Part shown: piece after piece, positions 1 through 64,000 of the stretch
Numbering within the stretch: position 1 is the stretch's first letter
How the letters are laid out: each line of letters starts with the position of its first letter
IMG/VR virus record: IMGVR_UViG_3300032236_001191
Span: 36,558 to 100,557 of that record
Origin: a virus
Length of the DNA stretch: 64,000 bases
Direction: 5' to 3' (one strand)
Position numbers and translations under genes: made by a program
The notes under the pieces: model-generated
What the model was told of the DNA's origin: nothing
Seen by the model: only the letters and a program-made list of their open reading frames with translations
Database searches by the model: none

Positions 1-2
1 TA

Positions 3-779
3 CTTATTAAGAACCAGGCAGATGCTAAGCAAAATGGTATTTATGTAGCAACCCGTATGGGCGCTGGAGTAACTCCCATCCTTACCCGTGCTACAGATTA
101 TGACAACAGCACTGAAGGTCAAGTAGCTCAAGGTGATCAAATACTTGTTCTTAATGGAACGCTAAACGGAAACAAAACTTTCTTTGAAAGTCTGACCGGA
201 ACTATGTCCGATTACAGCATTAAGATTGGCACCGACAATATTGTTTTTGCTCAAGCAGCCAGCCTTAATAACATCTCTACGGACGTACTTCCTGCCCTAG
301 ATAACACCTACAATTTAGGTTCAGATGCCCTTCGTTGGAAGTCTGTACACATTGGACCTGGAACACTATTTATTACAGATCAAACTACAAATACCCCAGC
401 TAGTTTGACGGTTAATAACTCCATTCTTAATATCAACGGTATCTCTAACCTTAGCGCTCAATCAATTACTACAGGCGTTAGAACCACAACATCTAACACT
501 GTACAGATTGACTACCTAGTTGACTCTATTGTCTTTGTTAGCGTAGCTGGGGGAGCCGTTACCTTTACCCATACTAACTACACTGCGGGTAAGGTAGTTA
601 AGGTTATTGTTAACCGATATGCCTACACATCTGGGGCTCAAGATAACCACGGAGTTGGCAGTACTCACGCCACCTCTGGAAACTCGTTCTTCTTGCCTAC
701 CCATAACACAGCAGAGTATGAGTTCACTTGCCTAGACGGTTCTAATGCAAACGTCTTTGTATCGGGAAAAATTAGCTAA
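3..779 (+). CDS. Tail fibre / virion structural protein, C-terminal part (5' end lies outside the window)
   Basis: The frame is open from base 3 (LIKNQADAKQNGIYV...), a motif typical of phage fibre proteins. It also contains a 'YNLGSDALRWKSVHIGPGTL' fibre-type repeat. Confidence 0.7.
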   Translation, partial: LIKNQADAKQNGIYVATRMGAGVTPILTRATDYDNSTEGQVAQGDQILVLNGTLNGNKTFFESLTGTMSDYSIKIGTDNIVFAQAASLNNISTDVLPALDNTYNLGSDALRWKSVHIGPGTLFITDQTTNTPASLTVNNSILNINGISNLSAQSITTGVRTTTSNTVQIDYLVDSIVFVSVAGGAVTFTHTNYTAGKVVKVIVNRYAYTSGAQDNHGVGSTHATSGNSFFLPTHNTAEYEFTCLDGSNANVFVSGKIS

Positions 780-919
780 TGCCTTTTAAGTCCCAGTCTC
801 AGCGTAAATGGATGTATGCTAACGATCCCAAGATGGCAGAAAAGTGGGAAGAACATACCCCCAAGGGTAAGAAGCTTCCTAAGAAGGTGAAGAAGAAGAG
901 TGGCAAAAGTAAAGGTTAG
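779..919 (+). CDS. Small Lys-rich protein (46 aa, MPFKSQSQRKWMYAN...)
   Basis: Not in the ORF track; translated by hand. TAATG coupling to the upstream stop. Confidence 0.7.
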   Translation: MPFKSQSQRKWMYANDPKMAEKWEEHTPKGKKLPKKVKKKSGKSKG

Positions 920-1109
920 TGGCAAGGTCCACGTAGTAAAGAAGAATAAAAAAGGCGATGTTATCGTAGACCATGCGGGTAAAAATGATCCTAAATGGGA
1001 TAAGATTAACCTCACTAAAGTAGCTGGGTCTAAGACTATTAAGGCTGGGGTTAAAGCAACCAAGGCCTACCATAAGACCCATCCCCACAAGAAGACAGGA
1101 ACAAAATGA
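900..1109 (+). CDS. Small Lys-rich hypothetical protein
   Basis: ORF track; ATGA overlap with the next gene. Confidence 0.65.
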   Translation: MAKVKVSGKVHVVKKNKKGDVIVDHAGKNDPKWDKINLTKVAGSKTIKAGVKATKAYHKTHPHKKTGTK

Positions 1110-1297
1110 CAGAAGAATTTACACCTATTGAAGGTGAGACAGTATCTGAGGACGGTTTAGCTCATTTTGATATTACAGCTGGCCCAGATGTAGAACTTGA
1201 TACTAACGCTAAGCTAGAGGATGTTGAAGCCGCTGAGGAATCTGCAGAAGCTCTAGAGGAAGAAGATATCGATGGAGAAGAAGAAGAAGTCGAGTAA
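1106..1297 (+). CDS. Small acidic hypothetical protein
   Basis: ORF track; AGGA RBS; Glu/Asp-rich. Confidence 0.65.
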   Translation: MTEEFTPIEGETVSEDGLAHFDITAGPDVELDTNAKLEDVEAAEESAEALEEEDIDGEEEEVE

Positions 1298-1445
1298 GAA
1301 GCATCCTGGATTTGAAAAGGTCCAGGATAAGATTGCCGATAAAGAGGGCGTCTCTAAGAAGGCTGCTGGGGCTATCCTAGCCGCTTCTTCCCGTGGGGCG
1401 TCTAAAGCAGCTAAACGTAAAAACCCAGCCCTAAAGAAAGTATAA
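1272..1445 (+). CDS. Small Lys-rich protein (57 aa, ...HPGFEKVQDKIADKEGVSKKAAGAILAA...)
   Basis: Translated by hand; fills the gap between track ORFs. Confidence 0.65.
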   Translation: MEKKKKSSKKHPGFEKVQDKIADKEGVSKKAAGAILAASSRGASKAAKRKNPALKKV

Positions 1446-1453
1446 GGTATACT

Positions 1454-1534
1454 ATGTGCAAATCATGTGGATGCGGATGCTCCAAGCCAAACTGCAAGGG
1501 TGCTTGCAAGAAGAAAAAAGGCGGTAAGAAATAA
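1454..1534 (+). CDS. Cys-rich metallothionein-like peptide (26 aa)
   Basis: MCKSCGCGCSKPNCKGACKKKKGGKK; AAGG upstream; TAATG coupling to the next gene. Confidence 0.6.
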   Translation: MCKSCGCGCSKPNCKGACKKKKGGKK

Positions 1535-1728
1535 TGTCACATCACAAGGAATCTGCTAAGGAAAAGAAGGCAGATAAGAAGCAAGATAAGAAGCTTGAAA
1601 AGGGTATGACCCCGGCTCAAAAGAAGAAGTTTGAAGCTGCAGATAAGAAGATGGATAAGAAGAAACCATCTCGTAAGGCAGATGAAAAGATGGACAAGGC
1701 TTTGGCCAAGAAGGTCAAAAAGAAGTAA
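1534..1728 (+). CDS. Small Lys-rich hypothetical protein
   Basis: ORF track; very Lys-rich. Confidence 0.7.
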   Translation: MSHHKESAKEKKADKKQDKKLEKGMTPAQKKKFEAADKKMDKKKPSRKADEKMDKALAKKVKKK

Positions 1729-1732
1729 GCTT

Positions 1733-1760
1733 AGGGCCCCGAAAGGGGCCCTTTTGCTTT
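1733..1760 (+). terminator. Intrinsic terminator
   Basis: AGGGCCCC-GAAA-GGGGCCCT hairpin followed by a T-rich tract. Confidence 0.85.
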
Positions 1761-1832
1761 AGTATTGTCTATGACGCCGGAGTAATCCGGAACCCTGCAG
1801 CTGTACCCAATGCGCCTTCATTTGGAGGAATT

Positions 1833-1994
1833 ATGATCTTTTTAGCCCAGCGGCTAAACCGTCTAGAGACGGATGCCGATAAACAAGAGTTCATTCGAGG
1901 TGCCGTCGGTCTTAAGACTGGTGGCGAAAAGAAAGCTGCAGCAGTATTCATCGCCAGCTACTTGCTCTCGAAGGCTCTAAGAAAAAATGGCTAA
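1833..1994 (+). CDS. Small hypothetical protein (53 aa)
   Basis: GGAGGA RBS then ATG at 1833; overlaps the next start. Confidence 0.65.
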   Translation: MIFLAQRLNRLETDADKQEFIRGAVGLKTGGEKKAAAVFIASYLLSKALRKNG

Positions 1995-2259
1995 GACTTT
2001 AAAACAGATCATTCATAGTCATATTGGTGCAGACGCAGATCGACACACTGCAACTATTCGCAGACATGCTCTTGAAGCCGGTTGGCCTAAGCATTTAGCA
2101 AATTCTATTTCCGTAGCGGTTACCCATAAGGGTACTTACCGAATGGATTATCCCCCACATTTAGAAGACGATATTCTACGTCTTGAGTACGGTACGCAAG
2201 ATGTACCCCCATCACCAATCATGCGAAATTACTTCTCACATATTGGGGTGGCAATCTAA
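1987..2259 (+). CDS. Putative neck / tail-completion protein
   Basis: 'LEYGT...P.PIMR' motif of HK97-gp10-like completion proteins; position before terminator and sheath genes. Confidence 0.5.
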   Translation: MAKTLKQIIHSHIGADADRHTATIRRHALEAGWPKHLANSISVAVTHKGTYRMDYPPHLEDDILRLEYGTQDVPPSPIMRNYFSHIGVAI

Positions 2260-2855
2260 TGCCCTTTATTACTAACGAAGACGAAGCCCTTAAGACTCTT
2301 TTAAAGGGTATTACAGTATCCGATTCAGGAAACCCTAAGCGTTCTGTAGGCGTATGGTTTGGGCAACCTGACAAGGAAATTCGTCAGCAGTCCTACCCAT
2401 ATATCACCATAGATTTGATTGGCATGTCTGAAGCCGGGGAGCGTGTGCAATCCGGAGTTGTAGATCTGCAGTACACCCCTGAAGGATATGATGGTACTAT
2501 TGACTATCAGACTTACTACCCTATGCCTGTTAATCTTGATTATCAGGTAGCTACATACTCACGTCAGCCTAACCATGATCGACAGATTATGGGAGCACTA
2601 TTCCAAATAGGCAGACTGCCAGTTAGATTTGGATCCCTGTACGTTCCTCAAGACAATACATTGCGTCGTTTGGATGTGCTAGGTTTTTCAAAAAGAGATA
2701 CGACTGAAGCAGACAAGCGTCTCTTCGTGAATATCTATACCATTCGAGTTAGTTCGGAAATCTTCCGTACAAGCTTGTTTGAAAAAGATACGGCCCCTGT
2801 TTCAGGTACCAGTATCTCTGTTAATAATACGAACCTTAATACGTCACACAATTAG
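2259..2855 (+). CDS. Putative tail terminator (gp15 / Pvc16-like)
   Basis: Directly upstream of the sheath gene; 'YPYITIDL...PVNLDYQV' pattern. Confidence 0.55.
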   Translation: MPFITNEDEALKTLLKGITVSDSGNPKRSVGVWFGQPDKEIRQQSYPYITIDLIGMSEAGERVQSGVVDLQYTPEGYDGTIDYQTYYPMPVNLDYQVATYSRQPNHDRQIMGALFQIGRLPVRFGSLYVPQDNTLRRLDVLGFSKRDTTEADKRLFVNIYTIRVSSEIFRTSLFEKDTAPVSGTSISVNNTNLNTSHN

Positions 2856-2908
2856 CCTAAAACTTCGACCCCCCAGTAAATAATACTATAGATCAAGGAG
2901 AAAACCTA

Positions 2909-4486
2909 ATGGCTACATTCAGTAGACCAGGCGTCTTTATCCAGGAAGTGGAACTTCCACAGACCATTGAATTGGCAGAAGGCGGCGCAGCTATTGGTGC
3001 GTTCGTTGGAGCTCTTGCAAAGGGTCCTACTAACGTTCCAGTACTTCTTAGCACTTGGGCTCAATTTACCAAGACTTTTGGAAACCTACAAGACGCATAC
3101 CCAACAACTTGGGCTGCTTACAACTTTTTTGCTAACGGTGGACGCCAGCTTTATGTTAAGCGTGTTACAGGTGCAAATGCTGCAGCAGCTTCAGTAATGC
3201 TTACAGATCGTTCAAGCTCACACCTAAACACAATCCTAGTTCAAGCAGCTAATGCTGGAACATGGGGAAACAACCTAGCTGTTCAAATTCGTGCAGCAGG
3301 AAGCGCAAGCCGTTTTGGTATTGCTGTTTACGGATCACCAATTAATGTTGGAAACCCAACATCTAATTACCTTGAAGGATACACAGACCTTAGCATGGAC
3401 AAAACAGATCCTCGCTACTTTGCATCTGTTATCAACTCAAGCTCACCGTATATTCACGTATTTGATCAAAACTCAGCATCAACTCCAAATGACAACATGC
3501 CTGTAGTAGGCTCTTTGCTTTATGCTTTGGGTTCAACTACGGCTGGTGCAGACGGAGATGCTCCTACACGTTCTAACTACGCTGCAGGACTTAGTAGCTT
3601 TGATCCAATTCAAACACCACTAGTGTTTAATATTCCAGCTCTTGGATATCTATACACACCTACTGGAAGCAATAACGATCGTACTAACGTACTTGATATT
3701 ACTTCAGACCTAGTTGCATACTGCGCTAGCCGTGGAGATGCATTTGCTGTTTTGGATACTCCATCAGGACTTGCAGTCTCAGAAGCACAAGCTTTTGCAG
3801 CGGATCTTTCCTCTGAATTTGCTGCATCTTCAACAGGTGACGTAGCAGCTATCTACTACCCATGGTACTTAATCCCAGATACACTTCGTGCATCTCGTGG
3901 AGCTACACGTCTTCAGGCACCTGGTGCTGGCGTTGTAGGACAGTTCCTAGCTACTGATGCATCTCGTGGAGTTCAAAAGACTCCAGCTGGTTTGCAGAAC
4001 CGCATTGCTCTTGCCGTAGACACAGAACACCAGTTCACAAATGCTGAACTTGATGCTCTTAACACAGGCGTTGACCCAATCAACCCTATCCGTAACGTTC
4101 CTGGTGCAGGAATTGTTATCATGGGTGGACGTACATTGGACAACTCTGCAGGCAAGCGCTATATCAATATCCGTCGTTCATTGACCTATATTGAAAAAGA
4201 ACTAAAGGATAGAATTGCATTTGCTGTATTTGAAAACAATGACTCACGTCTTTGGGATCAAATTCGTACAGTATGTAGCTCATTCCTTGGTGCATACTGG
4301 CAGCAGGGTGGTCTCCGTGGAGCAACCCCAATCCAGGCCTACTTCGTAAAATGTGACTCAACAACAACTACAGATGCTGACATTCTTAATGGTCAGATCA
4401 ACATTGAAATTGGCGTCGCTCTAGAATACCCTGCAGAGTTTATTGTGATCAAGCTTGGTCAAATAACCGGCAGCGCTACAGCCTAA
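2909..4486 (+). CDS. Contractile tail sheath protein
   Basis: N-terminal 'RPGVFIQE', 'YNFFANGG', and C-terminal 'YINIRR...FENND...PAEFIVI' sheath motifs. Confidence 0.95.
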   Translation: MATFSRPGVFIQEVELPQTIELAEGGAAIGAFVGALAKGPTNVPVLLSTWAQFTKTFGNLQDAYPTTWAAYNFFANGGRQLYVKRVTGANAAAASVMLTDRSSSHLNTILVQAANAGTWGNNLAVQIRAAGSASRFGIAVYGSPINVGNPTSNYLEGYTDLSMDKTDPRYFASVINSSSPYIHVFDQNSASTPNDNMPVVGSLLYALGSTTAGADGDAPTRSNYAAGLSSFDPIQTPLVFNIPALGYLYTPTGSNNDRTNVLDITSDLVAYCASRGDAFAVLDTPSGLAVSEAQAFAADLSSEFAASSTGDVAAIYYPWYLIPDTLRASRGATRLQAPGAGVVGQFLATDASRGVQKTPAGLQNRIALAVDTEHQFTNAELDALNTGVDPINPIRNVPGAGIVIMGGRTLDNSAGKRYINIRRSLTYIEKELKDRIAFAVFENNDSRLWDQIRTVCSSFLGAYWQQGGLRGATPIQAYFVKCDSTTTTDADILNGQINIEIGVALEYPAEFIVIKLGQITGSATA

Positions 4487-4501
4487 GGAGATATATAAAT
4501 C

Positions 4502-5125
4502 ATGGCACTTTCAATTGACAATGTATCAAGAACTTTGGCTACGGATCCAGTCCGTACCTTTAAGTTCCTTGTTTCTTTCAAACCACAGACTAATGATCAG
4601 AATTGGGGCGGACTAACAGGATCTATGGGTTTTGTGTCTGTATCAGGACTTAGTGTTTCTACTGAGCCGATCGCTTATCGTGAAGGTGGATACAATACTA
4701 ACGTCCATCAGATCCCTGGTCAGTCTTCATTTACACCACTTACTCTTTCTCGTGGCGTAATGATCTCTTCCGGAAATGATGCAAACGCACTATGGATGAA
4801 GCGTTTGTTCTCACTCCTAACACCAACAGCTACTTCAGGCGTAGGCGCAAACTTTCGCTGCACAGTAGACATCGCAGTACTTAGCCATCCAAATCCAAAG
4901 GGTTTGACTGCTGAAGGCGGAAAGACTTCTGACAGCGATGCTGGCCAGCACGTCTCAATGCGCTTCCGTGTGTACAACGCTTGGATCGCAAACCTTGCAT
5001 ACAGCAACTTGGATGCAGGACAGAGCACACTAATGGTTGAAGAATTGACACTTGTACACGAGGGATTTGACGTCTCTTATGCTACAAACTACAAGGCTTC
5101 AGCAGGCGCTCTTCTAGACAACTAA
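4502..5125 (+). CDS. Tail tube protein (T4 gp19-like)
   Basis: 'GFVSVSGL...YREGG...PG...LTLSRG' and 'NAW...VEELTLVHEG' motifs; follows the sheath gene. Confidence 0.92.
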   Translation: MALSIDNVSRTLATDPVRTFKFLVSFKPQTNDQNWGGLTGSMGFVSVSGLSVSTEPIAYREGGYNTNVHQIPGQSSFTPLTLSRGVMISSGNDANALWMKRLFSLLTPTATSGVGANFRCTVDIAVLSHPNPKGLTAEGGKTSDSDAGQHVSMRFRVYNAWIANLAYSNLDAGQSTLMVEELTLVHEGFDVSYATNYKASAGALLDN

Positions 5126-5151
5126 ACTTCTAAACGTAAAAGGTAAACAAT

Positions 5152-5976
5152 ATGACTAATGATATCGAGACAATCAGTGCGATGGATAATCCCGTCGCTG
5201 CCAACCAACTAATAGAAGCTGCTCTTTCTGATCAGGAGGTAAAGGCGCCGAAGGTTAAAACCTCGATTCCTTTGCCTCCTGATACAGAGATCAAACTTCC
5301 AGGAGGCTTGTATGACCCATTTGATGGCGTCATTAAGACTGCAGAAGTTAGGGAGCTAACTGGCGCAGATGAAGAGGCTATTGCCCGAATCTCTGATCCA
5401 GCTAAAGCTTTGTTAACTATCTTGGAACGAGCCGTAGTAAAGATTGGCGATAAGCCAGCCTCTAAAGAACTACTAGACGTTATGCTAGCTGGAGATCGTG
5501 AAATGCTACTCCTAGCTATTCGTCGCTTTACCTTCGGAGATAAGACCGAAGTAGGTCCAGGAATCTGTAACGAATGTGAGTTCGAACAGACCTTTGAAAT
5601 TGACCTTGATACAGATGTAAACATTAAAGAATTAAATGAGGATGATCGAGTATTTACCCTAGACTGCAAGGTTGGGCAGGTAGTTGTATCACTTCCAAAT
5701 GGAGCTGTTCAAAAAGCTCTAGTAAACGCTACAAATAAGAACTCAGCTGAGCTAGATACAATCTTGCTTAAGGGCTGCATTTCTTCTATCAATGAGATCC
5801 CAATTATGAATGTTCAACAGGTCAAAGACCTGAGCATCAAGGATCGTCGTGATATCCTAACAGCTATAACATCTCGCAACCCTGGCCCACTACTCAGCGA
5901 AATCAAGAAACCATGCGCTTCTTGCGGCGTGGAGGTACCGCTTCCGCTTACTCTAGCGGAATTGTTTCAAGGCTGA
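5152..5976 (+). CDS. Tail assembly chaperone / gp26-like protein
   Basis: 'VRELTGADEEAI...GDREMLLLAIR' with two CxxC pairs; lies between tube and tape measure genes. Confidence 0.7.
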   Translation: MTNDIETISAMDNPVAANQLIEAALSDQEVKAPKVKTSIPLPPDTEIKLPGGLYDPFDGVIKTAEVRELTGADEEAIARISDPAKALLTILERAVVKIGDKPASKELLDVMLAGDREMLLLAIRRFTFGDKTEVGPGICNECEFEQTFEIDLDTDVNIKELNEDDRVFTLDCKVGQVVVSLPNGAVQKALVNATNKNSAELDTILLKGCISSINEIPIMNVQQVKDLSIKDRRDILTAITSRNPGPLLSEIKKPCASCGVEVPLPLTLAELFQG

Positions 5977-5989
5977 ACTAAGCTACGAA

Positions 5990-6109
5990 ATGCTTATTGA
6001 GACGTACGATGTACTCTCAATGTTGTACCCCGGATGGAGCTTGGAAGAAATACGATCGTTTTCTTTTAGAGAACGAACTATGTGGTTAATACAAAACCGT
6101 AATCGTTAA
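5990..6109 (+). CDS. Small pre-tape-measure chaperone segment (possibly a frameshift extension of the upstream gene)
   Basis: MLIETYDVLSMLYPGWSLEEIRSFSFRERTMWL...; the 'GWSxxEI..RER..W' pattern is typical of the small ORF before tape measure genes. Confidence 0.6.
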   Translation: MLIETYDVLSMLYPGWSLEEIRSFSFRERTMWLIQNRNR

Positions 6110-6122
6110 GGTGGTGAGTTAA

Positions 6123-9059
6123 GTGGCAGCAACGCAAAATATGATGACTCCTGGTCAAAACCCTGATGCAAATGAGCAGGGTATGATTGAGGTGCTTGAA
6201 AAGAAGCTGCCTGGAATCTTAAAGATCTTTGAAAAGATTACGGAACAAACTAAAAAACAGTTTAACTATACCCAAAAGACCATGGGTAACTTTAATGGTG
6301 GGGATGCTGGTGGGGGCAAACTTGGCTTAGGTTCATTTGGTTTAAGCAGAGGCCAAGTTGCTCTTGGTATGGGTGTGATGGCTGGTGCCTCATACATGAG
6401 TATGGCACCTAATACTATGTCTGCGGTAACTCAGCGCATGAGTGCAGACTCTATGTCTGGACGCATGAATAGTGCAGGCATGACTTCAAGAAGTATTATT
6501 GCCCAGTCTAATAAATTAGTTGCAGGTGGCGCTACAAGCGCTATGGGCCCTACGATGGCCGCTATGAACCTTTCTTACCAGGGTGGTTACTCAGTAAGCT
6601 CCCTTAGCTCTAAGAACGTTATGGCAAGCCTAGGAGGCCTTAGCGCCCTTACTGGTGGGTCTAACGAGCAGGTAGCTTCTACCATGGCCGGTATGAACGG
6701 TATGGGATTTTTACGTGCCGGAATTAACATCCGTGACTCAAAGGGACAACTTCTTCCAATCCCTCAAATTGTAAACCAAGTTTATAAAGTTTTGTACGGT
6801 GGTCGTACACCTACAGCTGATCAAGCTAATATGCTTCTTAACCCTAACTCAAAGGGTTGGAAGACACTTATGATGATTACTGGCGGAGATGCAAATCTTA
6901 GCCAGACTATTGCTATGGCCGTTCGTGATCGTGCTGCTAATGGTAAAGACCTTGCTAACAACGCATACTCAAGCGCCCAGGGTACTTTAGACCGTATGGG
7001 TGTAAGTAAAGACGCACCTACTAGAGCTAACTTTAGATTTAATAGCAGTGAGAATAAAGTATTACAGGCTACTGAAAAAGGATTAGTAGGCGGATATAAC
7101 GCATCTCTTAACACAGCAGCTGGACTAAACAATGGTTTTGCACAGCTAGCAAGTCTTCTTGGACCGGTTAACGATGGGTTGATGACTCTTAAAGGCATAC
7201 TCCAAACATTTCCTAATGCAGGTAATATGGGCGGAACTGTTTCTGGACTTACTGCTATGGGATCAAACTTAGCTGGTAGCGCACTTCAATACGGAATGAT
7301 GAGTAAAGCATTTGGTGGAGGAGCTGCTGGTTCTGGAGCGTTAGCTGCTACAGAAGAAGCCGCTGTAGTAGGCGGGTCTATGATGAGTCGTCTTAAAGGT
7401 GGATTTGGAAAAGTAGGGTCTAACTTATTTAAGGGTGGACTTGGAAAACTTTTTAAAGGTGGTTTAATTTCTTTAGGCGGAAACCTTGTTGGAGATGTTG
7501 TTAAAGGACATTCTGCAAAAGGTAGTGGACGCTCAAGAGCAGGTAATGCTCTTAAGACTGGCGCTTCTTGGGCTGCAATGGCAAGTTTATTTGCCCCTGA
7601 AACTTTTGGTTTATCTACAGCAATTGCAGGAATTGCAGGCGGTATTTATGGAGCATTTCAGGGTGGTCCTAATGATGGCATGACCTTAAGTAACCCATCA
7701 GATTCTAAGAGCCAAGCTTCAGGATCTGCAACTATGGCATTACCAGTTCCTAAAGGAACTCCTATTACATCTCCTTTTGGACACCGTAAAGGTGGGCAAG
7801 GCATTTCAAGTAACCACCAAGGTATTGACTATGGCGTTGCCGAGAATACAAATATTACCGCTGCAGCAGATGGTGTTGTTACTGAAGTAGGTAACGGTGG
7901 TGGTTACGGTAACTATATTATTATTAAGCACGGAAATAAATCAACTCTTTATGCTCACTTAAATACAGCTTTAGTTAGCAAAGGTCAGTCCGTAAAAAAG
8001 GGAACTGTAATTGCTAAGTCTGGTGGTAAAAAGGGTGCGCCTGGTGCAGGCCACTCTACTGGTCCACACCTTCACTTTGAGTTGCGTGATAATGGTGGTC
8101 GTGGTGCAGGTGGCCGTGTTAACCCTTCAAACTGGTTTGGAAAAACTGCCGGTTGGATTGGTAACCTAGCAAGTAAAGCTTTTGGGTTTGTAAAGAGTGT
8201 ATTAACTGGGCATGACCCATTTGCTTCCCATAGTGGAAGCGTATTGTCACACAATAACAACCCACAATTTAAAGGTCTTTCTGATTTAAGTAGTCCTGGA
8301 ATTTCTGGATTACTTTCACAAAATGTTTCTCGTGGTAGACCTATTGGGTGGGAAGATATTGTCAACAAAGTTGGCGCTAAAAATATTGCAAAGCTAAAGG
8401 GCAATCCAAACTCTGTGGGCGATGTATATACCCCTGCAGATGGAGATGCGGGCCATATGGTTGGTGGCAGCCGTAAGGGTCTTATGAAAATGCTCTATGC
8501 CCAAGGCTTCAGAGGGGCTGGTTTAGAGACTGCGTTTGCTGTAGCACTTGCTGAGTCTGGTGGAGTAAGCCGAAGAAACTATAGCCTTAAAACTGGTGAT
8601 GATTCTTATGGCGCATTTCAGATTAATATGCTTGGGTCATTAGGTCCTGCACGTAGAAAGAAATTTGGTCTTAGTAAAGACTCTGACCTTCTTGACGGTA
8701 AAACCAACTTAAGAGTTGCGTATACAATGTCCCATGAAGGAAATAATTTTAAAGCTTGGTCCACATACAAGAACGGTAAATTTGCTTCCTACCTAGACGA
8801 TGCCTATAAAACTGAAAAAGCTGCAGGTATCGGTGGCGGCACACAAGCTGTCGGTGTGGGTAGTATGCCAGAGCACAACATGTCTCATGGCAGGTCTGGT
8901 GGGGGAGCCCACCTCAGTGCCAACACAAACATAGAGGTTAAAGTTAATATGCAAGTGCATATTGAACGCTCTAGTTTCCAAGAAGCGGATAAGATGTTTA
9001 AGCAATTTGCCCACCGTATTGAGACAGATTTACGACACCACATTGGAGGAACTTACTAA
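6123..9059 (+). CDS. Tape measure protein with C-terminal M23 peptidase and lytic transglycosylase-like domains
   Basis: Gly/Ala-rich helical N-terminal half; M23 motifs HQGID, YAHL, STGPHLHFE; SLT-like 'AVALAESGG...GAFQIN...N...AW..Y'. Confidence 0.88.
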   Translation: MAATQNMMTPGQNPDANEQGMIEVLEKKLPGILKIFEKITEQTKKQFNYTQKTMGNFNGGDAGGGKLGLGSFGLSRGQVALGMGVMAGASYMSMAPNTMSAVTQRMSADSMSGRMNSAGMTSRSIIAQSNKLVAGGATSAMGPTMAAMNLSYQGGYSVSSLSSKNVMASLGGLSALTGGSNEQVASTMAGMNGMGFLRAGINIRDSKGQLLPIPQIVNQVYKVLYGGRTPTADQANMLLNPNSKGWKTLMMITGGDANLSQTIAMAVRDRAANGKDLANNAYSSAQGTLDRMGVSKDAPTRANFRFNSSENKVLQATEKGLVGGYNASLNTAAGLNNGFAQLASLLGPVNDGLMTLKGILQTFPNAGNMGGTVSGLTAMGSNLAGSALQYGMMSKAFGGGAAGSGALAATEEAAVVGGSMMSRLKGGFGKVGSNLFKGGLGKLFKGGLISLGGNLVGDVVKGHSAKGSGRSRAGNALKTGASWAAMASLFAPETFGLSTAIAGIAGGIYGAFQGGPNDGMTLSNPSDSKSQASGSATMALPVPKGTPITSPFGHRKGGQGISSNHQGIDYGVAENTNITAAADGVVTEVGNGGGYGNYIIIKHGNKSTLYAHLNTALVSKGQSVKKGTVIAKSGGKKGAPGAGHSTGPHLHFELRDNGGRGAGGRVNPSNWFGKTAGWIGNLASKAFGFVKSVLTGHDPFASHSGSVLSHNNNPQFKGLSDLSSPGISGLLSQNVSRGRPIGWEDIVNKVGAKNIAKLKGNPNSVGDVYTPADGDAGHMVGGSRKGLMKMLYAQGFRGAGLETAFAVALAESGGVSRRNYSLKTGDDSYGAFQINMLGSLGPARRKKFGLSKDSDLLDGKTNLRVAYTMSHEGNNFKAWSTYKNGKFASYLDDAYKTEKAAGIGGGTQAVGVGSMPEHNMSHGRSGGGAHLSANTNIEVKVNMQVHIERSSFQEADKMFKQFAHRIETDLRHHIGGTY

Positions 9060-10813
9060 TGGCCGTAGATTACTACTACACTCAATATCTTCAGCAGGCA
9101 GTAAATCAAACATATGAGAGTATTGATATTCCCAATGTTTCTGTATCTTGGTCTGACTTTTTAGTTAATACAGGCGGAGTGGCTGGCACAAATCAAGCAG
9201 GAAGCTATACTGGAAATTACAACCTTTTAGGTTGGGTTATAAAGGTATACAAAAAAGAAAGCCCTAGTTCTCCTGCTGTTTTAATGACCTCAGATGATGT
9301 TACCGTACGCTTTGGTGCTCCAGACGGTCCTTTAGCCCAATACTACAAAGGCGTTAAGATTACTAATGGGGGTAAAGCTTTTTATATTGAAGTTAACTAT
9401 GACAATGTACTAGCTGCAAAAAAACCTTTAGTACTTAAGCCTGTAATGGCAGTAACTCTAAAGTCTAACGGTAACCACGTATCTTATAGCAAATCCGCTT
9501 CTGGTATAGATCTGCAAAGCGTTACTTTTACCCAAAGTCAAACTTATCCACCTATACCTACAGCGTTAATTGCTGCTGTAAGCCCGGGTTATGACCCAGG
9601 ATTAAATAATGGAAACACATCTAATATTCATTATAATTTTGCTACCAAGCAGTATGTAGGCATTCAAATGGTTACAGACAGCAAAACAAATACAACGTCT
9701 TATTATGCACTTTATTACGACCCAAAAACTAAAAAACAAGTTGGGGATAAAGTATACCTTGGAAAAGAAAAAGCAAACTCTAGGGGTAAAGTTTGGGCAA
9801 AAGGACAAGCTCTTTTAATTGATGCTATTGATAGCCAAAATAAGACAAGTGCTGTTGGAGACTCTACAAAACGCTATCATGATAGTGTAGTCCCAGATCA
9901 ACCTGCAGCTACCTCTCCTGCCCCACCGTACCCTACAGACTCAAATAGATGGAATCCTCCTACCCACCTATACACTAAAAACTTTTCAACAGGGTTGTTT
10001 TTAAATAGTTTAATTAAAAATGATAAACAACTTTTAGATAGTACCCTTAATAATAGCGAGATTCTTCCAGGTATGGAATTTCTTTCTACAAACTATAGCG
10101 TTCCTAGCACCCTATACAGCATTAATACTAATCTTTTTGAACCTAGTTTAGGTCATATTGGTAATATGTACCAAGATGCTGCTACTGCAAAAGCTATTAA
10201 CCAAGACCACCCAGATAAACAATGGGGATTTAGGTTTATGTATAATCCTAATCAAATTGGGTATAGCAATACTGCGGATAATAGTGTTGACTATACACTT
10301 GGTCAGGCAGATCCAGCTAACCTATTAGCTGGCAATATGACGGTTAATTTTCAACTGTATATTAATAGAATTATCGATATGTCATATCTTCGGGGTACTC
10401 AAGCCCCTGGACAAATGGGGTATGCAAGACAGCTTACCCAAGATGAAAAAGACGGGTTAACGTACCGTGGTACTGAATATGACCTAGAATTTTTATACCG
10501 AGTTCTTGGTGGAGATCCAATTAAAAATAACGCAACAATTGGTGCCGCAGGAAACTTAGGAGTAAGCGCAGATATTGGGCTTATTAAAGCTGTTCCTATA
10601 TGGTTGTCTATTAACCCTGTGTATAAACTTTTTGGTGCTGTAGCTAGTATGTCCGTAAACCATGTTTTATTTACTATGGATATGGTACCTATGTTAACTA
10701 CTGTAGACATTACCTTTAACCGTTTTCCTGCCTTATTTAACCTTGCGGATAGCGATCCAAAGTCTGATTCACGTCAAGCCTTTAAAAAGTTTATTACCGG
10801 AAAGGCGCAGTAG
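9059..10813 (+). CDS. Baseplate / tail-tube initiator-like structural protein
   Basis: C-terminal 'GFRFMYNP...V.H.LF...MVP....VDITF' tube-like domain; follows the tape measure gene. Confidence 0.6.
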   Translation: MAVDYYYTQYLQQAVNQTYESIDIPNVSVSWSDFLVNTGGVAGTNQAGSYTGNYNLLGWVIKVYKKESPSSPAVLMTSDDVTVRFGAPDGPLAQYYKGVKITNGGKAFYIEVNYDNVLAAKKPLVLKPVMAVTLKSNGNHVSYSKSASGIDLQSVTFTQSQTYPPIPTALIAAVSPGYDPGLNNGNTSNIHYNFATKQYVGIQMVTDSKTNTTSYYALYYDPKTKKQVGDKVYLGKEKANSRGKVWAKGQALLIDAIDSQNKTSAVGDSTKRYHDSVVPDQPAATSPAPPYPTDSNRWNPPTHLYTKNFSTGLFLNSLIKNDKQLLDSTLNNSEILPGMEFLSTNYSVPSTLYSINTNLFEPSLGHIGNMYQDAATAKAINQDHPDKQWGFRFMYNPNQIGYSNTADNSVDYTLGQADPANLLAGNMTVNFQLYINRIIDMSYLRGTQAPGQMGYARQLTQDEKDGLTYRGTEYDLEFLYRVLGGDPIKNNATIGAAGNLGVSADIGLIKAVPIWLSINPVYKLFGAVASMSVNHVLFTMDMVPMLTTVDITFNRFPALFNLADSDPKSDSRQAFKKFITGKAQ

Positions 10814-10816
10814 TAA

Positions 10817-11110
10817 ATGGCTAAAACTAATATCGAAAGAGTTTCTAGGTATAACGATGGACCACTACTTCAGCTGCCGTATGAGCATACCAACACCTAT
10901 GCAATCAGCGTATACCGCAATTGGGTTAAATCTAAGACAGTAAGCTATAAAGAGTATACCTGGGTATCAGGAGATACTTTGGCCAGCCTTGCAGTTAAGT
11001 ACTGTGGCGGCGCTAAATACTGGTGGGAAATTATGGATATCAACCCTGAAATTACAGACCCTTTTTATATCGATCCTGGCACAATTATAAGAGTTCCATA
11101 TGGCAACTAA
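10817..11110 (+). CDS. LysM-domain baseplate protein (tail X / gp53-like)
   Basis: 'GDTLASLA.KY.G...WW.I.D.NP....P..I.PG..IRVP' LysM pattern. Confidence 0.85.
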   Translation: MAKTNIERVSRYNDGPLLQLPYEHTNTYAISVYRNWVKSKTVSYKEYTWVSGDTLASLAVKYCGGAKYWWEIMDINPEITDPFYIDPGTIIRVPYGN

Positions 11111-11957
11111 TTTTTCTAATGTACCGGTTTACCTGCCATATCCTTGGCGAGATCAAACTCTTAATTCTGATTTTAAGGTTAGATTCCCAGACTTTGCAGA
11201 ACAGCCTAAGATTATCTTTACCGGAGCAGATCTTACACAAACTCAAGCTGAACATGATAGATTAGTTCTTTATGTTAAAGGTAAACCGTTTAGACTTGAG
11301 GACACCGTTAAATCGGAAGATCTTGTTGTTTTTACCTATACAACAGATAAAAATGTAGTTGAGTGGCATGGGTATGTAACTAGCATTGAACAAAACTCTG
11401 ATATTCAAGGCGTAGCGCAAACCTTTATTAATTGTATTGGTGCATCCTATGTATTTAAAGATACTGATCAAAAGATTTATAGGGATGTTACGGCAGACCA
11501 GGTTGTTGCTAGGGTATGCCAAAAGCATTCTTTTTCTGCCAATACTCAACGGCATCCTCGTGTAAAATCTTCTATCTCTCAAACTGGTCAATCAGATTGG
11601 CAGTTTCTTAGGTCTTTGGCTATGCAAACAGGGTACGCTTTACGGGCAGATAATACTACCATTACCTTTTGCTCTAAAAATAAAATTACTGATGCTAAAA
11701 AAACATCTGCCCCATACTTTTACTATATAGACTCACCTACTGGTGGAAACGTACCTACTACTCTTAGAACTCTTGGAAGCATAGTTGCCTTTAAACCTAT
11801 TATCTCTGATTACTCCCCTGAAATGGGTGTTACTGTAGATAGGGTAGTAAGTGGATTTAACATAGCTGCACAGACCACTGTAAAAACTACACACCCACAT
11901 TTTGTTAATACTTCAGGTAAAGGTGCTGTAACTCCAAGTCAGGATTACTTCTCATGA
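11100..11957 (+). CDS. Baseplate hub (gpD / gp27-like), N-terminal part
   Basis: 'Q.GQSDWQFL.SLA...GY' hub motif. Confidence 0.75.
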   Translation: MATNFSNVPVYLPYPWRDQTLNSDFKVRFPDFAEQPKIIFTGADLTQTQAEHDRLVLYVKGKPFRLEDTVKSEDLVVFTYTTDKNVVEWHGYVTSIEQNSDIQGVAQTFINCIGASYVFKDTDQKIYRDVTADQVVARVCQKHSFSANTQRHPRVKSSISQTGQSDWQFLRSLAMQTGYALRADNTTITFCSKNKITDAKKTSAPYFYYIDSPTGGNVPTTLRTLGSIVAFKPIISDYSPEMGVTVDRVVSGFNIAAQTTVKTTHPHFVNTSGKGAVTPSQDYFS

Positions 11958-12553
11958 CAAGTGCGTTTTCTAATCCTAATCCTAAAGCTAAATTTAAAAA
12001 GCATTATGTTCATGAGGTAGTTGCAAATGCTAATGACTCTAAGCTTCTTGCCCTTGACATGGCAAATACGCATAGATATCAGTATAGAGCTACTGTTACA
12101 GTTGCCGGTAATTCTTTAGTTAAACCTTATGATCCAATATACCTGGATGGCTTGCCAAATGGTATGTCTGGTTACTGGACAGTAATATCAGTAACCCATG
12201 GTTTTGGTGGTATGGATGGATACTACATAATGACTCTTACTGTTGGAACTGATGTGCTGGGGGATGTAAATCCAGACGCTGCTACCGCTATTCCAAAAAG
12301 AGATGTTGAAGGAGAGTTGGCTGGAACCTCTTTAGAAACTTATGACACGATGATTTCTAAATACTCTACTTCGCCAAACTCTTCAGACTTTCCAGCAATA
12401 TACACCGATGCGGTAAGCCCAAAGGTAACCCCACCCCATACAACCATTCCTAACCCAACTCAGGATATTTATGCAGTAACCCCACCCACGTTTAAATCTG
12501 GTAAACGTGCTGTAAAATGGACCTCTACAAGTTCTGGGAGGGTTATTCGATGA
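11954..12553 (+). CDS. Baseplate hub, C-terminal part
   Basis: 'G...VKP...I.LDGL....SGYW.V.SV.H' motif that ends hub / VgrG domains. Confidence 0.7.
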   Translation: MTSAFSNPNPKAKFKKHYVHEVVANANDSKLLALDMANTHRYQYRATVTVAGNSLVKPYDPIYLDGLPNGMSGYWTVISVTHGFGGMDGYYIMTLTVGTDVLGDVNPDAATAIPKRDVEGELAGTSLETYDTMISKYSTSPNSSDFPAIYTDAVSPKVTPPHTTIPNPTQDIYAVTPPTFKSGKRAVKWTSTSSGRVIR

Positions 12554-13077
12554 ATGCCGATTTACAACAAAATTTGCAGTACTCTATGGATCCTTTAGGC
12601 AGAGTACGTTTTTATGGTATCTATCCTGGGGTAGTGACTGATAATAATGATCCCCTAAAAAAGAATCGATTAAAGATTCAGGTGCTTCAACCTACAGGTG
12701 GTGAGGTTAGTAATTGGGCTGAAGCCTGCATGCCAGTTACAAGCATCTCAAACCATCCCGATCATCAAGAGCATACCGCCTCACAAATCGCAGCTTTGCT
12801 AACCACTTCATCAGTATCTGCCTCTGATCCTCAGGGAGGATCCATTACTATCCCTGCGTTAACGGTGGTAGCAAAAGCTGGAGCAGGTACACTTAAGCAT
12901 ACCCATAAGTCAGATGCCAACTCTGCCCAGAAATGGAATGATAAGGCTGAGCTAGCTTTGGCCTCTACAGCGGAGCATACGCCCCACCGTTTAGTGCCAA
13001 ATATTGGACAGACTGTGTGGGTTATGTTTATTGCCGGAGACCCTGATTACCCTGTATGGATGGGAGTAAAACTATGA
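12550..13077 (+). CDS. Baseplate spike OB-fold protein (gp5 / gpV-like)
   Basis: 'G.V.DNNDP....RLK...WA' and 'VP.IG..VWVMF..GDPDYPVWMG'. Confidence 0.85.
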   Translation: MNADLQQNLQYSMDPLGRVRFYGIYPGVVTDNNDPLKKNRLKIQVLQPTGGEVSNWAEACMPVTSISNHPDHQEHTASQIAALLTTSSVSASDPQGGSITIPALTVVAKAGAGTLKHTHKSDANSAQKWNDKAELALASTAEHTPHRLVPNIGQTVWVMFIAGDPDYPVWMGVKL

Positions 13078-13487
13078 GTGCTATTTCGTATCCATTTACC
13101 TTGGATTCTATCGGTGTACTTACAGCTACTAACAATCCTGCAAAAATTTATTTGGATAGGCTTCTTACGCTACTTTCTACTGAAATTGGTTCTAGACCTA
13201 TGTCCCCTACATACGGCATAGATCTTCAAAGATTTTTGTTTGAAAATGATAGCATTCATATTGGCGGTCTTAATAACTCTTTAGGAAAATCTATAGACGC
13301 AGCTATCAGGTCTGCGGTAAACATTTGGATGCCTGACATTAGCGTTGAGGCTATTAACTATGGAGCACCAAATTTTGATGGTATAGCCACTGTGTCTATC
13401 CTAATAAGGCTCCCTAATGATTTGACTACAAGTTTAGATATAACTACGGCAGTATTTCTTAATACAGGAACGGTGACAAAACTATAA
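13074..13487 (+). CDS. Baseplate wedge gp25-like protein
   Basis: 'LLST.IG.R.M.PTYG..L...LFE' motif. Confidence 0.85.
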   Translation: MSAISYPFTLDSIGVLTATNNPAKIYLDRLLTLLSTEIGSRPMSPTYGIDLQRFLFENDSIHIGGLNNSLGKSIDAAIRSAVNIWMPDISVEAINYGAPNFDGIATVSILIRLPNDLTTSLDITTAVFLNTGTVTKL

Positions 13488-15040
13488 TGAGCGAAATTCA
13501 AATTGACTATACCTCTAGAGATTATGCTGCTCTTAAGTCGGACCTTATTAATCTTATCAGTACTAATACCGGTAAAGCTTGGACTCCCACAGATAGCTCT
13601 GACCTAGGCAACGTATTAGTAGAAAGCTTTGCATATATGGGCGACATTATGTCGTACTATATTGACCGAGTTGCTAATGAAACCACCGTTGCTTCTGCCG
13701 TTAAAACAGATACCCTACTTGGGTTTGCATCTCTTTACGGATTTAAACCTTCTGGCCCAACTCCAGCTACAGTTACCCTAAACTTTACAAATAATGCAGC
13801 CTATTCTGTTGACCTACCTATCGGCACTCAAGTAATGGCCCCACTTACTTACGGACCATTTGCTCAAGCCTACTTTGAAACTACCCAAGCCTATACAGCT
13901 GTTCAACCTGGCCAATCAGTTAATATAACAGCTGTAGAAGGTAAAACAGTAAATACCGATAAAGAAGACTTTATTGATGCCGTATTCCACAAGCCGCTGC
14001 CAGCTAATATTGGTACATCCGATGGTTCAGCCAACCAAGAGTTTGTAATCTTAGATAAGTATATTGTAGATAGCTCTTTAACTGTGTATGTTGGACAAGG
14101 TATTGCGTTTTCTCCATGGAAGTATGTGGATACATTAGTGGAGTATGGCCCAAATGATCTTGTCTTTACAACACAACAAAATGCTGACAATACGCTTACA
14201 GTAATGTTTGGTGACGGAGTAAATGGTTCTATACCACCTTCAAACCAGTTAATCAGCGCTTTGTATAAAGTTAGCGTAGGAAAGTATGGCAATATTGTTT
14301 CTGGTGCTGTTACTGAACTTACCTTTGTACCTGGAAATGTTGATCCTCAAGTTATTACTTACTTTACCGTAACTAACAGCGCTGCAGCTATCGGGGGTTC
14401 AGATTCTGATGATACCACCCAACTAAGAAAGAAGATTAAAGCTGCTGTCGTAGCTCGTCGTAGAGCGGTAACGCTTTCAGACTATGAGTACTTGGCATCT
14501 CAAGTTAGCCTTGTAGGTAGAGCTAAAGCATCTGCTTCAGTCTATAGCTCTGTTAATATTTATATTCAATCTCAAAATGATGGGTCTGTTACTCCAGGCC
14601 TTGTTTCAGGTATTCCTACACCTGCTTGGACTAATCTTCAAACGGCTGTTCAAAATTATATGGCTGATAAGGTACCGGTAGGAACTACAGTTACTGTACT
14701 ACAGCCTACATATGTTCCTATTTATTTAACTGTAAACGTATCTATTCAGGCAGCTCAAAAACAAAGCACTATGAAACTTGCTGTATATAAAGCTCTTCTT
14801 ACAGCAGACACTGGTCTTTTCTCATATGCTAAGAATGAGTTTGGTCGTTCTATTGTTAAGTCCTCTATTATTTCTACTATCCTTGGAATAACCGGCGGTA
14901 GCGTATTAGATGCTACGGTGACCCAGTTAAACATCGATAACGGAAGTAGCGCAAACTCAATCGTACTCAGTCCTAACCAAATTCCGTACCTTACACCGGC
15001 AAACCTCACAATTAACATCACCGGCGGAATCGCCCTCTAA
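13487..15040 (+). CDS. Baseplate wedge protein (gp6 / baseplate J-like)
   Basis: 'IDYTSRDY...', 'FGDGVNG.IP', 'RAVTL.DY' motifs. Confidence 0.9.
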   Translation: MSEIQIDYTSRDYAALKSDLINLISTNTGKAWTPTDSSDLGNVLVESFAYMGDIMSYYIDRVANETTVASAVKTDTLLGFASLYGFKPSGPTPATVTLNFTNNAAYSVDLPIGTQVMAPLTYGPFAQAYFETTQAYTAVQPGQSVNITAVEGKTVNTDKEDFIDAVFHKPLPANIGTSDGSANQEFVILDKYIVDSSLTVYVGQGIAFSPWKYVDTLVEYGPNDLVFTTQQNADNTLTVMFGDGVNGSIPPSNQLISALYKVSVGKYGNIVSGAVTELTFVPGNVDPQVITYFTVTNSAAAIGGSDSDDTTQLRKKIKAAVVARRRAVTLSDYEYLASQVSLVGRAKASASVYSSVNIYIQSQNDGSVTPGLVSGIPTPAWTNLQTAVQNYMADKVPVGTTVTVLQPTYVPIYLTVNVSIQAAQKQSTMKLAVYKALLTADTGLFSYAKNEFGRSIVKSSIISTILGITGGSVLDATVTQLNIDNGSSANSIVLSPNQIPYLTPANLTINITGGIAL

Positions 15041-15054
15041 GATAGGTAGGTAAA

Positions 15055-15603
15055 ATGGCAGCCTCATACCCAACGCAACCGGCAAACTTTATTGCCAAAG
15101 TTGACGTACAAGATACGGTTTATGCAGACCATATCAACACTCTTCAAAATGAAGTGTATGCAATTGAAACTATTGTTGGAAGCAACCCAAATGTTTCTAA
15201 TTATACGGGTTCATTTTCTTTAACAAATACATGGACTAGCCTTACTGATCGCATTACCAATATTGAACGTGGTTTGGTAAACGGCGTTGGCGGTACCAGC
15301 CCTTATTTTGTTAAGACTGGCGATTCAATTACCAGCTCTGTGGGACAAGTTGGAATTACCGTACGCCCAGTTACAAACAACACTTCAGACCTCATTCAAA
15401 CCCAAGCTACAGACGGAACAGTAGGGTTTAAAGTAGACTATACTGGTAAACCTAAAGTGGGAACATATAACGTGCTGTATGTAAACAGTACAGACTATGC
15501 GTCTTTATTAGCGGCAATTGCTAACGCTAATGCGGCGGCAGCTGCTGCTGCTACCGCTGCGGCTGCAAACCCATTTAATCCATTCCTACTCGGAGGGCTT
15601 TAA
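15055..15603 (+). CDS. Virion structural protein (fibre adaptor-like)
   Basis: 'V.ADHIN.LQ.EV.AIE..VG' motif; located in the baseplate operon. Confidence 0.5.
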   Translation: MAASYPTQPANFIAKVDVQDTVYADHINTLQNEVYAIETIVGSNPNVSNYTGSFSLTNTWTSLTDRITNIERGLVNGVGGTSPYFVKTGDSITSSVGQVGITVRPVTNNTSDLIQTQATDGTVGFKVDYTGKPKVGTYNVLYVNSTDYASLLAAIANANAAAAAAATAAAANPFNPFLLGGL

Positions 15604-15612
15604 TACTAGATT

Positions 15613-18600
15613 ATGTCAAAATATGGTATTGGTATATATGGTGTAGACACCACTAGGTACGGCGATAAAGAAGCCGGCCGTACTTACTATGCGTCTAATA
15701 TCAAAGCTTTATCATATGGATATAATAGTGTTTCCTTGGTTTGGAACTCAATCATTCCAGACCCTGCAGATGTAGACCGTGGGTATTCGCCAACCCACTG
15801 GAGATTGATCAAAAGCTTTTCTGGTACTCCAGATAACCCCATTGATGGAACCTTGGTTTACGGAAGTACTTTTGTTCCGGTAAACAACGTAGGTGGATTT
15901 AAAAACTCTTGGGTAGATGAAAACGTATCAGTTTTGGATACTCAGGTAGTTTATTCTATTTGGGTTTATAACGGTGAATCTTGGATTAATTGTGGTGAAG
16001 TATCTACAATCATAGTTCAAGAAACTGAAACAACCTCCTTGATTGCTAAATGGCTACCTAAAGCTTGGCTTAACTACTCTAACGGTTTTGGTGATGCAAC
16101 CGGAGAAATAGAAGACAATGATCTATACAAAGTTCTTAAAGCCTATAGTTTAATCTATGACCGTCTTCGTGCTGAGGCAAATATTCTACAGCAGTCCTCT
16201 TCCCAAAAGCAAATTCACAATAGCTTGTTACGAGCAAGTCTTGATCAGCTAGGTTTTGGTTACGAGCCTTCTCTTGGTGACTCTTATCATAGATCTCTTT
16301 ACAAAGCTGGAAATACTATTAATGCTCTTAAAGGAACTGCAAAATCTATTAGCGCCTATGTAACCGGCTTGACACATTTGGGTAATGATATAGTAATCGG
16401 CCATAATGAGCTACTTGACTATAATGATTCTTCTTTTGAAGAAAGCACGGGCCATTGGGGTCTTGACGTAGGAACTTTGGTACAACATACTTATGCAGGT
16501 ACCGGTACTGGTACAGCCTACGGTGATTTAGGTGTGACAGTGGCTACGCCTGTAGTTCCTCTATACGATCCTTTAAGCCCACCACGTATGGCTGGATTTG
16601 CATCTGTTGCTATGCCTGCTGCACCAAGTGTTGCTAATCCCACCCCACAAACTTCTACGCTATCCCTTCCCGCAGTAGGATTGAGCGTTACTAATTACGG
16701 AGTTCCAGTAAAGCCAAAAACTCGCTATCTATTTTCTGGCTGGGCAAAGCATTTAGATAACCCAGCAACAGTTTCAGCATACATAACTTGGTACGCATAC
16801 AATGGAAATGTTATCTCAACTACTGCTGCCCCAACTACTTTGACCACAACTACATCATGGGCTGAGTTTACCTCTAAAAATGATGTCGGACGAAATGGGG
16901 TTTTATCTCCAGACACTGCAGTTTATGCAACCATCAGGGTAGTGGTAGTGCCAACAACTTTGCTAGCTAGTACATGCTTGTTTGATCTGTTTCAATTATC
17001 AGATGCAAGTAAGAGCTTAGAGTTTGAAGATGCTAGAAAAGTTAGAGTGTATCTTCGTGGAGAACGTGAGAACTTCCTTCACAACCCAGATTTTGAAGAA
17101 GGTTCTGGCGGATGGATTGCCTCTGATAACGGGTCGTTTGCACAAGACCCTACGGTGTACAACACCTCAATCTATCATGGCTCATGTCTTGGAGAACTGA
17201 CAGTTGTTACCCCAGGCCTAGCGTACGTATCTTCTGACTGGTTTGTTGTAGAGCCTGGACAAAACTATACGTTTAGCGGTTGGATTAGTAGCCACTATCC
17301 AAATATTGGCCATGTCAAGGCACGTATTGAATTTTCTAACCGTGAGTCAATCGATAAACAAACTCAAATCTTAAATGATTCAGATGGGTACTATTACGAA
17401 AACCAAGCCTACTATGTAGACTCTGATCCTTACCTACTATCTGCTCACACAGTTTTAGATGATAACGGCAACGTAATCGTAGATGCTTTTGAACCAGGAA
17501 CTCCTCCGCAGTATGTGCCTACAAAGGTACAAGTTTCTGTAACGGGTATCGCACCCCAGTATACACGTGATTCCGGAATGCCTATGGCTAAGGTATCTAT
17601 TGTGCTATTAGATGCAGCAAACGCTGAACCTAGCTGGACTGTATACATGGATGGTTTTTCCGTTCAAGCAGCTACCACAGCAGTTCCTTTCTTTTCAGGA
17701 AATGGTGCACCACTTCCTGTTGATCCTGTAAATGATTTGTTCTTTCCTGCTGGAGATACTTTCTGGGAAACTAAGAACATTATTAATTTAATCCAGAACC
17801 CTTCATTTGAAACTACTAGTAACTGGACAACAGCTACTGGAACAACTTTGACTACTGATACAGGTGGAATGGCAGCGGTTAGAGCTGTGCTTCCTAACGG
17901 TACTCTTGAAAATGCTATCGGACCAGAGCCGTATGGACCAAAGTTTGGTACCAAGATTGGCAAGGTTGCCTATTCTCCAACTGTTGGTGGATCCATCAGC
18001 ACTACCGTTTATCTTCCATCTCCGGCAGTTGGTGGAGAAGACTTTGTGGTATCAGCATCTGTTCGTGCTGCAGAAGGAGTTTATGTAATCTCTACTTCTG
18101 GTAACGGTGCCACCTCACAAAACAGTATCGAAGTTTATCAGCATGACCAGTATCAGTGGATTCGTATTGCTGCTGTTCGTCAGCTAGTGCCTGGTGAAAC
18201 TTCATTTACAGTAACTTTAGGCATTACCCCACCACCACCATTCTTTCCAGGTGGACCGGCTGGATATACTATTGGACCTACAAGTTTTTTCCATGTTGAT
18301 GGTTTTCAAGCAGAGTATGGCCGAATTCCTAATGGTTTCTTAGACCCAGCCCTTACATCTACCCACACTGTTTCTAACCCGGGTAACCCTTCTACGTTAA
18401 TGTACGTGGGACAAACTCAAAGTAAAAATGGTGGTAAGAGTAGCTTTATATATAACTATGGGGTTAAAACAGCTAGACTAAGAGAATCCCTAGGATTAAT
18501 TATGCCTAGCGGAAGTTCTTGGTGCATTAAGTCAGGAATTCCTACAGAGGAATACCCAGAGTTAATTGAGTCGTTAATTCCATCTGCATCTTTTGAAAAA

Positions 18601-19104
18601 GACCTTGGTTCTTGGACGGGTACTAACTCAACTCTTGCTAGAGTTATCTCTAGAGGATCTTTGTTTAATGAGTTTGTAACTCATGGAGCTGCCTATGCTT
18701 TGGTAAAAACTTCTGGAACAAACAATGCCACAAAGTCATTTGGTATTTCTACTGGACATGTAACCGTCTTGCCAGGTCGTGGATACTACGCATCTGTAGC
18801 TATACGACCAGCTAACTCTGATTCTTTGGGTTCTTATACTCTGAGAGTTGACTTCTATAATGCTAGCGGAGGACTAATCCCAGTATATAAGACAGTCAAT
18901 AACGCACAAGTTTTGGCTACTGATGAATATCGTTCAGTAACTATTAACGTTACGCATACAGACCGTTGGGCATATATTGCCAAAGTCTTGCCAGCCTTTA
19001 CGACTTTGACAGCCTCATATGCTATACTTACCGTTACATATAACCCAACAAGTTATGTGGCAGGTCAAGCTTTCCATATTGACAGGGCTGTATTTAGAGA
19101 GTAG
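15613..19104 (+). CDS. Large baseplate wedge / tail protein I-like protein with carbohydrate-binding-like repeats
   Basis: Tail-I-like 'KGT..SI..Y...LT' followed by repeated 'N..NP.FE....W' beta-sandwich modules. Confidence 0.7.
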   Translation: MSKYGIGIYGVDTTRYGDKEAGRTYYASNIKALSYGYNSVSLVWNSIIPDPADVDRGYSPTHWRLIKSFSGTPDNPIDGTLVYGSTFVPVNNVGGFKNSWVDENVSVLDTQVVYSIWVYNGESWINCGEVSTIIVQETETTSLIAKWLPKAWLNYSNGFGDATGEIEDNDLYKVLKAYSLIYDRLRAEANILQQSSSQKQIHNSLLRASLDQLGFGYEPSLGDSYHRSLYKAGNTINALKGTAKSISAYVTGLTHLGNDIVIGHNELLDYNDSSFEESTGHWGLDVGTLVQHTYAGTGTGTAYGDLGVTVATPVVPLYDPLSPPRMAGFASVAMPAAPSVANPTPQTSTLSLPAVGLSVTNYGVPVKPKTRYLFSGWAKHLDNPATVSAYITWYAYNGNVISTTAAPTTLTTTTSWAEFTSKNDVGRNGVLSPDTAVYATIRVVVVPTTLLASTCLFDLFQLSDASKSLEFEDARKVRVYLRGERENFLHNPDFEEGSGGWIASDNGSFAQDPTVYNTSIYHGSCLGELTVVTPGLAYVSSDWFVVEPGQNYTFSGWISSHYPNIGHVKARIEFSNRESIDKQTQILNDSDGYYYENQAYYVDSDPYLLSAHTVLDDNGNVIVDAFEPGTPPQYVPTKVQVSVTGIAPQYTRDSGMPMAKVSIVLLDAANAEPSWTVYMDGFSVQAATTAVPFFSGNGAPLPVDPVNDLFFPAGDTFWETKNIINLIQNPSFETTSNWTTATGTTLTTDTGGMAAVRAVLPNGTLENAIGPEPYGPKFGTKIGKVAYSPTVGGSISTTVYLPSPAVGGEDFVVSASVRAAEGVYVISTSGNGATSQNSIEVYQHDQYQWIRIAAVRQLVPGETSFTVTLGITPPPPFFPGGPAGYTIGPTSFFHVDGFQAEYGRIPNGFLDPALTSTHTVSNPGNPSTLMYVGQTQSKNGGKSSFIYNYGVKTARLRESLGLIMPSGSSWCIKSGIPTEEYPELIESLIPSASFEKDLGSWTGTNSTLARVISRGSLFNEFVTHGAAYALVKTSGTNNATKSFGISTGHVTVLPGRGYYASVAIRPANSDSLGSYTLRVDFYNASGGLIPVYKTVNNAQVLATDEYRSVTINVTHTDRWAYIAKVLPAFTTLTASYAILTVTYNPTSYVAGQAFHIDRAVFRE

Positions 19105-19109
19105 GCAAA

Positions 19110-19376
19110 ATGACCAACGTTATACTTGCGGGAATGGCAACTGCGCTTATCCTAAACGTAGTTGAGACATTTATATACTCATTGGGCAAATGGCGGGGTC
19201 TATTGGCCCTAGGAGCCGCTTTTGGTGGTTTGGGTACCTTGGGTATCAAATTGTCTTATTTGCCCGTCTATGGCCTTGCTACGACCTTTTTAGGGCTAGT
19301 TCTGTCCCTATCCGTAGAACAAATTTTTTCCGGGGTTGATGCAAAGCAGCTTCCTAAAAGGATCCCAGTACGATAA
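19110..19376 (+). CDS. Small membrane protein
   Basis: Three hydrophobic segments. Confidence 0.6.
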   Translation: MTNVILAGMATALILNVVETFIYSLGKWRGLLALGAAFGGLGTLGIKLSYLPVYGLATTFLGLVLSLSVEQIFSGVDAKQLPKRIPVR

Positions 19377-19404
19377 TCTTTACCTCCTGAGACAGGAGGG
19401 TCTT

Positions 19405-20316
19405 ATGAAACAACCACCATCGTGGGATGACAAACGCTTTTCGCTAAGAGCAAAAGCAATCTACAACATCTACATCCAATACGGACGTGTGCTATCTGCA
19501 GATGAACTTGTGTCACAGCTCAAAGAAGGCCGTGACGCTATTCAGACTGCCATAAATGAACTTAAAGCTTATAACTACATTCGTGTAACCCGACGACAAA
19601 TTAACGGCCAGTACATTAGTCACCTTAAGTTTGTGGAAAGTCAGGCCCTGGAAACCAGGACCGGAAACTCAGGGCACCTATACATAGATAGCTTACAAGC
19701 TAATAGCTTAAGTAATAGTATAGATATAGATACTAACGTATCTATATCTATAGGGGCTGCGCCCCTTGAGAAGAAGGAGTCTGAAATGGCATGGCCAGGT
19801 TTTGAAGAAGAAGTTGTTACGCCTAAGAAGAACCTTCGTGCGAAGCTGGACTCAGACGATGACTCAGGCGCCGTAGGCAAGGTTGTAGACAAAGCTGCTT
19901 TACGCAGACTGAAATACAAAAAGACAACTTTTGAATCCACACCACGCTCAGCCAAGCGCCACGACCTTCCAGAAGAAGAGTGGGCTAGTCCTGAGCTTGT
20001 AGGTGAGTTCTACGACTTGATGCGTGAGAAAGCTACAGGTGCCCCAAACCAAGTTAACGGTTCAGACCTTGGAAGTTGGATCAACAAGCAAAAAGGTTCC
20101 GGCACAGAGTACGTATCAATTCTCAAAGCCATACGAATGTTCTTTGCTGATCCAAGAAACTTGCACGATGTTGGCACAGGTCCTTCATTAATGCACCGCT
20201 TTATGGCATACTATGGAACTGTATGGGGAATTGTCACAAAGGACGTGAAGTCTAAGTACGAAGACGACGAGCTACTTGCAAGTCAGGAACGTATGCTTAA
20301 ACTATTGGAGGGGTAA
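19405..20316 (+). CDS. Replication initiator (N-terminal winged HTH)
   Basis: 'LS.RAK.IY...EGRDAI..A..EL...YI' initiator HTH; AGGAGG RBS; directly before a DnaC-like gene. Confidence 0.7.
   Translation: MKQPPSWDDKRFSLRAKAIYNIYIQYGRVLSADELVSQLKEGRDAIQTAINELKAYNYIRVTRRQINGQYISHLKFVESQALETRTGNSGHLYIDSLQANSLSNSIDIDTNVSISIGAAPLEKKESEMAWPGFEEEVVTPKKNLRAKLDSDDDSGAVGKVVDKAALRRLKYKKTTFESTPRSAKRHDLPEEEWASPELVGEFYDLMREKATGAPNQVNGSDLGSWINKQKGSGTEYVSILKAIRMFFADPRNLHDVGTGPSLMHRFMAYYGTVWGIVTKDVKSKYEDDELLASQERMLKLLEG
19719..19752. repeat. Perfect 15-bp AT-rich inverted repeat inside the initiator gene (candidate origin)
   Basis: TATAGATATAGATAC-TAAC-GTATCTATATCTATA. Confidence 0.7.
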
Positions 20317-20996
20317 TGTATAAACTCGATGAATTGCCAGGATCCATCAAGTCACAGATTCGCCGTTCCAATGTCCCAATGAAAAGCATCGGTTTAGAAT
20401 TTTCAGATTTAGATCCCAGCCCTACTCTGGACGCCGTACAACTATGGGTAGAGCAAGTGAAAGCAGGGAAGATCATCCAGGCATCAGGAGAGCCAAGCTG
20501 TGGACTCGGCTTACTTCTGATTGGTGAACCCGGTCATGGGAAGACAACAATCGCATCAACAACGCTACAGACTCTGGTTCGGACTGTACCAAGGTTGATG
20601 TGGGGTAATCCGGAGGGCACAGTAAGGCGTCAAACTTACTTTTCGGATTATCCAAAACTTTTACGTCTACAGAAATATCTGTGGAATGCTGAAGACGATG
20701 ACGACTCAAACTTGCTTATGCAGGGTCTTCATGGAGACGCAGGTAAAGAAAACAATGTACCAGTATTTGTCTTAGATGATATTGGTAAAGAGTACCGAAC
20801 TGCAAACGGTTGGGCAGAAAATACGTTTGATTCAATTTTGAGATCACGATTTAATGCTGGACTTCCAACCATCGTTACGACAAATGTCCCCCTAAAAGAC
20901 TGGGGTACAGTGTATGGTGAACCAATGGGCAGTTTTGCTCATGAAGCTTTTATACCACTTGTGGTAAAATCTAGTCGAGGGGATCGTAGAAAATGA
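20316..20996 (+). CDS. DnaC / IstB-like AAA+ helicase loader
   Basis: Walker A GEPGHGKT, Walker B VLDDIGKE, and 'R......PTIVTTN'. Confidence 0.88.
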   Translation: MYKLDELPGSIKSQIRRSNVPMKSIGLEFSDLDPSPTLDAVQLWVEQVKAGKIIQASGEPSCGLGLLLIGEPGHGKTTIASTTLQTLVRTVPRLMWGNPEGTVRRQTYFSDYPKLLRLQKYLWNAEDDDDSNLLMQGLHGDAGKENNVPVFVLDDIGKEYRTANGWAENTFDSILRSRFNAGLPTIVTTNVPLKDWGTVYGEPMGSFAHEAFIPLVVKSSRGDRRK

Positions 20997-21289
20997 GGAC
21001 GTCAATGAATCAGTGGCAAGCCACGCAGTTATTCTTGTCTGATACAGGTGTGCACGAGGTTGAGGTAAACCTTGGCAGCCACCGTCTACGATGCAACTGT
21101 AATGGCTACAGTGCCAGATCAAACTGTAAGCACACTAGGTTTGTAAAAGAGAAGATGGATAACAACGGTGGAGTTTATCCAACCGAAGTTTCAACACGTA
21201 TCTCTAAGATCGAAACTATGGTTGCTAGCCAAGATCCAGAAGCTTTTAGAAAGATGCTGATTAACTACGGCAAAATAGAAGTGGTTTAA
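20993..21289 (+). CDS. SWIM zinc-finger protein
   Basis: CNC...CKH motif. Confidence 0.7.
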   Translation: MRTSMNQWQATQLFLSDTGVHEVEVNLGSHRLRCNCNGYSARSNCKHTRFVKEKMDNNGGVYPTEVSTRISKIETMVASQDPEAFRKMLINYGKIEVV

Positions 21290-21291
21290 TC

Positions 21292-21693
21292 GTGCGAGGG
21301 GGCGACATTTCAAATGAAGTTCCTCTTCGTGTTCTAGTAACGCTAGATTGCATCATAGACCGAAAACCAACTTTTAAACGAGTACTGGGTATTCCGGTTA
21401 TGGGTGAAGAGACTACTTATAACAGACAAGCACTTGCACACTTTTGGCGTTTCAGCGAAAAGCATGACTATACTTTTGAGTTAGTTGGTTTTGAGTACAC
21501 GCAAAAAGAAATGGAACGAGTACTAGAAGATCTTGACAATCTAGGTACCAATCCATTTAATTATGCAAAGGCATATAACGTAGTTGCAGATTTGGTTGGA
21601 GAACTTCCTTATCGTCCTGAGGTAAAAGGGGTAGTAGATATACCCTCTCGTGCGCTAAGATACGGCAGTAAATATATGGAGACGGGGGCATAA
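21292..21693 (+). CDS. Hypothetical protein (possibly a degenerate HAD-like fold)
   Basis: ORF track; coupled to dnaB. Confidence 0.5.
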   Translation: MRGGDISNEVPLRVLVTLDCIIDRKPTFKRVLGIPVMGEETTYNRQALAHFWRFSEKHDYTFELVGFEYTQKEMERVLEDLDNLGTNPFNYAKAYNVVADLVGELPYRPEVKGVVDIPSRALRYGSKYMETGA

Positions 21694-22928
21694 TGGCAGC
21701 AGATAATGAGGTTAGACTATTATCTAGAGCTATTCGTACTAGAGATATTTCAGCGTTACTAGAAGCCGGTATAGATAGCGATTGGTTCTTTGTTGAGGAC
21801 AATCGCCAAGTTTGGCGTTTCTTAAAACAGCACTGGACTAAGTACCAGGAAGTTCCTACAGCCGTTACGGTTAAGGATAACTTCCCCACATACAATCTTC
21901 TTGCCGTAGACGACTCTATTGAATACCTAGTTGATCAGCTAGTTGAGTACCGTAGACGTCAAAGTGCAATCACTGTAATTCAGACTGCTTCTGATCTTAT
22001 CGCTACCGGAGATCATGACGCAGCTATTGCATCTATGAACCAAGGCATCGCAAAGATTGCTGATGAGGGTGTTCGTCAAAGTACAGATATTGATCTTACT
22101 CATGACGCTATGGCTCGTTTTGAAGAGTACCGAGAAATCAAGACTCGTCCAAACGGTTTGCTTGGCATGGCTACAGGGTTTCCAACAATTGATAAAGCTA
22201 CCGCTGGACTACAGGGCGGTCAGCTTGTAACAATCATTGCTCCTCCAAAGACAGGTAAATCTGTACTTGCTTTGCAGATGGCAGTTAACATTCACAACGA
22301 CGGTTTTGTTCCTATGTTTCAGTCTTTTGAAATGAACAATATTGAGCAACAACATCGTCATGACTCTATGAGAGCTAAGATTGCACACTCACGTCTTGTG
22401 CGTGGAAGTCTTAACCCAGATGAAGAACGCCGATACAAAGCTACCCTGGCGCATATGGAAACTATGCACAAGTTTTATCTTAGCGATTCCGTAACTGCTT
22501 TGACGGTCAGCGGATTGGGTGCAAAGATCGACAAGCTTCGTCCTGACGTAGTGTTTGTTGACGGTGTTTATCTTATGGTTGACGAGGTTAGTGGTGAGCA
22601 GAATAGCCCACAGGCATTGACCAACATTACCCGTTCCCTAAAACAACTTGCTCAGGCAAAGAATATCCCAGTCGTTATCAGTACCCAGGTTTTGCTATGG
22701 AAGATGAAGGGCAAGAAAGTATCTGCGGATGCTATCGGTTATTCTTCGTCTTTCTATCAAGACTCTGACGTAATCTTTGGTTTGCAACGCCAGGATGAAG
22801 AAGATGACACTACTCGTGAATTAAAGATTGTTGCTAGTCGTAACAGCGGACCTGCCGCTACCGATCTCCTTTGGGATTGGGAAGAGGGAAAGTTTGAGGA
22901 ATATGGTACCTTCGGCATCACCATTTGA
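21693..22928 (+). CDS. dnaB: Replicative DnaB-like helicase
   Basis: 'TGF..ID....GL..G.L', Walker A APPKTGKS, SFEM, VFVDGVYL, QDSD. Confidence 0.92.
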   Translation: MAADNEVRLLSRAIRTRDISALLEAGIDSDWFFVEDNRQVWRFLKQHWTKYQEVPTAVTVKDNFPTYNLLAVDDSIEYLVDQLVEYRRRQSAITVIQTASDLIATGDHDAAIASMNQGIAKIADEGVRQSTDIDLTHDAMARFEEYREIKTRPNGLLGMATGFPTIDKATAGLQGGQLVTIIAPPKTGKSVLALQMAVNIHNDGFVPMFQSFEMNNIEQQHRHDSMRAKIAHSRLVRGSLNPDEERRYKATLAHMETMHKFYLSDSVTALTVSGLGAKIDKLRPDVVFVDGVYLMVDEVSGEQNSPQALTNITRSLKQLAQAKNIPVVISTQVLLWKMKGKKVSADAIGYSSSFYQDSDVIFGLQRQDEEDDTTRELKIVASRNSGPAATDLLWDWEEGKFEEYGTFGITI

Positions 22929-23184
22929 TGGCAGCCAGCTATGTGCTCAAGTAGACAAAGACTGGTTTTTTCCAGACGAAGTTGACGATGAGGTAGAAGT
23001 GTTTAGTCTTAAAGAACTAAATGCCAAAGCCGTATGTCTTATGTGTCCTCTGAGTAAAGCTTGCCTGGACTATGCTCTTAAGACTCCATCACTAGAGGGA
23101 ATCTGGGGAGGAACTACAAAGCATGAGAGAAAGCTTATGCGACGTAGATTACGTGCAAGGGAGCTAAAGCTTGCTAGATCTTAG
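22903..23184 (+). CDS. whiB: WhiB family transcription factor
   Basis: C...D..FFP...AK.VC..CP....CL.YAL......GIWGG. Confidence 0.92.
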   Translation: MVPSASPFDGSQLCAQVDKDWFFPDEVDDEVEVFSLKELNAKAVCLMCPLSKACLDYALKTPSLEGIWGGTTKHERKLMRRRLRARELKLARS

Positions 23185-23347
23185 AGATAAAGAAAATCCT
23201 TTAGAGGTTTGTATATGCGGATCCACTTTGTGGAAAGTGCAGGCAATGTTTGAAGAAGGTGAGATAAGCCTTTATATGCTAGATATGGAGTGTGCGTTAT
23301 GCGGAGCTTTAGCTACCGCACCAACGCCAATTGATTATAGGAGTTGA
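23171..23347 (+). CDS. Small Zn-binding protein (58 aa)
   Basis: TTG start after GGAG; MLDLR...CICGS...DMECALCG.LATAPTPID. Confidence 0.65.
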   Translation: MLDLRDKENPLEVCICGSTLWKVQAMFEEGEISLYMLDMECALCGALATAPTPIDYRS

Positions 23348-23349
23348 AT

Positions 23350-23532
23350 ATGGTAACATTTTTAATGGGTTTAATTATGGGGGCTTACTTTACGTGGGCA
23401 ATTTTAACTAGAGATATTGACCCAAGAGACAAAGCTGACGGGGTAGATGTTATATGCTACGGCTGTGGTAGAAAGTATTGGATCAGTTATGAAAACTTTA
23501 GAACGTCTAACTACTGTACACAGTGTAAATAA
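23350..23532 (+). CDS. Small membrane-anchored Zn-ribbon protein
   Basis: N-terminal hydrophobic helix; CxxC...CxxC; AGGAG RBS. Confidence 0.55.
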   Translation: MVTFLMGLIMGAYFTWAILTRDIDPRDKADGVDVICYGCGRKYWISYENFRTSNYCTQCK

Positions 23533-23542
23533 AGGAGTCACC

Positions 23543-23644
23543 ATGTGTCATCTATGCGGATCAACAGAAAAGACTGAACTATTTGGTGTGACTCAGATCT
23601 ATCTTTGCAAGAACTGCTGGTCAAATAACTCTAAGGGAGAATAA
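23543..23644 (+). CDS. Tiny CxxC protein
   Basis: AAGGAG RBS; MCHLCG...CKNCW; coupled to primase. Confidence 0.5.
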   Translation: MCHLCGSTEKTELFGVTQIYLCKNCWSNNSKGE

Positions 23645-24609
23645 TGTACAAAGAGGGTGACGTAGAACAAGTACTTCTACGTTTGGGTATTGATGCCAAT
23701 CAGCGCAATTCAGAGCTGACTGGCTATTGCCCTATGCACCTAGAACGTGTAGGCCGGGAAGATAGCAATCCTTCCTGGTCTATCAACGTTGAGACCGGTG
23801 TACACCATTGCTTCTCCTGTGGCTATAAAGGTAGCCTATTAAGCCTTGTAGCGGACATTAACGAGTTTTTAACCCAGTGGGGACGTTACGACTACGACGC
23901 AGCTAAAGACTGGCTTAGAAGCCAGATTGAGGTTGATTTTGAGGCACTCAAGAAACATTTAGAAGAGCTTAGAAATTCTTACGTAGCTCCTACCAAGCCT
24001 CTAGAAATGAGTGAAGCTCGTCTTGCGGTATTTACTGAACCTATTCAAGAAGCTTTAGATGCTCGTGCGTTGACTGCAGAAGCTTGCGAGCTTTATGGGG
24101 TTAAATGGGAGCTTAAGAATAACCTTTGGATTACTCCTATTCGTGAGCCTAAAACATTTAAGTTACTTGGGTGGCAAGAAAAAGGGCAGAAAAGCCGTAC
24201 CTTTAGAAACCGTCCTATGGGCGTTGTGAAGTCCAGCACACTCTTTGGAATTGACACCTGGAAAGGTGGCACAATGATCATTGTAGAGTCGCCTTTAGAT
24301 GCCGTGCATCTAGCTAGTTGTGGGTATACCGGTGGACTTGCAACCTTTGGGGCTTCTATCTCAGAGGCACAGATTGACCTAATGCGAATGGCTGATAGAC
24401 TTATCATTGCATTTGATAATCCTAAGATTGATGCTGCTGGGGAAAAAGCCTCAAAAGCTATTCTTAGTACCCCAGGACTAGAACCTATCTTCTTTAGCTA
24501 TGGTGACCTAGGGGTAAAAGATATTGGGGATATGACTGCTGAAATGATTGGTGCTGGCCTTGAAAATGCCAAGCATTGTGTCTACGGAGAGAAAGCTATC
24601 TACTCATGA
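23644..24609 (+). CDS. DNA primase (DnaG-like)
   Basis: Zinc finger CPMH...CFSC; TOPRIM motifs VES..DA and FDN. Confidence 0.9.
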   Translation: MYKEGDVEQVLLRLGIDANQRNSELTGYCPMHLERVGREDSNPSWSINVETGVHHCFSCGYKGSLLSLVADINEFLTQWGRYDYDAAKDWLRSQIEVDFEALKKHLEELRNSYVAPTKPLEMSEARLAVFTEPIQEALDARALTAEACELYGVKWELKNNLWITPIREPKTFKLLGWQEKGQKSRTFRNRPMGVVKSSTLFGIDTWKGGTMIIVESPLDAVHLASCGYTGGLATFGASISEAQIDLMRMADRLIIAFDNPKIDAAGEKASKAILSTPGLEPIFFSYGDLGVKDIGDMTAEMIGAGLENAKHCVYGEKAIYS

Positions 24610-26159
24610 CCTTTACAGGCACTCTTTTACCTTATCAGGTTGACGCCGTAGAAGCTATGGTTGAGAAGAAAAAGATGCTTGTAGCCTACGATTTAGGTTT
24701 AGGTAAAACAGTATTAACAATCGCAGCAATTGAGGCTTTAAAGGACCAAGAAAAGATCGTTGGGCCTGGTATAGTTATCTGCTTATCAAGCCTCAAGTAT
24801 CAGTGGGCAGAACAAATCAGAAAGTTTACAAATGGATCTTCAAACCCTTTGGTCATTGACGGAACGCCAAAACAAAGGCAAGCACAATATATCGAAGCGC
24901 TCGACTGGGGCCATTCGCTTGTTGACTACGTCATTATTAACTACGAGCAAGTTGTTAACGACTGGGACTACATACAACAACTCTCAACAGAGTTCATCAT
25001 CTGTGACGAAGCCACAGCAATCAAATCTTTCAAATCAAAACGATCCAAAGCTGTAAAGAAACTTAAGAGTCCGGTACGCTTTGCACTAACCGGTACGCCT
25101 GTAGAAAATGGTAAGCCAGAAGAGCTTTACTCAATCATGCAGTTTGTAGACTCTAAAGTCTTAGGGCGCTTTGATCTATTTGACCAAACATTTATTGTAC
25201 GCAATCGTTTTGGTGGTGTAGAAAAGTATCGCAACCTTTCCACACTGAACAAAGCTCTCTCCGGTTCATGCGTCAGAAAGAAGCAGTCGGATCCGGATGT
25301 AGCCCCATATCTTCCGGATTCAATCTTTGCGGAGCCCATTTTGGTTCAATTTGACAGAGCCGGTGCCGTACTGTATAAGAGTATTGTTAATGATCTTTTA
25401 ACTGACCTTGATGAGGCCCTAGAATCTTACGGCGCATCCTTTAACATCTTTAGCCACTATGGGCAGCAAGAAGACGAGGGTGCACAGGCTGTCAAGGGTA
25501 AGATCATGTCTAAGCTAACTACACTGCGTATGCTCTGCGATCATCCGGATCTGGTAAAGATGTCGGTAAATACCTCTGGGTATGCTGAGAGTCTTGACAA
25601 TGATAATAGATTGGACAAGCTTTCTGCGTCTCCAAAACTCTCTGCTCTTAAAGAGTTTGTCTCTAACTTTCTTTCTGAATACGATGGTAACAAAGTTGTT
25701 ATCTTCACAAGCTATGTAAACATGGTTGATCTTATCCGTGAGGAAATCAGCTATGAAAGTCGTCCGTACACTGGAGCCATGAATGCTAAAGATAAAGAGG
25801 CGGCTAAAGTCGCTTTCCAAACCGATCCAAGTATTCGTATACTTGTTAGTAGTGACGCCGGTGGGTATGGCGTTGATCTTCCTCAAGCTAATCTTCTTAT
25901 TAACTATGATCTCCCGTGGAACGCAGGCCTCGCACTTCAACGTAATGGACGAATCAGAAGAGCATCCAGCACATGGCCCTCAATCGTAATCCAGGACTTT
26001 CTTATGGAGGGCTCCGTCGAAGAACGTCAGCATGCTATGCTCCAACAAAAGATGGCTATTGCTAACGCTATCGTGGATGGGGAAGGCATAAATCTTGAGG
26101 GTGGAATTGATTTAACTGTTGGGACACTTCGCTCCTTTTTGGGCAACTTTACGGTGTAG
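24606..26159 (+). CDS. SNF2-family helicase
   Basis: DLGLGKT, DEAT, LTGTP.EN, 'G.G.DL..A', 'Q..GRI.R'. Confidence 0.92.
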   Translation: MTFTGTLLPYQVDAVEAMVEKKKMLVAYDLGLGKTVLTIAAIEALKDQEKIVGPGIVICLSSLKYQWAEQIRKFTNGSSNPLVIDGTPKQRQAQYIEALDWGHSLVDYVIINYEQVVNDWDYIQQLSTEFIICDEATAIKSFKSKRSKAVKKLKSPVRFALTGTPVENGKPEELYSIMQFVDSKVLGRFDLFDQTFIVRNRFGGVEKYRNLSTLNKALSGSCVRKKQSDPDVAPYLPDSIFAEPILVQFDRAGAVLYKSIVNDLLTDLDEALESYGASFNIFSHYGQQEDEGAQAVKGKIMSKLTTLRMLCDHPDLVKMSVNTSGYAESLDNDNRLDKLSASPKLSALKEFVSNFLSEYDGNKVVIFTSYVNMVDLIREEISYESRPYTGAMNAKDKEAAKVAFQTDPSIRILVSSDAGGYGVDLPQANLLINYDLPWNAGLALQRNGRIRRASSTWPSIVIQDFLMEGSVEERQHAMLQQKMAIANAIVDGEGINLEGGIDLTVGTLRSFLGNFTV

Positions 26160-26168
26160 AATATTCCT

Positions 26169-26321
26169 ATGCCCAATTCACCTAAGACTCCGACACGTAC
26201 TATCCGTGTGGCCACTGAATTGTGGACTTCCGTAAAAGAAAAGGCCGCTTCCGAGGGCCGCACAGTGACGGACGTTATTATTGAGGCATTGAAAAAGTAT
26301 GTGGAGGAACAGGTCCTCTAA
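26169..26321 (+). CDS. Ribbon-helix-helix DNA-binding protein (50 aa)
   Basis: Translated by hand: 'TPTRTIRVATELW...KAASEGRTVTDVIIEALKKY'. Confidence 0.75.
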   Translation: MPNSPKTPTRTIRVATELWTSVKEKAASEGRTVTDVIIEALKKYVEEQVL

Positions 26322-26389
26322 GTACAGCAACACCAGACCTGCCCAAATGGGAGGTCTTTAACTAGTTATCGTCTAAGGAGATAATTATT

Positions 26390-26890
26390 ATGGCAACACC
26401 ATTTTCAAATCCAAAGGGCTATCCAGATCACGACTGGACTACAAAACGACCAGCCCCAGTAACACCCCCAGATCCATTTGCACTACTACGTCCATTTCTA
26501 CAATCGTGGACAGTAGGCTTTGATCATCAATTTGAGTTGTTAGAAGACTTGCGTAAAAATGCAAAGACTACAACTTATCCTCCGTACAATATCAAGGAAA
26601 TCGAAGAAGGCTCCTGCTATGAAATTGAGATGGCAGTTGCAGGCTTTGCTAAAGAAGATGTAACCATCAGCGTACAGGACAGCACCCTTACAGTATCCGG
26701 TGGCTCAAAAGAGTCTAAGGCAGATACTTATGTACACAAGGGTATTGCAGCACGAACCTTCGAACAAAAGTTTGGTCTAGCTGAATACGTTGAGGTTTCA
26801 AATGCAACTCTTGAAAACGGAATCCTAACTATTACCTTAAAGCGAGAACTCCCTGAGGAGAAGAAGCCAAAGGTTATCGAGATCAAGTAA
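26390..26890 (+). CDS. Small heat shock protein (Hsp20 / IbpA-like)
   Basis: 'YPPYNI...IEMAVAGF...HKGIA.R.F...F.L...A.LENGIL.I.L'. Confidence 0.95.
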   Translation: MATPFSNPKGYPDHDWTTKRPAPVTPPDPFALLRPFLQSWTVGFDHQFELLEDLRKNAKTTTYPPYNIKEIEEGSCYEIEMAVAGFAKEDVTISVQDSTLTVSGGSKESKADTYVHKGIAARTFEQKFGLAEYVEVSNATLENGILTITLKRELPEEKKPKVIEIK

Positions 26891-26895
26891 AAATC

Positions 26896-26932
26896 TGTGG
26901 GGATCCCTGGCATAAGTCCGGGGATCCCCATA
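26896..26932 (+). terminator. GC-rich hairpin after hsp20 (terminator or processing stem)
   Basis: TGGGGATCCC...GGGATCCCCA inverted repeat; no clear T-tract. Confidence 0.5.
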
Positions 26933-26972
26933 GTAAATCGACTATAATTCATACATAACTAGGGGGTATAAA

Positions 26973-27416
26973 ATGGATATTATCGAATCAACACGTAATT
27001 TTGGAAAGCCTGAAGAGGATACTACTCTTAACAAGGTTAAGCGTTTCCTTATGCTTAAGCGTCAAATTGATGACCTTAGCAAAGAACAGGGCGTACTTAA
27101 AACCTACCTATCTGAATTGGTAGATGTAGAGGGTGAACCAGATGAAAAGGGTCACTTGTTCTACCCACTGCCAGAAGAGGTAGACGGTTACAAATCTTTA
27201 CAGCGTCAACGACGTGTATCACAAAAGCTTGATGAAGCTGCAGCTGAACGCATCCTTAAGGAAAAAGGTCTGGAGACCAAGTGCTACCAGATGCTTCCGG
27301 TATTGGATGAGGCTGCTGTTATGGCTGCTCTCTACGAGGGTTTGCTTACAGAAGAAGAAGTTGATACAATGTTCCCTAAGACAGAAACTTGGGCATTCCT
27401 ACCAGTAAAGGCATAG
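26973..27416 (+). CDS. Hypothetical protein of the replication block
   Basis: ORF track; coiled-coil-like N-terminus. Confidence 0.6.
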   Translation: MDIIESTRNFGKPEEDTTLNKVKRFLMLKRQIDDLSKEQGVLKTYLSELVDVEGEPDEKGHLFYPLPEEVDGYKSLQRQRRVSQKLDEAAAERILKEKGLETKCYQMLPVLDEAAVMAALYEGLLTEEEVDTMFPKTETWAFLPVKA

Positions 27417-27417
27417 C

Positions 27418-27894
27418 ATGGACGACGCAGTTGACAAGATGTTCAGCAGCCTTGACCAGTACTACCCCGGCTCTAAGCGTAAACGCCGTGAGCCGGATCC
27501 AAAGGTAGAGGCAAAAAAAGCAGCAATCTCTAAAGATTCTTGGGATTCTGGTGCACAAGTCAAGAAATTACCTAATGGTAATGTGATAGAATTATTCAGT
27601 GCAGGAGCAATGGCCCTTGCACTGGGAAGACCGCTAGTTACTTTACGGCTTTGGGAACGAAAAGGTTATATACCACGTGCACCCTATCGCTTAAAGTCAA
27701 TGATGGTAAATGGTGTAAAGAAGCCAGGTTGGCGGATGTACAGCAGAGCTATCGTAGAAGCAACTATCGCAAGCTTCGAAGCTAGGAATCTTTTAGAGGC
27801 TCCTAGAATTGATTGGAAGAAGTATCCAGATCTATCCATCGAACTGATGGAGACTTGGGTAAAGATTCACAATCAAGAAACAACTGACCAATGA
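27418..27894 (+). CDS. MerR-like HTH DNA-binding protein
   Basis: 'MA.ALGR...TLR.WE.KG.IP......G.R.YS'. Confidence 0.7.
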   Translation: MDDAVDKMFSSLDQYYPGSKRKRREPDPKVEAKKAAISKDSWDSGAQVKKLPNGNVIELFSAGAMALALGRPLVTLRLWERKGYIPRAPYRLKSMMVNGVKKPGWRMYSRAIVEATIASFEARNLLEAPRIDWKKYPDLSIELMETWVKIHNQETTDQ

Positions 27895-27906
27895 CTATGG
27901 AATGGA

Positions 27907-28617
27907 ATGGCAATGACCGTAAATCTACAAGCAACACCAAATCTAGACTCTTATGTTTCTTCAGAGACTGAAACAGAAGAAGTAACACCAGATCTCTTTA
28001 CCGAAGAAGACGAGAACGAAATTCCTGATCGCTCTTCTATCATTCAAACCGGTTGGGCAGCTGCTAAAAAAGCTGTTGCAAACTCAAGTAAGACCTACGC
28101 AACCGATTTCCGTTTTGATGATGAACCACAGCTTATTAAGTTTATCTCAAACGAACCAATGTCCTTCATGCAGCACTGGATTAATCGTCCAGGCAAGAAG
28201 TCATTTATTAGTATTGGTGAGGGCGACCCACTAATCGCAGCAGGCAGCAAGCCAGACCAAAAGTTTGCGTTTACTGTACTGAACCTTTCTGACCCAGCGA
28301 ATCCAGTTCTACAGCTTATGGTTGTGGGCGTTCGCTTGTGCGGAATGTTGGAAAAGCTTGATTCTAATCCTAAGACCGGACCTCTTCACCGTCCAGATAT
28401 TTACTGGGCTGTGTCTAAGTCTGGAAGTGGAACCAAGACTTCCTATAGCATCCTTCCTGTAAAGGAACGTGATCTCCAAGAAGATTGGGATACAGATCCA
28501 GTTGCAACAGCGACATATATCAAAACTCTAAAGCCACTTGGACCTGAGGCTTTGTACACCTCAACTAAGGCGGAGTTGCAAGCAATTGCAGCAGAGTATA
28601 TCGCTAACAACGATTAA
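27907..28617 (+). CDS. Single-stranded DNA-binding protein (gp32-like)
   Basis: 'QHW...', 'K.GSG..TSY' pattern; directly before the DNA polymerase. Confidence 0.6.
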   Translation: MAMTVNLQATPNLDSYVSSETETEEVTPDLFTEEDENEIPDRSSIIQTGWAAAKKAVANSSKTYATDFRFDDEPQLIKFISNEPMSFMQHWINRPGKKSFISIGEGDPLIAAGSKPDQKFAFTVLNLSDPANPVLQLMVVGVRLCGMLEKLDSNPKTGPLHRPDIYWAVSKSGSGTKTSYSILPVKERDLQEDWDTDPVATATYIKTLKPLGPEALYTSTKAELQAIAAEYIANND

Positions 28618-28702
28618 TCCCAAATAATGTGCTGTGGGGGCCAGGGTTTGTTTGACCTCCTTTCTGTTACCTGGTCCCCCAGCACCCCTTCTTAGGAGAG
28701 CA

Positions 28703-30679
28703 ATGAATATTATCTTTACCCAAGCACAGCTTGATGAGATGGTTGCACACTACAGCACTGTAGATGCTTTTGCATTTGACGTTGAAACTGTTGGTGATCA
28801 TCGTGGCGATCCACGCCAAAACTCTATTACTTGGATTTCATTCGCTACTCATAACCGTGTAGATGTTATTTCTATGGGTCACCCAAACGGTGAGTACATT
28901 CGCACAGAGTACCCACTCCTTCCATCAGCTACTGCTCGCCTTGCTAAAGGGCTTGAGCTGCGTCCATCTGACTATAGCAAAGATGAAAAGAAAGCTACAA
29001 GAATCTTTGGTCCTGCCCCAGAGCAGTTGACTCCGGCAGAAGTGTTTAAAACTCTTAAGCCTTTACTACTTAGCGATAAGATTAAGATTGGTCATAATCT
29101 AAAGTTTGACCTGCAAAGCGTTACTAAATACATTGGTCAGCTTCCTGCCCAACCATATTTCTGCACACTCAATGCAGCTTTTGTAATTAATAGCCAATAC
29201 CACAAGAGTTTAGGTTTGGATGACTGCTTGGCCCGTGAGTTTGACTATCACATGGTCAAGGGTGTAGGTAAGGAAGTAGAAAAGTATTCTCACGAAGAAG
29301 TATCTAACTACGCAGCACTAGATGCCGAGTGGACCTGGAAGCTATACGAACGTTATGCAGAGCAGCTTGACAAGGATTCTTTAAAGGGATTGTTTACTCT
29401 TGAAATGGATATCCTAGAAGTCATCTGTAATATGGAACTTCGTGGTGCTGACATTGATGTTGATGAGCTAGTCAAGCTTAAGGCTAACCTTGAGATCCAG
29501 ATCGAAACTACTAAGGCAACCATCTATCGTTTAGCTGGTAAAGCTTTTAATATGAACAGCGTACCTGAAAAGCAAAAGATTTTGTTTTCCCTCAAGAGAG
29601 ACGGTGGCCGTGGCTTAAAGCCAAAGAAGCTCACTCCGGCTGGTGAGAAGCGAGTAGACTCAGGACTACCTGCCACCGTCTCTGATTATTCTGTAGCTGA
29701 ACCTGCACTACAAATGTTTGCAGGCAAAGATGCTATGGTCGATGCTTTGCTTACATACTCTGAACTTAACAAGCTCATGACTACTTATGTTATCCCCTAT
29801 CTTGGTGGGGATATTACCCGTACCCTTGCAGGTAAGTCTAAGGTTGTTAAGAAGAAAAGCCTTATGTTTAATAACCGTATCCACACTAACTTTATTCAAT
29901 ATGGTGCTGAGACCGGACGTTTCTCCAGTAGAGATCCTAACCTACAAAACGTTCCTGCTCCCCACACACCTAATGGAAAAGCTATTCGTAATCTGTTTGT
30001 AGCTCCTGAGGGAAGCAAGCTTATCGTTGCAGACTACTCTCAGATTGAACCTCGTGTTATTGCGTCTTTCAGTGAGGACCGTATTATGTGCGGTGCTTAT
30101 ATGAACGGTGAGGATATCTATACAACCATTGGTAATACTATGGGTGTTGATCGTAAAGCTGGTAAGGTCTTGGTACTTTCCCTTGCGTATGGCGTTGGCC
30201 CAGATAAGATTGCTACCCAAATTGGATGTACTTTGCCTGAGGCTCGTGAACTTCTAGATGAGTTCGTAGGTAAGTTTCCATCAGTTGCCAGATACAAGCG
30301 ACAGGTTGTAATGGATAGCAAGCGCCGTGCTCCTATCCCTTACGCTACAACCCTCTTAAAACGCCGTAGATACCTTCCAGACCTACGTTCTCCAGAGTTG
30401 TGGAAACGCTCTAGGGCAGAGCGTCAAGCCTTTAATACGGTCATCCAGGGGTCGGCAGCAGACCTCATAAAGGTTGCTATGATTAGGGCTAGTAAAATGA
30501 TTCCTAGTGAGTCCAAGCTTATTCTGACTATCCATGATGAATTGGTAACAGTGGCTCCAGAGCATCTTGCTAATGAGACGGCTGAACAAATTAGACTATC
30601 TATGGAGGGCATCAACGCTCTTAAGATTCCTCTACTTGCAGACGTAAAAATTGTAAACCGCTGGGGAGAGGCAAAGTAA
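28703..30679 (+). CDS. polA: Family A DNA polymerase with 3'-5' exonuclease
   Basis: ExoI DVET, HNLKFD, TGRFSS.DPNLQN, motif A DYSQIE.R, motif C IHDE; AGGAG RBS before ATG 28703. Confidence 0.96.
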   Translation: MNIIFTQAQLDEMVAHYSTVDAFAFDVETVGDHRGDPRQNSITWISFATHNRVDVISMGHPNGEYIRTEYPLLPSATARLAKGLELRPSDYSKDEKKATRIFGPAPEQLTPAEVFKTLKPLLLSDKIKIGHNLKFDLQSVTKYIGQLPAQPYFCTLNAAFVINSQYHKSLGLDDCLAREFDYHMVKGVGKEVEKYSHEEVSNYAALDAEWTWKLYERYAEQLDKDSLKGLFTLEMDILEVICNMELRGADIDVDELVKLKANLEIQIETTKATIYRLAGKAFNMNSVPEKQKILFSLKRDGGRGLKPKKLTPAGEKRVDSGLPATVSDYSVAEPALQMFAGKDAMVDALLTYSELNKLMTTYVIPYLGGDITRTLAGKSKVVKKKSLMFNNRIHTNFIQYGAETGRFSSRDPNLQNVPAPHTPNGKAIRNLFVAPEGSKLIVADYSQIEPRVIASFSEDRIMCGAYMNGEDIYTTIGNTMGVDRKAGKVLVLSLAYGVGPDKIATQIGCTLPEARELLDEFVGKFPSVARYKRQVVMDSKRRAPIPYATTLLKRRRYLPDLRSPELWKRSRAERQAFNTVIQGSAADLIKVAMIRASKMIPSESKLILTIHDELVTVAPEHLANETAEQIRLSMEGINALKIPLLADVKIVNRWGEAK

Positions 30680-31128
30680 TGTTCTGGAGAAAAAAGCGTA
30701 AGAGTGCAGTGCACCCACGCCACCGTGTAGAGCATATCTCTATGCCTGTTTTAATACGTAAAGTAATTTACGATACGATGCTTACGCCGCCTGAAGATAT
30801 CGCTGACTACCTAAGTCTTCCTAGGATCTCCGAAGAAGTAGCTGAGATGGAAGAGCAGGCAAGTGAGAAGCGGATTGAAAAGATATCCGCATTAATACCG
30901 TTTATTGATTCGCATGCTGATATTGCATCACGAATTGCGGTAGCAGCATATGTTATTGAGCAAGATGAAAAGGTAGAGGTAGAAGAAGTAGAGAGCATGC
31001 ATAATCTGTTTAGATTAGTATCCCTTTCTTCATCCCTATCTTGCATATCAACTTTAGTAGATATGGGATTACTAGATTCAAAAGTTATTTCAAAAGAGGA
31101 AGTAGGAGGCTACAATGGCATCTTCTGA
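30679..31128 (+). CDS. Hypothetical protein
   Basis: ORF track; translationally coupled. Confidence 0.6.
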   Translation: MFWRKKRKSAVHPRHRVEHISMPVLIRKVIYDTMLTPPEDIADYLSLPRISEEVAEMEEQASEKRIEKISALIPFIDSHADIASRIAVAAYVIEQDEKVEVEEVESMHNLFRLVSLSSSLSCISTLVDMGLLDSKVISKEEVGGYNGIF

Positions 31129-31504
31129 TTGGTGGGCTAATAAACTAGGTGGTAACACATCATCCTCAGGTACTCCTCCGGTTGCCCCACCACGACAGCC
31201 GGTATACGTTCCACAGACTGCACAAAACCCTAGAGTAGCTTACGATCCTCAACAGGATCAACTTGTTACTAAAGCACAGAGTGCAAAGGAAGTTATGCGA
31301 TGCCCAGGATGTAACTCTGGAAATTACATGGCCCCTAATGGTACAAACTTAAAGCGTTGTTATGACTGCGGGTACCCATTGGTACAGGCAGGTACTGGAG
31401 CAGGAATGCCAGGAGGAAGTTCTGGTGGGCCTACTATTGCTGCTAAGCAACCAAGCCAAGGTGGCGGATTCCAACCAAACGTGATCGTAGATAGGATCGG
31501 ATAA
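31115..31504 (+). CDS. Zn-ribbon hypothetical protein
   Basis: CPGC...CYDCG; AGGAGG RBS. Confidence 0.6.
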   Translation: MASSDWWANKLGGNTSSSGTPPVAPPRQPVYVPQTAQNPRVAYDPQQDQLVTKAQSAKEVMRCPGCNSGNYMAPNGTNLKRCYDCGYPLVQAGTGAGMPGGSSGGPTIAAKQPSQGGGFQPNVIVDRIG

Positions 31505-32565
31505 TGGCAATTAACTCAGAAGCACTAAAGATTGTAGCTAACATCAACAAGAAGGTTGGTGCAGGCACCGTAGTCCTTGCTAGTCAAGTTCGACTTCCTG
31601 AACGTATTACTACCGGCTCACTTACCCTAGATGTAGTTCTAGGTGGGGGTTGGCCTATGAACCACTGGGTAGAACTAGTTGGTGAGGCATCACATGGTAA
31701 GACCGCTATCGCTTTGCGAACTATTGGTGCTAACCAGCAAAAGAACCCAGACTTTACAGCTGTGTGGATTGCTGCAGAAGCTTTTGATGCACAGTACGCA
31801 GAGCTTTGCGGGGTAGATACTGATCGAGTTATTTTAGTTGAGACAAATAGTATGGAGGATGCATTCGATGCAGTCATTCAATTCATGGAGAGCAAGGCTG
31901 TTGACATGGTTGTTGTTGATTCCCTTCCTGCCTTGGTTCCTAGCGCAGAAGATGAAAAGCACATGGAAGAATTCACTGTGGGTCGTGGCGCACTTATTAC
32001 CAATAAGTTCTTTAGAAAAGTGGCGTCAGCTACCAAACGAGACCTCGTTGAAGCAGAACGACCAGTACTGGGATTAATGATTAATCAGTACCGTATGAAG
32101 ATTGGCGTAATGCATGGAGATCCACGCACTACACCCGGTGGTCTTGGTAAGGACTATGCCTATAGTATTCGTGCTGAAGTAAAGCGTGACGAATGGCTTG
32201 AGGTAGGTACCGGACAGGAAAAGCGACGTGTAGGTCAAACTATCCGTGTTCGTACAATTAAGAATAAGACTTTCCCGCCACAGCAGACAGCGTACCTAGA
32301 TTTCTACTTTTCTGAGGGTGGTCCAATCAATGCTGGTAGTTATGATACCGGTAAGGAGATTGTAGCTCTTGGAATTCTAAACGGGATCATTGAACGCCGT
32401 GGTGGCTGGATGTACTATGGCGATAGAAAGTGGCAGGGTGCACCAGCGTTGATCGAGTCCCTTCGTGAAGAGATTGAACTAAGCGAAGAGATCAGCAAGG
32501 CTGTTATGGACACTCTTAAGAGTGCACCAATCCTAGCGTTAGCTGATGACTCTGATGAAGAGTGA
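31504..32565 (+). CDS. recA: RecA-like recombinase
   Basis: TTGSL.LD..LGG, GEASHGKT, VVDSL.AL, INQ.R.KIGVM.GDP.TTPGG. Confidence 0.95.
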   Translation: MAINSEALKIVANINKKVGAGTVVLASQVRLPERITTGSLTLDVVLGGGWPMNHWVELVGEASHGKTAIALRTIGANQQKNPDFTAVWIAAEAFDAQYAELCGVDTDRVILVETNSMEDAFDAVIQFMESKAVDMVVVDSLPALVPSAEDEKHMEEFTVGRGALITNKFFRKVASATKRDLVEAERPVLGLMINQYRMKIGVMHGDPRTTPGGLGKDYAYSIRAEVKRDEWLEVGTGQEKRRVGQTIRVRTIKNKTFPPQQTAYLDFYFSEGGPINAGSYDTGKEIVALGILNGIIERRGGWMYYGDRKWQGAPALIESLREEIELSEEISKAVMDTLKSAPILALADDSDEE

Positions 32566-32872
32566 GGGTCAGAAAGAATCTTTAAAGCACGAGAAGCGAT
32601 TAGCTAAGAAGGTAGGTGGCACACGCACTGCTGCCTCTGGAGCTTTTTGGTCTCGTAAAGGTGATGTAAGAAACGATGAGCTACTTATCGAACATAAATG
32701 GACAGGCAAAAAGTCTGTAACAATTAAGTCCGAAGTACTTCAGAAGATAACTAAAGAAGCAATATTAGATAGTAGAACTCCGGTTTTGGGTCTTCATCTC
32801 GACGGTGAAAACTATGTAGTTCTTTTAGAGGAGGATTTCTTTGAATTACGTAACTCCGTCAGAGGTGAATGA
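32555..32872 (+). CDS. PD-(D/E)xK nuclease / Holliday junction resolvase-like
   Basis: 'E...AK......SGA....GD......IEHK'. Confidence 0.75.
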   Translation: MKSEGQKESLKHEKRLAKKVGGTRTAASGAFWSRKGDVRNDELLIEHKWTGKKSVTIKSEVLQKITKEAILDSRTPVLGLHLDGENYVVLLEEDFFELRNSVRGE

Positions 32873-33238
32873 GTGCAATATAGTGACGACCCAGAATGGA
32901 CTTGGCGCTACCGTGCTAAGTGTCAGGGAGAAGATACAGAGATATTCTTCCCACCACGAGACAAGGACCTCTACAAGCCTATTGCAGACAAAGCTAAGGC
33001 TATTTGTTGGGGAAGGGATGGGCGACCTCCTTGCCCTGTCCGTAAAGAATGTTTGAAAGAAGCAATAATTAACGACGAGTTACATGGAATTTTTGGCGGA
33101 ATGTCACACCGAGAGCGAAATGCAGCTAAGCGCAAGTATACTAAGCAGGGTCTAACTTTAGACGAATGGATTAACGTGGAGGGCAAGTATGGCGAAGCCA
33201 AAAACTATCGAGAGCAAGGAACTGAAGAACTTTCTTAA
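32873..33238 (+). CDS. whiB: WhiB family transcription factor
   Basis: W...A.C...D.EIFFP...AK.IC...CPV..ECL......HGIFGG.S..ER. Confidence 0.9.
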   Translation: MQYSDDPEWTWRYRAKCQGEDTEIFFPPRDKDLYKPIADKAKAICWGRDGRPPCPVRKECLKEAIINDELHGIFGGMSHRERNAAKRKYTKQGLTLDEWINVEGKYGEAKNYREQGTEELS

Positions 33239-34094
33239 CACTACAAAGCGAGAAACTCGCTTAATGGGTGCTGTGGAACGCTACATCCTAGCTAGACCTC
33301 GTGATCACCGTAACCATACGGTTCTTCACCCTTCAGATATGATTAAGCCTGAATGGTGTTCTTTAGCTTCTTACCATGCTTTGCGTGGTAACTACGTTGA
33401 GGTACGTGAAAAGCCTGGTCTTCGTATGCAGTCTATCTTTGATGAAGGGCATGCTATTCACCATAAATGGCAAACCTATCTAAAGGAAATGGGAGTTCTC
33501 CATGGTCTTTGGGAGTTTGAAGGTGAAGTAGAAGAAGGCGCTGGACCTATAAAGCTTATGGGTTGGGCAACTGCTCCTGCTGGTTTTGAGAACATTACCT
33601 ACAAGGAAGTGCCACTACATAGCGAGAAGCACAAGATCTCTGGCCATGCAGATGGTTGGGTAAAAGGTTTAGGTGAAGACTTTCTAATTGAGATTAAGTC
33701 TATTGGTACTGGAACTATTCGCATGGAAGCTCCGGCTATTCTTGCACAGGCAGACAACGACCTTGAAAAAGCTTGGCGCAATATCAAGCAGCCATTTAGG
33801 CCACACATCTTGCAAGGCCAAGTTTACCTACACCTTTGCCATTTAATGGTTGAGGAAGGCTTGCTTGAGTCTGCACCAAAAGAAATTGTTTTTATCTACG
33901 AGCTCAAAGCAAACCAGGATTACAAAGAGTTTGTGGTACAGTACACCCCTGAGTTTGTAGAGGAGCTCTTTGACCGAGCCCTAGACATTTCTTGGGCTGT
34001 GGACAACGAACGTCCACCAATGTGCAACATAGATCCTATTAAGGGCTGCGAACGTTGCACACCATATCGGGAGGGTGAAGATGTCAGTAAGTAG
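33189..34094 (+). CDS. Cas4-like PD-(D/E)xK exonuclease
   Basis: N-terminal Cys, 'G.A.H', 'GHADG...IEIKS', QGQVY, C-terminal C..C..C. Confidence 0.8.
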   Translation: MAKPKTIESKELKNFLNTTKRETRLMGAVERYILARPRDHRNHTVLHPSDMIKPEWCSLASYHALRGNYVEVREKPGLRMQSIFDEGHAIHHKWQTYLKEMGVLHGLWEFEGEVEEGAGPIKLMGWATAPAGFENITYKEVPLHSEKHKISGHADGWVKGLGEDFLIEIKSIGTGTIRMEAPAILAQADNDLEKAWRNIKQPFRPHILQGQVYLHLCHLMVEEGLLESAPKEIVFIYELKANQDYKEFVVQYTPEFVEELFDRALDISWAVDNERPPMCNIDPIKGCERCTPYREGEDVSK

Positions 34095-34566
34095 AAAAGC
34101 ATTAGAGGGCTTAGCAGAGATTGGTTTTACTTTGGCACCCAAGCCAGGCTATGACATTCCTGATTTGCCAAGAGATATTACTGAGCTAGATGACGAAGGT
34201 CTTATGGATCTTTTTGTTCAGCTAACTCAGTGGACAGACCACCTATCAGGGGCACATGCTATTGCAGTTATTAACGAGAGAGAAGCTGAGCGTAACGTAA
34301 CTGTTGCGGAAGCAAAAGCTATGATCGTTAACTGGACTGGTGCAAAGGGTGGCGATAAGGTAACAGTTATCAAAGCTCAGATTGCAGCAAGTCCTGAAGT
34401 CAGCGATCTTTATGATGATCTGCATACTAAGTATGCATTTCGTAAACTACTAGAGACCCGTGTAAACAATGTGGAGCGTGACTCCCAGGTTGTATCCCGT
34501 GAACTAACACGTCGTACATCTGATGGTGGGGGAATGCGTTCTCGATCAAGGAGGCTAACAGCATGA
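34081..34566 (+). CDS. Helical hypothetical protein (recombination-mediator-like position)
   Basis: ORF track; 'VSRELTRR' C-terminus. Confidence 0.5.
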   Translation: MSVSRKALEGLAEIGFTLAPKPGYDIPDLPRDITELDDEGLMDLFVQLTQWTDHLSGAHAIAVINEREAERNVTVAEAKAMIVNWTGAKGGDKVTVIKAQIAASPEVSDLYDDLHTKYAFRKLLETRVNNVERDSQVVSRELTRRTSDGGGMRSRSRRLTA

Positions 34567-35180
34567 CATACGAACAACTATCTTTATTTACTGATGAAGA
34601 GTTGGGCATCAAACCTAACTATGACCTTATCGGACTTACCGGCTATGCTGGCTCCGGTAAGGATACCTTTGCTAAGGTTTTAGTAGAGAAGTACGGTTAC
34701 ACCCGTATTGCTTTTGCTGACCCAATCAGAGAACTTCTTTATAAGATGAACCCAATTATTAATGGTTTGCCTTACGGTGGCACTCGCAGCTTATCTGAGC
34801 TTGTAGATTCAGTAGGCTGGGATGAAGCGAAGAAGGAACCAGAAGTTCGCCGCTTACTGCAAGACCTTGGGGTAGGTGCTCGTGAGGTTATTGATAGTGA
34901 GCTTTGGGTAAGCACTGCTTTTAAAAAGACCGGTGAACCAGGCAAACGTTATGTTATTACAGACGTGCGATTTATTAACGAAGCTGATCTTGTCAAGCAG
35001 TTAGGCGGTCAGGTATGGCGTGTAAAGCGTGTAGACGTTAACGCCGTAAATGGCCACATCTCAGAGAACGAAATGGACGGCTATAAGGTCGATCAAATCT
35101 TCTTGAACAACGGAACTATTGATGAGCTAGAGGCCCTAATTAAAACTCGAATGCAGGATGTAAATGCCATCACAGAGTAG
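34563..35180 (+). CDS. Deoxynucleoside monophosphate kinase
   Basis: IGLTGYAGSGKDT, FADP, R.LLQ.LG, DVRF.NE, H.SE. Confidence 0.92.
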   Translation: MTYEQLSLFTDEELGIKPNYDLIGLTGYAGSGKDTFAKVLVEKYGYTRIAFADPIRELLYKMNPIINGLPYGGTRSLSELVDSVGWDEAKKEPEVRRLLQDLGVGAREVIDSELWVSTAFKKTGEPGKRYVITDVRFINEADLVKQLGGQVWRVKRVDVNAVNGHISENEMDGYKVDQIFLNNGTIDELEALIKTRMQDVNAITE

Positions 35181-35517
35181 AAAACATCGTGGATATCGTT
35201 CTCAGAAAGTAGTTGCTAACTATCTTGCTGAGAATGGTTTCCCATTTGCTGAGTCTACTGGTGCTGGTCGCTCAGGCACAGATGTAACCGGTACAGTAGG
35301 CATTGACTGGGAAGTAAAGGCACGTAAGGATTTTAACCCTAGCGCCGTTATTAAGCAGTTAAAGGAACGACATAATGGGAAAGACCTACCTGTTGCTGTT
35401 CTTCGCTTAAACGGGCAGGGAGAGGCCTCTATTGGGGAATGGGTGACCATCCTAAGACTAGAGGACTTTGTAAACTTACTACGAGAAGCCGGATACGGAG
35501 ATCCTAAAGATGCCTAG
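35164..35517 (+). CDS. Holliday junction resolvase-like nuclease
   Basis: 'KHRG....', 'G.D......EVKAR'. Confidence 0.75.
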   Translation: MPSQSRKHRGYRSQKVVANYLAENGFPFAESTGAGRSGTDVTGTVGIDWEVKARKDFNPSAVIKQLKERHNGKDLPVAVLRLNGQGEASIGEWVTILRLEDFVNLLREAGYGDPKDA

Positions 35518-35677
35518 ATATGATTACAAATGTGAAGAATGTCAGACCACTATAGAGATCGAACGCTCTATGCATGAAGAGTCTCAGCCTATGTGCGCTG
35601 GGTGTAATGCAACTATGTCCAGAGTATGGCAGGCAACACCTGCAGTATTCCGTGGTGGAGGCTGGGGAGGCCAGTAG
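35510..35677 (+). CDS. FmdB-family zinc-ribbon protein (55 aa)
   Basis: Translated by hand: MPRYDYKCEEC...CAGC...M.RV...AVFRGGGW. Confidence 0.85.
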   Translation: MPRYDYKCEECQTTIEIERSMHEESQPMCAGCNATMSRVWQATPAVFRGGGWGGQ

Positions 35678-35757
35678 TTTAGGCGTACTGACGGCCAAAT
35701 ATAACGTAGTGTTTACCCTTAGGTGGGCGATAATATCGAACCTAAGGACTACAAATC

Positions 35758-36039
35758 GTGACTGAAAAAAATACAGAAGAAGACTTTCTACGAGTTGGTG
35801 CGGGATCTAACGCACAATCCGTAGGATCAGCTATAGCACATGCTTTATACGAAAAGCCTCAAGTTAAGATCCGAGCCGTAGGAGCATCAGCAGTTAACCA
35901 GGCAGTAAAGGCAATTGCGATCGCCCGAGGTTATGTGGCCCCAAGAGGCCTAGACCTAAGCTGTCGCCCAGGATTTACAACAGTAGACTCTAGAGACGGG
36001 CAGATATCTGCAATAGTCTTTACTATTAATGTAAATTGA
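35758..36039 (+). CDS. spoVS: SpoVS-family protein
   Basis: 'LRV...SN..SV..AIA......IRAVGA.AVNQAVKAIAIARG.VAP.G.DL...PGF'. Confidence 0.88.
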   Translation: MTEKNTEEDFLRVGAGSNAQSVGSAIAHALYEKPQVKIRAVGASAVNQAVKAIAIARGYVAPRGLDLSCRPGFTTVDSRDGQISAIVFTINVN

Positions 36040-36088
36040 TATACAATTTTATCTAAGCAAGAGATCTCTCAACATAGTTAGGACCAAA

Positions 36089-36463
36089 ATGGCACGTTCA
36101 TCAATTCCCAGCCCTGACGAGGCGCTGGCAGGTATGGCCAAGAGTGGTGCTCCTCGTAAGCCAATGGGCAAAGATGCCCGTTCGTTTACATCACCATCAG
36201 CAGCTCCTAAAGCTGGAAAGTTAATGCCTAAGAAGAATACACAGGCTGGCGATCCAACAGGCGCTGGAACTAAGAAGAACCGAGCTAACGTACAGCAAAC
36301 TCCTCAAGCTGAACGTAACGGTGCTTCTTACACAGTTAAGGGCGTTATCCATAAGCCTACAGATCCAGCAGCTGGATTTACACAGGCTAACGGCATTGTA
36401 ATTAGTGCAGCAACTAATCGTGATCGCACTAACTTCGATGGCGGAATGGGCGCATCGTACTAA
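36089..36463 (+). CDS. Hypothetical basic, low-complexity protein
   Basis: ORF track; AGGA RBS. Confidence 0.65.
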   Translation: MARSSIPSPDEALAGMAKSGAPRKPMGKDARSFTSPSAAPKAGKLMPKKNTQAGDPTGAGTKKNRANVQQTPQAERNGASYTVKGVIHKPTDPAAGFTQANGIVISAATNRDRTNFDGGMGASY

Positions 36464-36477
36464 TTAATTTGGATTAA

Positions 36478-36516
36478 TTGGCAAAGGTCCCAGGTTATCC
36501 TGGGGCCTTCTGCTAA
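36478..36516 (+). terminator. Hairpin terminator candidate
   Basis: AAGGTCCCAGG-TTAT-CCTGGGGCCTT stem. Confidence 0.6.
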
Positions 36517-36541
36517 AATTTGGACTACGAATGGGGGCAAT

Positions 36542-36778
36542 ATGCTAGAAACTTTGTATGAAGAAGCAAAGCAACAGAATAGTTTTAACATTAACTATTG
36601 CGTTGTAGGCCAGTGGGCCGTTAACTTATCCGATCAAGATAAAATTGCATTTGATCAATCCTTAAATGATGATGACTTCTCTTCGAGGAGTCTATTTACG
36701 CTGTATAAAAACGCAGGCGCAACATTTGGACTTACTTCACTACGTATACACAGAAACGGAGAATGCGGATGTCGCTAA
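36542..36778 (+). CDS. Hypothetical protein
   Basis: ORF track; ends H....C.C. Confidence 0.6.
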   Translation: MLETLYEEAKQQNSFNINYCVVGQWAVNLSDQDKIAFDQSLNDDDFSSRSLFTLYKNAGATFGLTSLRIHRNGECGCR

Positions 36779-37938
36779 GCGATTCTTACAGCGCAGCTAA
36801 AGATGATGCTGCCAACTCACAGGGCCTAAGCTCTATCGAAAAATTATTGAAGGCTAATGGCCTTACACCAGAAGACGTGGGAAAGATTAGTAAGGTTAGC
36901 CTTTCTAATAATCCTGACGACACTAAGATTATCCTATCTCCCAAGTGGAGTGACGGCCCTGCGTGGCAACCCGTCCAGCAAGCTGCTCCAACTATAGTAC
37001 AGCCAAAGGTGCATACACCGGCTCTTATTAGCAGTGATTGGAAGGTTGCCGTCGCATTGCCCGATCCTCAAATCGGTTATCGTAAGTATGAAGATGGTAC
37101 TTTAGATACATTTCATGATGAGGCTGCAATGGATGTTGCATTGCAAATTGTTGGCCTAGATCATGGCCACCCATTAGATCAAATTATTAATCTAGGTGAT
37201 TTCCTAGACCTACCCATGTATGGAACCTACGAACAGGAGTCTAACTTTGCTCATACTGCTCAGCTTGCTATTAACCGTGGTCATCGCTTTCTTGCTGAGC
37301 AAAGAGCTAACGGGGGAGGAGATGCTCGTATTATTCTTCTTGAAGGTAATCACGATAAGCGTCTTAGTCGGTTTATTAATACTAATGCTGCCGCAGCTTA
37401 TGGTATCAAAGTAGCAAATATTCCTGACGCTTGGCCAGCACTAAGTTTACAAAATCTATTACGTTGTGATGAACTAGGAGTGGAGTTTATAGATGGTTAC
37501 CCTGCTGCAGCGCATTGGATTAATAAGCGTCTCCGGGCTATGCATGGGGATAGGGCTAACGCATCTGGGTCAACAGCTGCACAGTATGCGAATTCGAATC
37601 CGAATATCTCTACGCTTTTTGGCCATACTCATCGCATGGAACAACAATCCAAGACAGTATTTGATCGTGACCAAGCAATTAAAAGTGTCTCGTTTTCACC
37701 TGGATGCCTCTGCCGAGTGGACGGAGCTGTCCCATCAGTTAAGGGCGGTATTGATGTCAAAGGACAAGCACTTCAGTACTTTGAAAACTGGCAGCAAGGC
37801 GTAAGCGTTATCTTCTTTAAAGATGGTGACGATGACAGCTTCCACTTTGATCAAGTTCATATTCATAAAGGCAAGACAATGTACCGTGGTCAAGAGATCC
37901 ACGCTACAGTAGATACTGTTGGTACTCCGCTAGCATAA
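36769..37938 (+). CDS. Calcineurin-like metallophosphoesterase
   Basis: D.Q, GDFLD, GNHD, HG and GHTH motifs. Confidence 0.88.
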   Translation: MSLSDSYSAAKDDAANSQGLSSIEKLLKANGLTPEDVGKISKVSLSNNPDDTKIILSPKWSDGPAWQPVQQAAPTIVQPKVHTPALISSDWKVAVALPDPQIGYRKYEDGTLDTFHDEAAMDVALQIVGLDHGHPLDQIINLGDFLDLPMYGTYEQESNFAHTAQLAINRGHRFLAEQRANGGGDARIILLEGNHDKRLSRFINTNAAAAYGIKVANIPDAWPALSLQNLLRCDELGVEFIDGYPAAAHWINKRLRAMHGDRANASGSTAAQYANSNPNISTLFGHTHRMEQQSKTVFDRDQAIKSVSFSPGCLCRVDGAVPSVKGGIDVKGQALQYFENWQQGVSVIFFKDGDDDSFHFDQVHIHKGKTMYRGQEIHATVDTVGTPLA

Positions 37939-37982
37939 GTCTTCACGGTCGCACGTGTTCAGCACTAGCCATCAGGCCACAA

Positions 37983-38024
37983 TAAAAAACCCCCCAGCTA
38001 CGAACTGGGGGGTCTTTTATTTTA
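37983..38024. terminator. Bidirectional intrinsic terminator between convergent genes
   Basis: A-tract, CCCCCAG...CTGGGGG stem, T-tract. Confidence 0.85.
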
Positions 38025-38027
38025 GTC

Positions 38028-38774
38028 TTAGATTAGATCCATAAGTGCTGCCCAAGTCTTTGGACCAACAATTCCATTTGAATCTAGATTATCGTGGTTA
38101 TCTTGGAACTTGATCACAGCTGTTTTAGTTGCTGGACCATAGTCACCATCTTCTACAAGAGTAAGCGCATGCTGAATAGCCTTAACAGCTTCTCCCTTAT
38201 CTCCCGGCTTAACTTGTCCAGGAAATGCTGGCTTAAGAGCTGGGACCGGATCAACGTTTACTTCATTTCCTACGTAGTTAGGACGGCCAAAACCAACGAT
38301 GAATGATGGGATACCCTTAGCATTGCGTTTGTAGGCACGAATCTTCTTTACAGCTTCTCCGCCGTTTGCCTGTGAACCAGACTTCTTCTTGTCACCAGAA
38401 GTATTGCCTTCCATAGTTGTGACAGTTCCGTCACCATTGTTCTTGACAACAATACCAACGTGTTCAATTGGTGCTCCACCTGCTACGAAATCAAAGTAAA
38501 CAATATCTCCTGGCTGTGGATCAGCTTTTTCTGCGTCTGTCCAAGTGCCAAGCTTCTTAAATGCTGCTGCACCTGCCATTGTTGAGACAGTATTAGGGAT
38601 CTTAACTCCAGCTTGGTTTGCAACCCACATGCAGAATGAACCGCACCATGGGAGGAAGTTAGCCTTTGTAAAAGCTCCATACTTAGTTTCGTTGTCCTTA
38701 GGACCTTCTACATAGCCTTCTTCTTTGAGGGCAATCTCTACCATCAAAGCGGCTGTGCCTTTTGCTGCTGCCAT
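38028..38774 (-). CDS. Endolysin: CHAP amidase plus peptidoglycan-binding domain
   Basis: PWCGSF, PGDIV.F, HVGIV, EGNT; C-terminal 'DG.YGP.T..AV..FQ....L...GIVG..TW'; AAGGAG RBS before 38774. Confidence 0.92.
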   Translation of the reverse strand: MAAAKGTAALMVEIALKEEGYVEGPKDNETKYGAFTKANFLPWCGSFCMWVANQAGVKIPNTVSTMAGAAAFKKLGTWTDAEKADPQPGDIVYFDFVAGGAPIEHVGIVVKNNGDGTVTTMEGNTSGDKKKSGSQANGGEAVKKIRAYKRNAKGIPSFIVGFGRPNYVGNEVNVDPVPALKPAFPGQVKPGDKGEAVKAIQHALTLVEDGDYGPATKTAVIKFQDNHDNLDSNGIVGPKTWAALMDLI

Positions 38775-38784
38775 GTTGTACTCC

Positions 38785-39162
38785 TTAGTTATAATCTGGG
38801 TGATCTTGATCAACCACAGGCGCAGCTACTGGAGCAGCTGCTGGTGTTGAGTTTGCTGAAATTACAATATCCTGACCAGACTGCTTAGCTTCAACCTGTA
38901 GGTCGGCTGCGGTCTTAGAGTTAACGTCAACTGCGGCAAATGCTGCGTTGATCTCGTCAAGGTCAAGCTTACCATCATTCATAAAGCCACGAGCAAGCTT
39001 TTCTACAACTGCTGCAACTGCTGTAAGTCCAGCTACTGTAATAGCTTTAACAACTGAAATACCTGCCACTGAACCAGCACCAATAACTGATAGACCAGAT
39101 GCGGCAAATACTGCAACGATACGTAGAATTACGTTACCGAATAGTTTAATTCCTGATTTCAT
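38785..39162 (-). CDS. Membrane protein (holin-like)
   Basis: Two hydrophobic helices; directly upstream of the endolysin. Confidence 0.55.
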   Translation of the reverse strand: MKSGIKLFGNVILRIVAVFAASGLSVIGAGSVAGISVVKAITVAGLTAVAAVVEKLARGFMNDGKLDLDEINAAFAAVDVNSKTAADLQVEAKQSGQDIVISANSTPAAAPVAAPVVDQDHPDYN

Positions 39163-39347
39163 TATTCTTTTTCCTTAGGGTTGCGAAGACGTAGGGTAAA
39201 GATCCAAACAACAAAAGATACTAGTGTTACTTGTCCGATTACAGTCTTTGCTGAACCAGTAAGCACTAGCCATGCAGAGAACAAACCTACAAATGTCCAG
39301 ATTTCACTGAAGAAATCAGCTGAGATATCTTTAAAGAATTGTTTCAT
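39162..39347 (-). CDS. Small two-helix membrane protein
   Basis: ORF track; hydrophobic; coupled to neighbours. Confidence 0.6.
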   Translation of the reverse strand: MKQFFKDISADFFSEIWTFVGLFSAWLVLTGSAKTVIGQVTLVSFVVWIFTLRLRNPKEKE

Positions 39348-41824
39348 TAGTTACCAAATCTCCTTCGTACGGCGGCGATAACGGTTGTTAACACCAAGAT
39401 TTTTTTAGCTTTCTTACGAGTAATAGGGGACATGTCATTACCGATGTTAGCCATGGCAACGAATGCGTGGTTTAAAGCCTGTACGCCAGGCACTACCGCT
39501 AGGGCCCCAGTAACAGGGGTTTCAATAACGGGTACGGCAACGTCAGGTGCGTTGAATGTTGTTCCGCCTGGTTGTCCGATAAATGTATCAACCAAGGTTA
39601 TCGCATCAGGTGGAATTGGTAGGCCTGAACCAGGTGGTGGTGGGGGTGGAGTTAGCTTTCCATCTTCACCAATTACCTGTGGTTGAGTTTTAGTACCAAA
39701 GAACTCAATGCCACCATTCTCTACGCCTGCTTTATCTTCCTGCACGTGTGGCACGAGAAGTTCTTTTGGAGCTTCTTTAGGTATAGAATCAGGTAGTGAG
39801 TCTGGATTATTAGGAATTAACCCGGGGGTAGAAGATGAGTCTGTGGTGGGATCTGTGGAAGGTGCGGGAGCTGGCTGAGGATCTGGCGCAGCGGGTGGAG
39901 TATCTGCGGGAGTCTGCGGTTCAGGAGCAGGGTCAGGTGCCGGAGTGGGTTTTTCCTCTGGAGCGGGCTCTGGAGCGGGCTCTGGAGCAGGTTCCGGCTT
40001 TGGATCAGCAGTTGGGGCAGGTTCGTCCGCAGGTGCTTGAGCGTCTGGAGCAGGTTCTGAAGGAACAGGGTCCGCTACTGGCACGTCTGGCTGTATCTGA
40101 GGCGCAGGATCGGGTTGTGGAGCTGGAGCAGGAGCTGGAGCAGGCGCAGCAGCTTGTGCAGCAGCGGCAGCAGCAGCTTCTGCAGCAAGACGATCAGCCT
40201 CAGCTTTAGCAGCAGCATCCGCTGCAAGTTTATCATTAACAACAGTTGTAATAGTAGAAACGGTAGATTGTAATGAAGTCTGTACTTGAATTGATTGGTC
40301 TAGGGCTGATTGTGATAGTGAGCTGGCTGTCTGTAAACTGGCTTGGGCGTTCGCTTGTAGAGTTGCTAAAGAAGAACTCTCAGTAACAAGAGTTGCTTCT
40401 GCAGACGTAAGGTTCGCTTGAGCTGTAGCTAGATCCTGCTGTGCCTGATCGTATGTAGCCTGTGCTGCGCTAACAAGTGCGGCATTATCAGAAGCAGCAT
40501 GTACAGCTGCGTTATAGGCATCCCACGCAGCATTTCGTTCTGCAAGCTTTGTATCGTAAGCAGCTTGAGCGGTTACTACTGCTTGAGCTGTAGCTGGTAT
40601 TGCTGCTTGGGCAGCAGCAGCTGCCGCAACTAGGGTTGGATCTTTAGTTGTTACGGTTGCGGCAAAAGCACTAGAACCAGGAGTTGTAAAGTATCCGGTA
40701 CCATCTGCTCTAAAAATAGCCCAACCAAGTGTGCAAGTTGCCCCACCACCATTTTCATAATACCAGATAACAAAGTCTTGCTGCTTATCTGTAGTGGTGT
40801 TGTACATAGGTGAGTATGGGCTCCAAGTAGTTCCTTGGTCTCTCCAGTTATTGATAGCAAGAGCGCCATCAATATACATCATTGAGCCGTCATCTGATGA
40901 GACAGCGTATTTAACTGCGACTGCTTCATCTGGAACTGTAATGGTTCCCTCAAACTTAACAATTACACGATCTGATGGGCCGCCCATAACAGAGCCATTA
41001 CCCCAGTTAAATGCAATATTTGGAACAGTAGTTGTTTTAATTGGGGTTGTATTAGCAGTAGGAAGCGCCGGTGTACGCCCTGTACCAGCATAGACTGTAG
41101 CTTTAATCCCATTAGTTGTAGTAGTAACTGTAGAGGCATCTGCCGCTGCTTGAGCAATAGGGGCTGCAATAACTGCTGCATCTGCCGCTGCTTGTGCGGT
41201 AGTGACTTGGTCATGCAAAGGACCTAGCTCAGAATTTGTATTGTAAAAGTGAACGCATTCAGATCCCTCAGCACACGCTGCAGCCGCATCTAGGGCTGGT
41301 TGAGCATCTTGAGCAGATGTTAAATCTGTTTGGGCTGAAGTAACGGTGGATGTTGCTACAGCAACTTCATCAGTCTTTGCTGCCACAGTTGCTGTGGCTG
41401 ATTCAACTACTGCGATCTGAGCTGTTACAGATTCTTGTGCTTGTTGGGCTATAACTATGGCCGTAGTAGCATCCGTTATAGTGGCCTTAGCAGCCGTTAC
41501 AAGGGCTGTAGAGGACTCAATAGCGGCAGTTGCTACTGTGTTGCTCTCCACATAGCTAAGCTTCTCAGGGGTATCTACAATCGCTTTTACAGCGGTATCG
41601 GCTGCAGCTGTTGCAGAATCAATATTATTTTGGGCAGCGGTAACCTGGGAAATTGCTGTACTTAAAGCATCAGCTACTGTAACTACCGCTGTAGAGGTGT
41701 CTAGTGCTGGGGCAATGACGACCTGATCTGTTGTAAGTTCATCTGCGTGTGCAGTTAATTGTGTGCCTAACAAATAAAGAAATAGTACGAGGATTAGTTC
41801 TACGAATAATCGTAGTTTTCTTAT
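39347..41824 (-). CDS. Secreted / surface protein with PA14 domain, coiled coils, Pro-rich linker and C-terminal anchor
   Basis: PA14 motifs 'NFNWG.G...', 'SDDG...YIDG...INNW.DQG', 'WYYENGGGA'. The frame extends upstream to an ATA at 41824 after AAGGAG, giving a signal peptide ending AHA. Confidence 0.8.
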   Translation of the reverse strand: MRKLRLFVELILVLFLYLLGTQLTAHADELTTDQVVIAPALDTSTAVVTVADALSTAISQVTAAQNNIDSATAAADTAVKAIVDTPEKLSYVESNTVATAAIESSTALVTAAKATITDATTAIVIAQQAQESVTAQIAVVESATATVAAKTDEVAVATSTVTSAQTDLTSAQDAQPALDAAAACAEGSECVHFYNTNSELGPLHDQVTTAQAAADAAVIAAPIAQAAADASTVTTTTNGIKATVYAGTGRTPALPTANTTPIKTTTVPNIAFNWGNGSVMGGPSDRVIVKFEGTITVPDEAVAVKYAVSSDDGSMMYIDGALAINNWRDQGTTWSPYSPMYNTTTDKQQDFVIWYYENGGGATCTLGWAIFRADGTGYFTTPGSSAFAATVTTKDPTLVAAAAAAQAAIPATAQAVVTAQAAYDTKLAERNAAWDAYNAAVHAASDNAALVSAAQATYDQAQQDLATAQANLTSAEATLVTESSSLATLQANAQASLQTASSLSQSALDQSIQVQTSLQSTVSTITTVVNDKLAADAAAKAEADRLAAEAAAAAAAQAAAPAPAPAPAPQPDPAPQIQPDVPVADPVPSEPAPDAQAPADEPAPTADPKPEPAPEPAPEPAPEEKPTPAPDPAPEPQTPADTPPAAPDPQPAPAPSTDPTTDSSSTPGLIPNNPDSLPDSIPKEAPKELLVPHVQEDKAGVENGGIEFFGTKTQPQVIGEDGKLTPPPPPPGSGLPIPPDAITLVDTFIGQPGGTTFNAPDVAVPVIETPVTGALAVVPGVQALNHAFVAMANIGNDMSPITRKKAKKILVLTTVIAAVRRRFGN

Positions 41825-41924
41825 TTGAGGGTCTCCTTTAGACTATGCCCATAGTTTAACATGACAAGGTGTATTTTTACAGGCATAGTTACACCATTCG
41901 TAACTACATACCCGGAGACTGCCC

Positions 41925-42179
41925 GTGACCACAGCCGATAAATGGAATATTGTTTCTGGTGTAATTGCCCTATTAGCTTTTGCTGGTGCAATTGGTCACT
42001 GGGTCATCAAGAAGTATCTGGCAGAGTTAAAGCCAAATCATGGAAGCTCATTGCATGACAAGGTTACTCTTGAAGTAATTCCACTTCTAAAAGAACTCCG
42101 AGTTAACCAAGTAGAGATTAAGTCTCAAGTTGACAAGCTAGAAGGAAGATTCGAACAGCACGTCGAAGAAGGGTTCTAA
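41925..42179 (+). CDS. Membrane protein (holin / lysis-accessory-like)
   Basis: N-terminal transmembrane helix, 'ELKPNHGSSL.D', coiled C-terminus. Confidence 0.65.
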   Translation: MTTADKWNIVSGVIALLAFAGAIGHWVIKKYLAELKPNHGSSLHDKVTLEVIPLLKELRVNQVEIKSQVDKLEGRFEQHVEEGF

Positions 42180-42496
42180 TGTTTCAACGCCTTTCCGATC
42201 TAGCTGCCGAACATTTTGGTAAGCCAGCCTTTATCATCTTTCATCTTTGTTTATGGACCACCTGGTTCTTTATCGAACCATACCCCTTTCTATTTTTAAC
42301 ACTAATAGTTTCCCTTGAATCTATCCTCCTTTCTGGGTTGATCCTAAATGCCACCAACCGTCAAGGTGAGCTTGACCGTTTAAAAGCTCGTGAAGATTTT
42401 GACGTAGACATGGCAACATTGGAAGTTTCAGAGCAAATTCTTGCTATACTTAAGGCAGGGGAAAAAACCCCCCTTAATAACAAGGAGAACGAATGA
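42179..42496 (+). CDS. DUF1003-like membrane protein
   Basis: 'EPYPF.FLTLIVSLE.I.LS..IL...NRQ...DR'. Confidence 0.75.
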   Translation: MFQRLSDLAAEHFGKPAFIIFHLCLWTTWFFIEPYPFLFLTLIVSLESILLSGLILNATNRQGELDRLKAREDFDVDMATLEVSEQILAILKAGEKTPLNNKENE

Positions 42497-42684
42497 ACAA
42501 GCAGATCCAAGCAGTACTAGCCTCATATGGCCGTACAGCATTCTCAGCAGTCCTAGCTATGTACCTAGCTGGAAATCACGATGGTAAGGCTCTTGCAAGC
42601 GCAGCTATTGCCGCTGTAGCAGGCCCACTACTACGTGCTTTGAACCCGAAGGATGCCGCTTTCGGAGTCGGTGCATCCAAGTAA
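42493..42684 (+). CDS. Putative holin
   Basis: 'SY.R....VLA.Y......L..A.IAAV..P.LRALNPKD..FG'. Confidence 0.7.
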   Translation: MNKQIQAVLASYGRTAFSAVLAMYLAGNHDGKALASAAIAAVAGPLLRALNPKDAAFGVGASK

Positions 42685-42698
42685 AAGCATTATTGTAA

Positions 42699-42728
42699 TA
42701 GGCGGGGGGTATATCCTCCCGCCTCTTG
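42699..42728 (+). terminator. Hairpin terminator candidate
   Basis: AGGCGGG...CCCGCCT stem. Confidence 0.5.
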
Positions 42729-42767
42729 CATTTATAGGGTATTATAAGAAGGTCAAAGGAGCAAAAT

Positions 42768-42986
42768 ATGAAGTGTGTAATTTGCGGCACAGCCGCTGAA
42801 TTCATCGTAGAAAACCCTGGCGCTGCAGACGCAGCATACTGCGATAAAGATTTGCCATGGGTTGTCGATCGTAAACTTGACATGGGCGAACGTCTTAAGA
42901 AGTATTACGTCAAAAAAGAAGCTAAAAAAGAAGAGACAGTAAAAGCAGAACCTGCTAAGGAAGCGCCAGTAGACAAGGCTGAGTAA
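42768..42986 (+). CDS. Small Zn-finger-like hypothetical protein
   Basis: AAGGAG RBS; CxxC...YC. Confidence 0.6.
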   Translation: MKCVICGTAAEFIVENPGAADAAYCDKDLPWVVDRKLDMGERLKKYYVKKEAKKEETVKAEPAKEAPVDKAE

Positions 42987-43528
42987 TGCCATCCTCACAT
43001 CAAAACTGGCAATACCTGGGAGCCAGTGGATATTTAGGTGCATACGCTACTACAGGTGGTGGCGGTACTCCAGTTGTTCCTCGCAACGACATGGATTACT
43101 TACGCCTGGGCGTAGGTAAAGCACCTCAAGCAGAATATCCAGATGGCTATCTTGGAACCATTCGCTCTCGTCGTGATGACCGTGGTCGTCCAGCTTCAGT
43201 TTCAGATACAGTATTAGATTCACTAAAGGCACGACAAAACCAACGTGGTTACCAGCGTGGTGTGCACAAAGGTGAACGTATTGATCCAGGCGAATATTTA
43301 TGGCCAAGTGGTTTAGAGCCAGATCGTAGACTTCGTGCTCGTGTAAAAGAAGCAGATCAAGATGGCGTTTTAGTTATGAATGTTAATAGAAATGCTCCAG
43401 TTGTAAATCTAGCTCCTGCCCCACACCTTGTTAACGATGGTAAGGCAAATGTTTCAGCTAGCGTACCTGCAGAATTTAATCCCCGTTCTAACCAAGCATT
43501 CCGACACTTGAAACCGTTGTGGCAATAA
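42986..43528 (+). CDS. Hypothetical protein
   Basis: ORF track; coupled; 'AEYPDGYLGTIRSRRDDR'. Confidence 0.65.
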   Translation: MPSSHQNWQYLGASGYLGAYATTGGGGTPVVPRNDMDYLRLGVGKAPQAEYPDGYLGTIRSRRDDRGRPASVSDTVLDSLKARQNQRGYQRGVHKGERIDPGEYLWPSGLEPDRRLRARVKEADQDGVLVMNVNRNAPVVNLAPAPHLVNDGKANVSASVPAEFNPRSNQAFRHLKPLWQ

Positions 43529-43800
43529 TGAATAACTCTAATGATGACCGTCTTATTAACCATAGAGAAGTAGCTAAGATTCTAGGTATACATCCAGGAT
43601 CTGTACATCGCTATGTTTCTAATGGTTTGATTCCTGATGAAGCTTATATTCGTCTTCCAAGTGGTGCACGTCAAACCGGTAACACCCCCAATGGGCGTGG
43701 AAATATGATTAGGTTTTGGCACTCTAAAATTTTAAAAGTACAAGAAGATGCTTCTAGAAAAGGCAACCTTGGTATTGGACAAGAAGAGGGAAGAAAATAA
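43528..43800 (+). CDS. Excisionase / AlpA-like HTH protein
   Basis: 'LI...EVAKILGI...SV.RYV..G.IP'. Confidence 0.7.
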   Translation: MNNSNDDRLINHREVAKILGIHPGSVHRYVSNGLIPDEAYIRLPSGARQTGNTPNGRGNMIRFWHSKILKVQEDASRKGNLGIGQEEGRK

Positions 43801-44150
43801 TGCAATCACAAGATGGCATCTATGACCATACTAAAGGTCGTCCCATCATCGACAACGGCCCAGAGATCCGGTATGACTGGATGGGACCTTTTGCTGATAC
43901 TCAAGAAGCGTTGATTACCCGAGCTGTTCGCTCCGTAACAATGCCGGCAACTATGATCCAAGATTTAGTTCGCCCACCCCTACCAAATGTTCAGCTATTC
44001 CCACCACGCTTTGGCTACCGCACTCGTGCTTTGGGATTAAATGACGTTTTGGATGTTAATATTGAATTCCAGCCTACCCGCACTGATTTTAGCCAGTCTC
44101 CAGGTTCATACCAGGGAACTAGCCGCAACGTCTCAGAAAGCGTCTGGTAA
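43800..44150 (+). CDS. Hypothetical protein
   Basis: ORF track; TAATG coupling. Confidence 0.6.
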   Translation: MQSQDGIYDHTKGRPIIDNGPEIRYDWMGPFADTQEALITRAVRSVTMPATMIQDLVRPPLPNVQLFPPRFGYRTRALGLNDVLDVNIEFQPTRTDFSQSPGSYQGTSRNVSESVW

Positions 44151-44332
44151 TGGCTGAGGATATCTCTACAGATACCTTCTATGAGGGTAGCCAAATCTGC
44201 CGCAAATGTGGTAAGCTTATGAGTCCCCTAGAGGTTATGTACATGGACGGCAATGTCTGTACCGAGTGCAGAAATCTTCGGTTTAAGGCTCACATAAAGA
44301 GCGGAATGGGAGATACTTACACCCGTGATTAA
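44150..44332 (+). CDS. Small Zn-finger protein
   Basis: CRKC...CTEC. Confidence 0.6.
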   Translation: MAEDISTDTFYEGSQICRKCGKLMSPLEVMYMDGNVCTECRNLRFKAHIKSGMGDTYTRD

Positions 44333-44486
44333 GAAGAAATCCGTTTTAACAGGTTCGCTAGCTAAGGCTGATCCTTTGAAGAGGGCTAAGGTAGTCCCAA
44401 TCAAAGTTAAGACTATGGCAAGTGTTGCCAAAGAACAAGAAGCTATCAAGCTTAAGAAAAAGAAACCGGCAGGTAAGAAGAAGTGA
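44325..44486 (+). CDS. Small Lys-rich protein (53 aa)
   Basis: Translated by hand; GTG start after GGGAG; overlaps both neighbours. Confidence 0.5.
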   Translation: MIKKKSVLTGSLAKADPLKRAKVVPIKVKTMASVAKEQEAIKLKKKKPAGKKK

Positions 44487-44674
44487 AGATTCTAGGAATT
44501 ACCTCAATGCCTCGCAGAGAAGGTCGTGCGGAACGCCGTGCAAAGTCTTCTCGTGCTACTGAGCTTGGTATTGCCGGACACCAAGCAGCTATGGCTGCGC
44601 TTAAGCCACAAGAAATGGTTCGAGCACACGTACCAACATCAGATTTTGCAGAAGATACCGAGAGGAAACAATAA
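44483..44674 (+). CDS. Hypothetical protein
   Basis: ORF track; GTGA overlap. Confidence 0.55.
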   Translation: MKILGITSMPRREGRAERRAKSSRATELGIAGHQAAMAALKPQEMVRAHVPTSDFAEDTERKQ

Positions 44675-44952
44675 TGGCAGTTAATGAATCACGTTCACTA
44701 ACAAAAAGCTTAGCTGACGGAGCAACCGACGGTAAGTACCGTAAGGTTCGCCCTAACACAGAGGTAGCACGTGGTATGGGAGACGAACTCGTCTCAGCTA
44801 ACCGCCGTGGCCTACACCCATATTGGAACTATGATTATATTGAACAGGAAGCAGCTGTAAAGGTAGCTCCTGGATCAATGGACAAAGCTTCAGCTGGCCG
44901 TGCCGCTGGTGCAGACCGTATGTTTGATAACGAAATGGGCGCTAACTACTAA
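44674..44952 (+). CDS. Hypothetical protein
   Basis: ORF track; GAGGA RBS. Confidence 0.65.
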   Translation: MAVNESRSLTKSLADGATDGKYRKVRPNTEVARGMGDELVSANRRGLHPYWNYDYIEQEAAVKVAPGSMDKASAGRAAGADRMFDNEMGANY

Positions 44953-45332
44953 TGGCTGACGACGGCAAGAAGAAATCGCTTAAAGACAAGCTGAAGTCTT
45001 CTCCTGCCGCAAAACAACTTAAAGAAGAAGGACCTATGAAGGTCGCTAAAACTTTAGGTAGCTTAGCTAAAGAAGGCATGGGCGAAGTAAAAGACAAAGT
45101 CCTAGATACTATTATGCCTTTAGATAATACCCACATGCAAACTCGTCAAGGACATTTTGAGCAAGCACATGACATTGCTGTTCGTGGGGAAGATGTACCA
45201 CACGCTGAAGGTATGATCCACACATATCATTCTAATGGTATGAGTGCAGGAACTTTCAGAGATGGAAATGTAAGCTCTATCATGAATGGCTTTGCAAATA
45301 GAGCTCGTAAGCTACCACCGGAAGGTTACTAA
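44952..45332 (+). CDS. Hypothetical protein
   Basis: ORF track; coupled. Confidence 0.6.
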   Translation: MADDGKKKSLKDKLKSSPAAKQLKEEGPMKVAKTLGSLAKEGMGEVKDKVLDTIMPLDNTHMQTRQGHFEQAHDIAVRGEDVPHAEGMIHTYHSNGMSAGTFRDGNVSSIMNGFANRARKLPPEGY

Positions 45333-45333
45333 T

Positions 45334-45582
45334 ATGGCTACCCCACCACGTAGAGAATTTCGTCGTCCACCTGTACGCATGCGTAAAACAAACTGTGCTC
45401 CAGGTGAGAACTGCAATAATTGTTACCGCTGCGGTGTAGAAGCTGATATTGCACGTCGTGCTGCACTTCCTGCAGATCATCCAGAGCATGCTATTGATGA
45501 TAGCGATACTACTGGAACTATGGGCATTCGTGATAACGCTGCTTTAAGAAAGAACGCAACAGAGCTCAGAAACGGTAAGTAA
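45334..45582 (+). CDS. Cys-cluster hypothetical protein
   Basis: C....C..C..C; start reassigned to 45334. Confidence 0.55.
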   Translation: MATPPRREFRRPPVRMRKTNCAPGENCNNCYRCGVEADIARRAALPADHPEHAIDDSDTTGTMGIRDNAALRKNATELRNGK

Positions 45583-45584
45583 TC

Positions 45585-46667
45585 ATGGCGCAAGATGAAG
45601 ACTACCATGTTGATCCCGAAGATAGTACTGAGATATCTAGCACCTCACTAGTACAAAGAAAACCTAAATTAACTCGCACACGCCGTGTTATCCCTGAAAG
45701 TTTTTCAGAACGTCAAGAACCTTGCTATAACTGCGACGAATGCGATAGCGGTAATCCGGAAAGCTGTACAAAACCAATTAAGGTTTTAACACATAAGCCC
45801 GAACAAGTTGCTAACAGCTTAACTCATTTACATGATGATATTGCTCGCAGCCATAAATCAACTATTAACTGTGAATTTTCAGCCCCTGGTTCAGCAGGCC
45901 ACACCGGTAAGGCAACCCACTTTGTTCGTTTACCTGGGCAACCTCGTGAAGGAACTTGGGCCGTATGTACTGGACACGCAAAAGAAGTTTCTGCTGCAGC
46001 ATCCAGAAAAGGCGAACATGATCAGCTAGACATCAAGCCTATTAATATTCGCCATGTTCGTTCATGGAAAATACTTCAAGCTCAAAATAGAGAAGAAGTA
46101 AGAACATACCTAGAGGCAGCCCTTCGCTCTCAAGGTATGCGTGGAGAAGATGAGCTTTTTGCTCCAAAGGGCCCTGGTGGTCGTAAACCTCACGTTGCAC
46201 CACCTTCTGGTGGAACCTTTGTTAATCCTTCCGGTTCTGGTGCACCACTCATGTCTGAGGAAGAGGCTGCAGACTATAATAGTGCACGTGAAAAAGACAA
46301 AATTGCAACTGGTAAAAAACCTCCTGAGTATAATCTTAGTAAGCAACCTAGGGGAGTTTACATAGGCAACAAAGCTTCTAAGTCTAGAGTAGACGATCCC
46401 TCAGAAGGTAAGAAAAAGCATAGAGGTGGTTTTACCAAGCCTGAGGATATCGAAGGTGATTCAAGCGTAGCTATAACCATCTCTGGATGGAAACCACGCC
46501 CTAGCCGTTTAGATAGAGCACTTGAAACGGTTGGTGAGGAACATGCTGAGCGTGCTATCATTGCGTTTAATCAATCACGACAGGCTCGCAAACAACAGGC
46601 TATTCAGCAAAGAAAAAATCAAGAATTTGGTCTAGGAAGTGGCACGAGACGGGAACTGGAAGACTAA
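45585..46667 (+). CDS. Hypothetical protein with Cys/His clusters
   Basis: ORF track; CYNCDEC.....SC. Confidence 0.6.
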   Translation: MAQDEDYHVDPEDSTEISSTSLVQRKPKLTRTRRVIPESFSERQEPCYNCDECDSGNPESCTKPIKVLTHKPEQVANSLTHLHDDIARSHKSTINCEFSAPGSAGHTGKATHFVRLPGQPREGTWAVCTGHAKEVSAAASRKGEHDQLDIKPINIRHVRSWKILQAQNREEVRTYLEAALRSQGMRGEDELFAPKGPGGRKPHVAPPSGGTFVNPSGSGAPLMSEEEAADYNSAREKDKIATGKKPPEYNLSKQPRGVYIGNKASKSRVDDPSEGKKKHRGGFTKPEDIEGDSSVAITISGWKPRPSRLDRALETVGEEHAERAIIAFNQSRQARKQQAIQQRKNQEFGLGSGTRRELED

Positions 46668-46708
46668 TCTGTAGTAAGATAGTACAGTAAATCTTTCGGA
46701 GGAGCAAT

Positions 46709-47290
46709 ATGTCTATTCCCATTCTTGGGCAGGGAAACAACCCTGCTGACCAAGGCACGTACACAGAAATCAAGGACGATGGTCCTAAGATTCGCCTGCT
46801 TTATTGCTATAACTGTAAAACTATTGAGGAGATCCCTGACTTTGAGGGTAATCCAGATGATGACGTTATGCTACAGGTACTTGTAGAACGTCATGAATCT
46901 GCTGGCATTCCTCACACAGGCTTCCTTGCAAAGATTGGTTTAAAAACCTATTCACGCCCTGAAGTTAAGAAGCAAGTTATTGAAAACCTACGAAATAAAG
47001 TGGGTGGAGGTCTTGCTGATATTGACCCTGATTATTATACAACTAAAGCAACATTTTACGATGATGCTATGAAGTGTTTTTCAGAACACTTAAGACCAAC
47101 CGAAGGATGTGGGGACTGGCGAGCAAAAAACAAGCGCCTAGTTCCAAAAAACACAGCAGAGTTACGTAAGGAAATAGGCCTAGTTAGTGCTTCTAAATCA
47201 GCAAGTACTAACGTCTTCCTTTGTGACTTCTGTCCAGTAAAAACCCATATGGTAACTCAGCAGCGCAAAGCTGCTGGCCTATACGAATAA
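46709..47290 (+). CDS. Zn-binding hypothetical protein
   Basis: GGAGGAG RBS; CYNC and CDFCP. Confidence 0.65.
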   Translation: MSIPILGQGNNPADQGTYTEIKDDGPKIRLLYCYNCKTIEEIPDFEGNPDDDVMLQVLVERHESAGIPHTGFLAKIGLKTYSRPEVKKQVIENLRNKVGGGLADIDPDYYTTKATFYDDAMKCFSEHLRPTEGCGDWRAKNKRLVPKNTAELRKEIGLVSASKSASTNVFLCDFCPVKTHMVTQQRKAAGLYE

Positions 47291-47300
47291 GGAGCAATAA

Positions 47301-47624
47301 ATGACTGACGAGTCTACAGCTACAGTAGAAGACGCAACAATCATCGGAACTGATGGGCAACCAGAAGTAGATCTTCCAAAGATCAAAGCGGGATTTGTTG
47401 TCCTCTTTGACCAAGATGGAACTATGTATATTGAACGCAATAAGGCAGCAATTGCTGGTGTAGAAGTTGAACGTGACGCTACTCTTATTGAAGTTCGCCG
47501 TTATGCACAGGAAATCATCTTCGACCTTGCAGCACAGGCAGCCGCTGAATATACCAGCCTTCGCCTAGCACCTCAAGCTTCCCAGGTACCTCTAACAGAG
47601 GCACCAGCACCAACAGAAGCCTAA
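47301..47624 (+). CDS. Hypothetical protein
   Basis: AAGGAG RBS. Confidence 0.65.
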   Translation: MTDESTATVEDATIIGTDGQPEVDLPKIKAGFVVLFDQDGTMYIERNKAAIAGVEVERDATLIEVRRYAQEIIFDLAAQAAAEYTSLRLAPQASQVPLTEAPAPTEA

Positions 47625-47667
47625 TTATGTAGAGACGTAACGACCATTCATAGGGGAGAATAAGCGC

Positions 47668-48582
47668 ATGACATACGAAGACATTACAGCGCCTCAGGTA
47701 ATACCTGGCTCTACTTCGTATTTTAGCGCCCCATCTGCTGAACTAGATCCAAAGCTCTTTGACAACAATGGATTAAAGACATGGGTTCGAAACGGCATAC
47801 TCTCTTTATTGTTTGATCACCTGGCCCGCACCTACACTAATCCACACAAGTGGACAAAAGTGTGGCTTGCGGGCTCAGGCGTTTCTTATCAGTGGGAGGC
47901 TGCACGGCAGCCAGGAGACCTAGATTGTCTCGTAGGAATTAACTATGTTGAGTTTAGACGCTCTAATCCTGAATACCAAGGTTATTCAGATCAAGAGATT
48001 GCTTCTACATTCAATGAGGGATTCAACGAAGAGCTCACTCCAACAACCCGTAACTGGGAAGGCTATGAGCTTACATTCTATGTTAATGAGCAGAGTGATA
48101 TCCGTGATATCAATCCTTATGCAGCCTATGATCTTATTGCAGACACTTGGACTGTATCACCAGATAAAAATCCACAAGCTCCATATAGTCGTGCTTGGGA
48201 ACAAAAAGCTCAGCGAGACGCCGAGATCGCAGCTGAACTTGTAAAGCGTTACTCAACAGCTCTTAATGAGGTTAGAAGCTCCGTTAATCCAGCTCACCGT
48301 ATTAATGCTGAGAGTAAATTAAAGCTTGCTAGTGAGCAGGCTACTAGATATTTTGAAGATATACACGCATCAAGACGAATAGCGTTTAGTCAGGTTGGCT
48401 CTGGATATTCTGACTTCAATAACTATCGTTGGCAGGCTGGAAAGCGGTCAGGTGCCATACAGGCTTTAAGAAGCATTAAAGACCAAAGAGATGCTATGGA
48501 ACTAGAGAATCAAAAGAAGATATACGGTGTAGAATTGCCAACTACGGACGCTTTGATTAGGCGGTCGTTAAGAAAGAAGTAG
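47668..48582 (+). CDS. Pol-beta-superfamily nucleotidyltransferase
   Basis: 'WLAGSG.SY.W.....GDLDCLV' GS/DxD motif; downstream acidic strand 'YELTFYV'. Confidence 0.75.
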   Translation: MTYEDITAPQVIPGSTSYFSAPSAELDPKLFDNNGLKTWVRNGILSLLFDHLARTYTNPHKWTKVWLAGSGVSYQWEAARQPGDLDCLVGINYVEFRRSNPEYQGYSDQEIASTFNEGFNEELTPTTRNWEGYELTFYVNEQSDIRDINPYAAYDLIADTWTVSPDKNPQAPYSRAWEQKAQRDAEIAAELVKRYSTALNEVRSSVNPAHRINAESKLKLASEQATRYFEDIHASRRIAFSQVGSGYSDFNNYRWQAGKRSGAIQALRSIKDQRDAMELENQKKIYGVELPTTDALIRRSLRKK

Positions 48583-48616
48583 CAACAACCGGTAAACAAC
48601 TAGGATTAGGAACAAA

Positions 48617-49081
48617 ATGGCCACAGCACTTATCTCAATAGAAGGTGTATTAAGAAAAGAAACAGGAGACCCTATACCAGAGGGTGTCAAACTCTTTCGT
48701 ATTCTATCTGAGCATTATCGTGTAATCCTATGCTCCGATGAAGATATGGGCCGCACTGAACACTGGCTTAGGTCTAACCTAATTATTGGTTATGGCGAAG
48801 TCTATGATAATAGTAACTTCTTTGAGGGACAAGACCTACGAGAACGGCAGCTTGCTGTAGCAAAGTCTTCTGGCAAAGTAGAGTTATTTGTAGATCCGGA
48901 TGCCGACCGTTGTGCTATGGCTCTAGCTGCAGGTGTCCCTGTCCTTATGTTTGCTTCACCTAAGTTTCTAAGAACAAAGAGAAATGTTAAGCCTTGGGGA
49001 GAACTACGTGACGAGATTGAACGTCAACGTTTAGCCCTACTAGATGCCAACCTTGGCAGCAAGGTAAATCGTTTCGAATGA
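48617..49081 (+). CDS. HAD-like protein with degenerate motif I
   Basis: 'LISIEGVL' in place of hhDxDGVL; 'T.HWL'; 'LFVDPD'. Confidence 0.55.
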   Translation: MATALISIEGVLRKETGDPIPEGVKLFRILSEHYRVILCSDEDMGRTEHWLRSNLIIGYGEVYDNSNFFEGQDLRERQLAVAKSSGKVELFVDPDADRCAMALAAGVPVLMFASPKFLRTKRNVKPWGELRDEIERQRLALLDANLGSKVNRFE

Positions 49082-50577
49082 ACCTTATATACATGGGTGG
49101 TGAAATTCCATCCAATAGACTACTCCTTTTGGACTGCAATGTCAAATCCATTTCAGTTAGCTACGGGGGCCTAGCTAAGCGTGGCCTGCCTAAGACTAAA
49201 GACTATCTATTATCAGAGAAGTATCCTGATGATGTTGATATCTACATTACTCCGGGTACGATCTCACCAGATCTCAGCACCCGTGAGCTAGAAGCTTTTG
49301 CTGCGGACTATGAGGAATGGGCTGCAATTAACTATGACCGTATAATCGGAATGGTTGAGTTTGATGCTCCTGCACTGGGGCACGCATGGATCACAGAACA
49401 ACGCAAGACCCTAGGTTTTGAGATGGGCGATAAGTATTGGCCGGTTTGGCATGGCAATCATACCGAGCTATTTTCCCTATCTCAAGAGTGGGCAAACGTT
49501 GCCATACCTGGGGCTAGCATTGACTCTGATGTGACCTTACCGGGCCGTATGAGGGCGATACAGGGGCAATCAGGGACTATGTTCCATGGACTTGCCTGCG
49601 CTAAACCAGACAGCCTACGCCAGGTTCCACTGGAAACAGCAAGCACTTTGTCATGGCTATCGCCTATGATGCGGGGGGAAACAATTGTCTGGGACGGAAC
49701 TAAACTAGTCCGATACCAGAAGAAACAGAAAGACCAAGCTCGCCCAAGGTACAAAGCGATCATTGAGAAAGCTGGTTTAGATTTTGAAAAGATTATCAAT
49801 GATGATAATCAAGAGGTAACCCGCCTCGCAATTTGGTCCTACCAACAGTTGGAGAAGTCCTTGGATAAGCAGAAGCCGCCACACTTACGAGTAGTAAATG
49901 ACGAGAAGTTATCTGATAACAGTGGTGAACTAGATGATCCAGGTTTAGCGGAAACCCAGGGGGTAACACCTGATAACAGTGGTATTGAAGTGCGGAATAA
50001 TTCTGAGATGGAAGCGCCTAAAATTGTTGCCAGAGATGCGTCAGAGATGCGTACTTTACCTGTATTTTCAGTAAATACTAAGACAATTATTGATAAAGAT
50101 GAAACAGGAAAAGACCTGATAAGAGACGTTTCAGTGCTTGGAACTAACTCTTCGTCATTACGTCAGTGTAATACGTGTTTTGTGGCATCAAATTGCCCCG
50201 CATTCAAACCTGATAACATGTGTGCATTCAACCTTCCGGTCGAAGTAAAGACTAAAGACCAACTCAAGGGTTTACTAAATGCCATCATTGAGATGCAGGG
50301 TGCCCGAGTGGCATTTGCCAGATTTGCTGAAGAACTCAACGGGGGTTACCCAGATCCCAACACAGGTCAAGAGATAGACAGACTCTTTAAGATTGTAAAG
50401 AGTTTAAAGGAATTGGAAGATAATAAAGAATTCGTAAGAATGACCCTAGAACGGCAAAGTTCCGGAGGTGTAATGTCAGCTCTCTTCGGAGATAAGGCAA
50501 ATACTTTAAGGGAATTGCCAAACGGGGGCCTTTCTGAAGAAGAAACTAGTAGAATTATCACCGATAGCTTTGAGTAA
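49078..50577 (+). CDS. Hypothetical protein: TGT-barrel-like N-terminal half plus Cys-cluster C-terminal half
   Basis: 'PVWH', 'FHGLA.....L..VP..TAST.SW' resemble tRNA-guanine transglycosylase-like strands; CxxC-x5-C-x8-C. Confidence 0.4.
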   Translation: MNLIYMGGEIPSNRLLLLDCNVKSISVSYGGLAKRGLPKTKDYLLSEKYPDDVDIYITPGTISPDLSTRELEAFAADYEEWAAINYDRIIGMVEFDAPALGHAWITEQRKTLGFEMGDKYWPVWHGNHTELFSLSQEWANVAIPGASIDSDVTLPGRMRAIQGQSGTMFHGLACAKPDSLRQVPLETASTLSWLSPMMRGETIVWDGTKLVRYQKKQKDQARPRYKAIIEKAGLDFEKIINDDNQEVTRLAIWSYQQLEKSLDKQKPPHLRVVNDEKLSDNSGELDDPGLAETQGVTPDNSGIEVRNNSEMEAPKIVARDASEMRTLPVFSVNTKTIIDKDETGKDLIRDVSVLGTNSSSLRQCNTCFVASNCPAFKPDNMCAFNLPVEVKTKDQLKGLLNAIIEMQGARVAFARFAEELNGGYPDPNTGQEIDRLFKIVKSLKELEDNKEFVRMTLERQSSGGVMSALFGDKANTLRELPNGGLSEEETSRIITDSFE

Positions 50578-50614
50578 CAAATAACCTTATAACCTAACAG
50601 AAACTGGAGAAACA

Positions 50615-52645
50615 GTGTTTTCTTTTAAACTTGCAGAAGACTTCGTAAACGGATATAAGGAGAAGAAAGTACCTTGGGGCTATCAAGATGCCGCCGGTAA
50701 CTCGGTAGGTGAGATTACCTTCCTTCGTACCTATTCTCGGCTTAAAGAGGATGGCACCAAAGAGACTTGGGCCGAAGTATGCGCCCGTGTAATTAACGGA
50801 ATGTACTCCCTACAAAAAGACCACGCCAAACAAAACCGTTTACCCTGGTCAGATTCCAAAGCTGCCGCTTCAGCTAAAGAAGCTTATGATCGCCTATTCA
50901 CACTGAAGTGGACTCCACCTGGCCGTGGACTATGGGTAATGGGAACTGACATTGTTAATGTTCAGAGAAACTCTGCCGCCCTTCAGAATTGCTCATTTGT
51001 ATCGACATCGTCTATGACAAAGAATGATCCGGCAAAACCATTTGCTTTCTTAATGGAAGCATCTATGCTGGGAGTTGGCGTAGGCTTTGACGACAAGGGT
51101 GCAGACAAAGACTTTTCAATCTATGAGACTACTGAAGGAGATACCTATGTCATCCCCGACACCAGAGAAGGATGGGTTGAATCAACTTCCGCCCTCATCA
51201 ACGCCTACCTTAAGCCAGATACGAAGAGGCCTGTATTTGACTACTCCGAAATCAGACTCGCAGGAACTCCGATTAAAACCTTTGGGGGAACAGCAGCTGG
51301 ACCAGATCCGCTCATTAAGCTCCATGGACACATTGATCGGATTTTCAAAGATAGAGCTGGACAAAAAGTAACTCGCAGAGATATTGCGGACATTGGGAAT
51401 TTGATTGGTGTCTGCGTTGTCTCCGGTAACGTCCGCCGATCTGCAGAGCTTCTAATGGGTCGCATTGATGACGAGGAATTTCTGAACTTAAAGAATGCTG
51501 AAGTATTCCCAGAGCGTAATTCCTATGATCCAAAGAATCCTGGTTGGGCCTGGATGTCGAATAACTCTGTATCAGTTGAGGTTGGGCAAGATCTATCTAA
51601 AATCATTGATGGCATCTCTCGTAATGGAGAGCCTGGAGTAATCTGGATGGATGTAACCCGTAAGTTTGGACGTTTGATTGACCCAGAGAATAACAAAGAC
51701 TGGAGAGCCGCTGGATACAACCCTTGCGCTGAACAATCTTTGGAATCATTTGAGTGTTGTACTTTGGTTGAAACATACCTCAACCGCCATGACAGCCTAG
51801 AGGACTTCAAGCGAACACTTAAGTTTGCTTATCTATACGCAAAGACTGTAACACTTCTCCCTACCCACTGGGAAGAGACAAACGCCATCATGCAGCGTAA
51901 CCGCCGCATTGGTACCTCAATCTCTGGTGTTGCTAACTTTGCAGATAACAAGGGTCTTCCTGTACTTCGTACTTGGATGGACGAAGGCTACAAGAACATC
52001 CAACAATACGATAAGGGTTACTCAGAGTGGCTTGGTATCCGTGAGTCAATTAAGATGACCACAGTCAAGCCATCAGGAACCGTTTCAATTTTGGCTGGTG
52101 AATCTCCAGGGGTTCACTGGTCAGTAGGTGGAAAGCATTTCCTACGTGCTATCCGCTTTGCTAATAGCGACCCAATGCTACCTCTATTTCAGATGGCTCA
52201 GTATCGGGTTGAACCGGCTGCCGAATCACCAGATACAACATCAGTTGTATTCTTTCCGGTAGAGTCAAATGCCGTACGCTCAGAGAAGGAAGTCTCTATC
52301 TATGAGAAGATGGCGCTCGCAGCCACAGCTCAACGATACTGGTCAGATAACTCTGTTTCGGTAACTATTAGCTTTGATACTGATACTGAAGCTCAACATA
52401 TCGGAACTGTACTTCACATGTACGATGGGCAGCTCAAGACCGTATCATTCCTACCATCCGGCAACACTGTATATCCACAGATGCCGTATACTCAGATTAC
52501 TGCTGAAGAGTATGAAGAGTACAGAATGACCCTGTTCCCTATCGACTTCTCAGGAGTCTATGCGGGAATGGCTGCGGATGCAATTGGTGAAGCATATTGC
52601 ACCACAGACGCTTGTGAAGTAAAACTTATTAAAGATAATAACTAG
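50615..52645 (+). CDS. nrdJ: Class II (adenosylcobalamin-dependent) ribonucleotide reductase
   Basis: PPGRGLW, LQNC, GVGVGF, NVRRSA, NPCAEQ.L, TTVKPSGTVS, C-terminal YCTTDAC. Confidence 0.95.
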   Translation: MFSFKLAEDFVNGYKEKKVPWGYQDAAGNSVGEITFLRTYSRLKEDGTKETWAEVCARVINGMYSLQKDHAKQNRLPWSDSKAAASAKEAYDRLFTLKWTPPGRGLWVMGTDIVNVQRNSAALQNCSFVSTSSMTKNDPAKPFAFLMEASMLGVGVGFDDKGADKDFSIYETTEGDTYVIPDTREGWVESTSALINAYLKPDTKRPVFDYSEIRLAGTPIKTFGGTAAGPDPLIKLHGHIDRIFKDRAGQKVTRRDIADIGNLIGVCVVSGNVRRSAELLMGRIDDEEFLNLKNAEVFPERNSYDPKNPGWAWMSNNSVSVEVGQDLSKIIDGISRNGEPGVIWMDVTRKFGRLIDPENNKDWRAAGYNPCAEQSLESFECCTLVETYLNRHDSLEDFKRTLKFAYLYAKTVTLLPTHWEETNAIMQRNRRIGTSISGVANFADNKGLPVLRTWMDEGYKNIQQYDKGYSEWLGIRESIKMTTVKPSGTVSILAGESPGVHWSVGGKHFLRAIRFANSDPMLPLFQMAQYRVEPAAESPDTTSVVFFPVESNAVRSEKEVSIYEKMALAATAQRYWSDNSVSVTISFDTDTEAQHIGTVLHMYDGQLKTVSFLPSGNTVYPQMPYTQITAEEYEEYRMTLFPIDFSGVYAGMAADAIGEAYCTTDACEVKLIKDNN

Positions 52646-52656
52646 GGGAGTACATA

Positions 52657-52794
52657 ATGGCTGCTGAAGAATATGAAGAGGATTTCTTAGATCCGGATCT
52701 TTTCGAAGATGATTTTGATATTGATCTAGATGATTTAGAAGACCTAGATTTAGATGAAGAATGGGACGATGAGCTAGACGAGGACGAAGACTAG
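52657..52794 (+). CDS. Hyper-acidic 45-aa protein
   Basis: GGGGAG RBS; 28 of 45 residues are Asp or Glu and there is no Lys or Arg. Confidence 0.7.
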   Translation: MAAEEYEEDFLDPDLFEDDFDIDLDDLEDLDLDEEWDDELDEDED

Positions 52795-52815
52795 CAAACG
52801 GCCAACACAAACATT

Positions 52816-52850
52816 TAGCCCCCCGACCGAAGTCGGGGGGCTATTGTTTT
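52816..52850. terminator. Terminator between the convergent + and - blocks
   Basis: TAGCCCCC.GAC-CGAA-GTCGGGGGCTA then T-rich. Confidence 0.85.
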
Positions 52851-52855
52851 ATATA

Positions 52856-52999
52856 TTAGAGCGAGTCTCCTGCTTGGCATTCACATGGTTCTACGTCATA
52901 CGTATCGTCATTTGCCCAATACACATGGCCATCACCATTGCATAGCTTGCAGCGAACGTTAGGTTTGCTCTCAATTAGGACCACCGTTTCGTAATCCAC
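52856..52999 (-). CDS. Small Zn-finger protein (47 aa)
   Basis: Translated by hand; AGGAG RBS; CKLCNGDG...PCEC. Confidence 0.55.
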   Translation of the reverse strand: MDYETVVLIESKPNVRCKLCNGDGHVYWANDDTYDVEPCECQAGDSL

Positions 53000-53128
53000 T
53001 AGACAGACTCCTATCATGTATGTTTGGTTTTTCGGACTTGTGTTTCAAGGTATACTTATCCCGTTAGCTCTTACGAACTAAGGGTAGACACCGTCGAGAT
53101 GGACCCCTAGAGTGCGTCTAGGGGCTCA

Positions 53129-53329
53129 TCATTCTATTATTTTGATGCTGGATATATAAGCTTTCTCACCTGGTCTATTAAGATCAGCTGTATGTACCCA
53201 CCTTTCTAGGTTACGGTCGTATACGGATAGCGACCACTCGGCATTGTTTGTGTCGGATGGGTCATCGATACGCCACTTAGCTACCTTTATGTTAAAGGTT
53301 ATCTCTAAGTTATAGTGCATGTCTGACAC
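53129..53329 (-). CDS. Hypothetical protein
   Basis: AAGGAG RBS. Confidence 0.55.
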   Translation of the reverse strand: MSDMHYNLEITFNIKVAKWRIDDPSDTNNAEWSLSVYDRNLERWVHTADLNRPGEKAYISSIKIIE

Positions 53330-53339
53330 GTTATTCTCC

Positions 53340-53543
53340 TTAGTTTACCTCTTCATCATTTTCATCGTAGATTGAGCCTACCTCAATCCATCCGGCATTA
53401 TGATCTTCACGCCAACCAGAGTTCAGCTCTTCTGATATCTGGTCCTCGGCTAGTTCCTCGGCTTCACGCCAATTCTCTGCCTCAATGAACGAGTCATACA
53501 ATTTATGCTCGTGGATTGTAACTCTGTATAGTTGTTTAGCCAT
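53340..53543 (-). CDS. Acidic hypothetical protein
   Basis: AAGGAG RBS; 'IEAEN..EAEELA'. Confidence 0.6.
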   Translation of the reverse strand: MAKQLYRVTIHEHKLYDSFIEAENWREAEELAEDQISEELNSGWREDHNAGWIEVGSIYDENDEEVN

Positions 53544-53995
53544 TACTTCTCCTTCTTTTGTATGGTTCTGAATGACCTATCAGGCATAGGCCATTTGTAT
53601 GGCAGGTCTTCAGGCGTATCAAAGTCGTAATACTCAGGCAGCTTACGCTTTAAGTTAGACTGATGACTCTCATGAAACTCCTCAGTTCCAAGCCACCAAG
53701 GTTTCTTGACAGCTTTGAGGTTGTACTGTTTCATAAGCTCTATTACTTGTTGCTTAGTGTTGTCTACGAAACCACGGCTAGTCCACTCATCACATATAGT
53801 GATTGTGTACTTAGCTAACATGCCTTCATGACCACGCCACATTACAGCAGCTGGGTGATTTACCCATCCCTTGGTTAGACCCAGGTTGGCCCTCAGAATC
53901 TGCAACGCTTCAACACGCTGCTTACCGAGTCTCCTATCGTCTAAGGATTTAGCTACTTGCTTGAAGTTTGCATACGGTAAAAATGTATTTACCAT
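53543..53995 (-). CDS. Pyrimidine-dimer DNA glycosylase-like protein (MSMEG_6728 family)
   Basis: 'TFLPY......LD.RRLGKQRVE..QI......GW..HPA..MW.G', 'PWWLG...FH.SH.SNL.RK'. Confidence 0.85.
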   Translation of the reverse strand: MVNTFLPYANFKQVAKSLDDRRLGKQRVEALQILRANLGLTKGWVNHPAAVMWRGHEGMLAKYTITICDEWTSRGFVDNTKQQVIELMKQYNLKAVKKPWWLGTEEFHESHQSNLKRKLPEYYDFDTPEDLPYKWPMPDRSFRTIQKKEK

Positions 53996-54183
53996 TACTG
54001 CCCCCTATCCTCTACGCTTGTAGTTACTACAGGGAATGTACCAGCTGTTAGCCTTTCTTTACGAACCCTGCGTCTGCCACCTACTCGCATAAAGGATCCA
54101 CCAGCTCTTGTCTTTGTTTTTTTGAACGTGTGAGTTCCATACGGAGTTACAGTGCTTTTATCTTTCTTTTTATTTTTGGCCAT
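53995..54183 (-). CDS. Small basic protein
   Basis: ORF track; coupled. Confidence 0.5.
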   Translation of the reverse strand: MAKNKKKDKSTVTPYGTHTFKKTKTRAGGSFMRVGGRRRVRKERLTAGTFPVVTTSVEDRGQ

Positions 54184-54347
54184 CACTCATCCAATAGCAT
54201 AGGCACTAGATCTTCTGCACCTTTACGAATGAGTAACTTTCTAGCATCAGCTTTGTAGGCTTCATGCAGCTTTTCTTCCTCATCCTTAAGGTGTTTAGCC
54301 CATTCCTTTACTTCATCTTTATGCTTTACGGTTTTCATAGCACTCAT
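54183..54347 (-). CDS. Small hypothetical protein
   Basis: Translated by hand; fills the gap; overlapping start and stop. Confidence 0.5.
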   Translation of the reverse strand: MSAMKTVKHKDEVKEWAKHLKDEEEKLHEAYKADARKLLIRKGAEDLVPMLLDE

Positions 54348-54535
54348 ACAAGTACTCCTAGGTTGATTCCATTGTCATAGGCCCAGTCTTGCACCGCTGT
54401 GATTGACTTGATTACTAGGCTTGCTCCCCCATCGACTAGTTCGTCCGACATGTGTAAGAGGAACATTTCTGCAGACTCGTAGTCATTAAATACCTCGACT
54501 AGTTCATCTGATAGTGTATCCATGATTGTGTACAT
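54344..54535 (-). CDS. Small acidic protein
   Basis: AAGGAG RBS before ATG 54535. Confidence 0.55.
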   Translation of the reverse strand: MYTIMDTLSDELVEVFNDYESAEMFLLHMSDELVDGGASLVIKSITAVQDWAYDNGINLGVLV

Positions 54536-54563
54536 CACTTGCTCCTTTTGTTTGTGTTGGGCA

Positions 54564-56477
54564 TTATCTGCCACGCTTTTTAATTGCTCCGACTACTACC
54601 TTACGAGCAAACGGTAGAAGATCACCTGCGGATCTAACACGGCCATAGATTTCAGCACCGTGACGCAAGTCATCTTCAGTTTGTCCATGACGTTCGATCC
54701 ACTCTAGATCTCGGTCTTCAGCGATAAGGGTTAGCACAGTGAGGATGCCACGCTTGTTAATGCGTTCGATTAGCTCATCGTTCTTCTCCTTATTGAATAC
54801 GCCATCAGTGATAACGAATAGCATCTTATTCTTCTTACGAGATGCCATGAGTAACTGCTCAGCAACCAGCAGGGCTGGATACGGCTCAGTGCCACCATTA
54901 CCATAGATAAACTTGTAGTCCGTCTTACCGGCTTTCTCTGTACGTTTGTAGGCCACTTCAGGCTTATCATCAAACGCATAGACTGTAACCGGTGCATCAA
55001 TGTGCTCTAGCGCACGTTTGATAGTCCAGCATGCAATAGATGCTTTTCTATCATTCTGTCCACTAGACATTGAGCCTGAACGATCGATAAGGATAACTGC
55101 TTCGATATCGCAGCCATCATCACCTTCGTCCCAGCGATCGAAAGCGTTGTCAATCTCACATCCACGAATAACTCGTTGAACATTGAGACGACCACTAGGT
55201 GTTTCCTTACTCCATGTAGGCTCTGCATCATCACGCAGACGTTGCAGTTCTTTGGCGAACCTACGGTACGAGACAATGGCTTCCTGCGGTACAGCAGTGC
55301 TGTCGAACTTGCCTCGCTTGATAGTATCTTCATGCTTACCATCGCCACCAACAATAACTTTCTGCTTGGCTTTGATGTCAGCTTGAACATCCTTACGATT
55401 AAGAACATTCTCAATCGTATCGTCCAATAGCTTAGGTATACCACCTACGCTATCCACATGGCCTACACCTGCAGTAGGCGATGCTTGTGAGTTAACTGCC
55501 TCATCACGCATTTCTATTGCATCTTGTACGCTTTGCGGTACAAATACAACAGGCTGACCTTCTCCATCACCAGGCTTACTACTCTCTGCCGTACTTTCTT
55601 CGGCTTGGTCTGATGGATCGGATGTGCTTGATGTTTGTGTTGGTTGAGGCTTAGGTCTAGGAACATATACTGGCTCCTTGACTCCCATGCTTTTAGCACG
55701 ATTAGCATCTTTCTCCTGCGCTTTGCCTGGTTCAGGTCGACCCTTAGATACTGGTTCACGTCCTCCACAGGAACTAGGACCACCATCAAAGGTACTATCT
55801 ATACCCATAGGCTTTAGCACTTCAGTGTTCAATCGTCTAACAAGTTCTATTGCTCGTCCATAGTCCTTAGGAAAATGAAGAGTACGATACTCATCAACGA
55901 TTTCTATGATTGCAGGGATAAGATCAGGGAATGCGAACGCATCTCTGAATGCTTGTCGTACTTCAACCGGTAGATATCTACGGCCACGGATACATAGATA
56001 GTTGCCTGGCATAGACTCTCTGTCTTCACCAAGCCACCTAGCTACTGTGGCTGTTAGGAATGGAGCAACTGAGGGAAACCGTGCTACGAACAGGGTTTCG
56101 ATACGTTGATCCTCGAGTATGTTAAACGACTGCATCAGATCTTCTTCAAGAACTTTCTTGACTAGGTCTGTGCCTTTGCGAGGCGTATACAGGTGATGAC
56201 ATAGCTCGTGATAGTTGAGGCCAGTGACTTGGGTTAGAGTTTCTAAGTCCATGTCATTGATCTCTTCTGCATTGATAGTAATAGACGCACCGTCAGACCA
56301 TGCTGGCGCTGGACCATTACTTGCTACGTGTACTAGTACTGGATCACCAGTTAGTACACGGTCTGCTTGCTCGTATACTCGGCACAAGGCGTTAAGACGA
56401 ATCGAACGCTCTTGCGCCTCTTCAGCCCTAGCTTCTTGATGCCAACCGTATACATCATCCATCTCATCTTGAAACAT
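54564..56477 (-). CDS. VWA-domain protein with N-terminal HExxH motif (CobT-like partner of an AAA+ ATPase)
   Basis: MIDAS DRSGSM, GGT, ITDG; N-terminal HELCH and N.LED.RIE. Confidence 0.88.
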   Translation of the reverse strand: MFQDEMDDVYGWHQEARAEEAQERSIRLNALCRVYEQADRVLTGDPVLVHVASNGPAPAWSDGASITINAEEINDMDLETLTQVTGLNYHELCHHLYTPRKGTDLVKKVLEEDLMQSFNILEDQRIETLFVARFPSVAPFLTATVARWLGEDRESMPGNYLCIRGRRYLPVEVRQAFRDAFAFPDLIPAIIEIVDEYRTLHFPKDYGRAIELVRRLNTEVLKPMGIDSTFDGGPSSCGGREPVSKGRPEPGKAQEKDANRAKSMGVKEPVYVPRPKPQPTQTSSTSDPSDQAEESTAESSKPGDGEGQPVVFVPQSVQDAIEMRDEAVNSQASPTAGVGHVDSVGGIPKLLDDTIENVLNRKDVQADIKAKQKVIVGGDGKHEDTIKRGKFDSTAVPQEAIVSYRRFAKELQRLRDDAEPTWSKETPSGRLNVQRVIRGCEIDNAFDRWDEGDDGCDIEAVILIDRSGSMSSGQNDRKASIACWTIKRALEHIDAPVTVYAFDDKPEVAYKRTEKAGKTDYKFIYGNGGTEPYPALLVAEQLLMASRKKNKMLFVITDGVFNKEKNDELIERINKRGILTVLTLIAEDRDLEWIERHGQTEDDLRHGAEIYGRVRSAGDLLPFARKVVVGAIKKRGR

Positions 56478-56486
56478 GAGTCTCCT

Positions 56487-57914
56487 TTACACTATGCCGT
56501 GTGTTTGAGCAAATTGGCCTGCCCAAGCTGTAAACTCTTCATCTACAGATTTAACTTCTGGTTCCTTCTCTGTTTCCACAGGGATTTCGATACCGAAGTC
56601 AGTCTTGATGTTGTGTTCATATGTTTGGAATATGAGACGTACGCTGGCAGCTTCATCTGACCCAAAGTGAGCAATGAAGTTCTCAACTGCGAACTCATAT
56701 CCCAATGCATCTACGAAGTGTGTGAACTCCTGTAGCATATTGGTAGAGATTGGTGTTTCATACTGACCCTTGGCTGCCTCATTACGAAGCATCTGGGCTA
56801 GTGCTAACAACGACTTAGAGTTAACTAGCTTAGCCTCAACCTTATCGTCATAATCCCAAGGGATCTGAATGTCGAAACGGTTACGGAACGCAAAGTTAAG
56901 CGGCGTTGTACCAATGTAGTCTGGATTCATAGTCGCAAAGATTGTGAGGTCTTTGTGTGCTTCGATAGTTTCACCGTGGTGGTCAAGCAATGTGATCATA
57001 CGGCGACCATCTAGCAATGAATACAGAACAGTGTAGATTTTCGGACTGATGAAGTTAACCTCGTCGAGAAGGAGAACACCACCATTACGAACTACGTCAG
57101 TAACTGGGCCATCGATCCACGCAAATGAACCTGAGCCATCAGCTACGAACTTACCAGTCATTTGGCTTGGCTCCATTGAAGCGTTACCTGAGACTGTTGC
57201 CATGCGTAGTCCTCGTTCAGCAGCCCACGCTTCAACAGACGTAGTCTTACCGGGACCGGTTGGGCCGTAGATAAGTACGTTGATGTTGTTGGCACGAGCG
57301 TGATCGAAGATACTGAAGTCTTCTTGACCCCAGATGCTACGATGGATATATCGCTTAGCTAGCTCAATGCGTGGCACTGATGCTAGGTTCGCTGCAATTA
57401 CCGGACCAGCTCCAACGGATGCTGTTACAGGTTCGGCGATTGTTTGTGTTGGCTGTACCACTTGTACTGGTGAAGCCAATGGAACAGTCGTGCCAGCTGC
57501 ACGACGATTGTCAATTACATATTGCTCCAAGTTATCATCTCCATTGCTTACTTGTTCGTAGAGTTCACAGACAGCATCAACAAATGATGTTGTGTCTGTG
57601 TTTGGACTTGCTTTGGTATGCGCTTGACATGCCTTGGTACCAAGAACTGGAGAATAACCTTTCTCCGTCATAGCCCGTTCATCGGCTGCTGTAACATAGA
57701 TAGCAACAGGTGTACGAGTGAGTTCTTCGTTTGTTCCAATCAACCCAGTAAGCCCATCAAGATCCGTTTCTTCCCACTTGTTATGTGGGCCTTTGGATCC
57801 ATCGGTATTACGTGAGTAGATACGTACGTTACCATCATGCGGTGTGATAAGAACCTGACGGCGCTTAGCCCCCATGGTTGGTTCGTACGATTCTGTGAAC
57901 ACGGCGATATCCAT
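56487..57914 (-). CDS. MoxR / CbbQ / CobS-type AAA+ ATPase
   Basis: GPTGPGKT, LLLDEVN, ATMNP.Y.GT..LN.AF.NRF. Confidence 0.9.
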   Translation of the reverse strand: MDIAVFTESYEPTMGAKRRQVLITPHDGNVRIYSRNTDGSKGPHNKWEETDLDGLTGLIGTNEELTRTPVAIYVTAADERAMTEKGYSPVLGTKACQAHTKASPNTDTTSFVDAVCELYEQVSNGDDNLEQYVIDNRRAAGTTVPLASPVQVVQPTQTIAEPVTASVGAGPVIAANLASVPRIELAKRYIHRSIWGQEDFSIFDHARANNINVLIYGPTGPGKTTSVEAWAAERGLRMATVSGNASMEPSQMTGKFVADGSGSFAWIDGPVTDVVRNGGVLLLDEVNFISPKIYTVLYSLLDGRRMITLLDHHGETIEAHKDLTIFATMNPDYIGTTPLNFAFRNRFDIQIPWDYDDKVEAKLVNSKSLLALAQMLRNEAAKGQYETPISTNMLQEFTHFVDALGYEFAVENFIAHFGSDEAASVRLIFQTYEHNIKTDFGIEIPVETEKEPEVKSVDEEFTAWAGQFAQTHGIV

Positions 57915-57956
57915 GTCTTTGTCCTTTCGTTGTTGGTATTGCTTTCTAGTAGTCTA

Positions 57957-58232
57957 CTAGAAACCTAGTTCATCTTCATCAGGGTTGAGTGTGAGTTCAG
58001 TCACTGCTCTAGCCCTGCTGTCTAGCACAGCAGCAAAAGTAAATGCTGCTTGTCGTTCTTTAGCCCAGTCAATAATGAGCTCGTGAAGGATGTCATGTCC
58101 CTCAGCAAGATTGATTACATTACGGAACTGTTCTTGTGCATAGTTAAAGAACTCTTCACGTTCTTCTTCTGGTATTTCTGCGAGAAAGTCAATATCTGCA
58201 TTCTCGTTCTCATCATCACATGCATTGCACAT
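57957..58232 (-). CDS. Acidic hypothetical protein
   Basis: GGAG RBS before ATG 58232. Confidence 0.55.
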   Translation of the reverse strand: MCNACDDENENADIDFLAEIPEEEREEFFNYAQEQFRNVINLAEGHDILHELIIDWAKERQAAFTFAAVLDSRARAVTELTLNPDEDELGF

Positions 58233-58263
58233 GAGGTACTCCATTCTTGTTAGGGAATTAAAT

Positions 58264-58298
58264 AGCCGGGAGCACACCTATAAGGCATGCTCCCGGCT
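58264..58298 (-). terminator. Strong hairpin directly downstream of the ncRNA candidate
   Basis: AGCCGGGAGCA...TGCTCCCGGCT followed by ATTT on the - strand. Confidence 0.65.
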
Positions 58299-58301
58299 TA
58301 T

Positions 58302-58520
58302 GTGCTCCAAGTAACTTACTCAGGAAGGATGTAAGAACCACAGAGGTTAGTCTATTGCGTTCAGCTCACTGTTCAGCGCACCACACTCGTTGCCTATGTC
58401 GGCATTGGAAGCACTTAAGTCTTACCAGGTTGAGTCAGGTTTAAACCTACTTAGAATGTTGCGTTCGGCCTCAAGTTCCCTAAGGGGATACAACGTGCTG
58501 TCTCTCGTTACTTATTGCAC
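58302..58520 (-). ncRNA. Structured ncRNA candidate A (about 220 nt)
   Basis: 5' and 3' ends pair (GUGC..UAAGUAAC / GUUACUUG..GCAC); several internal hairpins and crossing pairings; no ORF. Confidence 0.6.
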
Positions 58521-58548
58521 TATGGTCATAGTTAGACTATAACCAATC

Positions 58549-59043
58549 TTATACTGTTGCATTCTGGCGTTCAAACCATGCTGCATTTGATGCTTTACCA
58601 GATTCAATTGCCATCACCAAGTAGATTGGTCCAGGCATTCCTGACTTGATTGCTTTTGCCATAGCCCAACCTAGTGGGCGTGTATTTTCTGGGGTGTTAC
58701 GCATGAGCGCTTTCAAAGCGACATCACGCATCTCACATACAATTGCAACTGTCGCAGTGAGTTCACTGAATACAGTCAGGGATTTAGGAGCCATACTAGG
58801 CACGGCTCGTAACATACGAGTCATGTTTGCTAGTGCACCTTCGTGATTGCTTGTGTTGGACACGTACTCTAACAGCTTACCAATAACAGCATCACGATAT
58901 GAAGCATCGTTCCACATTAGCTCTGCTAAGTTTTCTGGAACCATGCCATTGTATAATGCGTAGGCCGCTTGCTGCGGATTCTCTACTGGGTTTACAGTTT
59001 GATGTGTACTTGCCCCATCATATTCAACCGATAGGTTGGACAT
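58549..59043 (-). CDS. DUF4192-like helical protein
   Basis: 'RDAV...', 'A..AL.......L...A.....GMP' pattern resembling actinobacterial DUF4192. Confidence 0.45.
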   Translation of the reverse strand: MSNLSVEYDGASTHQTVNPVENPQQAAYALYNGMVPENLAELMWNDASYRDAVIGKLLEYVSNTSNHEGALANMTRMLRAVPSMAPKSLTVFSELTATVAIVCEMRDVALKALMRNTPENTRPLGWAMAKAIKSGMPGPIYLVMAIESGKASNAAWFERQNATV

Positions 59044-59743
59044 ATGCTGCCATCGCTTTCTCTAGTTCGGATAGTGCTTTCTTTATTACCTTGCCATCTT
59101 TAATGCGAAGTGGAGAACCATCCCACATTAAAGAAATTGGTTTGTTACCGTAATCACGCTGACCACTACCTACACAGTAATAGCATTGTTGACCACGAGT
59201 TATTGTGTGTCCAGTATCAATACCGTGTTCGCAAGGCAAATAATGCCAACGAGAGTATTGATTTTGGTACGCAGCGTTAGGATGCTCTTCACACACGCCA
59301 TACGATCCTTTGTTGTAACACATATTAGGGCTACAATACTTATCGATTAAGCCAGAACCTTTACAAGATCTGCATCGCTGCATCTTGCTTGGTGTGTACT
59401 GTGGGTCTTTCTCGGTAATGTAGTGCTTACCTTGTCGTTGGAATACATTTTGTACGCCAGCAATTTGCATAAGACTATATCTAATACCTTGAGACTTAAG
59501 TGAGTGCCAAGGACCCCAGTAACCATTTTGGATTATTGGGGCTTGGATAGTAAGCACGTCATCTGTGTCAATCGTGGCGATGTCGGCATGAAGCCAAGGA
59601 ATGTGGACTGCGTACAGCCCACCTTTCCTTGCTTGTAGCCTCATACCACGATAGTAAAGAGTTCTATCAATACCCTTACCTCGACCACCTTTGATCCAGT
59701 CTTGGGCATTAACATAGCTCTGTAACTGGTGGATGTTAGACAT
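59024..59743 (-). CDS. Protein with DnaJ-type CxxCxGxG zinc finger
   Basis: CRSCKGSG...CYYCVGSG. Confidence 0.6.
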   Translation of the reverse strand: MSNIHQLQSYVNAQDWIKGGRGKGIDRTLYYRGMRLQARKGGLYAVHIPWLHADIATIDTDDVLTIQAPIIQNGYWGPWHSLKSQGIRYSLMQIAGVQNVFQRQGKHYITEKDPQYTPSKMQRCRSCKGSGLIDKYCSPNMCYNKGSYGVCEEHPNAAYQNQYSRWHYLPCEHGIDTGHTITRGQQCYYCVGSGQRDYGNKPISLMWDGSPLRIKDGKVIKKALSELEKAMAAYVQPIG

Positions 59744-60036
59744 TAGTTAGCCTCCACACTTTCAAACAATCCCGCATAGCAGATATCAAAACTCTGCTCA
59801 CGAGCTTGTTCCAGTTCACGTGGTTTATCGAACTCTTCATCAAACCATACGATTGATATAGGGTTACGTCTAGCACGCTTAGGGGATATAGCAAACAAGG
59901 CTTGACCAAGACCATCGATAACTCCGGTATGGTAAGCCCTGCTGTGTTGATCAGTGAGCTCGTTAAGGTTGAGTTCCTCTTCGAGCATCATTGTTTCTAT
60001 CTTGTCAGCCAATTGACGGCGCTTTCGCTTTCGCAT
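59743..60036 (-). CDS. Hypothetical protein
   Basis: AAGGA RBS before ATG 60036. Confidence 0.55.
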   Translation of the reverse strand: MRKRKRRQLADKIETMMLEEELNLNELTDQHSRAYHTGVIDGLGQALFAISPKRARRNPISIVWFDEEFDKPRELEQAREQSFDICYAGLFESVEAN

Positions 60037-60397
60037 GCCGTACTTCCTTTCTTGTTGAACCAACGGGTTGTACCACGCTGATTGGGCTGGTTGTAAGGTC
60101 AGACTCTACAATATACGTACGATGACCTCGCATCTTAGGTGTTGTACCACCTTGGATACTATGTGCATCATCACGTAGGATTGCGTCATCTAGACATTGT
60201 TGCTTTACATTGCAATTAGCACAGACCTTGAGAGCTGCTCGCTCTTTAGCTCTGCGATGCGTTCTATTACTATCCTCTGCGGTGTAATAGAAATCATTTA
60301 CGTCTAGACCATTGCAGTTTGCTTGGTCTTGCCACGCACCTAATGCTGCCATATCCCATACCACTGGTAGTGGGACATAGTCGCTTGGCATATCCAT
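60005..60397 (-). CDS. whiB: Divergent WhiB family protein
   Basis: WQ.QA.C.....FY...A.KVC.NC.V...CL..A.......SIQGG.T...R; GGAGG RBS. Confidence 0.8.
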   Translation of the reverse strand: MDMPSDYVPLPVVWDMAALGAWQDQANCNGLDVNDFYYTAEDSNRTHRRAKERAALKVCANCNVKQQCLDDAILRDDAHSIQGGTTPKMRGHRTYIVESDLTTSPISVVQPVGSTRKEVRHAKAKAPSIG

Positions 60398-60558
60398 TGT
60401 GACCTCCGTAATGCGGCGCCGATTGTTTGTGTTGGTTGGCACCAGCGTGCCTATACAGACTTTGACATCTGTATAGGCGAGTTGATTTATATGCCGCTAA
60501 CTAAGCGGCCTTACGAGGGAGGTTTTCGTTCAGGAGAACTCCCGCCATCCGTGTAAGA

Positions 60559-60756
60559 TTAGTCAGCATCAAATGATGGACGATAGATATCATCCATCAG
60601 TGTGCGCTTCTTTGCATCAAGCTTGCGTATGTACAGGTGGGTAGCCTGTGCTTCATAGTACATCTCACGCCAGTAACGAACCATGAAGGATAGCGCTACT
60701 ACTGTGCACAAGAGGATTAGGAATACCCATGATTGAATTGTAGTCATAGGAAACAT
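60559..60756 (-). CDS. Small membrane protein
   Basis: N-terminal transmembrane helix. Confidence 0.55.
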   Translation of the reverse strand: MFPMTTIQSWVFLILLCTVVALSFMVRYWREMYYEAQATHLYIRKLDAKKRTLMDDIYRPSFDAD

Positions 60757-61037
60757 TATGCGTCAACCTGCTCTTTCTGCTCAGCTTTCTTAGCCTTGTA
60801 GACTTCACCAGTCTTCCAATGAGGAATGTTTGGGTGATCCCAACGACCACCAGCAGCCTTCCATGCTTCACGCTTAGCGTAGTTAGCAGCGCTGCGTCCT
60901 TCTACACGACCGGAACGACTAACGAACTTGCGTTCGATACCATCTGGGCCAGGACGCTTCTTGCGTGCCTTACCATTCTTACGGTCGCCTGCTGTGTTTG
61001 CTTTAACTGGAGCCTGAGCTCCTCTACCTTTTGCCAT
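60756..61037 (-). CDS. Basic hypothetical protein
   Basis: AAGGGG RBS; Lys/Arg-rich. Confidence 0.6.
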   Translation of the reverse strand: MAKGRGAQAPVKANTAGDRKNGKARKKRPGPDGIERKFVSRSGRVEGRSAANYAKREAWKAAGGRWDHPNIPHWKTGEVYKAKKAEQKEQVDA

Positions 61038-61058
61038 TGTATGGCCCCTTTCGGAGGG

Positions 61059-61208
61059 TTAGTTTGTTTCCTCTACACGGTCGTGCAGAGTGGTGATGCC
61101 ATCGTTCCATAGCATCAATGCTTCCTTGCGAGTACAGCCGTGAAACAACTGTGCCTCTAGTATGAATAACAACTTCTCAGTTGTATCTGATTTGATTTTA
61201 ATCTTCAT
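61059..61208 (-). CDS. Small hypothetical protein (49 aa)
   Basis: Translated by hand; fills the gap. Confidence 0.4.
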   Translation of the reverse strand: MKIKIKSDTTEKLLFILEAQLFHGCTRKEALMLWNDGITTLHDRVEETN

Positions 61209-61440
61209 GCGTATGCCAATCTATGAGTAGATGGGTTGTACCCCATTTTTTATATGGCTTATCAATGATGGAGTATAACTTCCACCACCTATACCCAGCC
61301 TTGGGCATAGTCTCTTGGTTTTCATACCTAACCTCATACTTCAATGCTTTGTGCAAAGGGTATGATGATAGATGATTACACCAATTAGCAAACCACCTGA
61401 GTGGCAAGATATTGGTCTTGTGTTCTGGTCTAGTACGCAT
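61198..61440 (-). CDS. Hypothetical protein
   Basis: ORF track; AGGA RBS. Confidence 0.55.
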   Translation of the reverse strand: MRTRPEHKTNILPLRWFANWCNHLSSYPLHKALKYEVRYENQETMPKAGYRWWKLYSIIDKPYKKWGTTHLLIDWHTHED

Positions 61441-61451
61441 ATAGGTTTATC

Positions 61452-61859
61452 CTAAAGCATATCTAGTATTTGTTTAGTCAATGTAATCTCTGCATCAGCA
61501 GAGACTCGAAGAGTAAGAAGCAATCTCTCCCTAGAATTGTAGTCACGCTCAGATGAATCCCATTGACGGTATCCATAAGTATATGTTTCTTCTTGTTCGA
61601 TTAACTTAGGGGGTTCAGGAATCGTTACTTCTTTTGGAAATACAATAGACAATGATTGTTTATGGTATCTATCAGTCTCAACGCTGCAACCAACGCCTGA
61701 TTCAAGTAACTTAGCAACTTCGATAAGATACTTTTTGCACTCTTGTTGGTACTCTTCAATGCGTTGTTCTTCTTTTCTTTTAGCATCTGCTTTATCAGCA
61801 AGATACTTCGCTTGCTTTTCTTCAAGTTCTTTAATGAAGTCGAGCCTATTTAAGCGCAT
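61452..61859 (-). CDS. Hypothetical protein
   Basis: AGGAG RBS. Confidence 0.65.
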   Translation of the reverse strand: MRLNRLDFIKELEEKQAKYLADKADAKRKEEQRIEEYQQECKKYLIEVAKLLESGVGCSVETDRYHKQSLSIVFPKEVTIPEPPKLIEQEETYTYGYRQWDSSERDYNSRERLLLTLRVSADAEITLTKQILDML

Positions 61860-61896
61860 TGTGTTCTCCTATTCTGTGTAGGGCTGTCATAGACAG

Positions 61897-62035
61897 CAAT
61901 AGACACATAGATGCGGACCGACATTGCCAATGGCGTCCCCTCCTTAGCCGTTAGGCGCAAGGGGTTCACCGAGGACATTCTCTGAGGCTATGTTTATGGC
62001 TACCTATGCCCAGTGCATCTATGTGTCTATCATTG
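61897..62035 (-). ncRNA. Structured ncRNA candidate B (about 140 nt)
   Basis: Perfect 16-bp closing stem (61899-61914 / 62015-62030) around a GC-rich interior that can pair. Confidence 0.55.
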
Positions 62036-62043
62036 TGTATGAA

Positions 62044-62074
62044 TAAGCAGTTTAGCCTTGTCATGCTTAGGACA
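62044..62074 (-). ncRNA. H-type pseudoknot, copy 1
   Basis: UGUC-CUAAGCAU-GACA-AGGCUAAAC-UGCUUA; covaries with copy 2. Confidence 0.6.
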
Positions 62075-62126
62075 GGAGTTCTTTTACCTCAGGAAGAACT
62101 ATAGAAACCAACCAGCATTACCTGTA

Positions 62127-62558
62127 TTAACGGATATACTGAGCCCAACCAGATGTTGTGTTGATCTTGAACTCAGTGTCAATAGAACCTTCAACCAAGG
62201 CAATAGCATTACGAACTTGTTCGTAATCACTATTTTCACGCCCTACCTTATGAGAAGGTTGGCAAAGACCCTCAGGACGCTTACCAACTGCAGCCTCAAA
62301 GTCTTCCGTCTTAAAGTAGAAAGCAATACGAACGCCCTTGTTGTATCCAGTAGATACATCAAAGTCATTAGACTTAAGCATATTCTTCTTAGCCCAAGCT
62401 GATGCTTTCTTTTCCCACGCTTCTCGTCGTGCATCTAGAGTTGCGCTGTCCTTTTCCCAAGCAGCAACCTCATCGTCCATACGCTTGAGGGTTGCTTTCA
62501 ACTTGGCGAGAAGGTCTTTCTTGGCCCAGGTGGTTGCGATTACCTTTGTACTAGCCAT
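62127..62558 (-). CDS. Hypothetical protein
   Basis: GGGAG RBS before ATG 62558. Confidence 0.65.
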   Translation of the reverse strand: MASTKVIATTWAKKDLLAKLKATLKRMDDEVAAWEKDSATLDARREAWEKKASAWAKKNMLKSNDFDVSTGYNKGVRIAFYFKTEDFEAAVGKRPEGLCQPSHKVGRENSDYEQVRNAIALVEGSIDTEFKINTTSGWAQYIR

Positions 62559-62617
62559 TTGTTTCTCCCGTCTGTTATTACATCCTATACTCCGGCTGAG
62601 TTTAGGAATTCTAGTGT

Positions 62618-62911
62618 GCATAAAGAAACAGAGGACACACGCATACTACTAATCGGATAGAAGGTAGAGTTTTATCCATAGCCCATTTGCGTAACGAAAA
62701 AACCAAAATTAAATAGATGTTGCAACAACTATCTAATCCTTCGTACCTACTGTGAGAGGAATATATGCGCTCCCTGAGTCCCTCAACCCCACAGTCCGTA
62801 ACTATTTCAATTTTCATCCCCCTCTGCATAGACCTATATCCTCACCTATACATACTCAGACTCAATTAACTATGATTAGCCTGTATGCGTGTGCCTTCTG
62901 CTTCTTTATGC
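62618..62911 (-). ncRNA. Structured ncRNA candidate C (about 295 nt)
   Basis: 29-bp closing stem (26 Watson-Crick, 2 G-U, 1 mismatch on the - strand) enclosing several hairpins. Confidence 0.6.
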
Positions 62912-62919
62912 TTTGCCTA

Positions 62920-63012
62920 TTACTTACGGCGTAACCAAGCAACTATGATCATAGTTAGTGCAAAACTAACTGTCATTAGTTGGAAGGTACCTTCTGAGAA
63001 CTCAATGTACAT
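62920..63012 (-). CDS. 30-aa membrane peptide
   Basis: GGAGG RBS; MYIEFSEGTFQLMTVSFALTMIIVAWLRRK. Confidence 0.55.
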   Translation of the reverse strand: MYIEFSEGTFQLMTVSFALTMIIVAWLRRK

Positions 63013-63178
63013 TTAACACCTCCAATTCCTTAATGTCGTTGGGGATAGCCACGCCATCACGGCGGGGAAGGGAACTGAGATACTGTGCTACTTGCTTAAC
63101 AAGCATAGCCGCAATGAAATCGTACTGTGCTTGAGTAACTGAACCTTTGACCTTAACAGTCATAGTCAACTGCTTCAT
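63002..63178 (-). CDS. Small hypothetical protein (58 aa)
   Basis: Translated by hand; GAAAGGA RBS. Confidence 0.55.
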   Translation of the reverse strand: MKQLTMTVKVKGSVTQAQYDFIAAMLVKQVAQYLSSLPRRDGVAIPNDIKELEVLNVH

Positions 63179-63250
63179 ATATGTTCCTTTCGATTAGGGG
63201 GACAAAAAAATAGTGGTACAACCTAATTAAAGGTCGTACCACCACGAGTG

Positions 63251-63282
63251 TGAGCCTTTTTACTGCCGACTTGCTCAGGTCG
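63251..63282 (-). ncRNA. H-type pseudoknot, copy 2
   Basis: CGAC-CUGAGCAA-GUCG-GCAGUAAAAAG-GCUCA. Confidence 0.6.
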
Positions 63283-63374
63283 TCCACTCTACTATCATCT
63301 CGCACGACGATAGTTCCCCTCAGAGTGCATCCCTCCATAGCATAAACTTGCGGGGGGTTTTTCGGGGGGAATTC

Positions 63375-63581
63375 TTATCTACCAGATGATTTACCACCAT
63401 CAGTAAGAAATGGATCATCTTTAGTTACATAGGCAAAGCCCTGCTTAGGGACAAGAACAAAGCGATAGTTATCTTGGCTCAGTCTTAGTTCCTTAGCGAT
63501 ACAGTCTTTAGCCATACAATACTCAAAGCCTGCTTCCCAACGGTCGGGATGAACAGGAGTATTACAATGGGGGCAAATCAT
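63375..63581 (-). CDS. Small Zn-finger protein
   Basis: CPHC......R...G.EYC...C; 'VPKQGF'. Confidence 0.6.
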   Translation of the reverse strand: MICPHCNTPVHPDRWEAGFEYCMAKDCIAKELRLSQDNYRFVLVPKQGFAYVTKDDPFLTDGGKSSGR

Positions 63582-63739
63582 AGACCAGCCTCTGTTGCTT
63601 CCTTGAGTACTTCTTCACCAAGAGGTGTAATGCTAACCATAGCTTCTAGGTTCTCGTTGTACTCAACCTTGATTAAGCCTTTACTAAGCAAACTAGCAAG
63701 AGAGTCGTCAAACTCTGCTTCAGTCATAGCCATTGTCAT
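63578..63739 (-). CDS. Small winged-helix-like protein
   Basis: GAAAGG RBS; 'L..L..KGLI.V.........IT.LG..VL'. Confidence 0.55.
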   Translation of the reverse strand: MTMAMTEAEFDDSLASLLSKGLIKVEYNENLEAMVSITPLGEEVLKEATEAGL

Positions 63740-64000
63740 TACCTTTCTGTTAACTCTCAGAATAGAGAGTAGTAGGGACACGGGCACGCACCATGCCCCT
63801 ACTACCGCCTACTCTGTCAAAATTTTTAAAAAATCGGGGGGACAAAGGCTACTCAGTGATAGTACCTATAGTAAGAACAGTAGAAGAGATACGATAGAAG
63901 ATAGAGCCATCCTTGTCGATACAGATAGCACGCAAGGGCTCACCTATCTTACATACATAGGAGAGGAAAGATATAGAGTCATTATCACCTCGTAGTGGCT

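Follow-up and report, generated by a model that had tools for sequence, protein, structure and literature searches.

The larger gaps between the genes of a leftward early operon, in an actinobacterial phage of about 100 kb with a WhiB-like gene aboard, hold folded RNAs on the sense strand rather than plain promoters, as the original prediction proposed. RNA C, RNA A, RNA D and a small pseudoknot element all covary in related phages, which demonstrates, at the level of aligned sequences, that selection acts on their RNA structure. All are families absent from Rfam. The window referred to below is the whole stretch of 64,000 nucleotides that was analysed. Whole-genome searches spanned the 100.5 kb of the phage, and the comparison set consisted of about 35 related IMG/VR phage contigs, each of about 100 kb.

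The expectation that these RNAs are undescribed was borne out by Rfam 15, which gave no match to the window, nor to RNA A in seven relatives that carry a better-conserved form. ARAGORN found no tRNA or tmRNA in the window. There is no conserved ORF in the gaps, and the ORFs located there have no protein-level match. A scan of the 6.1-kb region for the sigma-70 consensus found 7 promoter-like sites, against 11.4 expected from shuffles.

The gaps fold well below shuffled sequences (z = -3.1 to -5.4). However, this gives no support for special structure in the gaps, because the antisense strands (z = -3.2 to -5.6) and 14 coding windows from the same operon (mean z = -2.4, minimum -5.4) fold equally far below their shuffles. 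RNA C, RNA A, RNA D and the pseudoknot are supported because their helices are kept among the relatives by double compensatory changes.

Clade-specific RNA families

RNA C (62619–62910, minus strand) was defined using nhmmer and RNAalifold. It is about 290 nt long, with five inner helices enclosed by a closing helix of 36 pairs, and its joining regions are strongly conserved. In the window the closing duplex is formed by 62618–62646 and 62883–62911, which are 90% complementary over 29 nt. A profile search with nhmmer identified RNA C in at least 13 relatives, as a single copy in each and always on the sense strand; among the loci examined it is confined to one phage clade. The consensus contains 69 pairs, with 95.4% of cells paired as compared to 36–45% in slid controls. 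Double compensatory changes are present in 37 of these pairs, against 15.6 in shuffles, and none of 500 shuffles was as high; as with the other families below, the sequences counted are related to one another, and the alignments used for counting had also served to fit the RNAalifold structures. In helix 1, 22 of the 36 pairs have double changes, and a long closing stem of about 20–35 bp is found in the fold of every relative. The RNAalifold consensus energy is -63.5 kcal/mol for the sense strand and -35.9 kcal/mol for the antisense. A 72-aa ORF within RNA C is not conserved among relatives. In some relatives an optional 143-aa gene separates RNA C from the downstream genes, and in others this gene is missing. 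The closing helix also contains conserved bulges, which could block RNase III.

RNA A (58265–58513, minus strand) has a closing stem, inner helices and a GC-rich terminal hairpin. In relatives there is a conserved non-coding block at the same position, between homologues of the genes at 58549–59043 and 57957–58232, and an RNAalifold consensus of eight sequences has double compensatory changes in 21 of 41 pairs. The copy in the window is divergent, and single-sequence searches miss the relatives. Its closing stem (58513–58507 with 58315–58309) is short, at 7+4 pairs. The terminal hairpin, of about 16 bp at about 58298–58264, lies just 5' of the ribosome-binding site of a 91-aa gene, which is followed by an AAA/VWA pair; the hairpin has a terminator-like stem, yet only a weak U tract. 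No conserved alternative (antiterminator) pairing was seen by eye in RNA A. The raiA motif was considered as an identity for RNA A and rejected, there being no Rfam match either in the window or in the seven relatives.

RNA D (60449–60557, minus strand) was not singled out in the original prediction. It is a leader of about 110 nt before the WhiB-like gene (whiB), found by nhmmer in at least 10 relatives, and double changes are present in 14 of 24 pairs (RNAalifold, 11 sequences). In order, it consists of a closing stem around a variable hairpin and a conserved GAAAAC, a small hairpin, and finally a 12-bp hairpin. The alignment, read by eye, suggests that the loop of the small hairpin can pair downstream, making a candidate pseudoknot.

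The original prediction described three large RNAs closed by long stems. RNA C fits this description; RNA A is conserved with covariation, but its closing stem is short; and the third, RNA B, has no homologue (see below). The further statement that G-U pairs favour the minus strand is confirmed in every family, G.U cells outnumbering A.C cells by 80 to 15 in RNA C, 29 to 9 in RNA A and 35 to 5 in RNA D. In the related loci, all matches run in the orientation of the genes.

The pseudoknot and its surrounding element

The two covarying pseudoknots of the original prediction are both upheld. The first (62042–62078) forms part of a conserved element of 72 nt (62042–62114, minus strand), which comprises GGUUGG, a hairpin displaying CCUGAGGUAAAA, and the pseudoknot itself. 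The second (63249–63286, minus strand) is a variant ending AAAAGGCUC, which is also found in other phages. A covariance model scores them at 52.7 bits and 34.1 bits (E = 1.4e-6 for the second), and they are the only copies in the 100.5-kb genome. Both conform to the consensus NNNC-CU-GAGCA-W-GNNN-(N)AAAC-UGCUC, in which both stems can pair. Double changes are found in 7 of 11 pairs and support both stems, while the AAAC strand is conserved; 91.9% of cells are paired, compared to 27–38% in slid controls.

With nhmmer the 72-nt element is detected in almost every relative, on the sense strand. It is 93–100% identical across loci whose neighbouring protein is only 52–61% identical, and a longer form in relatives holds a second pseudoknot. 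Thus in this clade the pseudoknot sits inside a larger conserved element, with the hairpin, CCUGAGGUAAAA and at times a second pseudoknot. The next start codon in relatives is about 20–40 nt past the pseudoknot.

The pseudoknot itself is generic, being found in hundreds of unrelated phages. Of H type and about 30 nt long, it was counted in at least 120 IMG/VR contigs and is also present in many bacterial assemblies; the consensus with stem 1 in register has 124 IMG/VR matches, and the cultured Mycobacterium phage Labelle carries it. In three cultured phages the pseudoknots have no Rfam match at the gathering score. The proteins downstream are mutually unrelated, falling into 95 clusters among 137. 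A tRNA gene follows 5–14 nt downstream in 14 of 176 copies, as against a single copy with a tRNA upstream, and a U-rich tract follows 33 of the 176 copies compared to 4 in the control. The commonest start across phages is 8–13 nt past a stop codon. The two copies in the window lie instead 56 and 95 nt past the preceding stop codon, with other structure in between, which counts against the model proposed below.

In its architecture the pseudoknot resembles the preQ1-I riboswitch aptamer and further small triplex pseudoknots of H type, among them SAM-II, having about 30 nt, two short stems, a first loop of 1–2 nt, and an A-rich third strand ahead of the 3' stem. preQ1-I lies in the leaders of queuosine or preQ1 genes. 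The pseudoknot described here differs from it in its conserved letters (C-CUGAGCA-W-G ... AAAC-UGCUC), in its usual location in other phages just past a stop codon, and in its mutually unrelated neighbour genes, some of which are tRNAs. The preQ1-I model (RF00522) does not match the window even at E up to 10, and this identity is rejected. A ToxI-type antitoxin is likewise rejected: there is no tandem repeat array in 57900–64000, only the two pseudoknot copies 1.2 kb apart.

An intrinsic terminator, with a 15-bp hairpin and seven U, was identified by terminator scan and folding at 63203–63245 (minus strand), 3 nt past the second pseudoknot match; the next start codon follows about 25 nt further on. 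There is no room for a promoter before the next gene, and therefore read-through must be regulated or leaky. It is possible, alternatively, that all the elements work only in cis, as leaders that control the gene downstream, with no stable RNA released. They could be attenuators (riboswitch-like or protein-binding), translational operators, or antitermination RNAs like HK022 put. The positions are suggestive: each element ends roughly 15–60 nt ahead of the next ribosome-binding site, RNA D directly precedes the WhiB-like gene, and the conserved terminator-like hairpin of RNA A directly precedes the 91-aa gene and the AAA/VWA pair. Against this, the genes after the pseudoknot element vary both among the relatives and among unrelated phages, some pseudoknot copies precede tRNA genes, which are untranslated, and the optional 143-aa gene can intervene after RNA C. 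A helix of 36 pairs greatly exceeds what a leader would require for regulation, no riboswitch or leader family in Rfam was matched, and RNA A lacks, by eye, a conserved antiterminator pairing. We regard a purely cis-acting role as possible but somewhat doubtful.

RNA B and the palindromic repeat

RNA B (core 61887–62042, minus strand) is a 28-bp inverted repeat around 100 nt, with the pseudoknot on one side and the ribosome-binding site of the gene at 61452–61859 on the other. Its duplex is formed by 61887–61914 and 62015–62042, which are 86% complementary over 28 nt. No homologue was found in the related loci, in IMG/VR or in the JGI metagenomes, and RNA B is absent from every relative; it lies exactly between the pseudoknot and the ribosome-binding site, which adjoin each other in relatives. 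On this comparison RNA B is an insertion, private to this phage. The absence of homologues and the 28-bp terminal inverted repeats would suit a selfish or neutral insertion, such as a palindromic MITE-like element or a functionless expansion segment, and the same might be asked of other long inverted repeats here. However, RNA B is present as a single copy in the genome, no target-site duplication was seen by eye, and there is no transposase nearby; we consider this origin improbable. It is inapplicable to RNA C, RNA A and RNA D, because they are conserved with covariation.

A repeat search identified a 28-nt unstranded repeat containing the palindrome ACTATGRYCATAGT at 58519–58546, with a second copy at 62942–62969 inside a small ORF. 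The palindrome is exact at 58520–58533 and 62942–62955, so that the copies reported upstream of two large RNAs are indeed present; the suggested link to these RNAs is not supported. A comparison of the upstream stretches of 12 relatives found a comparable palindrome before RNA C only in L009, that of L010 being unrelated, and none was seen ahead of RNA A in the alignment of relatives. One copy of the 28-nt repeat, with a -10-like TATGAT, lies about 30 nt upstream of RNA C, and the other extends to just upstream of the closing stem of RNA A. RNA C and RNA A therefore might be separate transcription units, a point against the model proposed below.

Allowing up to two mismatches, ACTATGRYCATAGT has 16 sites in the genome, including a divergent promoter region at the opposite contig end, as compared to none for a reversed control pattern. 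It is probably a DNA-level protein-binding site. It could be argued from these sites, and from folding z-scores that are equally low on both strands, that the repeats in general work as DNA (operators, an origin, cruciform or packaging signals), and that the RNA folds are incidental. Against this stand the excess of G.U over A.C on the sense strand noted above, the much weaker antisense consensus fold of RNA C, and the orientation of all copies in related loci, which follows that of the genes. A pseudoknot topology in which both stems covary makes no sense for duplex DNA, and an explanation of this kind is very improbable.

The hairpins with a UCCUGA loop, which had been put forward as a class, do not hold up: such words are not enriched (41 seen, 39.5 expected), and the loop letters are not conserved in relatives. 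Neither these hairpins nor the palindrome defines a class of RNA. Nor, on the present evidence, do the elements make up one system, as had been supposed, the pseudoknot being generic in unrelated phages and RNA B private to this one.

Possible roles and relation to known RNAs

We hypothesise, at about even chances, that the larger gaps encode sense-strand RNA modules of a polycistronic early RNA that are processed or capped and may persist as stable RNAs. The modules would be transcribed within the polycistronic early RNA. By analogy with rRNA precursors, whose closing stems are cut by RNase III, and with the T7 early region, which has RNase III processing sites, the host RNase III may cut the 28–36-pair duplexes that close RNA C and RNA B, so that the cistrons would be parted and the cores within the duplexes set free. 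An RNase III site consists of a nearly perfect RNA duplex, some two helical turns long or longer, within a transcript, and the duplexes of RNA C (29 nt at 90%, 36 consensus pairs) and RNA B (28 nt at 86%) are of this length. Excision does not apply to RNA A, because its closing stem has only 7+4 pairs. At 3' ends, upstream RNA would be shielded from 3'-to-5' exonucleases by the compact pseudoknots and, in RNA A, by the GC-rich terminal hairpin; these may also aid termination where a U tract follows. Once released, the cores of RNA C and RNA A, whose joining regions are conserved, might remain as stable RNAs with a protein or another RNA as binding partner.

RNA C shares with the T7 sites and the rRNA precursor stems flanking sequences that form a long duplex within a polycistronic transcript. 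Like the T7 early sites it is located between cistrons of an early operon, and its helix is kept as the sequence drifts. It differs in that the duplex encloses a conserved multi-helix core of about 220 nt, instead of a short internal loop or rRNA, and there is no sequence similarity. ROOL, GOLLD and raiA are large multi-helix phage-associated RNAs with conserved unpaired joining regions, and RNA C resembles them in being large, in its many helices, its joining regions and its carriage by phages, but it is smaller (about 290 nt), has an unusually long closing helix, and has no Rfam match. 6S RNA and the actinobacterial Ms1 RNA are similarly about 200–300 nt long with a long irregular closing helix, and the host phylum and the neighbouring WhiB-like gene point to transcription control; RNA C, however, has a multi-branched fold instead of a rod opened by a central bubble, and there is no Rfam 6S match. 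The put RNAs of HK022, two simple stem-loops adjoining a promoter, are also cis-encoded and structured within a phage early operon that contains terminators, but here the first terminator is upstream of RNA C. A retron msr-msd can be dismissed, as no reverse transcriptase (PF00078) is found in the 100.5-kb genome and the controls respond.

A bolder proposal, which on the present alignments we rate as unlikely, is that RNA C represents a new class of large phage RNA with a complex fold, excised at its 36-pair helix and acting in trans in host takeover, and that the pseudoknot is a new and near-universal mark or protection signal for mRNA 3' ends. One possibility is that a trans-acting RNA C would bind the host transcription machinery alongside the WhiB-like protein.

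The usual view of a phage early region is a row of genes for small proteins of unknown function. In this clade, conserved RNA structure makes up a sizeable part of the early operon instead. It comprises three families specific to the clade, of about 290, 250 and 110 nt, and one tiny pseudoknot that is widely shared. None of them is in Rfam, and alignments, coordinates and a covariance model now define them. Should the pseudoknot mark or protect the ends of mRNAs, it would amount to a general principle of gene expression in phages, and it would offer a handy signal for annotating where genes end. Should RNA C act in trans, it would be added to the few large phage RNAs whose biochemistry is unknown.

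The early operon and controls on folding energy

The window makes up the final 64 kb of a record of 100,557 bp that is complete according to CheckV; G+C is about 44%. The genes from position 64000 to about 53500 lie on the minus strand, and are mostly small and without a known family. They include a WhiB-like regulator (60005–60397, minus strand), whose presence suggests that the host is an actinobacterium. Further down the same leftward gene run lie the genes for an AAA_5 ATPase and a VWA protein. Five intergenic gaps of 160–360 nt are found within 58.2–63.4 kb, and the structured gaps contain no conserved ORFs. A scan with the sigma-70 consensus found fewer promoter-like sites in the operon than in shuffled sequences, and there is one canonical terminator, at 63245–63203. 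ARAGORN identified no tRNA or tmRNA in the window. A 16-pair hairpin (63768–63806, minus strand), preceded by an A/T-rich palindrome, is located about 35 nt ahead of the first of the small genes, at the contig end.

The original prediction was that these gaps hold folded RNAs. The five gaps do fold 3.1–5.4 SD below dinucleotide shuffles, but 14 coding windows of the same operon (54600–63580) have a mean z of −2.4 and a lowest value of −5.4, and the antisense strands of the gaps give z = −3.2 to −5.6. Because the coding windows and antisense strands are equally low, folding energy does not single out the gaps and was dropped as evidence; in this phage genome, z-scores of single sequences are of little use. 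The prediction stands instead on the conserved structures described below, namely RNA C, RNA A, RNA D and the pseudoknots. The inverted repeats themselves are real: they close RNA C (62618–62911, arms of 29 nt, 90%) and RNA B (61887–62042, arms of 28 nt, 86%), and form a 16-bp hairpin at the end of RNA A (58298–58264).

No Rfam 15 family matched the window at gathering scores, with noise only up to E = 10. A retron is ruled out because the genome has no reverse transcriptase, and a ToxI-type array because no tandem repeats are present in 57900–64000.

Relatives were collected using the AAA protein as query, which gave 35 loci on related IMG/VR contigs of about 100 kb (protein identity 55–82%), and using the 143-residue protein encoded at 62127–62558 (minus strand), which gave 8 further loci. 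Gene order among them is broadly conserved. The first blastn recovered only two conserved non-coding pieces, a stretch of 72 nt (62114–62042) and the gap before whiB. First-pass blastn and megablast were blind to RNA C and RNA A, for which relaxed scoring and profiles were required.

Conserved RNA families in the gaps

Three large stem-closed RNAs had been predicted. RNA C and RNA A are conserved with covariation, whereas RNA B has no homologue.

The core of RNA C (62619–62910, minus strand) matched two relatives weakly under relaxed scoring, and a profile built from those sequences located it in at least 13 relatives, always as one copy on the sense strand. Where the flanking genes can be placed, the homologue of 63375–63581 is on one side of it and the pseudoknot element (62042–62114, minus strand) on the other. 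When folded, every relative has a closing stem of about 20–35 bp, which differs in sequence. The RNAalifold consensus from 11 sequences contains 69 pairs. Paired cells amount to 95.4%, compared to 83.4% in shuffled alignments and 36–45% when partners are slid, and double compensatory changes occur in 37 pairs, compared to 15.6 ± 2.6 after shuffling (0 of 500 shuffles as high). The closing helix accounts for 36 of the 69 pairs, and 22 of its pairs have double changes. Folded as a consensus, the sense strand reaches −63.5 kcal/mol and the antisense −35.9 kcal/mol. G·U cells outnumber A·C cells by 80 to 15, several G·U pairs being invariant, and the folded strand of RNA C is the sense strand. The same bias is seen in RNA A (29 to 9) and RNA D (35 to 5), in agreement with the prediction that G-U pairs favour the minus strand. 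The alternative that the conserved elements act at the DNA level or arose by chance is unlikely.

The 72-residue ORF in the window's RNA C lacks both conservation and protein-level matches. A scan of IMG/VR with the conserved RNA C word gave mostly chance matches: 9 of 117 loci were real, at least five of these nine being contigs of the relatives collected above. Since the real matches are largely such contigs, the family is confined to this clade in the loci examined.

A C-rich word recurs in this region, as UCCCCCCG in the window (63838–63846, 63350–63368 and 63197–63203) and as UUCCCCGCGAAG just 5′ of RNA C in relatives (for example at about 5960–5976 in the related locus L007). In RNA C a G-run, AGAGGGGG, is invariant, and the C-rich word could possibly pair with it. 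Directly 5′ of RNA C, an ORF for a hydrophobic peptide of 24–30 residues, with R(R)K before its stop codon, is conserved in the window (62920–63012, minus strand) and in the related loci L009 and L010; none was seen in L007, the sole other relative inspected by eye.

Single-sequence searches with RNA A (58265–58513, minus strand) found no homologue. The relatives have a non-coding gap of 200–370 nt at its position, and these gaps are similar to one another. When aligned with them, RNA A has blocks in common (GCCGGAAAGCAA-like, CCGUAGUNGCUAA-like and CCUUCNUG), as well as a terminal hairpin with a CUUAUAGG loop. In the consensus fold 21 of 41 pairs have double changes, those of the closing stem and of the terminal hairpin included. 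On the basis of the common blocks and the covarying fold, RNA A belongs, as a divergent member, to a second family specific to this clade. A likeness to raiA received no Rfam support in the window or in seven relatives. The gap before whiB, which the original prediction had entered only for one UCCUGA hairpin, turns out on comparison to hold a third conserved family, RNA D (60449–60557, minus strand), with 24 pairs, 14 of them with double changes.

RNA B (61887–62042, minus strand), closed by 28 bp, has no homologue in the relatives, IMG/VR or JGI metagenomes. A search with its arm pattern gave zero matches in IMG/VR and a single metagenome match, which is an unrelated low-complexity repeat. 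In the relatives a start codon follows within about 20–40 nt of the pseudoknot, while in the window RNA B intervenes as a lineage-specific insertion.

Two smaller features had also been proposed. The three UCCUGA-loop hairpins are real parts of conserved elements but not a class: UCCUGA-type words occur at chance frequency with no enrichment, and the corresponding loops have different letters in relatives. The palindrome ACTATGRYCATAGT, noted upstream of two large RNAs, is indeed exact at two sites, and 16 sites with at most two mismatches are found genome-wide (0 for the reversed control). Sites are found at 41454–41467, 41842–41855, 58520–58533 and 62942–62955, and at 814–827 of the source record outside the window (G000:C1). 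One site is in a divergent promoter region at the other (left) contig end, the copy before RNA C is inside the small hydrophobic ORF, and among the relatives checked L009 alone has a comparable palindrome before RNA C. ACTATGRYCATAGT is probably a DNA operator of a phage regulator, and not part of an RNA.

The pseudoknot and its distribution

The pseudoknot is an H-type fold of about 30 nt, in the order stem 1, CU, GAGCA, one base, stem 1 return, an A-rich strand ending AAAC, and UGCUC. It forms the end of the 72-nt stretch 62114–62042, which is 93–100% identical where the neighbouring protein is only 52–61% identical. In 32 copies from this phage group, both stems covary (for example GC 18/CG 10 and UA 17/AU 11 in stem 1, and GC 24/AU 4/GU 2 in stem 2). 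Paired cells are 91.9%, compared to 27–38% with partners slid, and the covariation score was not matched by any of 500 shuffles. Searched with a covariance model, the whole genome yields two copies only, at 62042–62078 and 63249–63286, both on the gene strand; the model so recovers the two covarying pseudoknots that had been predicted. It was used in place of a hand-written descriptor, which was too loose (179 sense-strand matches compared to 142 on the opposite strand). In this clade the pseudoknot sits in a larger element that also has a hairpin and the invariant word CCUGAGGUAAAA, to which most relatives add a second pseudoknot; these added parts are nearly invariant, and covariation there therefore says little. 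A small peptide in the element was rejected, the AUG being ACG in half of the relatives and missing from the window's form. Pairing of a CCUGAGG word with stem 1 showed no covariation, as judged by eye.

The pattern CCTGAGCA-N(6-16)-AAACTGCTCA is found in at least 120 contigs of IMG/VR and, in a species-representative genome set, in at least 119. Carriers among cultured phages include Mycobacterium phage Labelle, in which a copy follows gene 85, as well as cyanophage S-RIM4 and Paracoccus phage ParMal1. Among the matches listed, lengths concentrate at 25 nt, which is not expected of chance matches, and in-register pairing of stem 1 is seen for 124 of 135 viral and 58 of 101 genome matches. Also among the matches listed, the pseudoknot most commonly starts 8–13 nt after the upstream stop codon, the next start codon is 20–40 nt past it, and the downstream genes are mutually unrelated (137 proteins in 95 clusters). 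In view of its placement at gene ends and the unrelated downstream genes, the pseudoknot is a generic inter-cistronic element, mainly at gene ends, rather than a pathway-specific metabolite switch. Of 176 copies among the matches listed, 33 are followed by a U-rich tract (4 in the control), and 14 by a tRNA gene starting 5–14 nt after the pseudoknot.

Eleven of these 14, again among the matches listed, are tRNA-Asp, starting 5–13 nt after the pseudoknot (loci L054, L066, L067, L077, L083, L093, L099, L114, L126, L128, L154 and others), and the upstream gene has the same ...AEKNKI... tail in the cases inspected. Mimicry of a tRNA acceptor is a weak reading: where copies were found without constraining the base that follows the 3′ stem, that base shows no conservation. 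An in-frame second stop was rejected, the invariant URA having no frame preference (59/47/38). A literature word search on the motif letters gave unrelated primer matches only.

Proteins with an apparent resemblance to the 143-residue protein, which itself matched no Pfam or PHROGs family, are the largest gene cluster beside the pseudoknot in unrelated phages (L093, L102, L153, L066, L177 and others); several have a copy on both sides. An ORF for a peptide of about 20 residues, MKR[FY]..P[RV].AHC.EGC..., is conserved in genome contigs of diverse phyla (L202, L204, L220, L223 and L231), its UGA stop falling inside the pseudoknot CCUGAGCA. On a Polynucleobacter MAG contig (L194), a pseudoknot copy has a type III hammerhead ribozyme (7541–7595, minus strand; Rfam 50.5 bits) about 200 nt away, also encoded on its strand, and by eye a second hammerhead-like core directly follows the pseudoknot.

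A possible role in processing of the early transcript

Four sense-strand RNA structures in the operon are shown to be under selection. Structured RNA modules in phage early transcripts are a known kind of thing. As far as checked against Rfam 15, which lists none of them, the RNA families and their density in one operon are new. A separate published catalogue has 8,495 candidate RNAs predicted from IMG/VR (PMC10690425).

It may be that the operon combines duplexes cut by RNase III, pseudoknots and a hairpin that protect ends, and cores that bind a partner, a model to which we give an even chance. The analogy is with rRNA precursors and the early region of T7: host RNase III would cut the long duplexes that close RNA C and RNA B, which would separate the cistrons and free the cores of the two RNAs. 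RNA 3′ ends would be capped and protected by the pseudoknots and by the hairpin that ends RNA A. Such protection fits the position of the pseudoknot, close behind stop codons and immediately ahead of tRNA genes, whose processing by RNase P would generate a 3′ end at the pseudoknot.

The main rival is that the elements are purely cis-acting leaders or attenuators. In its favour, RNA A ends in a terminator-like structure, and a pseudoknot and a terminator are arranged together at 63286–63203; we regard it as less likely than the processing model. Under the RNase III model, the conservation of the joining regions of RNA C and RNA A suggests that these RNAs may have a partner, beyond mere processing.

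Follow-up and report, generated by a model that had tools for sequence, protein, structure and literature searches.

A predicted RNA family with covarying helices upstream of a MoxR-VWA operon in freshwater Actinobacteria phages, and a divergent copy of it in a viral genome

Judged by the comparison of sequences, phages of freshwater Actinobacteria carry an uncatalogued family of RNAs, absent from Rfam, whose helices covary and whose position among the neighbouring genes is conserved. The window that we analysed, a stretch of 64,000 nucleotides forming part of a complete virus record of 100,557 bp, holds on its minus strand a copy with a structured core of about 210 nt (58307..58515), and we consider it about 90% probable that this copy is a real, albeit divergent, member of the family. 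The place at which the covariance model of the family matches the window is almost exactly the one where the first-pass annotation, made from the letters alone, had drawn a multi-stem RNA, interpreted there either as a phage variant or mimic of a large host RNA of the raiA type or as a new class. The second of these alternatives is the one that our results uphold, since the family is covarying and syntenic and has no Rfam entry.

The presence of a WhiB gene on the minus strand, 1.7 kb upstream of the RNA (60005-60442), the use of WhiB as a marker gene for freshwater actinophages (PMC10914622) and the closest cultured relatives of the ATPase described below, which are Gordonia and Brevibacterium phages (45-50% identity), point to a freshwater phage whose host belongs to the phylum Actinobacteria. 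The RNA sits in a gap of 317 nt (58232-58548) between genes that are all encoded, like the RNA, on the minus strand. Upstream of the gap lies an ORF of 164 aa that belongs to no known family (58549..59043) and that, used as a search anchor, did not bring up relatives in viral contigs. Downstream, a Shine-Dalgarno sequence GGAG (58242-58239) precedes an acidic ORF of 91 aa (57957..58242 including the Shine-Dalgarno sequence, ATG at 58232-58230), which starts with MCNAC and has no match in Pfam or PHROG; homologous small ORFs beginning MC.AC come after the RNA in the relatives too. They are followed in the window by a MoxR/CobS-like AAA+ ATPase (56487..57914, Pfam AAA_5), which served as the anchor for collecting relatives, and by a protein of 637 aa (54564..56477) that combines an HExxH motif near the N-terminus, in which H90, E91 and H94 are invariant, with a C-terminal VWA/MIDAS domain (Pfam VWA_2). 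The best fold matches of this protein are NorD and the MIDAS domain of Rea1. A chaperone pair made of a MoxR ATPase and a peptidase-VWA protein has been described for jumbo phages (PMC7824862), and the ATPase and the 637-aa protein of the window fit such a pair. No RNA-binding domain could be recognised among the neighbour proteins, and no tRNA or tmRNA was found.

A blastn search with the RNA region against 50,697 phage records gave no match. The search anchored on the ATPase yielded 35 IMG/VR viral loci and 72 metagenome loci, nearly all of which show a non-coding gap of 200-500 nt at the same place. This syntenic gap holds the conserved RNA, of which we count about 46 distinct sequences in four subgroups, including group A (29 distinct sequences once the profile had been iterated), group B (13) and group C (two); the window copy partly resembles L052 and L074 alone. 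The family belongs to freshwater phages of about 100 kb that encode WhiB. When the window RNA was used as a single query, nhmmer returned only weak 3' matches in the relatives, and the comparison required both a profile and a covariance model. The ATPase remains 70-82% identical where the interior of the RNA has diverged far more rapidly, and every subgroup retains the order of RNA, terminator, Shine-Dalgarno sequence and operon. In more distant loci, with an ATPase that is 55-64% identical, a gap of 200-440 nt persists and ends in a strong hairpin right before the Shine-Dalgarno sequence. Cultured actinophages endowed with the same ATPase-VWA pair (Gordonia phage GMA6, Brevibacterium phages Cantare and FlyingTortilla) gave no match to R1, the covariance model that we built from group A, which means that the operon does not need the RNA.

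The distribution of the RNA was also followed with an 18-nt core motif. Among the 13 stretches that this motif found in viral contigs, eight were on contigs already known from the ATPase search; the remaining five, on new contigs, were set aside as chance matches (best R1 match partial, 14 bits, E = 0.22), and every true RNA copy recovered by the scan lies on an ATPase-bearing contig. Across 185,579 species genomes the motif occurs 70 times, which is the number estimated for chance in a scan that, being exact, misses diverged copies, and none of these matches was confirmed by R1. Within the data searched, as far as an exact motif can tell, the RNA is restricted to phages, and the earlier proposal of a phage mimic of a host RNA finds no support in these counts.

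RNAalifold applied to group A returned three elements rich in compensatory changes, namely a closing stem, an inner stem GCAC/GUGC and the terminator. From the variable regions we added by hand four long-range helices, P3, P6, P7 and P4, as well as the apical P5. P3 is written in group A in forms such as GGCAAGA/UCUUGUC, CCUAAA/UUUAGG or GCGA/UUGC, and P4 in forms such as CGUG/CACG, AAUG/CAUU, AGUCAC/GUGGCU or AGUAGC/GUUGCU; P6 is GAUCC/GGUUC with a persistent central mismatch, P7 comprises three base pairs, CGG/CCG, replaced by CUG/CAG in L099, and P5 is a long irregular apical hairpin. Covariation was then counted on A3, an alignment made independently with MAFFT from 25 sequences, with slid partners and 500 shuffles as controls. 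Standard pairs make up 85.9% of the cells of this alignment, against 32-38% when the partners are slid, cells with a double change number 228, against 32-45 in the slid controls, and 36 of the 50 pairs have changed on both sides. The covariation score reaches 0.478, compared with about 0.09, and is attained by none of the 500 shuffles; on three of the five measures no shuffle matches the observed value, and on the other two at most two shuffles do. The same picture emerges from 32 sequences aligned with the covariance model. All nine pairs of P1 covary in the relatives, and group B gives independently a closing stem of 15 bp in which 13 pairs covary. The helices of the relatives, in short, covary strongly.

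R1 describes an unbranched rod of about 195 nt, with zero branch points, in which the long-range P1 is followed by P2, P3, two conserved junction strands and a variable apical hairpin domain. P2 and P3 are long-range stems too, and between the three stems lie two conserved asymmetric internal loops: in one, possibly a motif of the loop-E kind, AAGAA faces GUAA, and in the other UC faces CCUUC. Conserved nucleotides are concentrated in the internal loops and in the two central strands, of about 22 nt each; more than 35 positions are invariant, mostly in unpaired junctions, and the stems vary freely. G-U pairs are frequent in the helices of the family, from which it follows that the strand of the RNA is that of the genes.

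In the window, cmsearch with R1 gives a full-length match in the syntenic place with 20.8 bits, a weak score by comparison with the 103-203 bits of group A members. The corresponding E-values are 0.0021 (366 kb), 0.0015 (255 kb) and 6.9e-6 (local, filters off), and an nhmmer profile matches the 3' part of the window copy with E = 5.5e-7. In the syntenic place the model also recovers group C, with scores of 31.7 and 27.1 bits, and group B, with 21.0 and 12.2 bits. A search of the window's own genome with R1 and the pre-filter returned nothing at E <= 1, which we read as a difference due to the pre-filter.

The frame of the family can be followed along the window copy (all positions on the minus strand). 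Eight of the nine pairs of P1 are satisfied, its 5' strand UAAGUAAC (58507..58514) facing GUUACUUG (58308..58315), together with three of the four pairs of P2, four of the six of P3 and all four of P6. Outside P1, GUGC (58517..58520) pairs with GCAC (58302..58305), located within GGAGCAC; this lengthening of the closing stem is peculiar to the window copy, the relatives having no equivalent. The loop RAGAA/GUAA appears here as GAGAGA/AGUAA. According to the covariance-model alignment, the GAGAGA junction, which stands for AAGAA in the family, and the 5' strand CAG of P2 that comes after it span 58498..58506, and the 5' strand UGUA of P3 (58489..58492) pairs with UACA (58330-58333). The 3' frame occupies 58316..58333 and comprises UACA of P3, UCCUUC where the family has CCUUC, CUG of P2 and AGUAA where the family has GUAA. 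Both central strands align, GAACUUGAGGCCGAACGCAACA (58457..58478) with GACCCAAGCCGGAAAGCAAUA, the most conserved strand of the family, and UGAGCUGAACGCAAUAGACUAA (58347..58368) with UGAGC.AGCCCGUAGU.GCUAA, or UGAGC..CCCGUAGU.GCUAA. A second motif, GACUCAACCUGGUAAGACUUAAG (58414..58436), resembles both the GACCCAAGCCGGAAAGCAAUA strand and the L052 copy in the MAFFT alignment A1, and with two candidate orthologues of this strand in one copy the alignment of the interior is ambiguous. The apical P4/P5 domain of group A is absent from the window copy, where it has given way to about 85-110 nt of inserted sequence forming other hairpins, and groups B and C also differ from group A in this domain. 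The gene order agrees with that of the family throughout, an ORF of about 160 aa, the RNA, the terminator hairpin, the Shine-Dalgarno sequence, the MC.AC ORF, the MoxR ATPase and the VWA protein succeeding one another on one strand.

Folding energy alone would have dismissed the window copy, and only its relatives show it to be real. The 219-nt core has a minimum free energy of -54.5 kcal/mol, against a mean of -55.5 kcal/mol for dinucleotide shuffles (z = +0.24), 116 of 200 shuffles fold as well, and the opposite strand of the core gives z = -0.26. Since group A itself is unremarkable in this respect (z = -0.86), the support for the family is comparative and not thermodynamic; the z-score of -3.95 for the whole 317-nt gap is due to the two flanking hairpins. 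Only three helices approach certainty in the Boltzmann ensemble, the outer stem (p = 1.0), P1 (0.99) and UGCC/GGCA (0.94), and the remaining nested helices have probabilities of 0.14-0.53. Every complementary segment listed in the first-pass annotation is present in its place on the minus strand (in addition to the P1 and GUGC/GCAC pairings: AGCAC/GUGCU, GUUG/CAAC, UCCC/GGGA, UAGGUU/AACCUG, UGCC/GGCA, AACC/GGUU, CUUAC/GUAAG and the crossing pairs UUGAG/CUCAA and UAAGU/ACUUA). Taken by itself, however, this list of stems is what chance would provide, and the part of the claim that holds is the one for which the relatives have counterparts: the closing stem, the P2/P3 frame, the junction motifs and the flanking hairpins. 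The family model pairs the 3' part as CAG/CUG and UGUA/UACA, which replace the CUUAC/GUAAG and AACC/GGUU hairpins. Imposing P1, P2 and P3 on the window copy costs only 0.8 kcal/mol relative to the minimum free energy, so that two inner folds remain candidates for this copy; the addition of P6 to the imposed frame costs 7 kcal/mol. The window copy is therefore probably more branched than group A.

The unremarkable energy of the core is also what would be expected if the window copy contained no selected RNA and consisted of two ordinary hairpins separated by a decayed spacer with chance stems. By our estimate, 8-bp helices allowing G-U pairs should arise several times by chance in 219 nt, and 20.8 bits compares poorly with the 140-200 bits of group A. 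Such a reading leaves unexplained, however, the full-length match exactly where synteny predicts it, in which P1, P2, P3 and both junction motifs succeed one another as expected, as well as the case of groups B and C, equally divergent and yet provided with covarying stems of their own, and the kept length of a gap that has stops in all six frames; we regard it as very unlikely. The same stops, and homologue lengths that differ by non-multiples of three, led us to reject a protein-coding reading.

No known family was recovered by comparison with Rfam. Rfam 15 used with gathering scores has no match in the whole window, the permissive scan of the region (E <= 10) lists junk hairpin matches only, and with seven relatives and the group A copy no family was found apart from microRNA-like matches to the terminator hairpin. 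The models of raiA, Ms1 and other large RNAs, which the first-pass annotation had put forward for comparison, are included in this negative outcome. RaiA is built of P1 and P3-P6, with a four-way junction, three-way junctions and two pseudoknots, PK1 and PK2 (PMC12968392), and occurs in Actinobacteria (PMC5737381, PMC12968392). A phage variant or mimic of this RNA would agree with the size of about 200 nt, with a closing P1 followed by a terminator stem and with the phylum proposed for the host, which carries raiA. On the other hand, a search of the entire 100.6-kb genome with RF03072 stays empty at E <= 10, neither the region nor a well-conserved relative has a raiA match or reaches the gathering score of 101.3 bits, and raiA is missing from the permissive Rfam lists of the window copy and of group A alike. 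Moreover, the family consensus contains no multi-way junction and no pseudoknot supported by covariation. The resemblance to raiA suggested by the first-pass annotation is thus unsupported, and kinship with that RNA is, in our opinion, exceedingly improbable.

Both structures that had been noticed on either side of the RNA, the palindrome or hairpin upstream (58545-58523) and the terminator-like hairpin downstream (58298-58264), are confirmed. The upstream hairpin, UGGUUAUAGU-CUA-ACUAUGACCA (58523..58545, minus strand), counts 10 bp and begins 3 nt past the stop codon of the 164-aa ORF; its 3' arm is overlapped by the palindrome ACTATGACCATAGT (58519..58532). Group B phages possess a homologous hairpin (UUUGG...CCAAAUAG) whose stem covaries. 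We considered the palindrome as a promoter (TTGGTT-N16-CATAGT) and rejected this candidate, the equivalent in group B being a covarying hairpin of variable length in which the spacing of the hexamers is not kept. As a separate observation, the motif ACTATGNNCATAGT has 16 strand-matches at about eight sites in the window, against 1.65 expected.

On the 3' side, a hairpin resembling an intrinsic terminator (58254..58298, stem 58264-58298, minus strand), with 16 bp of which 10 are G-C and a U-rich tail AUUUAAUU / AUUUAAUUCC, begins 9 nt past P1. All relatives have an equivalent hairpin with a covarying stem, which across the family lies 3-9 nt past P1 and is followed 15-25 nt later by the Shine-Dalgarno sequence of the small ORF. 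The conserved GCTAAGGTT was also examined as a promoter acting at the DNA level and was discarded: its positions covary with an upstream strand in P6, and any transcript begun at that point would run into the terminator all the same.

As to what the RNA does, we tentatively prefer, at odds somewhat short of even, the view that it is a co-transcribed cis element that sets the read-through of the adjacent terminator into the MoxR-VWA operon. The RNA would be transcribed together with the upstream genes, and RNA and terminator would act in cis as an intercistronic control point, at which a factor bound to the conserved loops would determine how much transcription passes the terminator into the operon. 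This factor could be RNA polymerase itself, as for the put and EAR RNAs, or a protein of the phage or of the host, and the RNA ended at the terminator, about 250 nt long, would build up as a by-product. In layout the RNA fits the put/EAR type, as it immediately precedes a strong terminator within an operon. In loci of the L005 type, which include several of group A, P1 starts about 19 nt past the upstream stop codon and the start codon comes about 25 nt past the terminator; these distances leave no room for separate promoters on either side, so that a single transcript would end at the hairpin or else continue into the MoxR-VWA operon. An intercistronic control module is favoured as well by the distant loci, in which the RNA can no longer be recognised but the long gap and the hairpin before the Shine-Dalgarno sequence persist. 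An ensemble analysis of 28 sequences detected no conserved alternative pairing that competes with the terminator. A classical terminator/antiterminator switch is therefore unsupported, and control would have to act via the polymerase or a bound factor. Against a cis element it can be said that the high density of invariant unpaired nucleotides, with P1 closing the ends beside a terminator, would suit a stable stand-alone RNA just as well, that the operon occurs without the RNA in cultured actinophages, and that the window copy folds no better than its shuffles.

The first of these objections introduces the main rival, a stable stand-alone RNA that acts in trans or serves as the scaffold of a ribonucleoprotein, which we hold to be possible without being probable. 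Such an RNA would either be freed from the upstream transcript or have its own promoter, and would end at the terminator; its paired ends would protect it and its loops would bind a phage or host protein. The ends sealed by P1 beside a strong terminator, the hairpin that the window copy and group B have on each flank, the location of the invariant positions (more than 35), mostly in unpaired junctions, with stems free to vary, and the lack of a conserved competitor of the terminator are all consistent with it. Besides, raiA provides the example of a large RNA that was first taken for a cis element and acts in trans (PMC12968392). An interior that diverges between subgroups faster than the neighbour proteins would nevertheless be unusual for an RNA serving a conserved partner, and the fixed position and orientation right upstream of one operon, the many group A loci without room for a promoter of the RNA itself and the lack of a recognisable RNA-binding domain in the neighbours tell against it too.

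It is tempting to go one step further than the cis element that we prefer and to imagine a large, fast-diversifying RNA of about 200 nt that acts on the host RNA polymerase, either by terminator resistance of the put/EAR type or by sequestration of the 6S type, in which case the junction sequences specific to each subgroup would set the specificity; we find this idea doubtful. Sequestration in the strict sense, in which a rod-shaped decoy like 6S RNA would bind the holoenzyme of the host and shift transcription to phage promoters, possibly with the phage WhiB, appears unlikely. A decoy of this kind would agree with an unbranched rod of about 195 nt whose ends are paired and whose middle carries two neighbouring internal loops of about 10 x 10 nt, with the AGC/GCU hairpin, short and invariant, that can be drawn on the 3' strand of the loop, and with the WhiB gene 1.7 kb upstream. 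The likeness is nevertheless one of general shape only: neither the window copy nor group A matches 6S or Ms1 in Rfam, even at E <= 10, and the would-be bubble is subdivided by the covarying 3-bp CGG/CCG helix and by P6.

The succession of an aptamer-like fold, a terminator, a Shine-Dalgarno sequence and an operon, with highly conserved nucleotides in the junctions, also recalls a riboswitch in which a small molecule would control the following terminator. The GGAGCAC segment just past P1 could even pair with the 3' arm of the terminator, being complementary to it in the window copy. This antiterminator pairing is not conserved in the relatives, for instance in L099 and L002, and the ensemble analysis gave no conserved competitor in its place; furthermore, the consensus is an unbranched rod and not a junction-based pocket, no riboswitch family of Rfam matches, and the downstream genes suggest no metabolite, the label 'CobT-like' resting on the VWA domain of a protein that has HExxH and a MIDAS resembling those of NorD and Rea1. 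A riboswitch is accordingly quite unlikely. A cobalamin riboswitch, to which the labels 'CobS/CobT-like' might lead, was rejected for want of any model match and since the neighbour is a peptidase-VWA protein.

Whichever way it acts, the family deserves attention. WhiB-encoding freshwater actinophages prey on some of the most abundant bacteria of lakes, and gene regulation in these phages is barely known; RNA data from Rotsee Lake exist for whiB phages (PMC10914622). For a phage RNA the family is large, its covariation is uncommonly clear, its place in the genome is fixed and its natural variants number in the dozens, which makes it a ready subject for structure probing, cryo-EM and termination assays. 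Should the RNA act on RNA polymerase or on the terminator, it would extend RNA-mediated antitermination to Actinobacteria, and if the polymerase is indeed its target it would be the first RNA-based device of transcription control described for Actinobacteria phages. If it is a trans-acting ribonucleoprotein instead, it would join raiA, OLE and ROOL among the large RNAs of unknown function.

Several known systems invite comparison with the family. Structured-RNA candidates have already been reported from IMG/VR, the same source of data, on the grounds of covariation in phage intergenic regions, and they measure 29-151 nt with a mean of 67 nt (PMC10690425); the family described here, at about 200 nt, is longer as a whole than the candidates described there. 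With raiA (RF03072) it shares a length of about 200 nt, a closing P1 possibly followed by a terminator stem, many conserved unpaired nucleotides and an occurrence in Actinobacteria or their phages; it differs by its unbranched rod, without covariance-model similarity to the multi-way junctions and two pseudoknots of raiA (PMC12968392), and by being found in phages only in the data searched, whereas raiA is encoded in chromosomes of Bacillota or Actinomycetota. The Y RNAs and their partner Ro60/Rsr likewise associate ends that pair in a long stem and conserved internal loops with a VWA protein encoded nearby. The VWA neighbour of the phage RNA nevertheless lacks TROVE and has HExxH and a NorD/Rea1-like MIDAS in its stead, and with VWA_2 as its only Pfam domain, an invariant HExxH and fold matches to NorD and the Rea1 MIDAS in place of Ro60, a Y RNA/Ro60 reading was rejected; a PDB profile search found nothing for it either. 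6S and Ms1 RNAs are similar in length and likewise form an unbranched rod whose ends pair and whose centre is open, but no model match links them to the family, whose central region is subdivided by short covarying helices. The put RNAs of phage HK022 and the EAR of Bacillus are structured RNAs contained in the transcript upstream of terminators, with conserved nucleotides in loops or bulges, put in phage early operons and EAR between the genes of an operon. The phage family resembles them as a structured RNA within the transcript upstream of a terminator, without similarity of sequence or structure; it is two to three times larger, and its terminator is immediately adjacent and not distal. 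Finally, the 6S leader of lambda is a 194-nt transcript of pR' that ends at tR' and is read through under the action of Q. Here, too, a leader of about 200 nt and a strong terminator stand directly upstream of a phage operon. In lambda, control relies on a DNA-binding antiterminator and a promoter-proximal pause and not on a conserved RNA fold, whereas in the phage family it is the RNA fold itself that is under selection.

The structured RNA (window 58307-58515, minus strand) carries, just 3' of its closing stem P1, the sequence GGAGCAC (58302-58308, minus strand), which is complementary to GUGCUCC (58269-58275, minus strand) in the 3' arm of the adjacent terminator hairpin. Judged from this complementarity, the pairing is a possible antiterminator, confined to the window copy of the RNA. 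The RNA is also directly adjoined by one site of a palindrome, ACTATGNNCATAGT, for which 16 strand-matches at about 8 sites were counted in the window, against 1.65 expected by chance. These sites lie at window positions 32153, 32414, 35612, 41454, 41842, 58519 and 62942, with weaker ones at 10673 and 43819, and another site stands upstream of the element that the first-pass annotation called 'RNA C'. The palindrome could serve as an operator, or it could be a recurrent hairpin.

In the related phage and metagenome loci collected through the MoxR-type AAA ATPase, those of subgroup A share a conserved C/A-rich motif, CCAACACAAACA, 5' of the RNA and directly 3' of the upstream ORF's stop codon. 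L035 has this motif too, though its 440-nt gap holds no match to R1, the covariance model built from group A. Between the motif and the RNA, some group A phages possess an extra conserved element of ~85 nt containing CUUGACCGGGCCUGCGACCACAAUCUGGCAAUCCAGCGUCCCCUCC, located upstream of P1 (L004:3345-3420, L026:3355-3430, and also in L073, L099 and L045); L009, L053 and L054 have instead an unlike insert, about 140 nt long. One related phage encodes a tRNA gene (69 bits, L028:1235-1308) ~2.7 kb upstream of the ATPase.

On the 3' side of the RNA, group C loci display a second conserved non-coding block, GAGCGAGCGUGGRUUCCCUGA... (L019:3720-3885 and L022:3750-4000). ORF calling from this block to the ATPase in both loci returned no ORF with an ATG start, and the block could be a further RNA or an unannotated small gene. 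At a distant locus whose ATPase is 60% identical, a shorter gap (L082:1017-1216) contains GACCCCAAGGGAAGCUAAGA and GUUCCAAG; because both are reminiscent of junction motifs of the RNA family, this element may represent, on motif likeness, a miniature homologue.

Among the neighbouring proteins, the small acidic ORF 3' of the terminator (window 57957-58232, minus strand) has a conserved MC.AC start in all subgroups examined, and it matched no family on record. The N-terminal domain of the VWA protein (637 aa, window 54564-56477, minus strand) is helical and bears an invariant HExxH (H90, E91, H94), and the protein's MIDAS domain is closest to those of NorD and Rea1. Given these features, the label 'CobT-like' that annotations attach to the protein's homologues looks misleading.

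Follow-up and report, generated by a model that had tools for sequence, protein, structure and literature searches.

A predicted RNA structure of no known family, conserved ahead of an early gene in two actinobacterial phages

At positions 62618-62911 of a 64-kb stretch of viral DNA (the window), we describe an element that, judging from the comparison of two phage genomes, is a real, conserved, and strand-specific RNA structure. It belongs to no known family, and two examples of it are known. The window makes up the final 64 kb of an IMG/VR record that has 100,557 bp and is rated complete (GC 44%). The element lies within a block of small genes that are transcribed leftward (~58 kb to 64 kb), 8 nt past the stop codon of a 30-aa open reading frame (ORF) and 59 nt ahead of the start of a 143-aa gene (Table 1). 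Given this tight position in the operon, it is better called an intercistronic or leader RNA module than a free-standing RNA gene.

Almost none of the phages that infect freshwater actinobacteria are in culture, and their early genes have yet to be characterised. The protein from the 143-aa gene has about 86 related clusters in a large protein collection (maximum identity 68%, with P0002 the closest). Our comparisons indicate that the slot ahead of this gene in the early operon holds long RNA structures that are kept by compensatory evolution, in at least two versions that are unrelated to each other.

Table 1. Features of the element, its neighbors, and related early regions. Coordinates without a locus name are positions in the window.
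Feature	Coordinates	Strand	Remarks
WhiB-family regulator gene	60005-60442	-	Early block
Second long-stem element	61887-62042	-	Downstream of the 143-aa gene; 28-nt arms, 100 nt apart; z -5.2
Nearly invariant stretch, ~75 nt	62044-62122	-	Directly after the 143-aa gene
143-aa early gene	62127-62558	-	Downstream of the RNA element; function unassigned
Spacer, P1 to start codon, 59 nt	62559-62617	-	Small hairpin and Shine-Dalgarno GGGAG
P1 3' arm	62618-62646	-	Pyrimidine-rich (CCUCUGUUUCU), contains CCUCUGU; P1b 62634-62646, P1a 62618-62632; C at 62633 is the partner of A at 62896
P2 3' strand	62648-62654	-	GAUUAGU; 7-bp P2 helix
P6 hairpin	62668-62704	-	From the minimum-energy fold; least certain helix
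P5 hairpin	62708-62737	-	Near-palindrome; G/C-rich hairpin at the same place in L020
P4 arm	62744-62800	-	ACUGUGGG/CUCACAGU and a 3-bp outer helix; base sequence conserved, distal pairs covary
P3 hairpin	62825-62852	-	8-bp stem; in L020, 8-bp hairpin of other sequence at the same position
P2 5' strand	62874-62880	-	GCUAAUC; clamp extension past a 2-nt AG bulge
P1 5' arm	62883-62911	-	Purine-rich; P1a 62897-62911, P1b 62883-62895; A at 62896 is the mismatch
30-aa membrane ORF (MYIE...RRK)	62920-63012	-	RBS GGAGG; upstream of the RNA element
Repeated stem family	63740-63816; L032:3184-3303; L032:4158-4356; L006:1867-1973; L006:2455-2541; L008:311-398; L010:942-1096
~350-nt leader	L005:1073-1435; L004:3650-4003; L006:3652-4003; L007:540-894; L024:1135-1503; L026:1160-1503

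The inverted repeat and its predicted fold

An earlier note on this DNA, made from the letters alone, had interpreted the region as a large multi-branched non-coding RNA of no known class on the - strand, and this interpretation is supported. The 29-nt inverted repeat that was said to close the element is exactly where it had been placed. Its arms lie 236 nt apart and are 90% complementary on DNA, and it is the longest inverted repeat in the 64-kb window. By an analytic estimate (at least 26 of 29 matches, arms at most 600 nt apart, 64 kb, GC 44%), about 2e-5 such repeats would be expected by chance. As RNA of the - strand, which is also the sense strand for the two flanking genes, the arms would form a helix (P1) with 26 Watson-Crick pairs out of 29, two G-U pairs, and one A·C mismatch.

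The whole element has a predicted folding energy of -103.5 kcal/mol (z -6.35). The inner 236 nt on their own have no unusual stability (- strand, z -0.36; + strand, z -0.34), so it is the closing duplex, and hardly the inner helices, that gives the signal from folding this single sequence. In our model, P1 and its extension P2 clamp a four- to five-way junction of hairpins P3-P6 (Table 1).

Four of the inner pairings had been proposed in the earlier note. CUAAUC/GAUUAG (P2) and ACUGUGGG/CUCACAGU (P4) are both present in the minimum-energy fold, and both have compensatory changes in the orthologue that is described below. The pairing of UAGAU.GUUG with CAACAUCUA (P5) is in the fold as well, but the orthologue has a different hairpin at that place. 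ACGAAGGA and UUUUUCGU can pair, but this helix is absent from the minimum-energy fold and has only a partial match in the orthologue.

We rejected the idea that the element is a protein-coding gene. No ORF is common to the window and the orthologue, whose short ORFs are unrelated, and the insertions and deletions between the two elements (2, 8, 1, 12, and 1 nt) are not all multiples of three. The 72-aa ORF at 62611-62829 has no match in Pfam or PHROG and no counterpart in the orthologue. The internal ORFs had been dismissed as spurious and the region as non-coding, and we agree on both counts.

Conservation in a second phage

Homologues of the 143-aa gene are found at 13 loci in IMG/VR, and just one of these, L020, has an orthologue of the element (L020:1129-1413; L032 is the same contig). 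This locus is on IMG/VR contig 3300021519_000006, which is 99,938 bp long. The element of L020 is in the same slot, after a 30-aa MYIE...RRK ORF (whose stop codon is 5 nt before P1) and before the homologue of the 143-aa gene. Because an orthologue with an identical context is present in a second phage, an assembly artefact is ruled out. L020 has arms of 27 nt that are separated by 231 nt and show 89% complementarity.

We compared the two elements by hand, helix by helix; a structure-aware aligner did no better than MAFFT. Across P1, P2, and P4 (43 pairs), 27 pairs are unchanged, three have single changes that are compatible with G-U pairing, 13 have double compensatory changes (two of them in P2), and none are broken. 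This covariation comes from two sequences, which is too few for statistics of the R-scape type, and with two sequences we regard only P1, P2, and P4 as established helices. The duplex of the element would have 29 bp in the window, extended by 7 bp, and 26 bp in L020, extended by 6-11 bp, and all of these pairs are compatible with RNA of the sense strand. Sequence is conserved between the phages in the inner 19 bp of the clamp and at the junction into P2. The P1 arms cannot be aligned in their outer halves, yet these are fully paired in each phage. Both the A·C mismatch in the clamp and one of the G-U pairs in P1 are kept at the same place in the two phages.

Several observations bear on the strand. 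Counted over both sequences, P1, P2, and P4 contain about nine G-U pairs, each of which would be a C·A mismatch on the opposite strand. The sense folds are more stable than the antisense folds by 26-29 kcal/mol in both phages (-103.5 versus -74.8 kcal/mol in the window and -114.5 versus -88.6 kcal/mol in L020). The 13 compensatory changes without a broken pair, the G-U pairs that form on the sense strand only, and the greater stability of the sense folds all bear out the assignment of the RNA to the - strand. We conclude that selection acts on the pairing as RNA of the sense strand and that the architecture of the interior is conserved.

As to the interior, independent minimum-energy folds of the window and L020 elements have P3, P4, P5, and P6 in the same order. 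We also compared the base-pairing probabilities of the two interiors, which is a sequence-blind comparison, with 150 dinucleotide shuffles each way. The profiles were closer to each other than expected, with z -2.35 (2 of 150 shuffles were as close) in one direction and z -3.18 (0 of 150) in the other. The L020 interior alone has a fold z of -2.55. For the claim that the RNA is multi-branched, then, the covariation in P2 and P4, the order of the hairpins, and the matching profiles stand in its favor, but the window's interior is not thermodynamically special.

The class of the RNA had been described as not known, and searches gave the same answer. With the covariance models of Rfam 15, which cover riboswitches, T-boxes, introns, ribozymes, 6S, Y RNA, GOLLD/ROOL, and others, there was no match at the gathering score anywhere in the window and no match overlapping 62618-62911 at E values of up to 10. 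Comparison with GenBank phages by megablast, blastn, and tblastn gave no match to the element. We found no second copy in its own genome, so the element is single-copy there, and BLAST against five related viral records gave chance matches only. Scans for the arm pattern yielded one chance 21-mer each in the genome collection and the metagenome collection (the metagenome scan used a pattern specific to the window's arms), and, among viral contigs, only L032 (the contig of L020) and chance matches. A literature search found no description of the element.

We also considered and rejected three kinds of repeat-bounded elements. The element has terminal inverted repeats like those of a MITE, but it is single-copy and has no target-site duplication (its flanks are GGCAAA and ACACTA). 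An inverton was rejected because the interior is collinear and in the same orientation in the window and in L020, which are two separate assemblies; the phage has no Resolvase or Phage_integrase domain, although a recombinase could come from the host. The msr-msd RNA of a retron is closed by a1/a2 inverted repeats and lies adjacent to a reverse transcriptase gene. P1 resembles a closing repeat of the a1/a2 type, but the genome has no match to RVT_1.

Genome context and other structured RNAs

The genes in the record include a DNA polymerase, a ribonucleotide reductase, an enzyme similar to queuine tRNA-ribosyltransferase, and a CobS-like ATPase. To our knowledge, WhiB proteins are confined to Actinobacteria and their phages, so the WhiB gene of the early block (Table 1) supports an actinobacterial host. 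The product of the 143-aa gene has no family match in Pfam or PHROG. Its AlphaFold model has a pLDDT of 86, and fold searches with this confident model were uninformative: the matches had Foldseek E above 0.3 or VIA Z of at most 5.7 and were of the coiled-coil type only.

The motif CCAACACAAAC occurs eight times in the window, as compared to 1.2 times expected (at 52802, 54550, 55633, 57442, 60425, and other positions). The copies are mainly in the early region and on the - strand, with some directly upstream of a gene start, such as that of the WhiB gene. The motif also precedes genes in the relatives. In addition, the contigs of L005, L007, and L009 and the window's record all end 0.9-2.9 kb upstream of the 143-aa gene, and the L020 contig continues through this region. 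The shared ends could reflect a physical end of the genome in some phages, or a recurrent break in assembly.

At nine of the loci (L004-L007, L010, L011, L024, L026, and L027), the same gene is preceded by a different non-coding leader of about 350 nt. It includes a terminator and two hairpins, one of 22-28 bp whose base is conserved and one that covaries and has the invariant loop ACUUCGUGGG. Among the 50 predicted pairs of this leader, 21 show compensatory changes. The 3' arm of the 22-28-bp hairpin can alternatively form a local hairpin, GGAUUGU/ACAAUCC, which covaries too. The leader has no match in Rfam, and an nhmmer profile built from it showed no homology to the element; only the tail CCAACACAAACA was matched, in L020. 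Another three loci (L008, L009, and L028) have a homologue of the 143-aa gene without any leader. The slot thus tends to hold a structured RNA, but the gene can do without one.

Other structures were seen nearby. The roughly 75 nt directly after the 143-aa gene (Table 1) are nearly invariant in 11 loci, among which the proteins are 34-68% identical. This stretch contains a hairpin with a CCUGAGGUAA loop and a second hairpin, in which L020 has two compensatory changes and whose pairing is better on the opposite strand. It is followed by a second long-stem element (Table 1). L020 lacks this second element along with the next two genes (61198-61859), and this joint absence places the second element at a mosaic boundary. 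In the window phage and in L032, ORFs that encode membrane peptides of 30-35 aa with basic C-termini are found just upstream of long-stem RNA elements.

A family of repeated stems of about 22 nt, all in one orientation, precedes early genes in the relatives and in the window (Table 1). Its 5' arm is UAGUNAGUGGAAGRUACAUAGG, its 3' arm is CCUAUGUAUCUCUCACUCUCUA, and the insert between them varies from 20 to 160 nt. The 3' arm is followed by UCU-GAGAGU and then by a ribosome binding site (RBS), and its outer part pairs either with the 5' arm or with the downstream GAGAGU. These stems also contain an A·C mismatch. The element at 62618-62911 shares one 9-mer with one member of the family, and profiles of the family's arms did not detect it; kinship between the two, as judged by sequence, is a lead only. 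Overall, the early region is unusually rich in conserved RNA structures.

Possible roles and comparison with known systems

Between the flanking genes, we found no terminator-like site on the - strand, so we expect one transcript to span the element and both genes. Upstream of the element there is just one promoter-like match, which falls within a coding region and is not kept in L020. We tentatively propose that, in this actinobacterial phage of roughly 100 kb, a polycistronic early transcript carries the element as a structure of the sense strand and that the host's RNase III cuts it at P1. The element would be transcribed as part of the operon, and the rod formed by P1 and P2 (about 37 bp) would exceed the RNase III minimum of roughly 20 bp, which would make it a substrate of that enzyme. 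The cut would part the upstream cistron from the downstream one, would release a branched domain of roughly 240-290 nt, and would create a new 5' end for the message of the 143-aa gene. Among the readings that we considered, processing by RNase III is probably the best account of P1, although we give it somewhat less than an even chance of being correct.

RNase III requires a duplex of roughly 20 bp, and it cuts the early mRNAs of T7 and the precursors of rRNA at such stems, including stems with internal mismatches. In both phages, the element's duplex on the transcribed strand is continuous over about 20 bp or more, and other duplexes of 22-28 bp are found at intercistronic sites of the same operon and of the relatives. 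We found no RNase III gene in the phage, and, as far as we know, the specificity of actinobacterial RNase III is poorly defined; both points count against processing. So do two further findings: L008, L009, and L028 have the 143-aa gene without any leader, and the window's interior is no more stable than shuffled sequences. Also, a plain hairpin is enough for RNase III, so processing leaves the conserved 236-nt interior unexplained. This keeps two other explanations live, namely an RNA that acts in trans and a translational switch. If the clamp is indeed an RNase III site, then the T7 style of mRNA processing would extend to actinophages.

In the first of these explanations, the branched interior would be the product, a stable non-coding RNA, and P1 would be a processing or protective stem only, much as rRNA and RNAs of the Y-RNA type have closing stems. 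We consider this unlikely but worth keeping in mind, and we judge in the same way the forms that it might take, such as a host-takeover or anti-defence RNA or an RNA partner of the 143-aa protein. The covariation of the interior helices P2 and P4, the conservation of the overall interior profile, and the location among early genes are all consistent with it. Furthermore, most of the relatives carry some long structured RNA in the slot, which suggests that the RNA itself matters. On the other hand, no promoter or terminator of its own was found, the interior sequence is poorly conserved with many insertions and deletions, the z of the window's interior is near zero (-0.36), and the model of the 143-aa protein has no RNA-binding fold. 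If the interior is a functional RNA, then it would represent a new large RNA class. A fuller version, that the element is the first of a new large class of phage RNAs, which is excised at the clamp and acts in trans in host takeover, possibly with the 143-aa protein, and which is replaced in relatives by the different ~350-nt RNA, seems to us less probable again. We give about as little weight to a switch that acts in cis on translation of the 143-aa gene. The 3' arm would pair either with the 5' arm, leaving the RBS free, or with the Shine-Dalgarno sequence, hiding it, so that formation of P1 would set expression, perhaps in a way that is coupled to translation of the 30-aa ORF; this too is rather improbable. 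AACAGACGGGAG in the 59-nt spacer can pair with the 3' arm of P1 once the 5' arm is absent, and the predicted probability that the window's Shine-Dalgarno sequence is unpaired is 0.75-1.0 with P1 and 0.0-0.15 without the 5' arm. The 3' arm of L020 has a perfect 10-nt alternative partner just downstream, and the stop codon adjoins the stem in both phages (5-8 nt before P1). But the RBS of L020 is predicted to be equally accessible with or without the 5' arm, the predictions for sequestration of the Shine-Dalgarno sequence differ among related stems, we see no ligand or trigger, and a 29-bp helix is too stable to be reversible without a helicase or a ribosome.

Two further explanations are much less probable than those. 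The repeat might act at the DNA level: it could be a mobile insertion like a MITE, an invertible promoter segment, a cruciform, an origin, or a boundary of recombination. A segment of about 240 bp between terminal inverted repeats of 29 bp would suit such an element, as would the promoter-like hexamers inside it on the + strand and the difference in gene content between the window phage and L020 beside the neighboring long-stem element. These points are outweighed by the single copy without a target-site duplication, by arm patterns that had only chance matches in three collections, by the lack of a serine or tyrosine recombinase in the phage, and by the shared orientation of the interior in both phages. 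Also, the outer halves of the arms have fully diverged and are still complementary, and the nine or so G-U pairs would be C·A mismatches in a DNA hairpin of the other strand. We therefore view a DNA-level role as largely refuted and very unlikely. Lastly, the 30-aa hydrophobic peptide could be the toxin of a module like a type I toxin-antitoxin system, with an antisense RNA that overlaps the structured 3' region and is transcribed convergently from a promoter-like site on the + strand (62847-62876). In line with this, both phages conserve the small membrane peptide, with its basic C-terminus, along with the element, another long-stem element of L032 likewise follows a membrane ORF (35 aa; L032:4015-4120), and a promoter-like site is present on the + strand. 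But the covariation and the G-U pattern indicate a structure of the sense strand, which a simple antisense target does not need, and the promoter match is weak (9 of 12 positions; seven such matches were found, versus 11.3 expected from shuffled sequences). Both the toxin and the convergent antisense RNA thus strike us as the least probable of the ideas that we considered.

The element can be compared with several known systems. GOLLD, ROOL, HEARO, raiA, OLE, 6S, Y RNA/YrlA, RNase P, and tmRNA are similar in being around 300 nt and multi-branched. In several of the large RNAs in Rfam (GOLLD, ROOL, and others), the 5' and 3' ends are paired, and some are carried by phages. Unlike these, the element matches no covariance model, even at E values of up to 10. 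In phage lambda, an RNase III-sensitive stem in the N leader/nutL region affects access to the RBS, and the element is similarly a long structured leader before an early phage gene; it differs from nutL in having no nut-like boxA/boxB, and in its sequence and host group.

For processing by RNase III, our tentative choice, the parallels are the stems in the early mRNAs of T7 and in rRNA precursors. All of these are duplexes of over 20 bp, interrupted by a conserved internal mismatch, between cistrons of a polycistronic transcript. The stem of the element is formed by sequences that flank a large folded domain, which is also the case in rRNA precursors. The sites in T7 are simple local hairpins, whereas the stem of the element encloses a conserved 236-nt branched domain that is neither rRNA nor tRNA. 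The element has no sequence similarity to the stems of T7 or of rRNA precursors, and its cleavage is putative.

Among actinophages, Cluster K mycobacteriophages have the ESAS, with arms of 17 bp, spacers of mostly 4-13 bp, and many copies per genome, which sit directly before the start-associated sequence (PMC3203893). The ESAS are like the element in that their inverted repeats are imperfect, lie upstream of gene starts, and keep to one orientation. The element differs in being single-copy and in having 29-bp arms that are 236 nt apart. The repeated family of ~22-nt stems in the relatives resembles the ESAS, which are its closest published analogue (PMC3203893).
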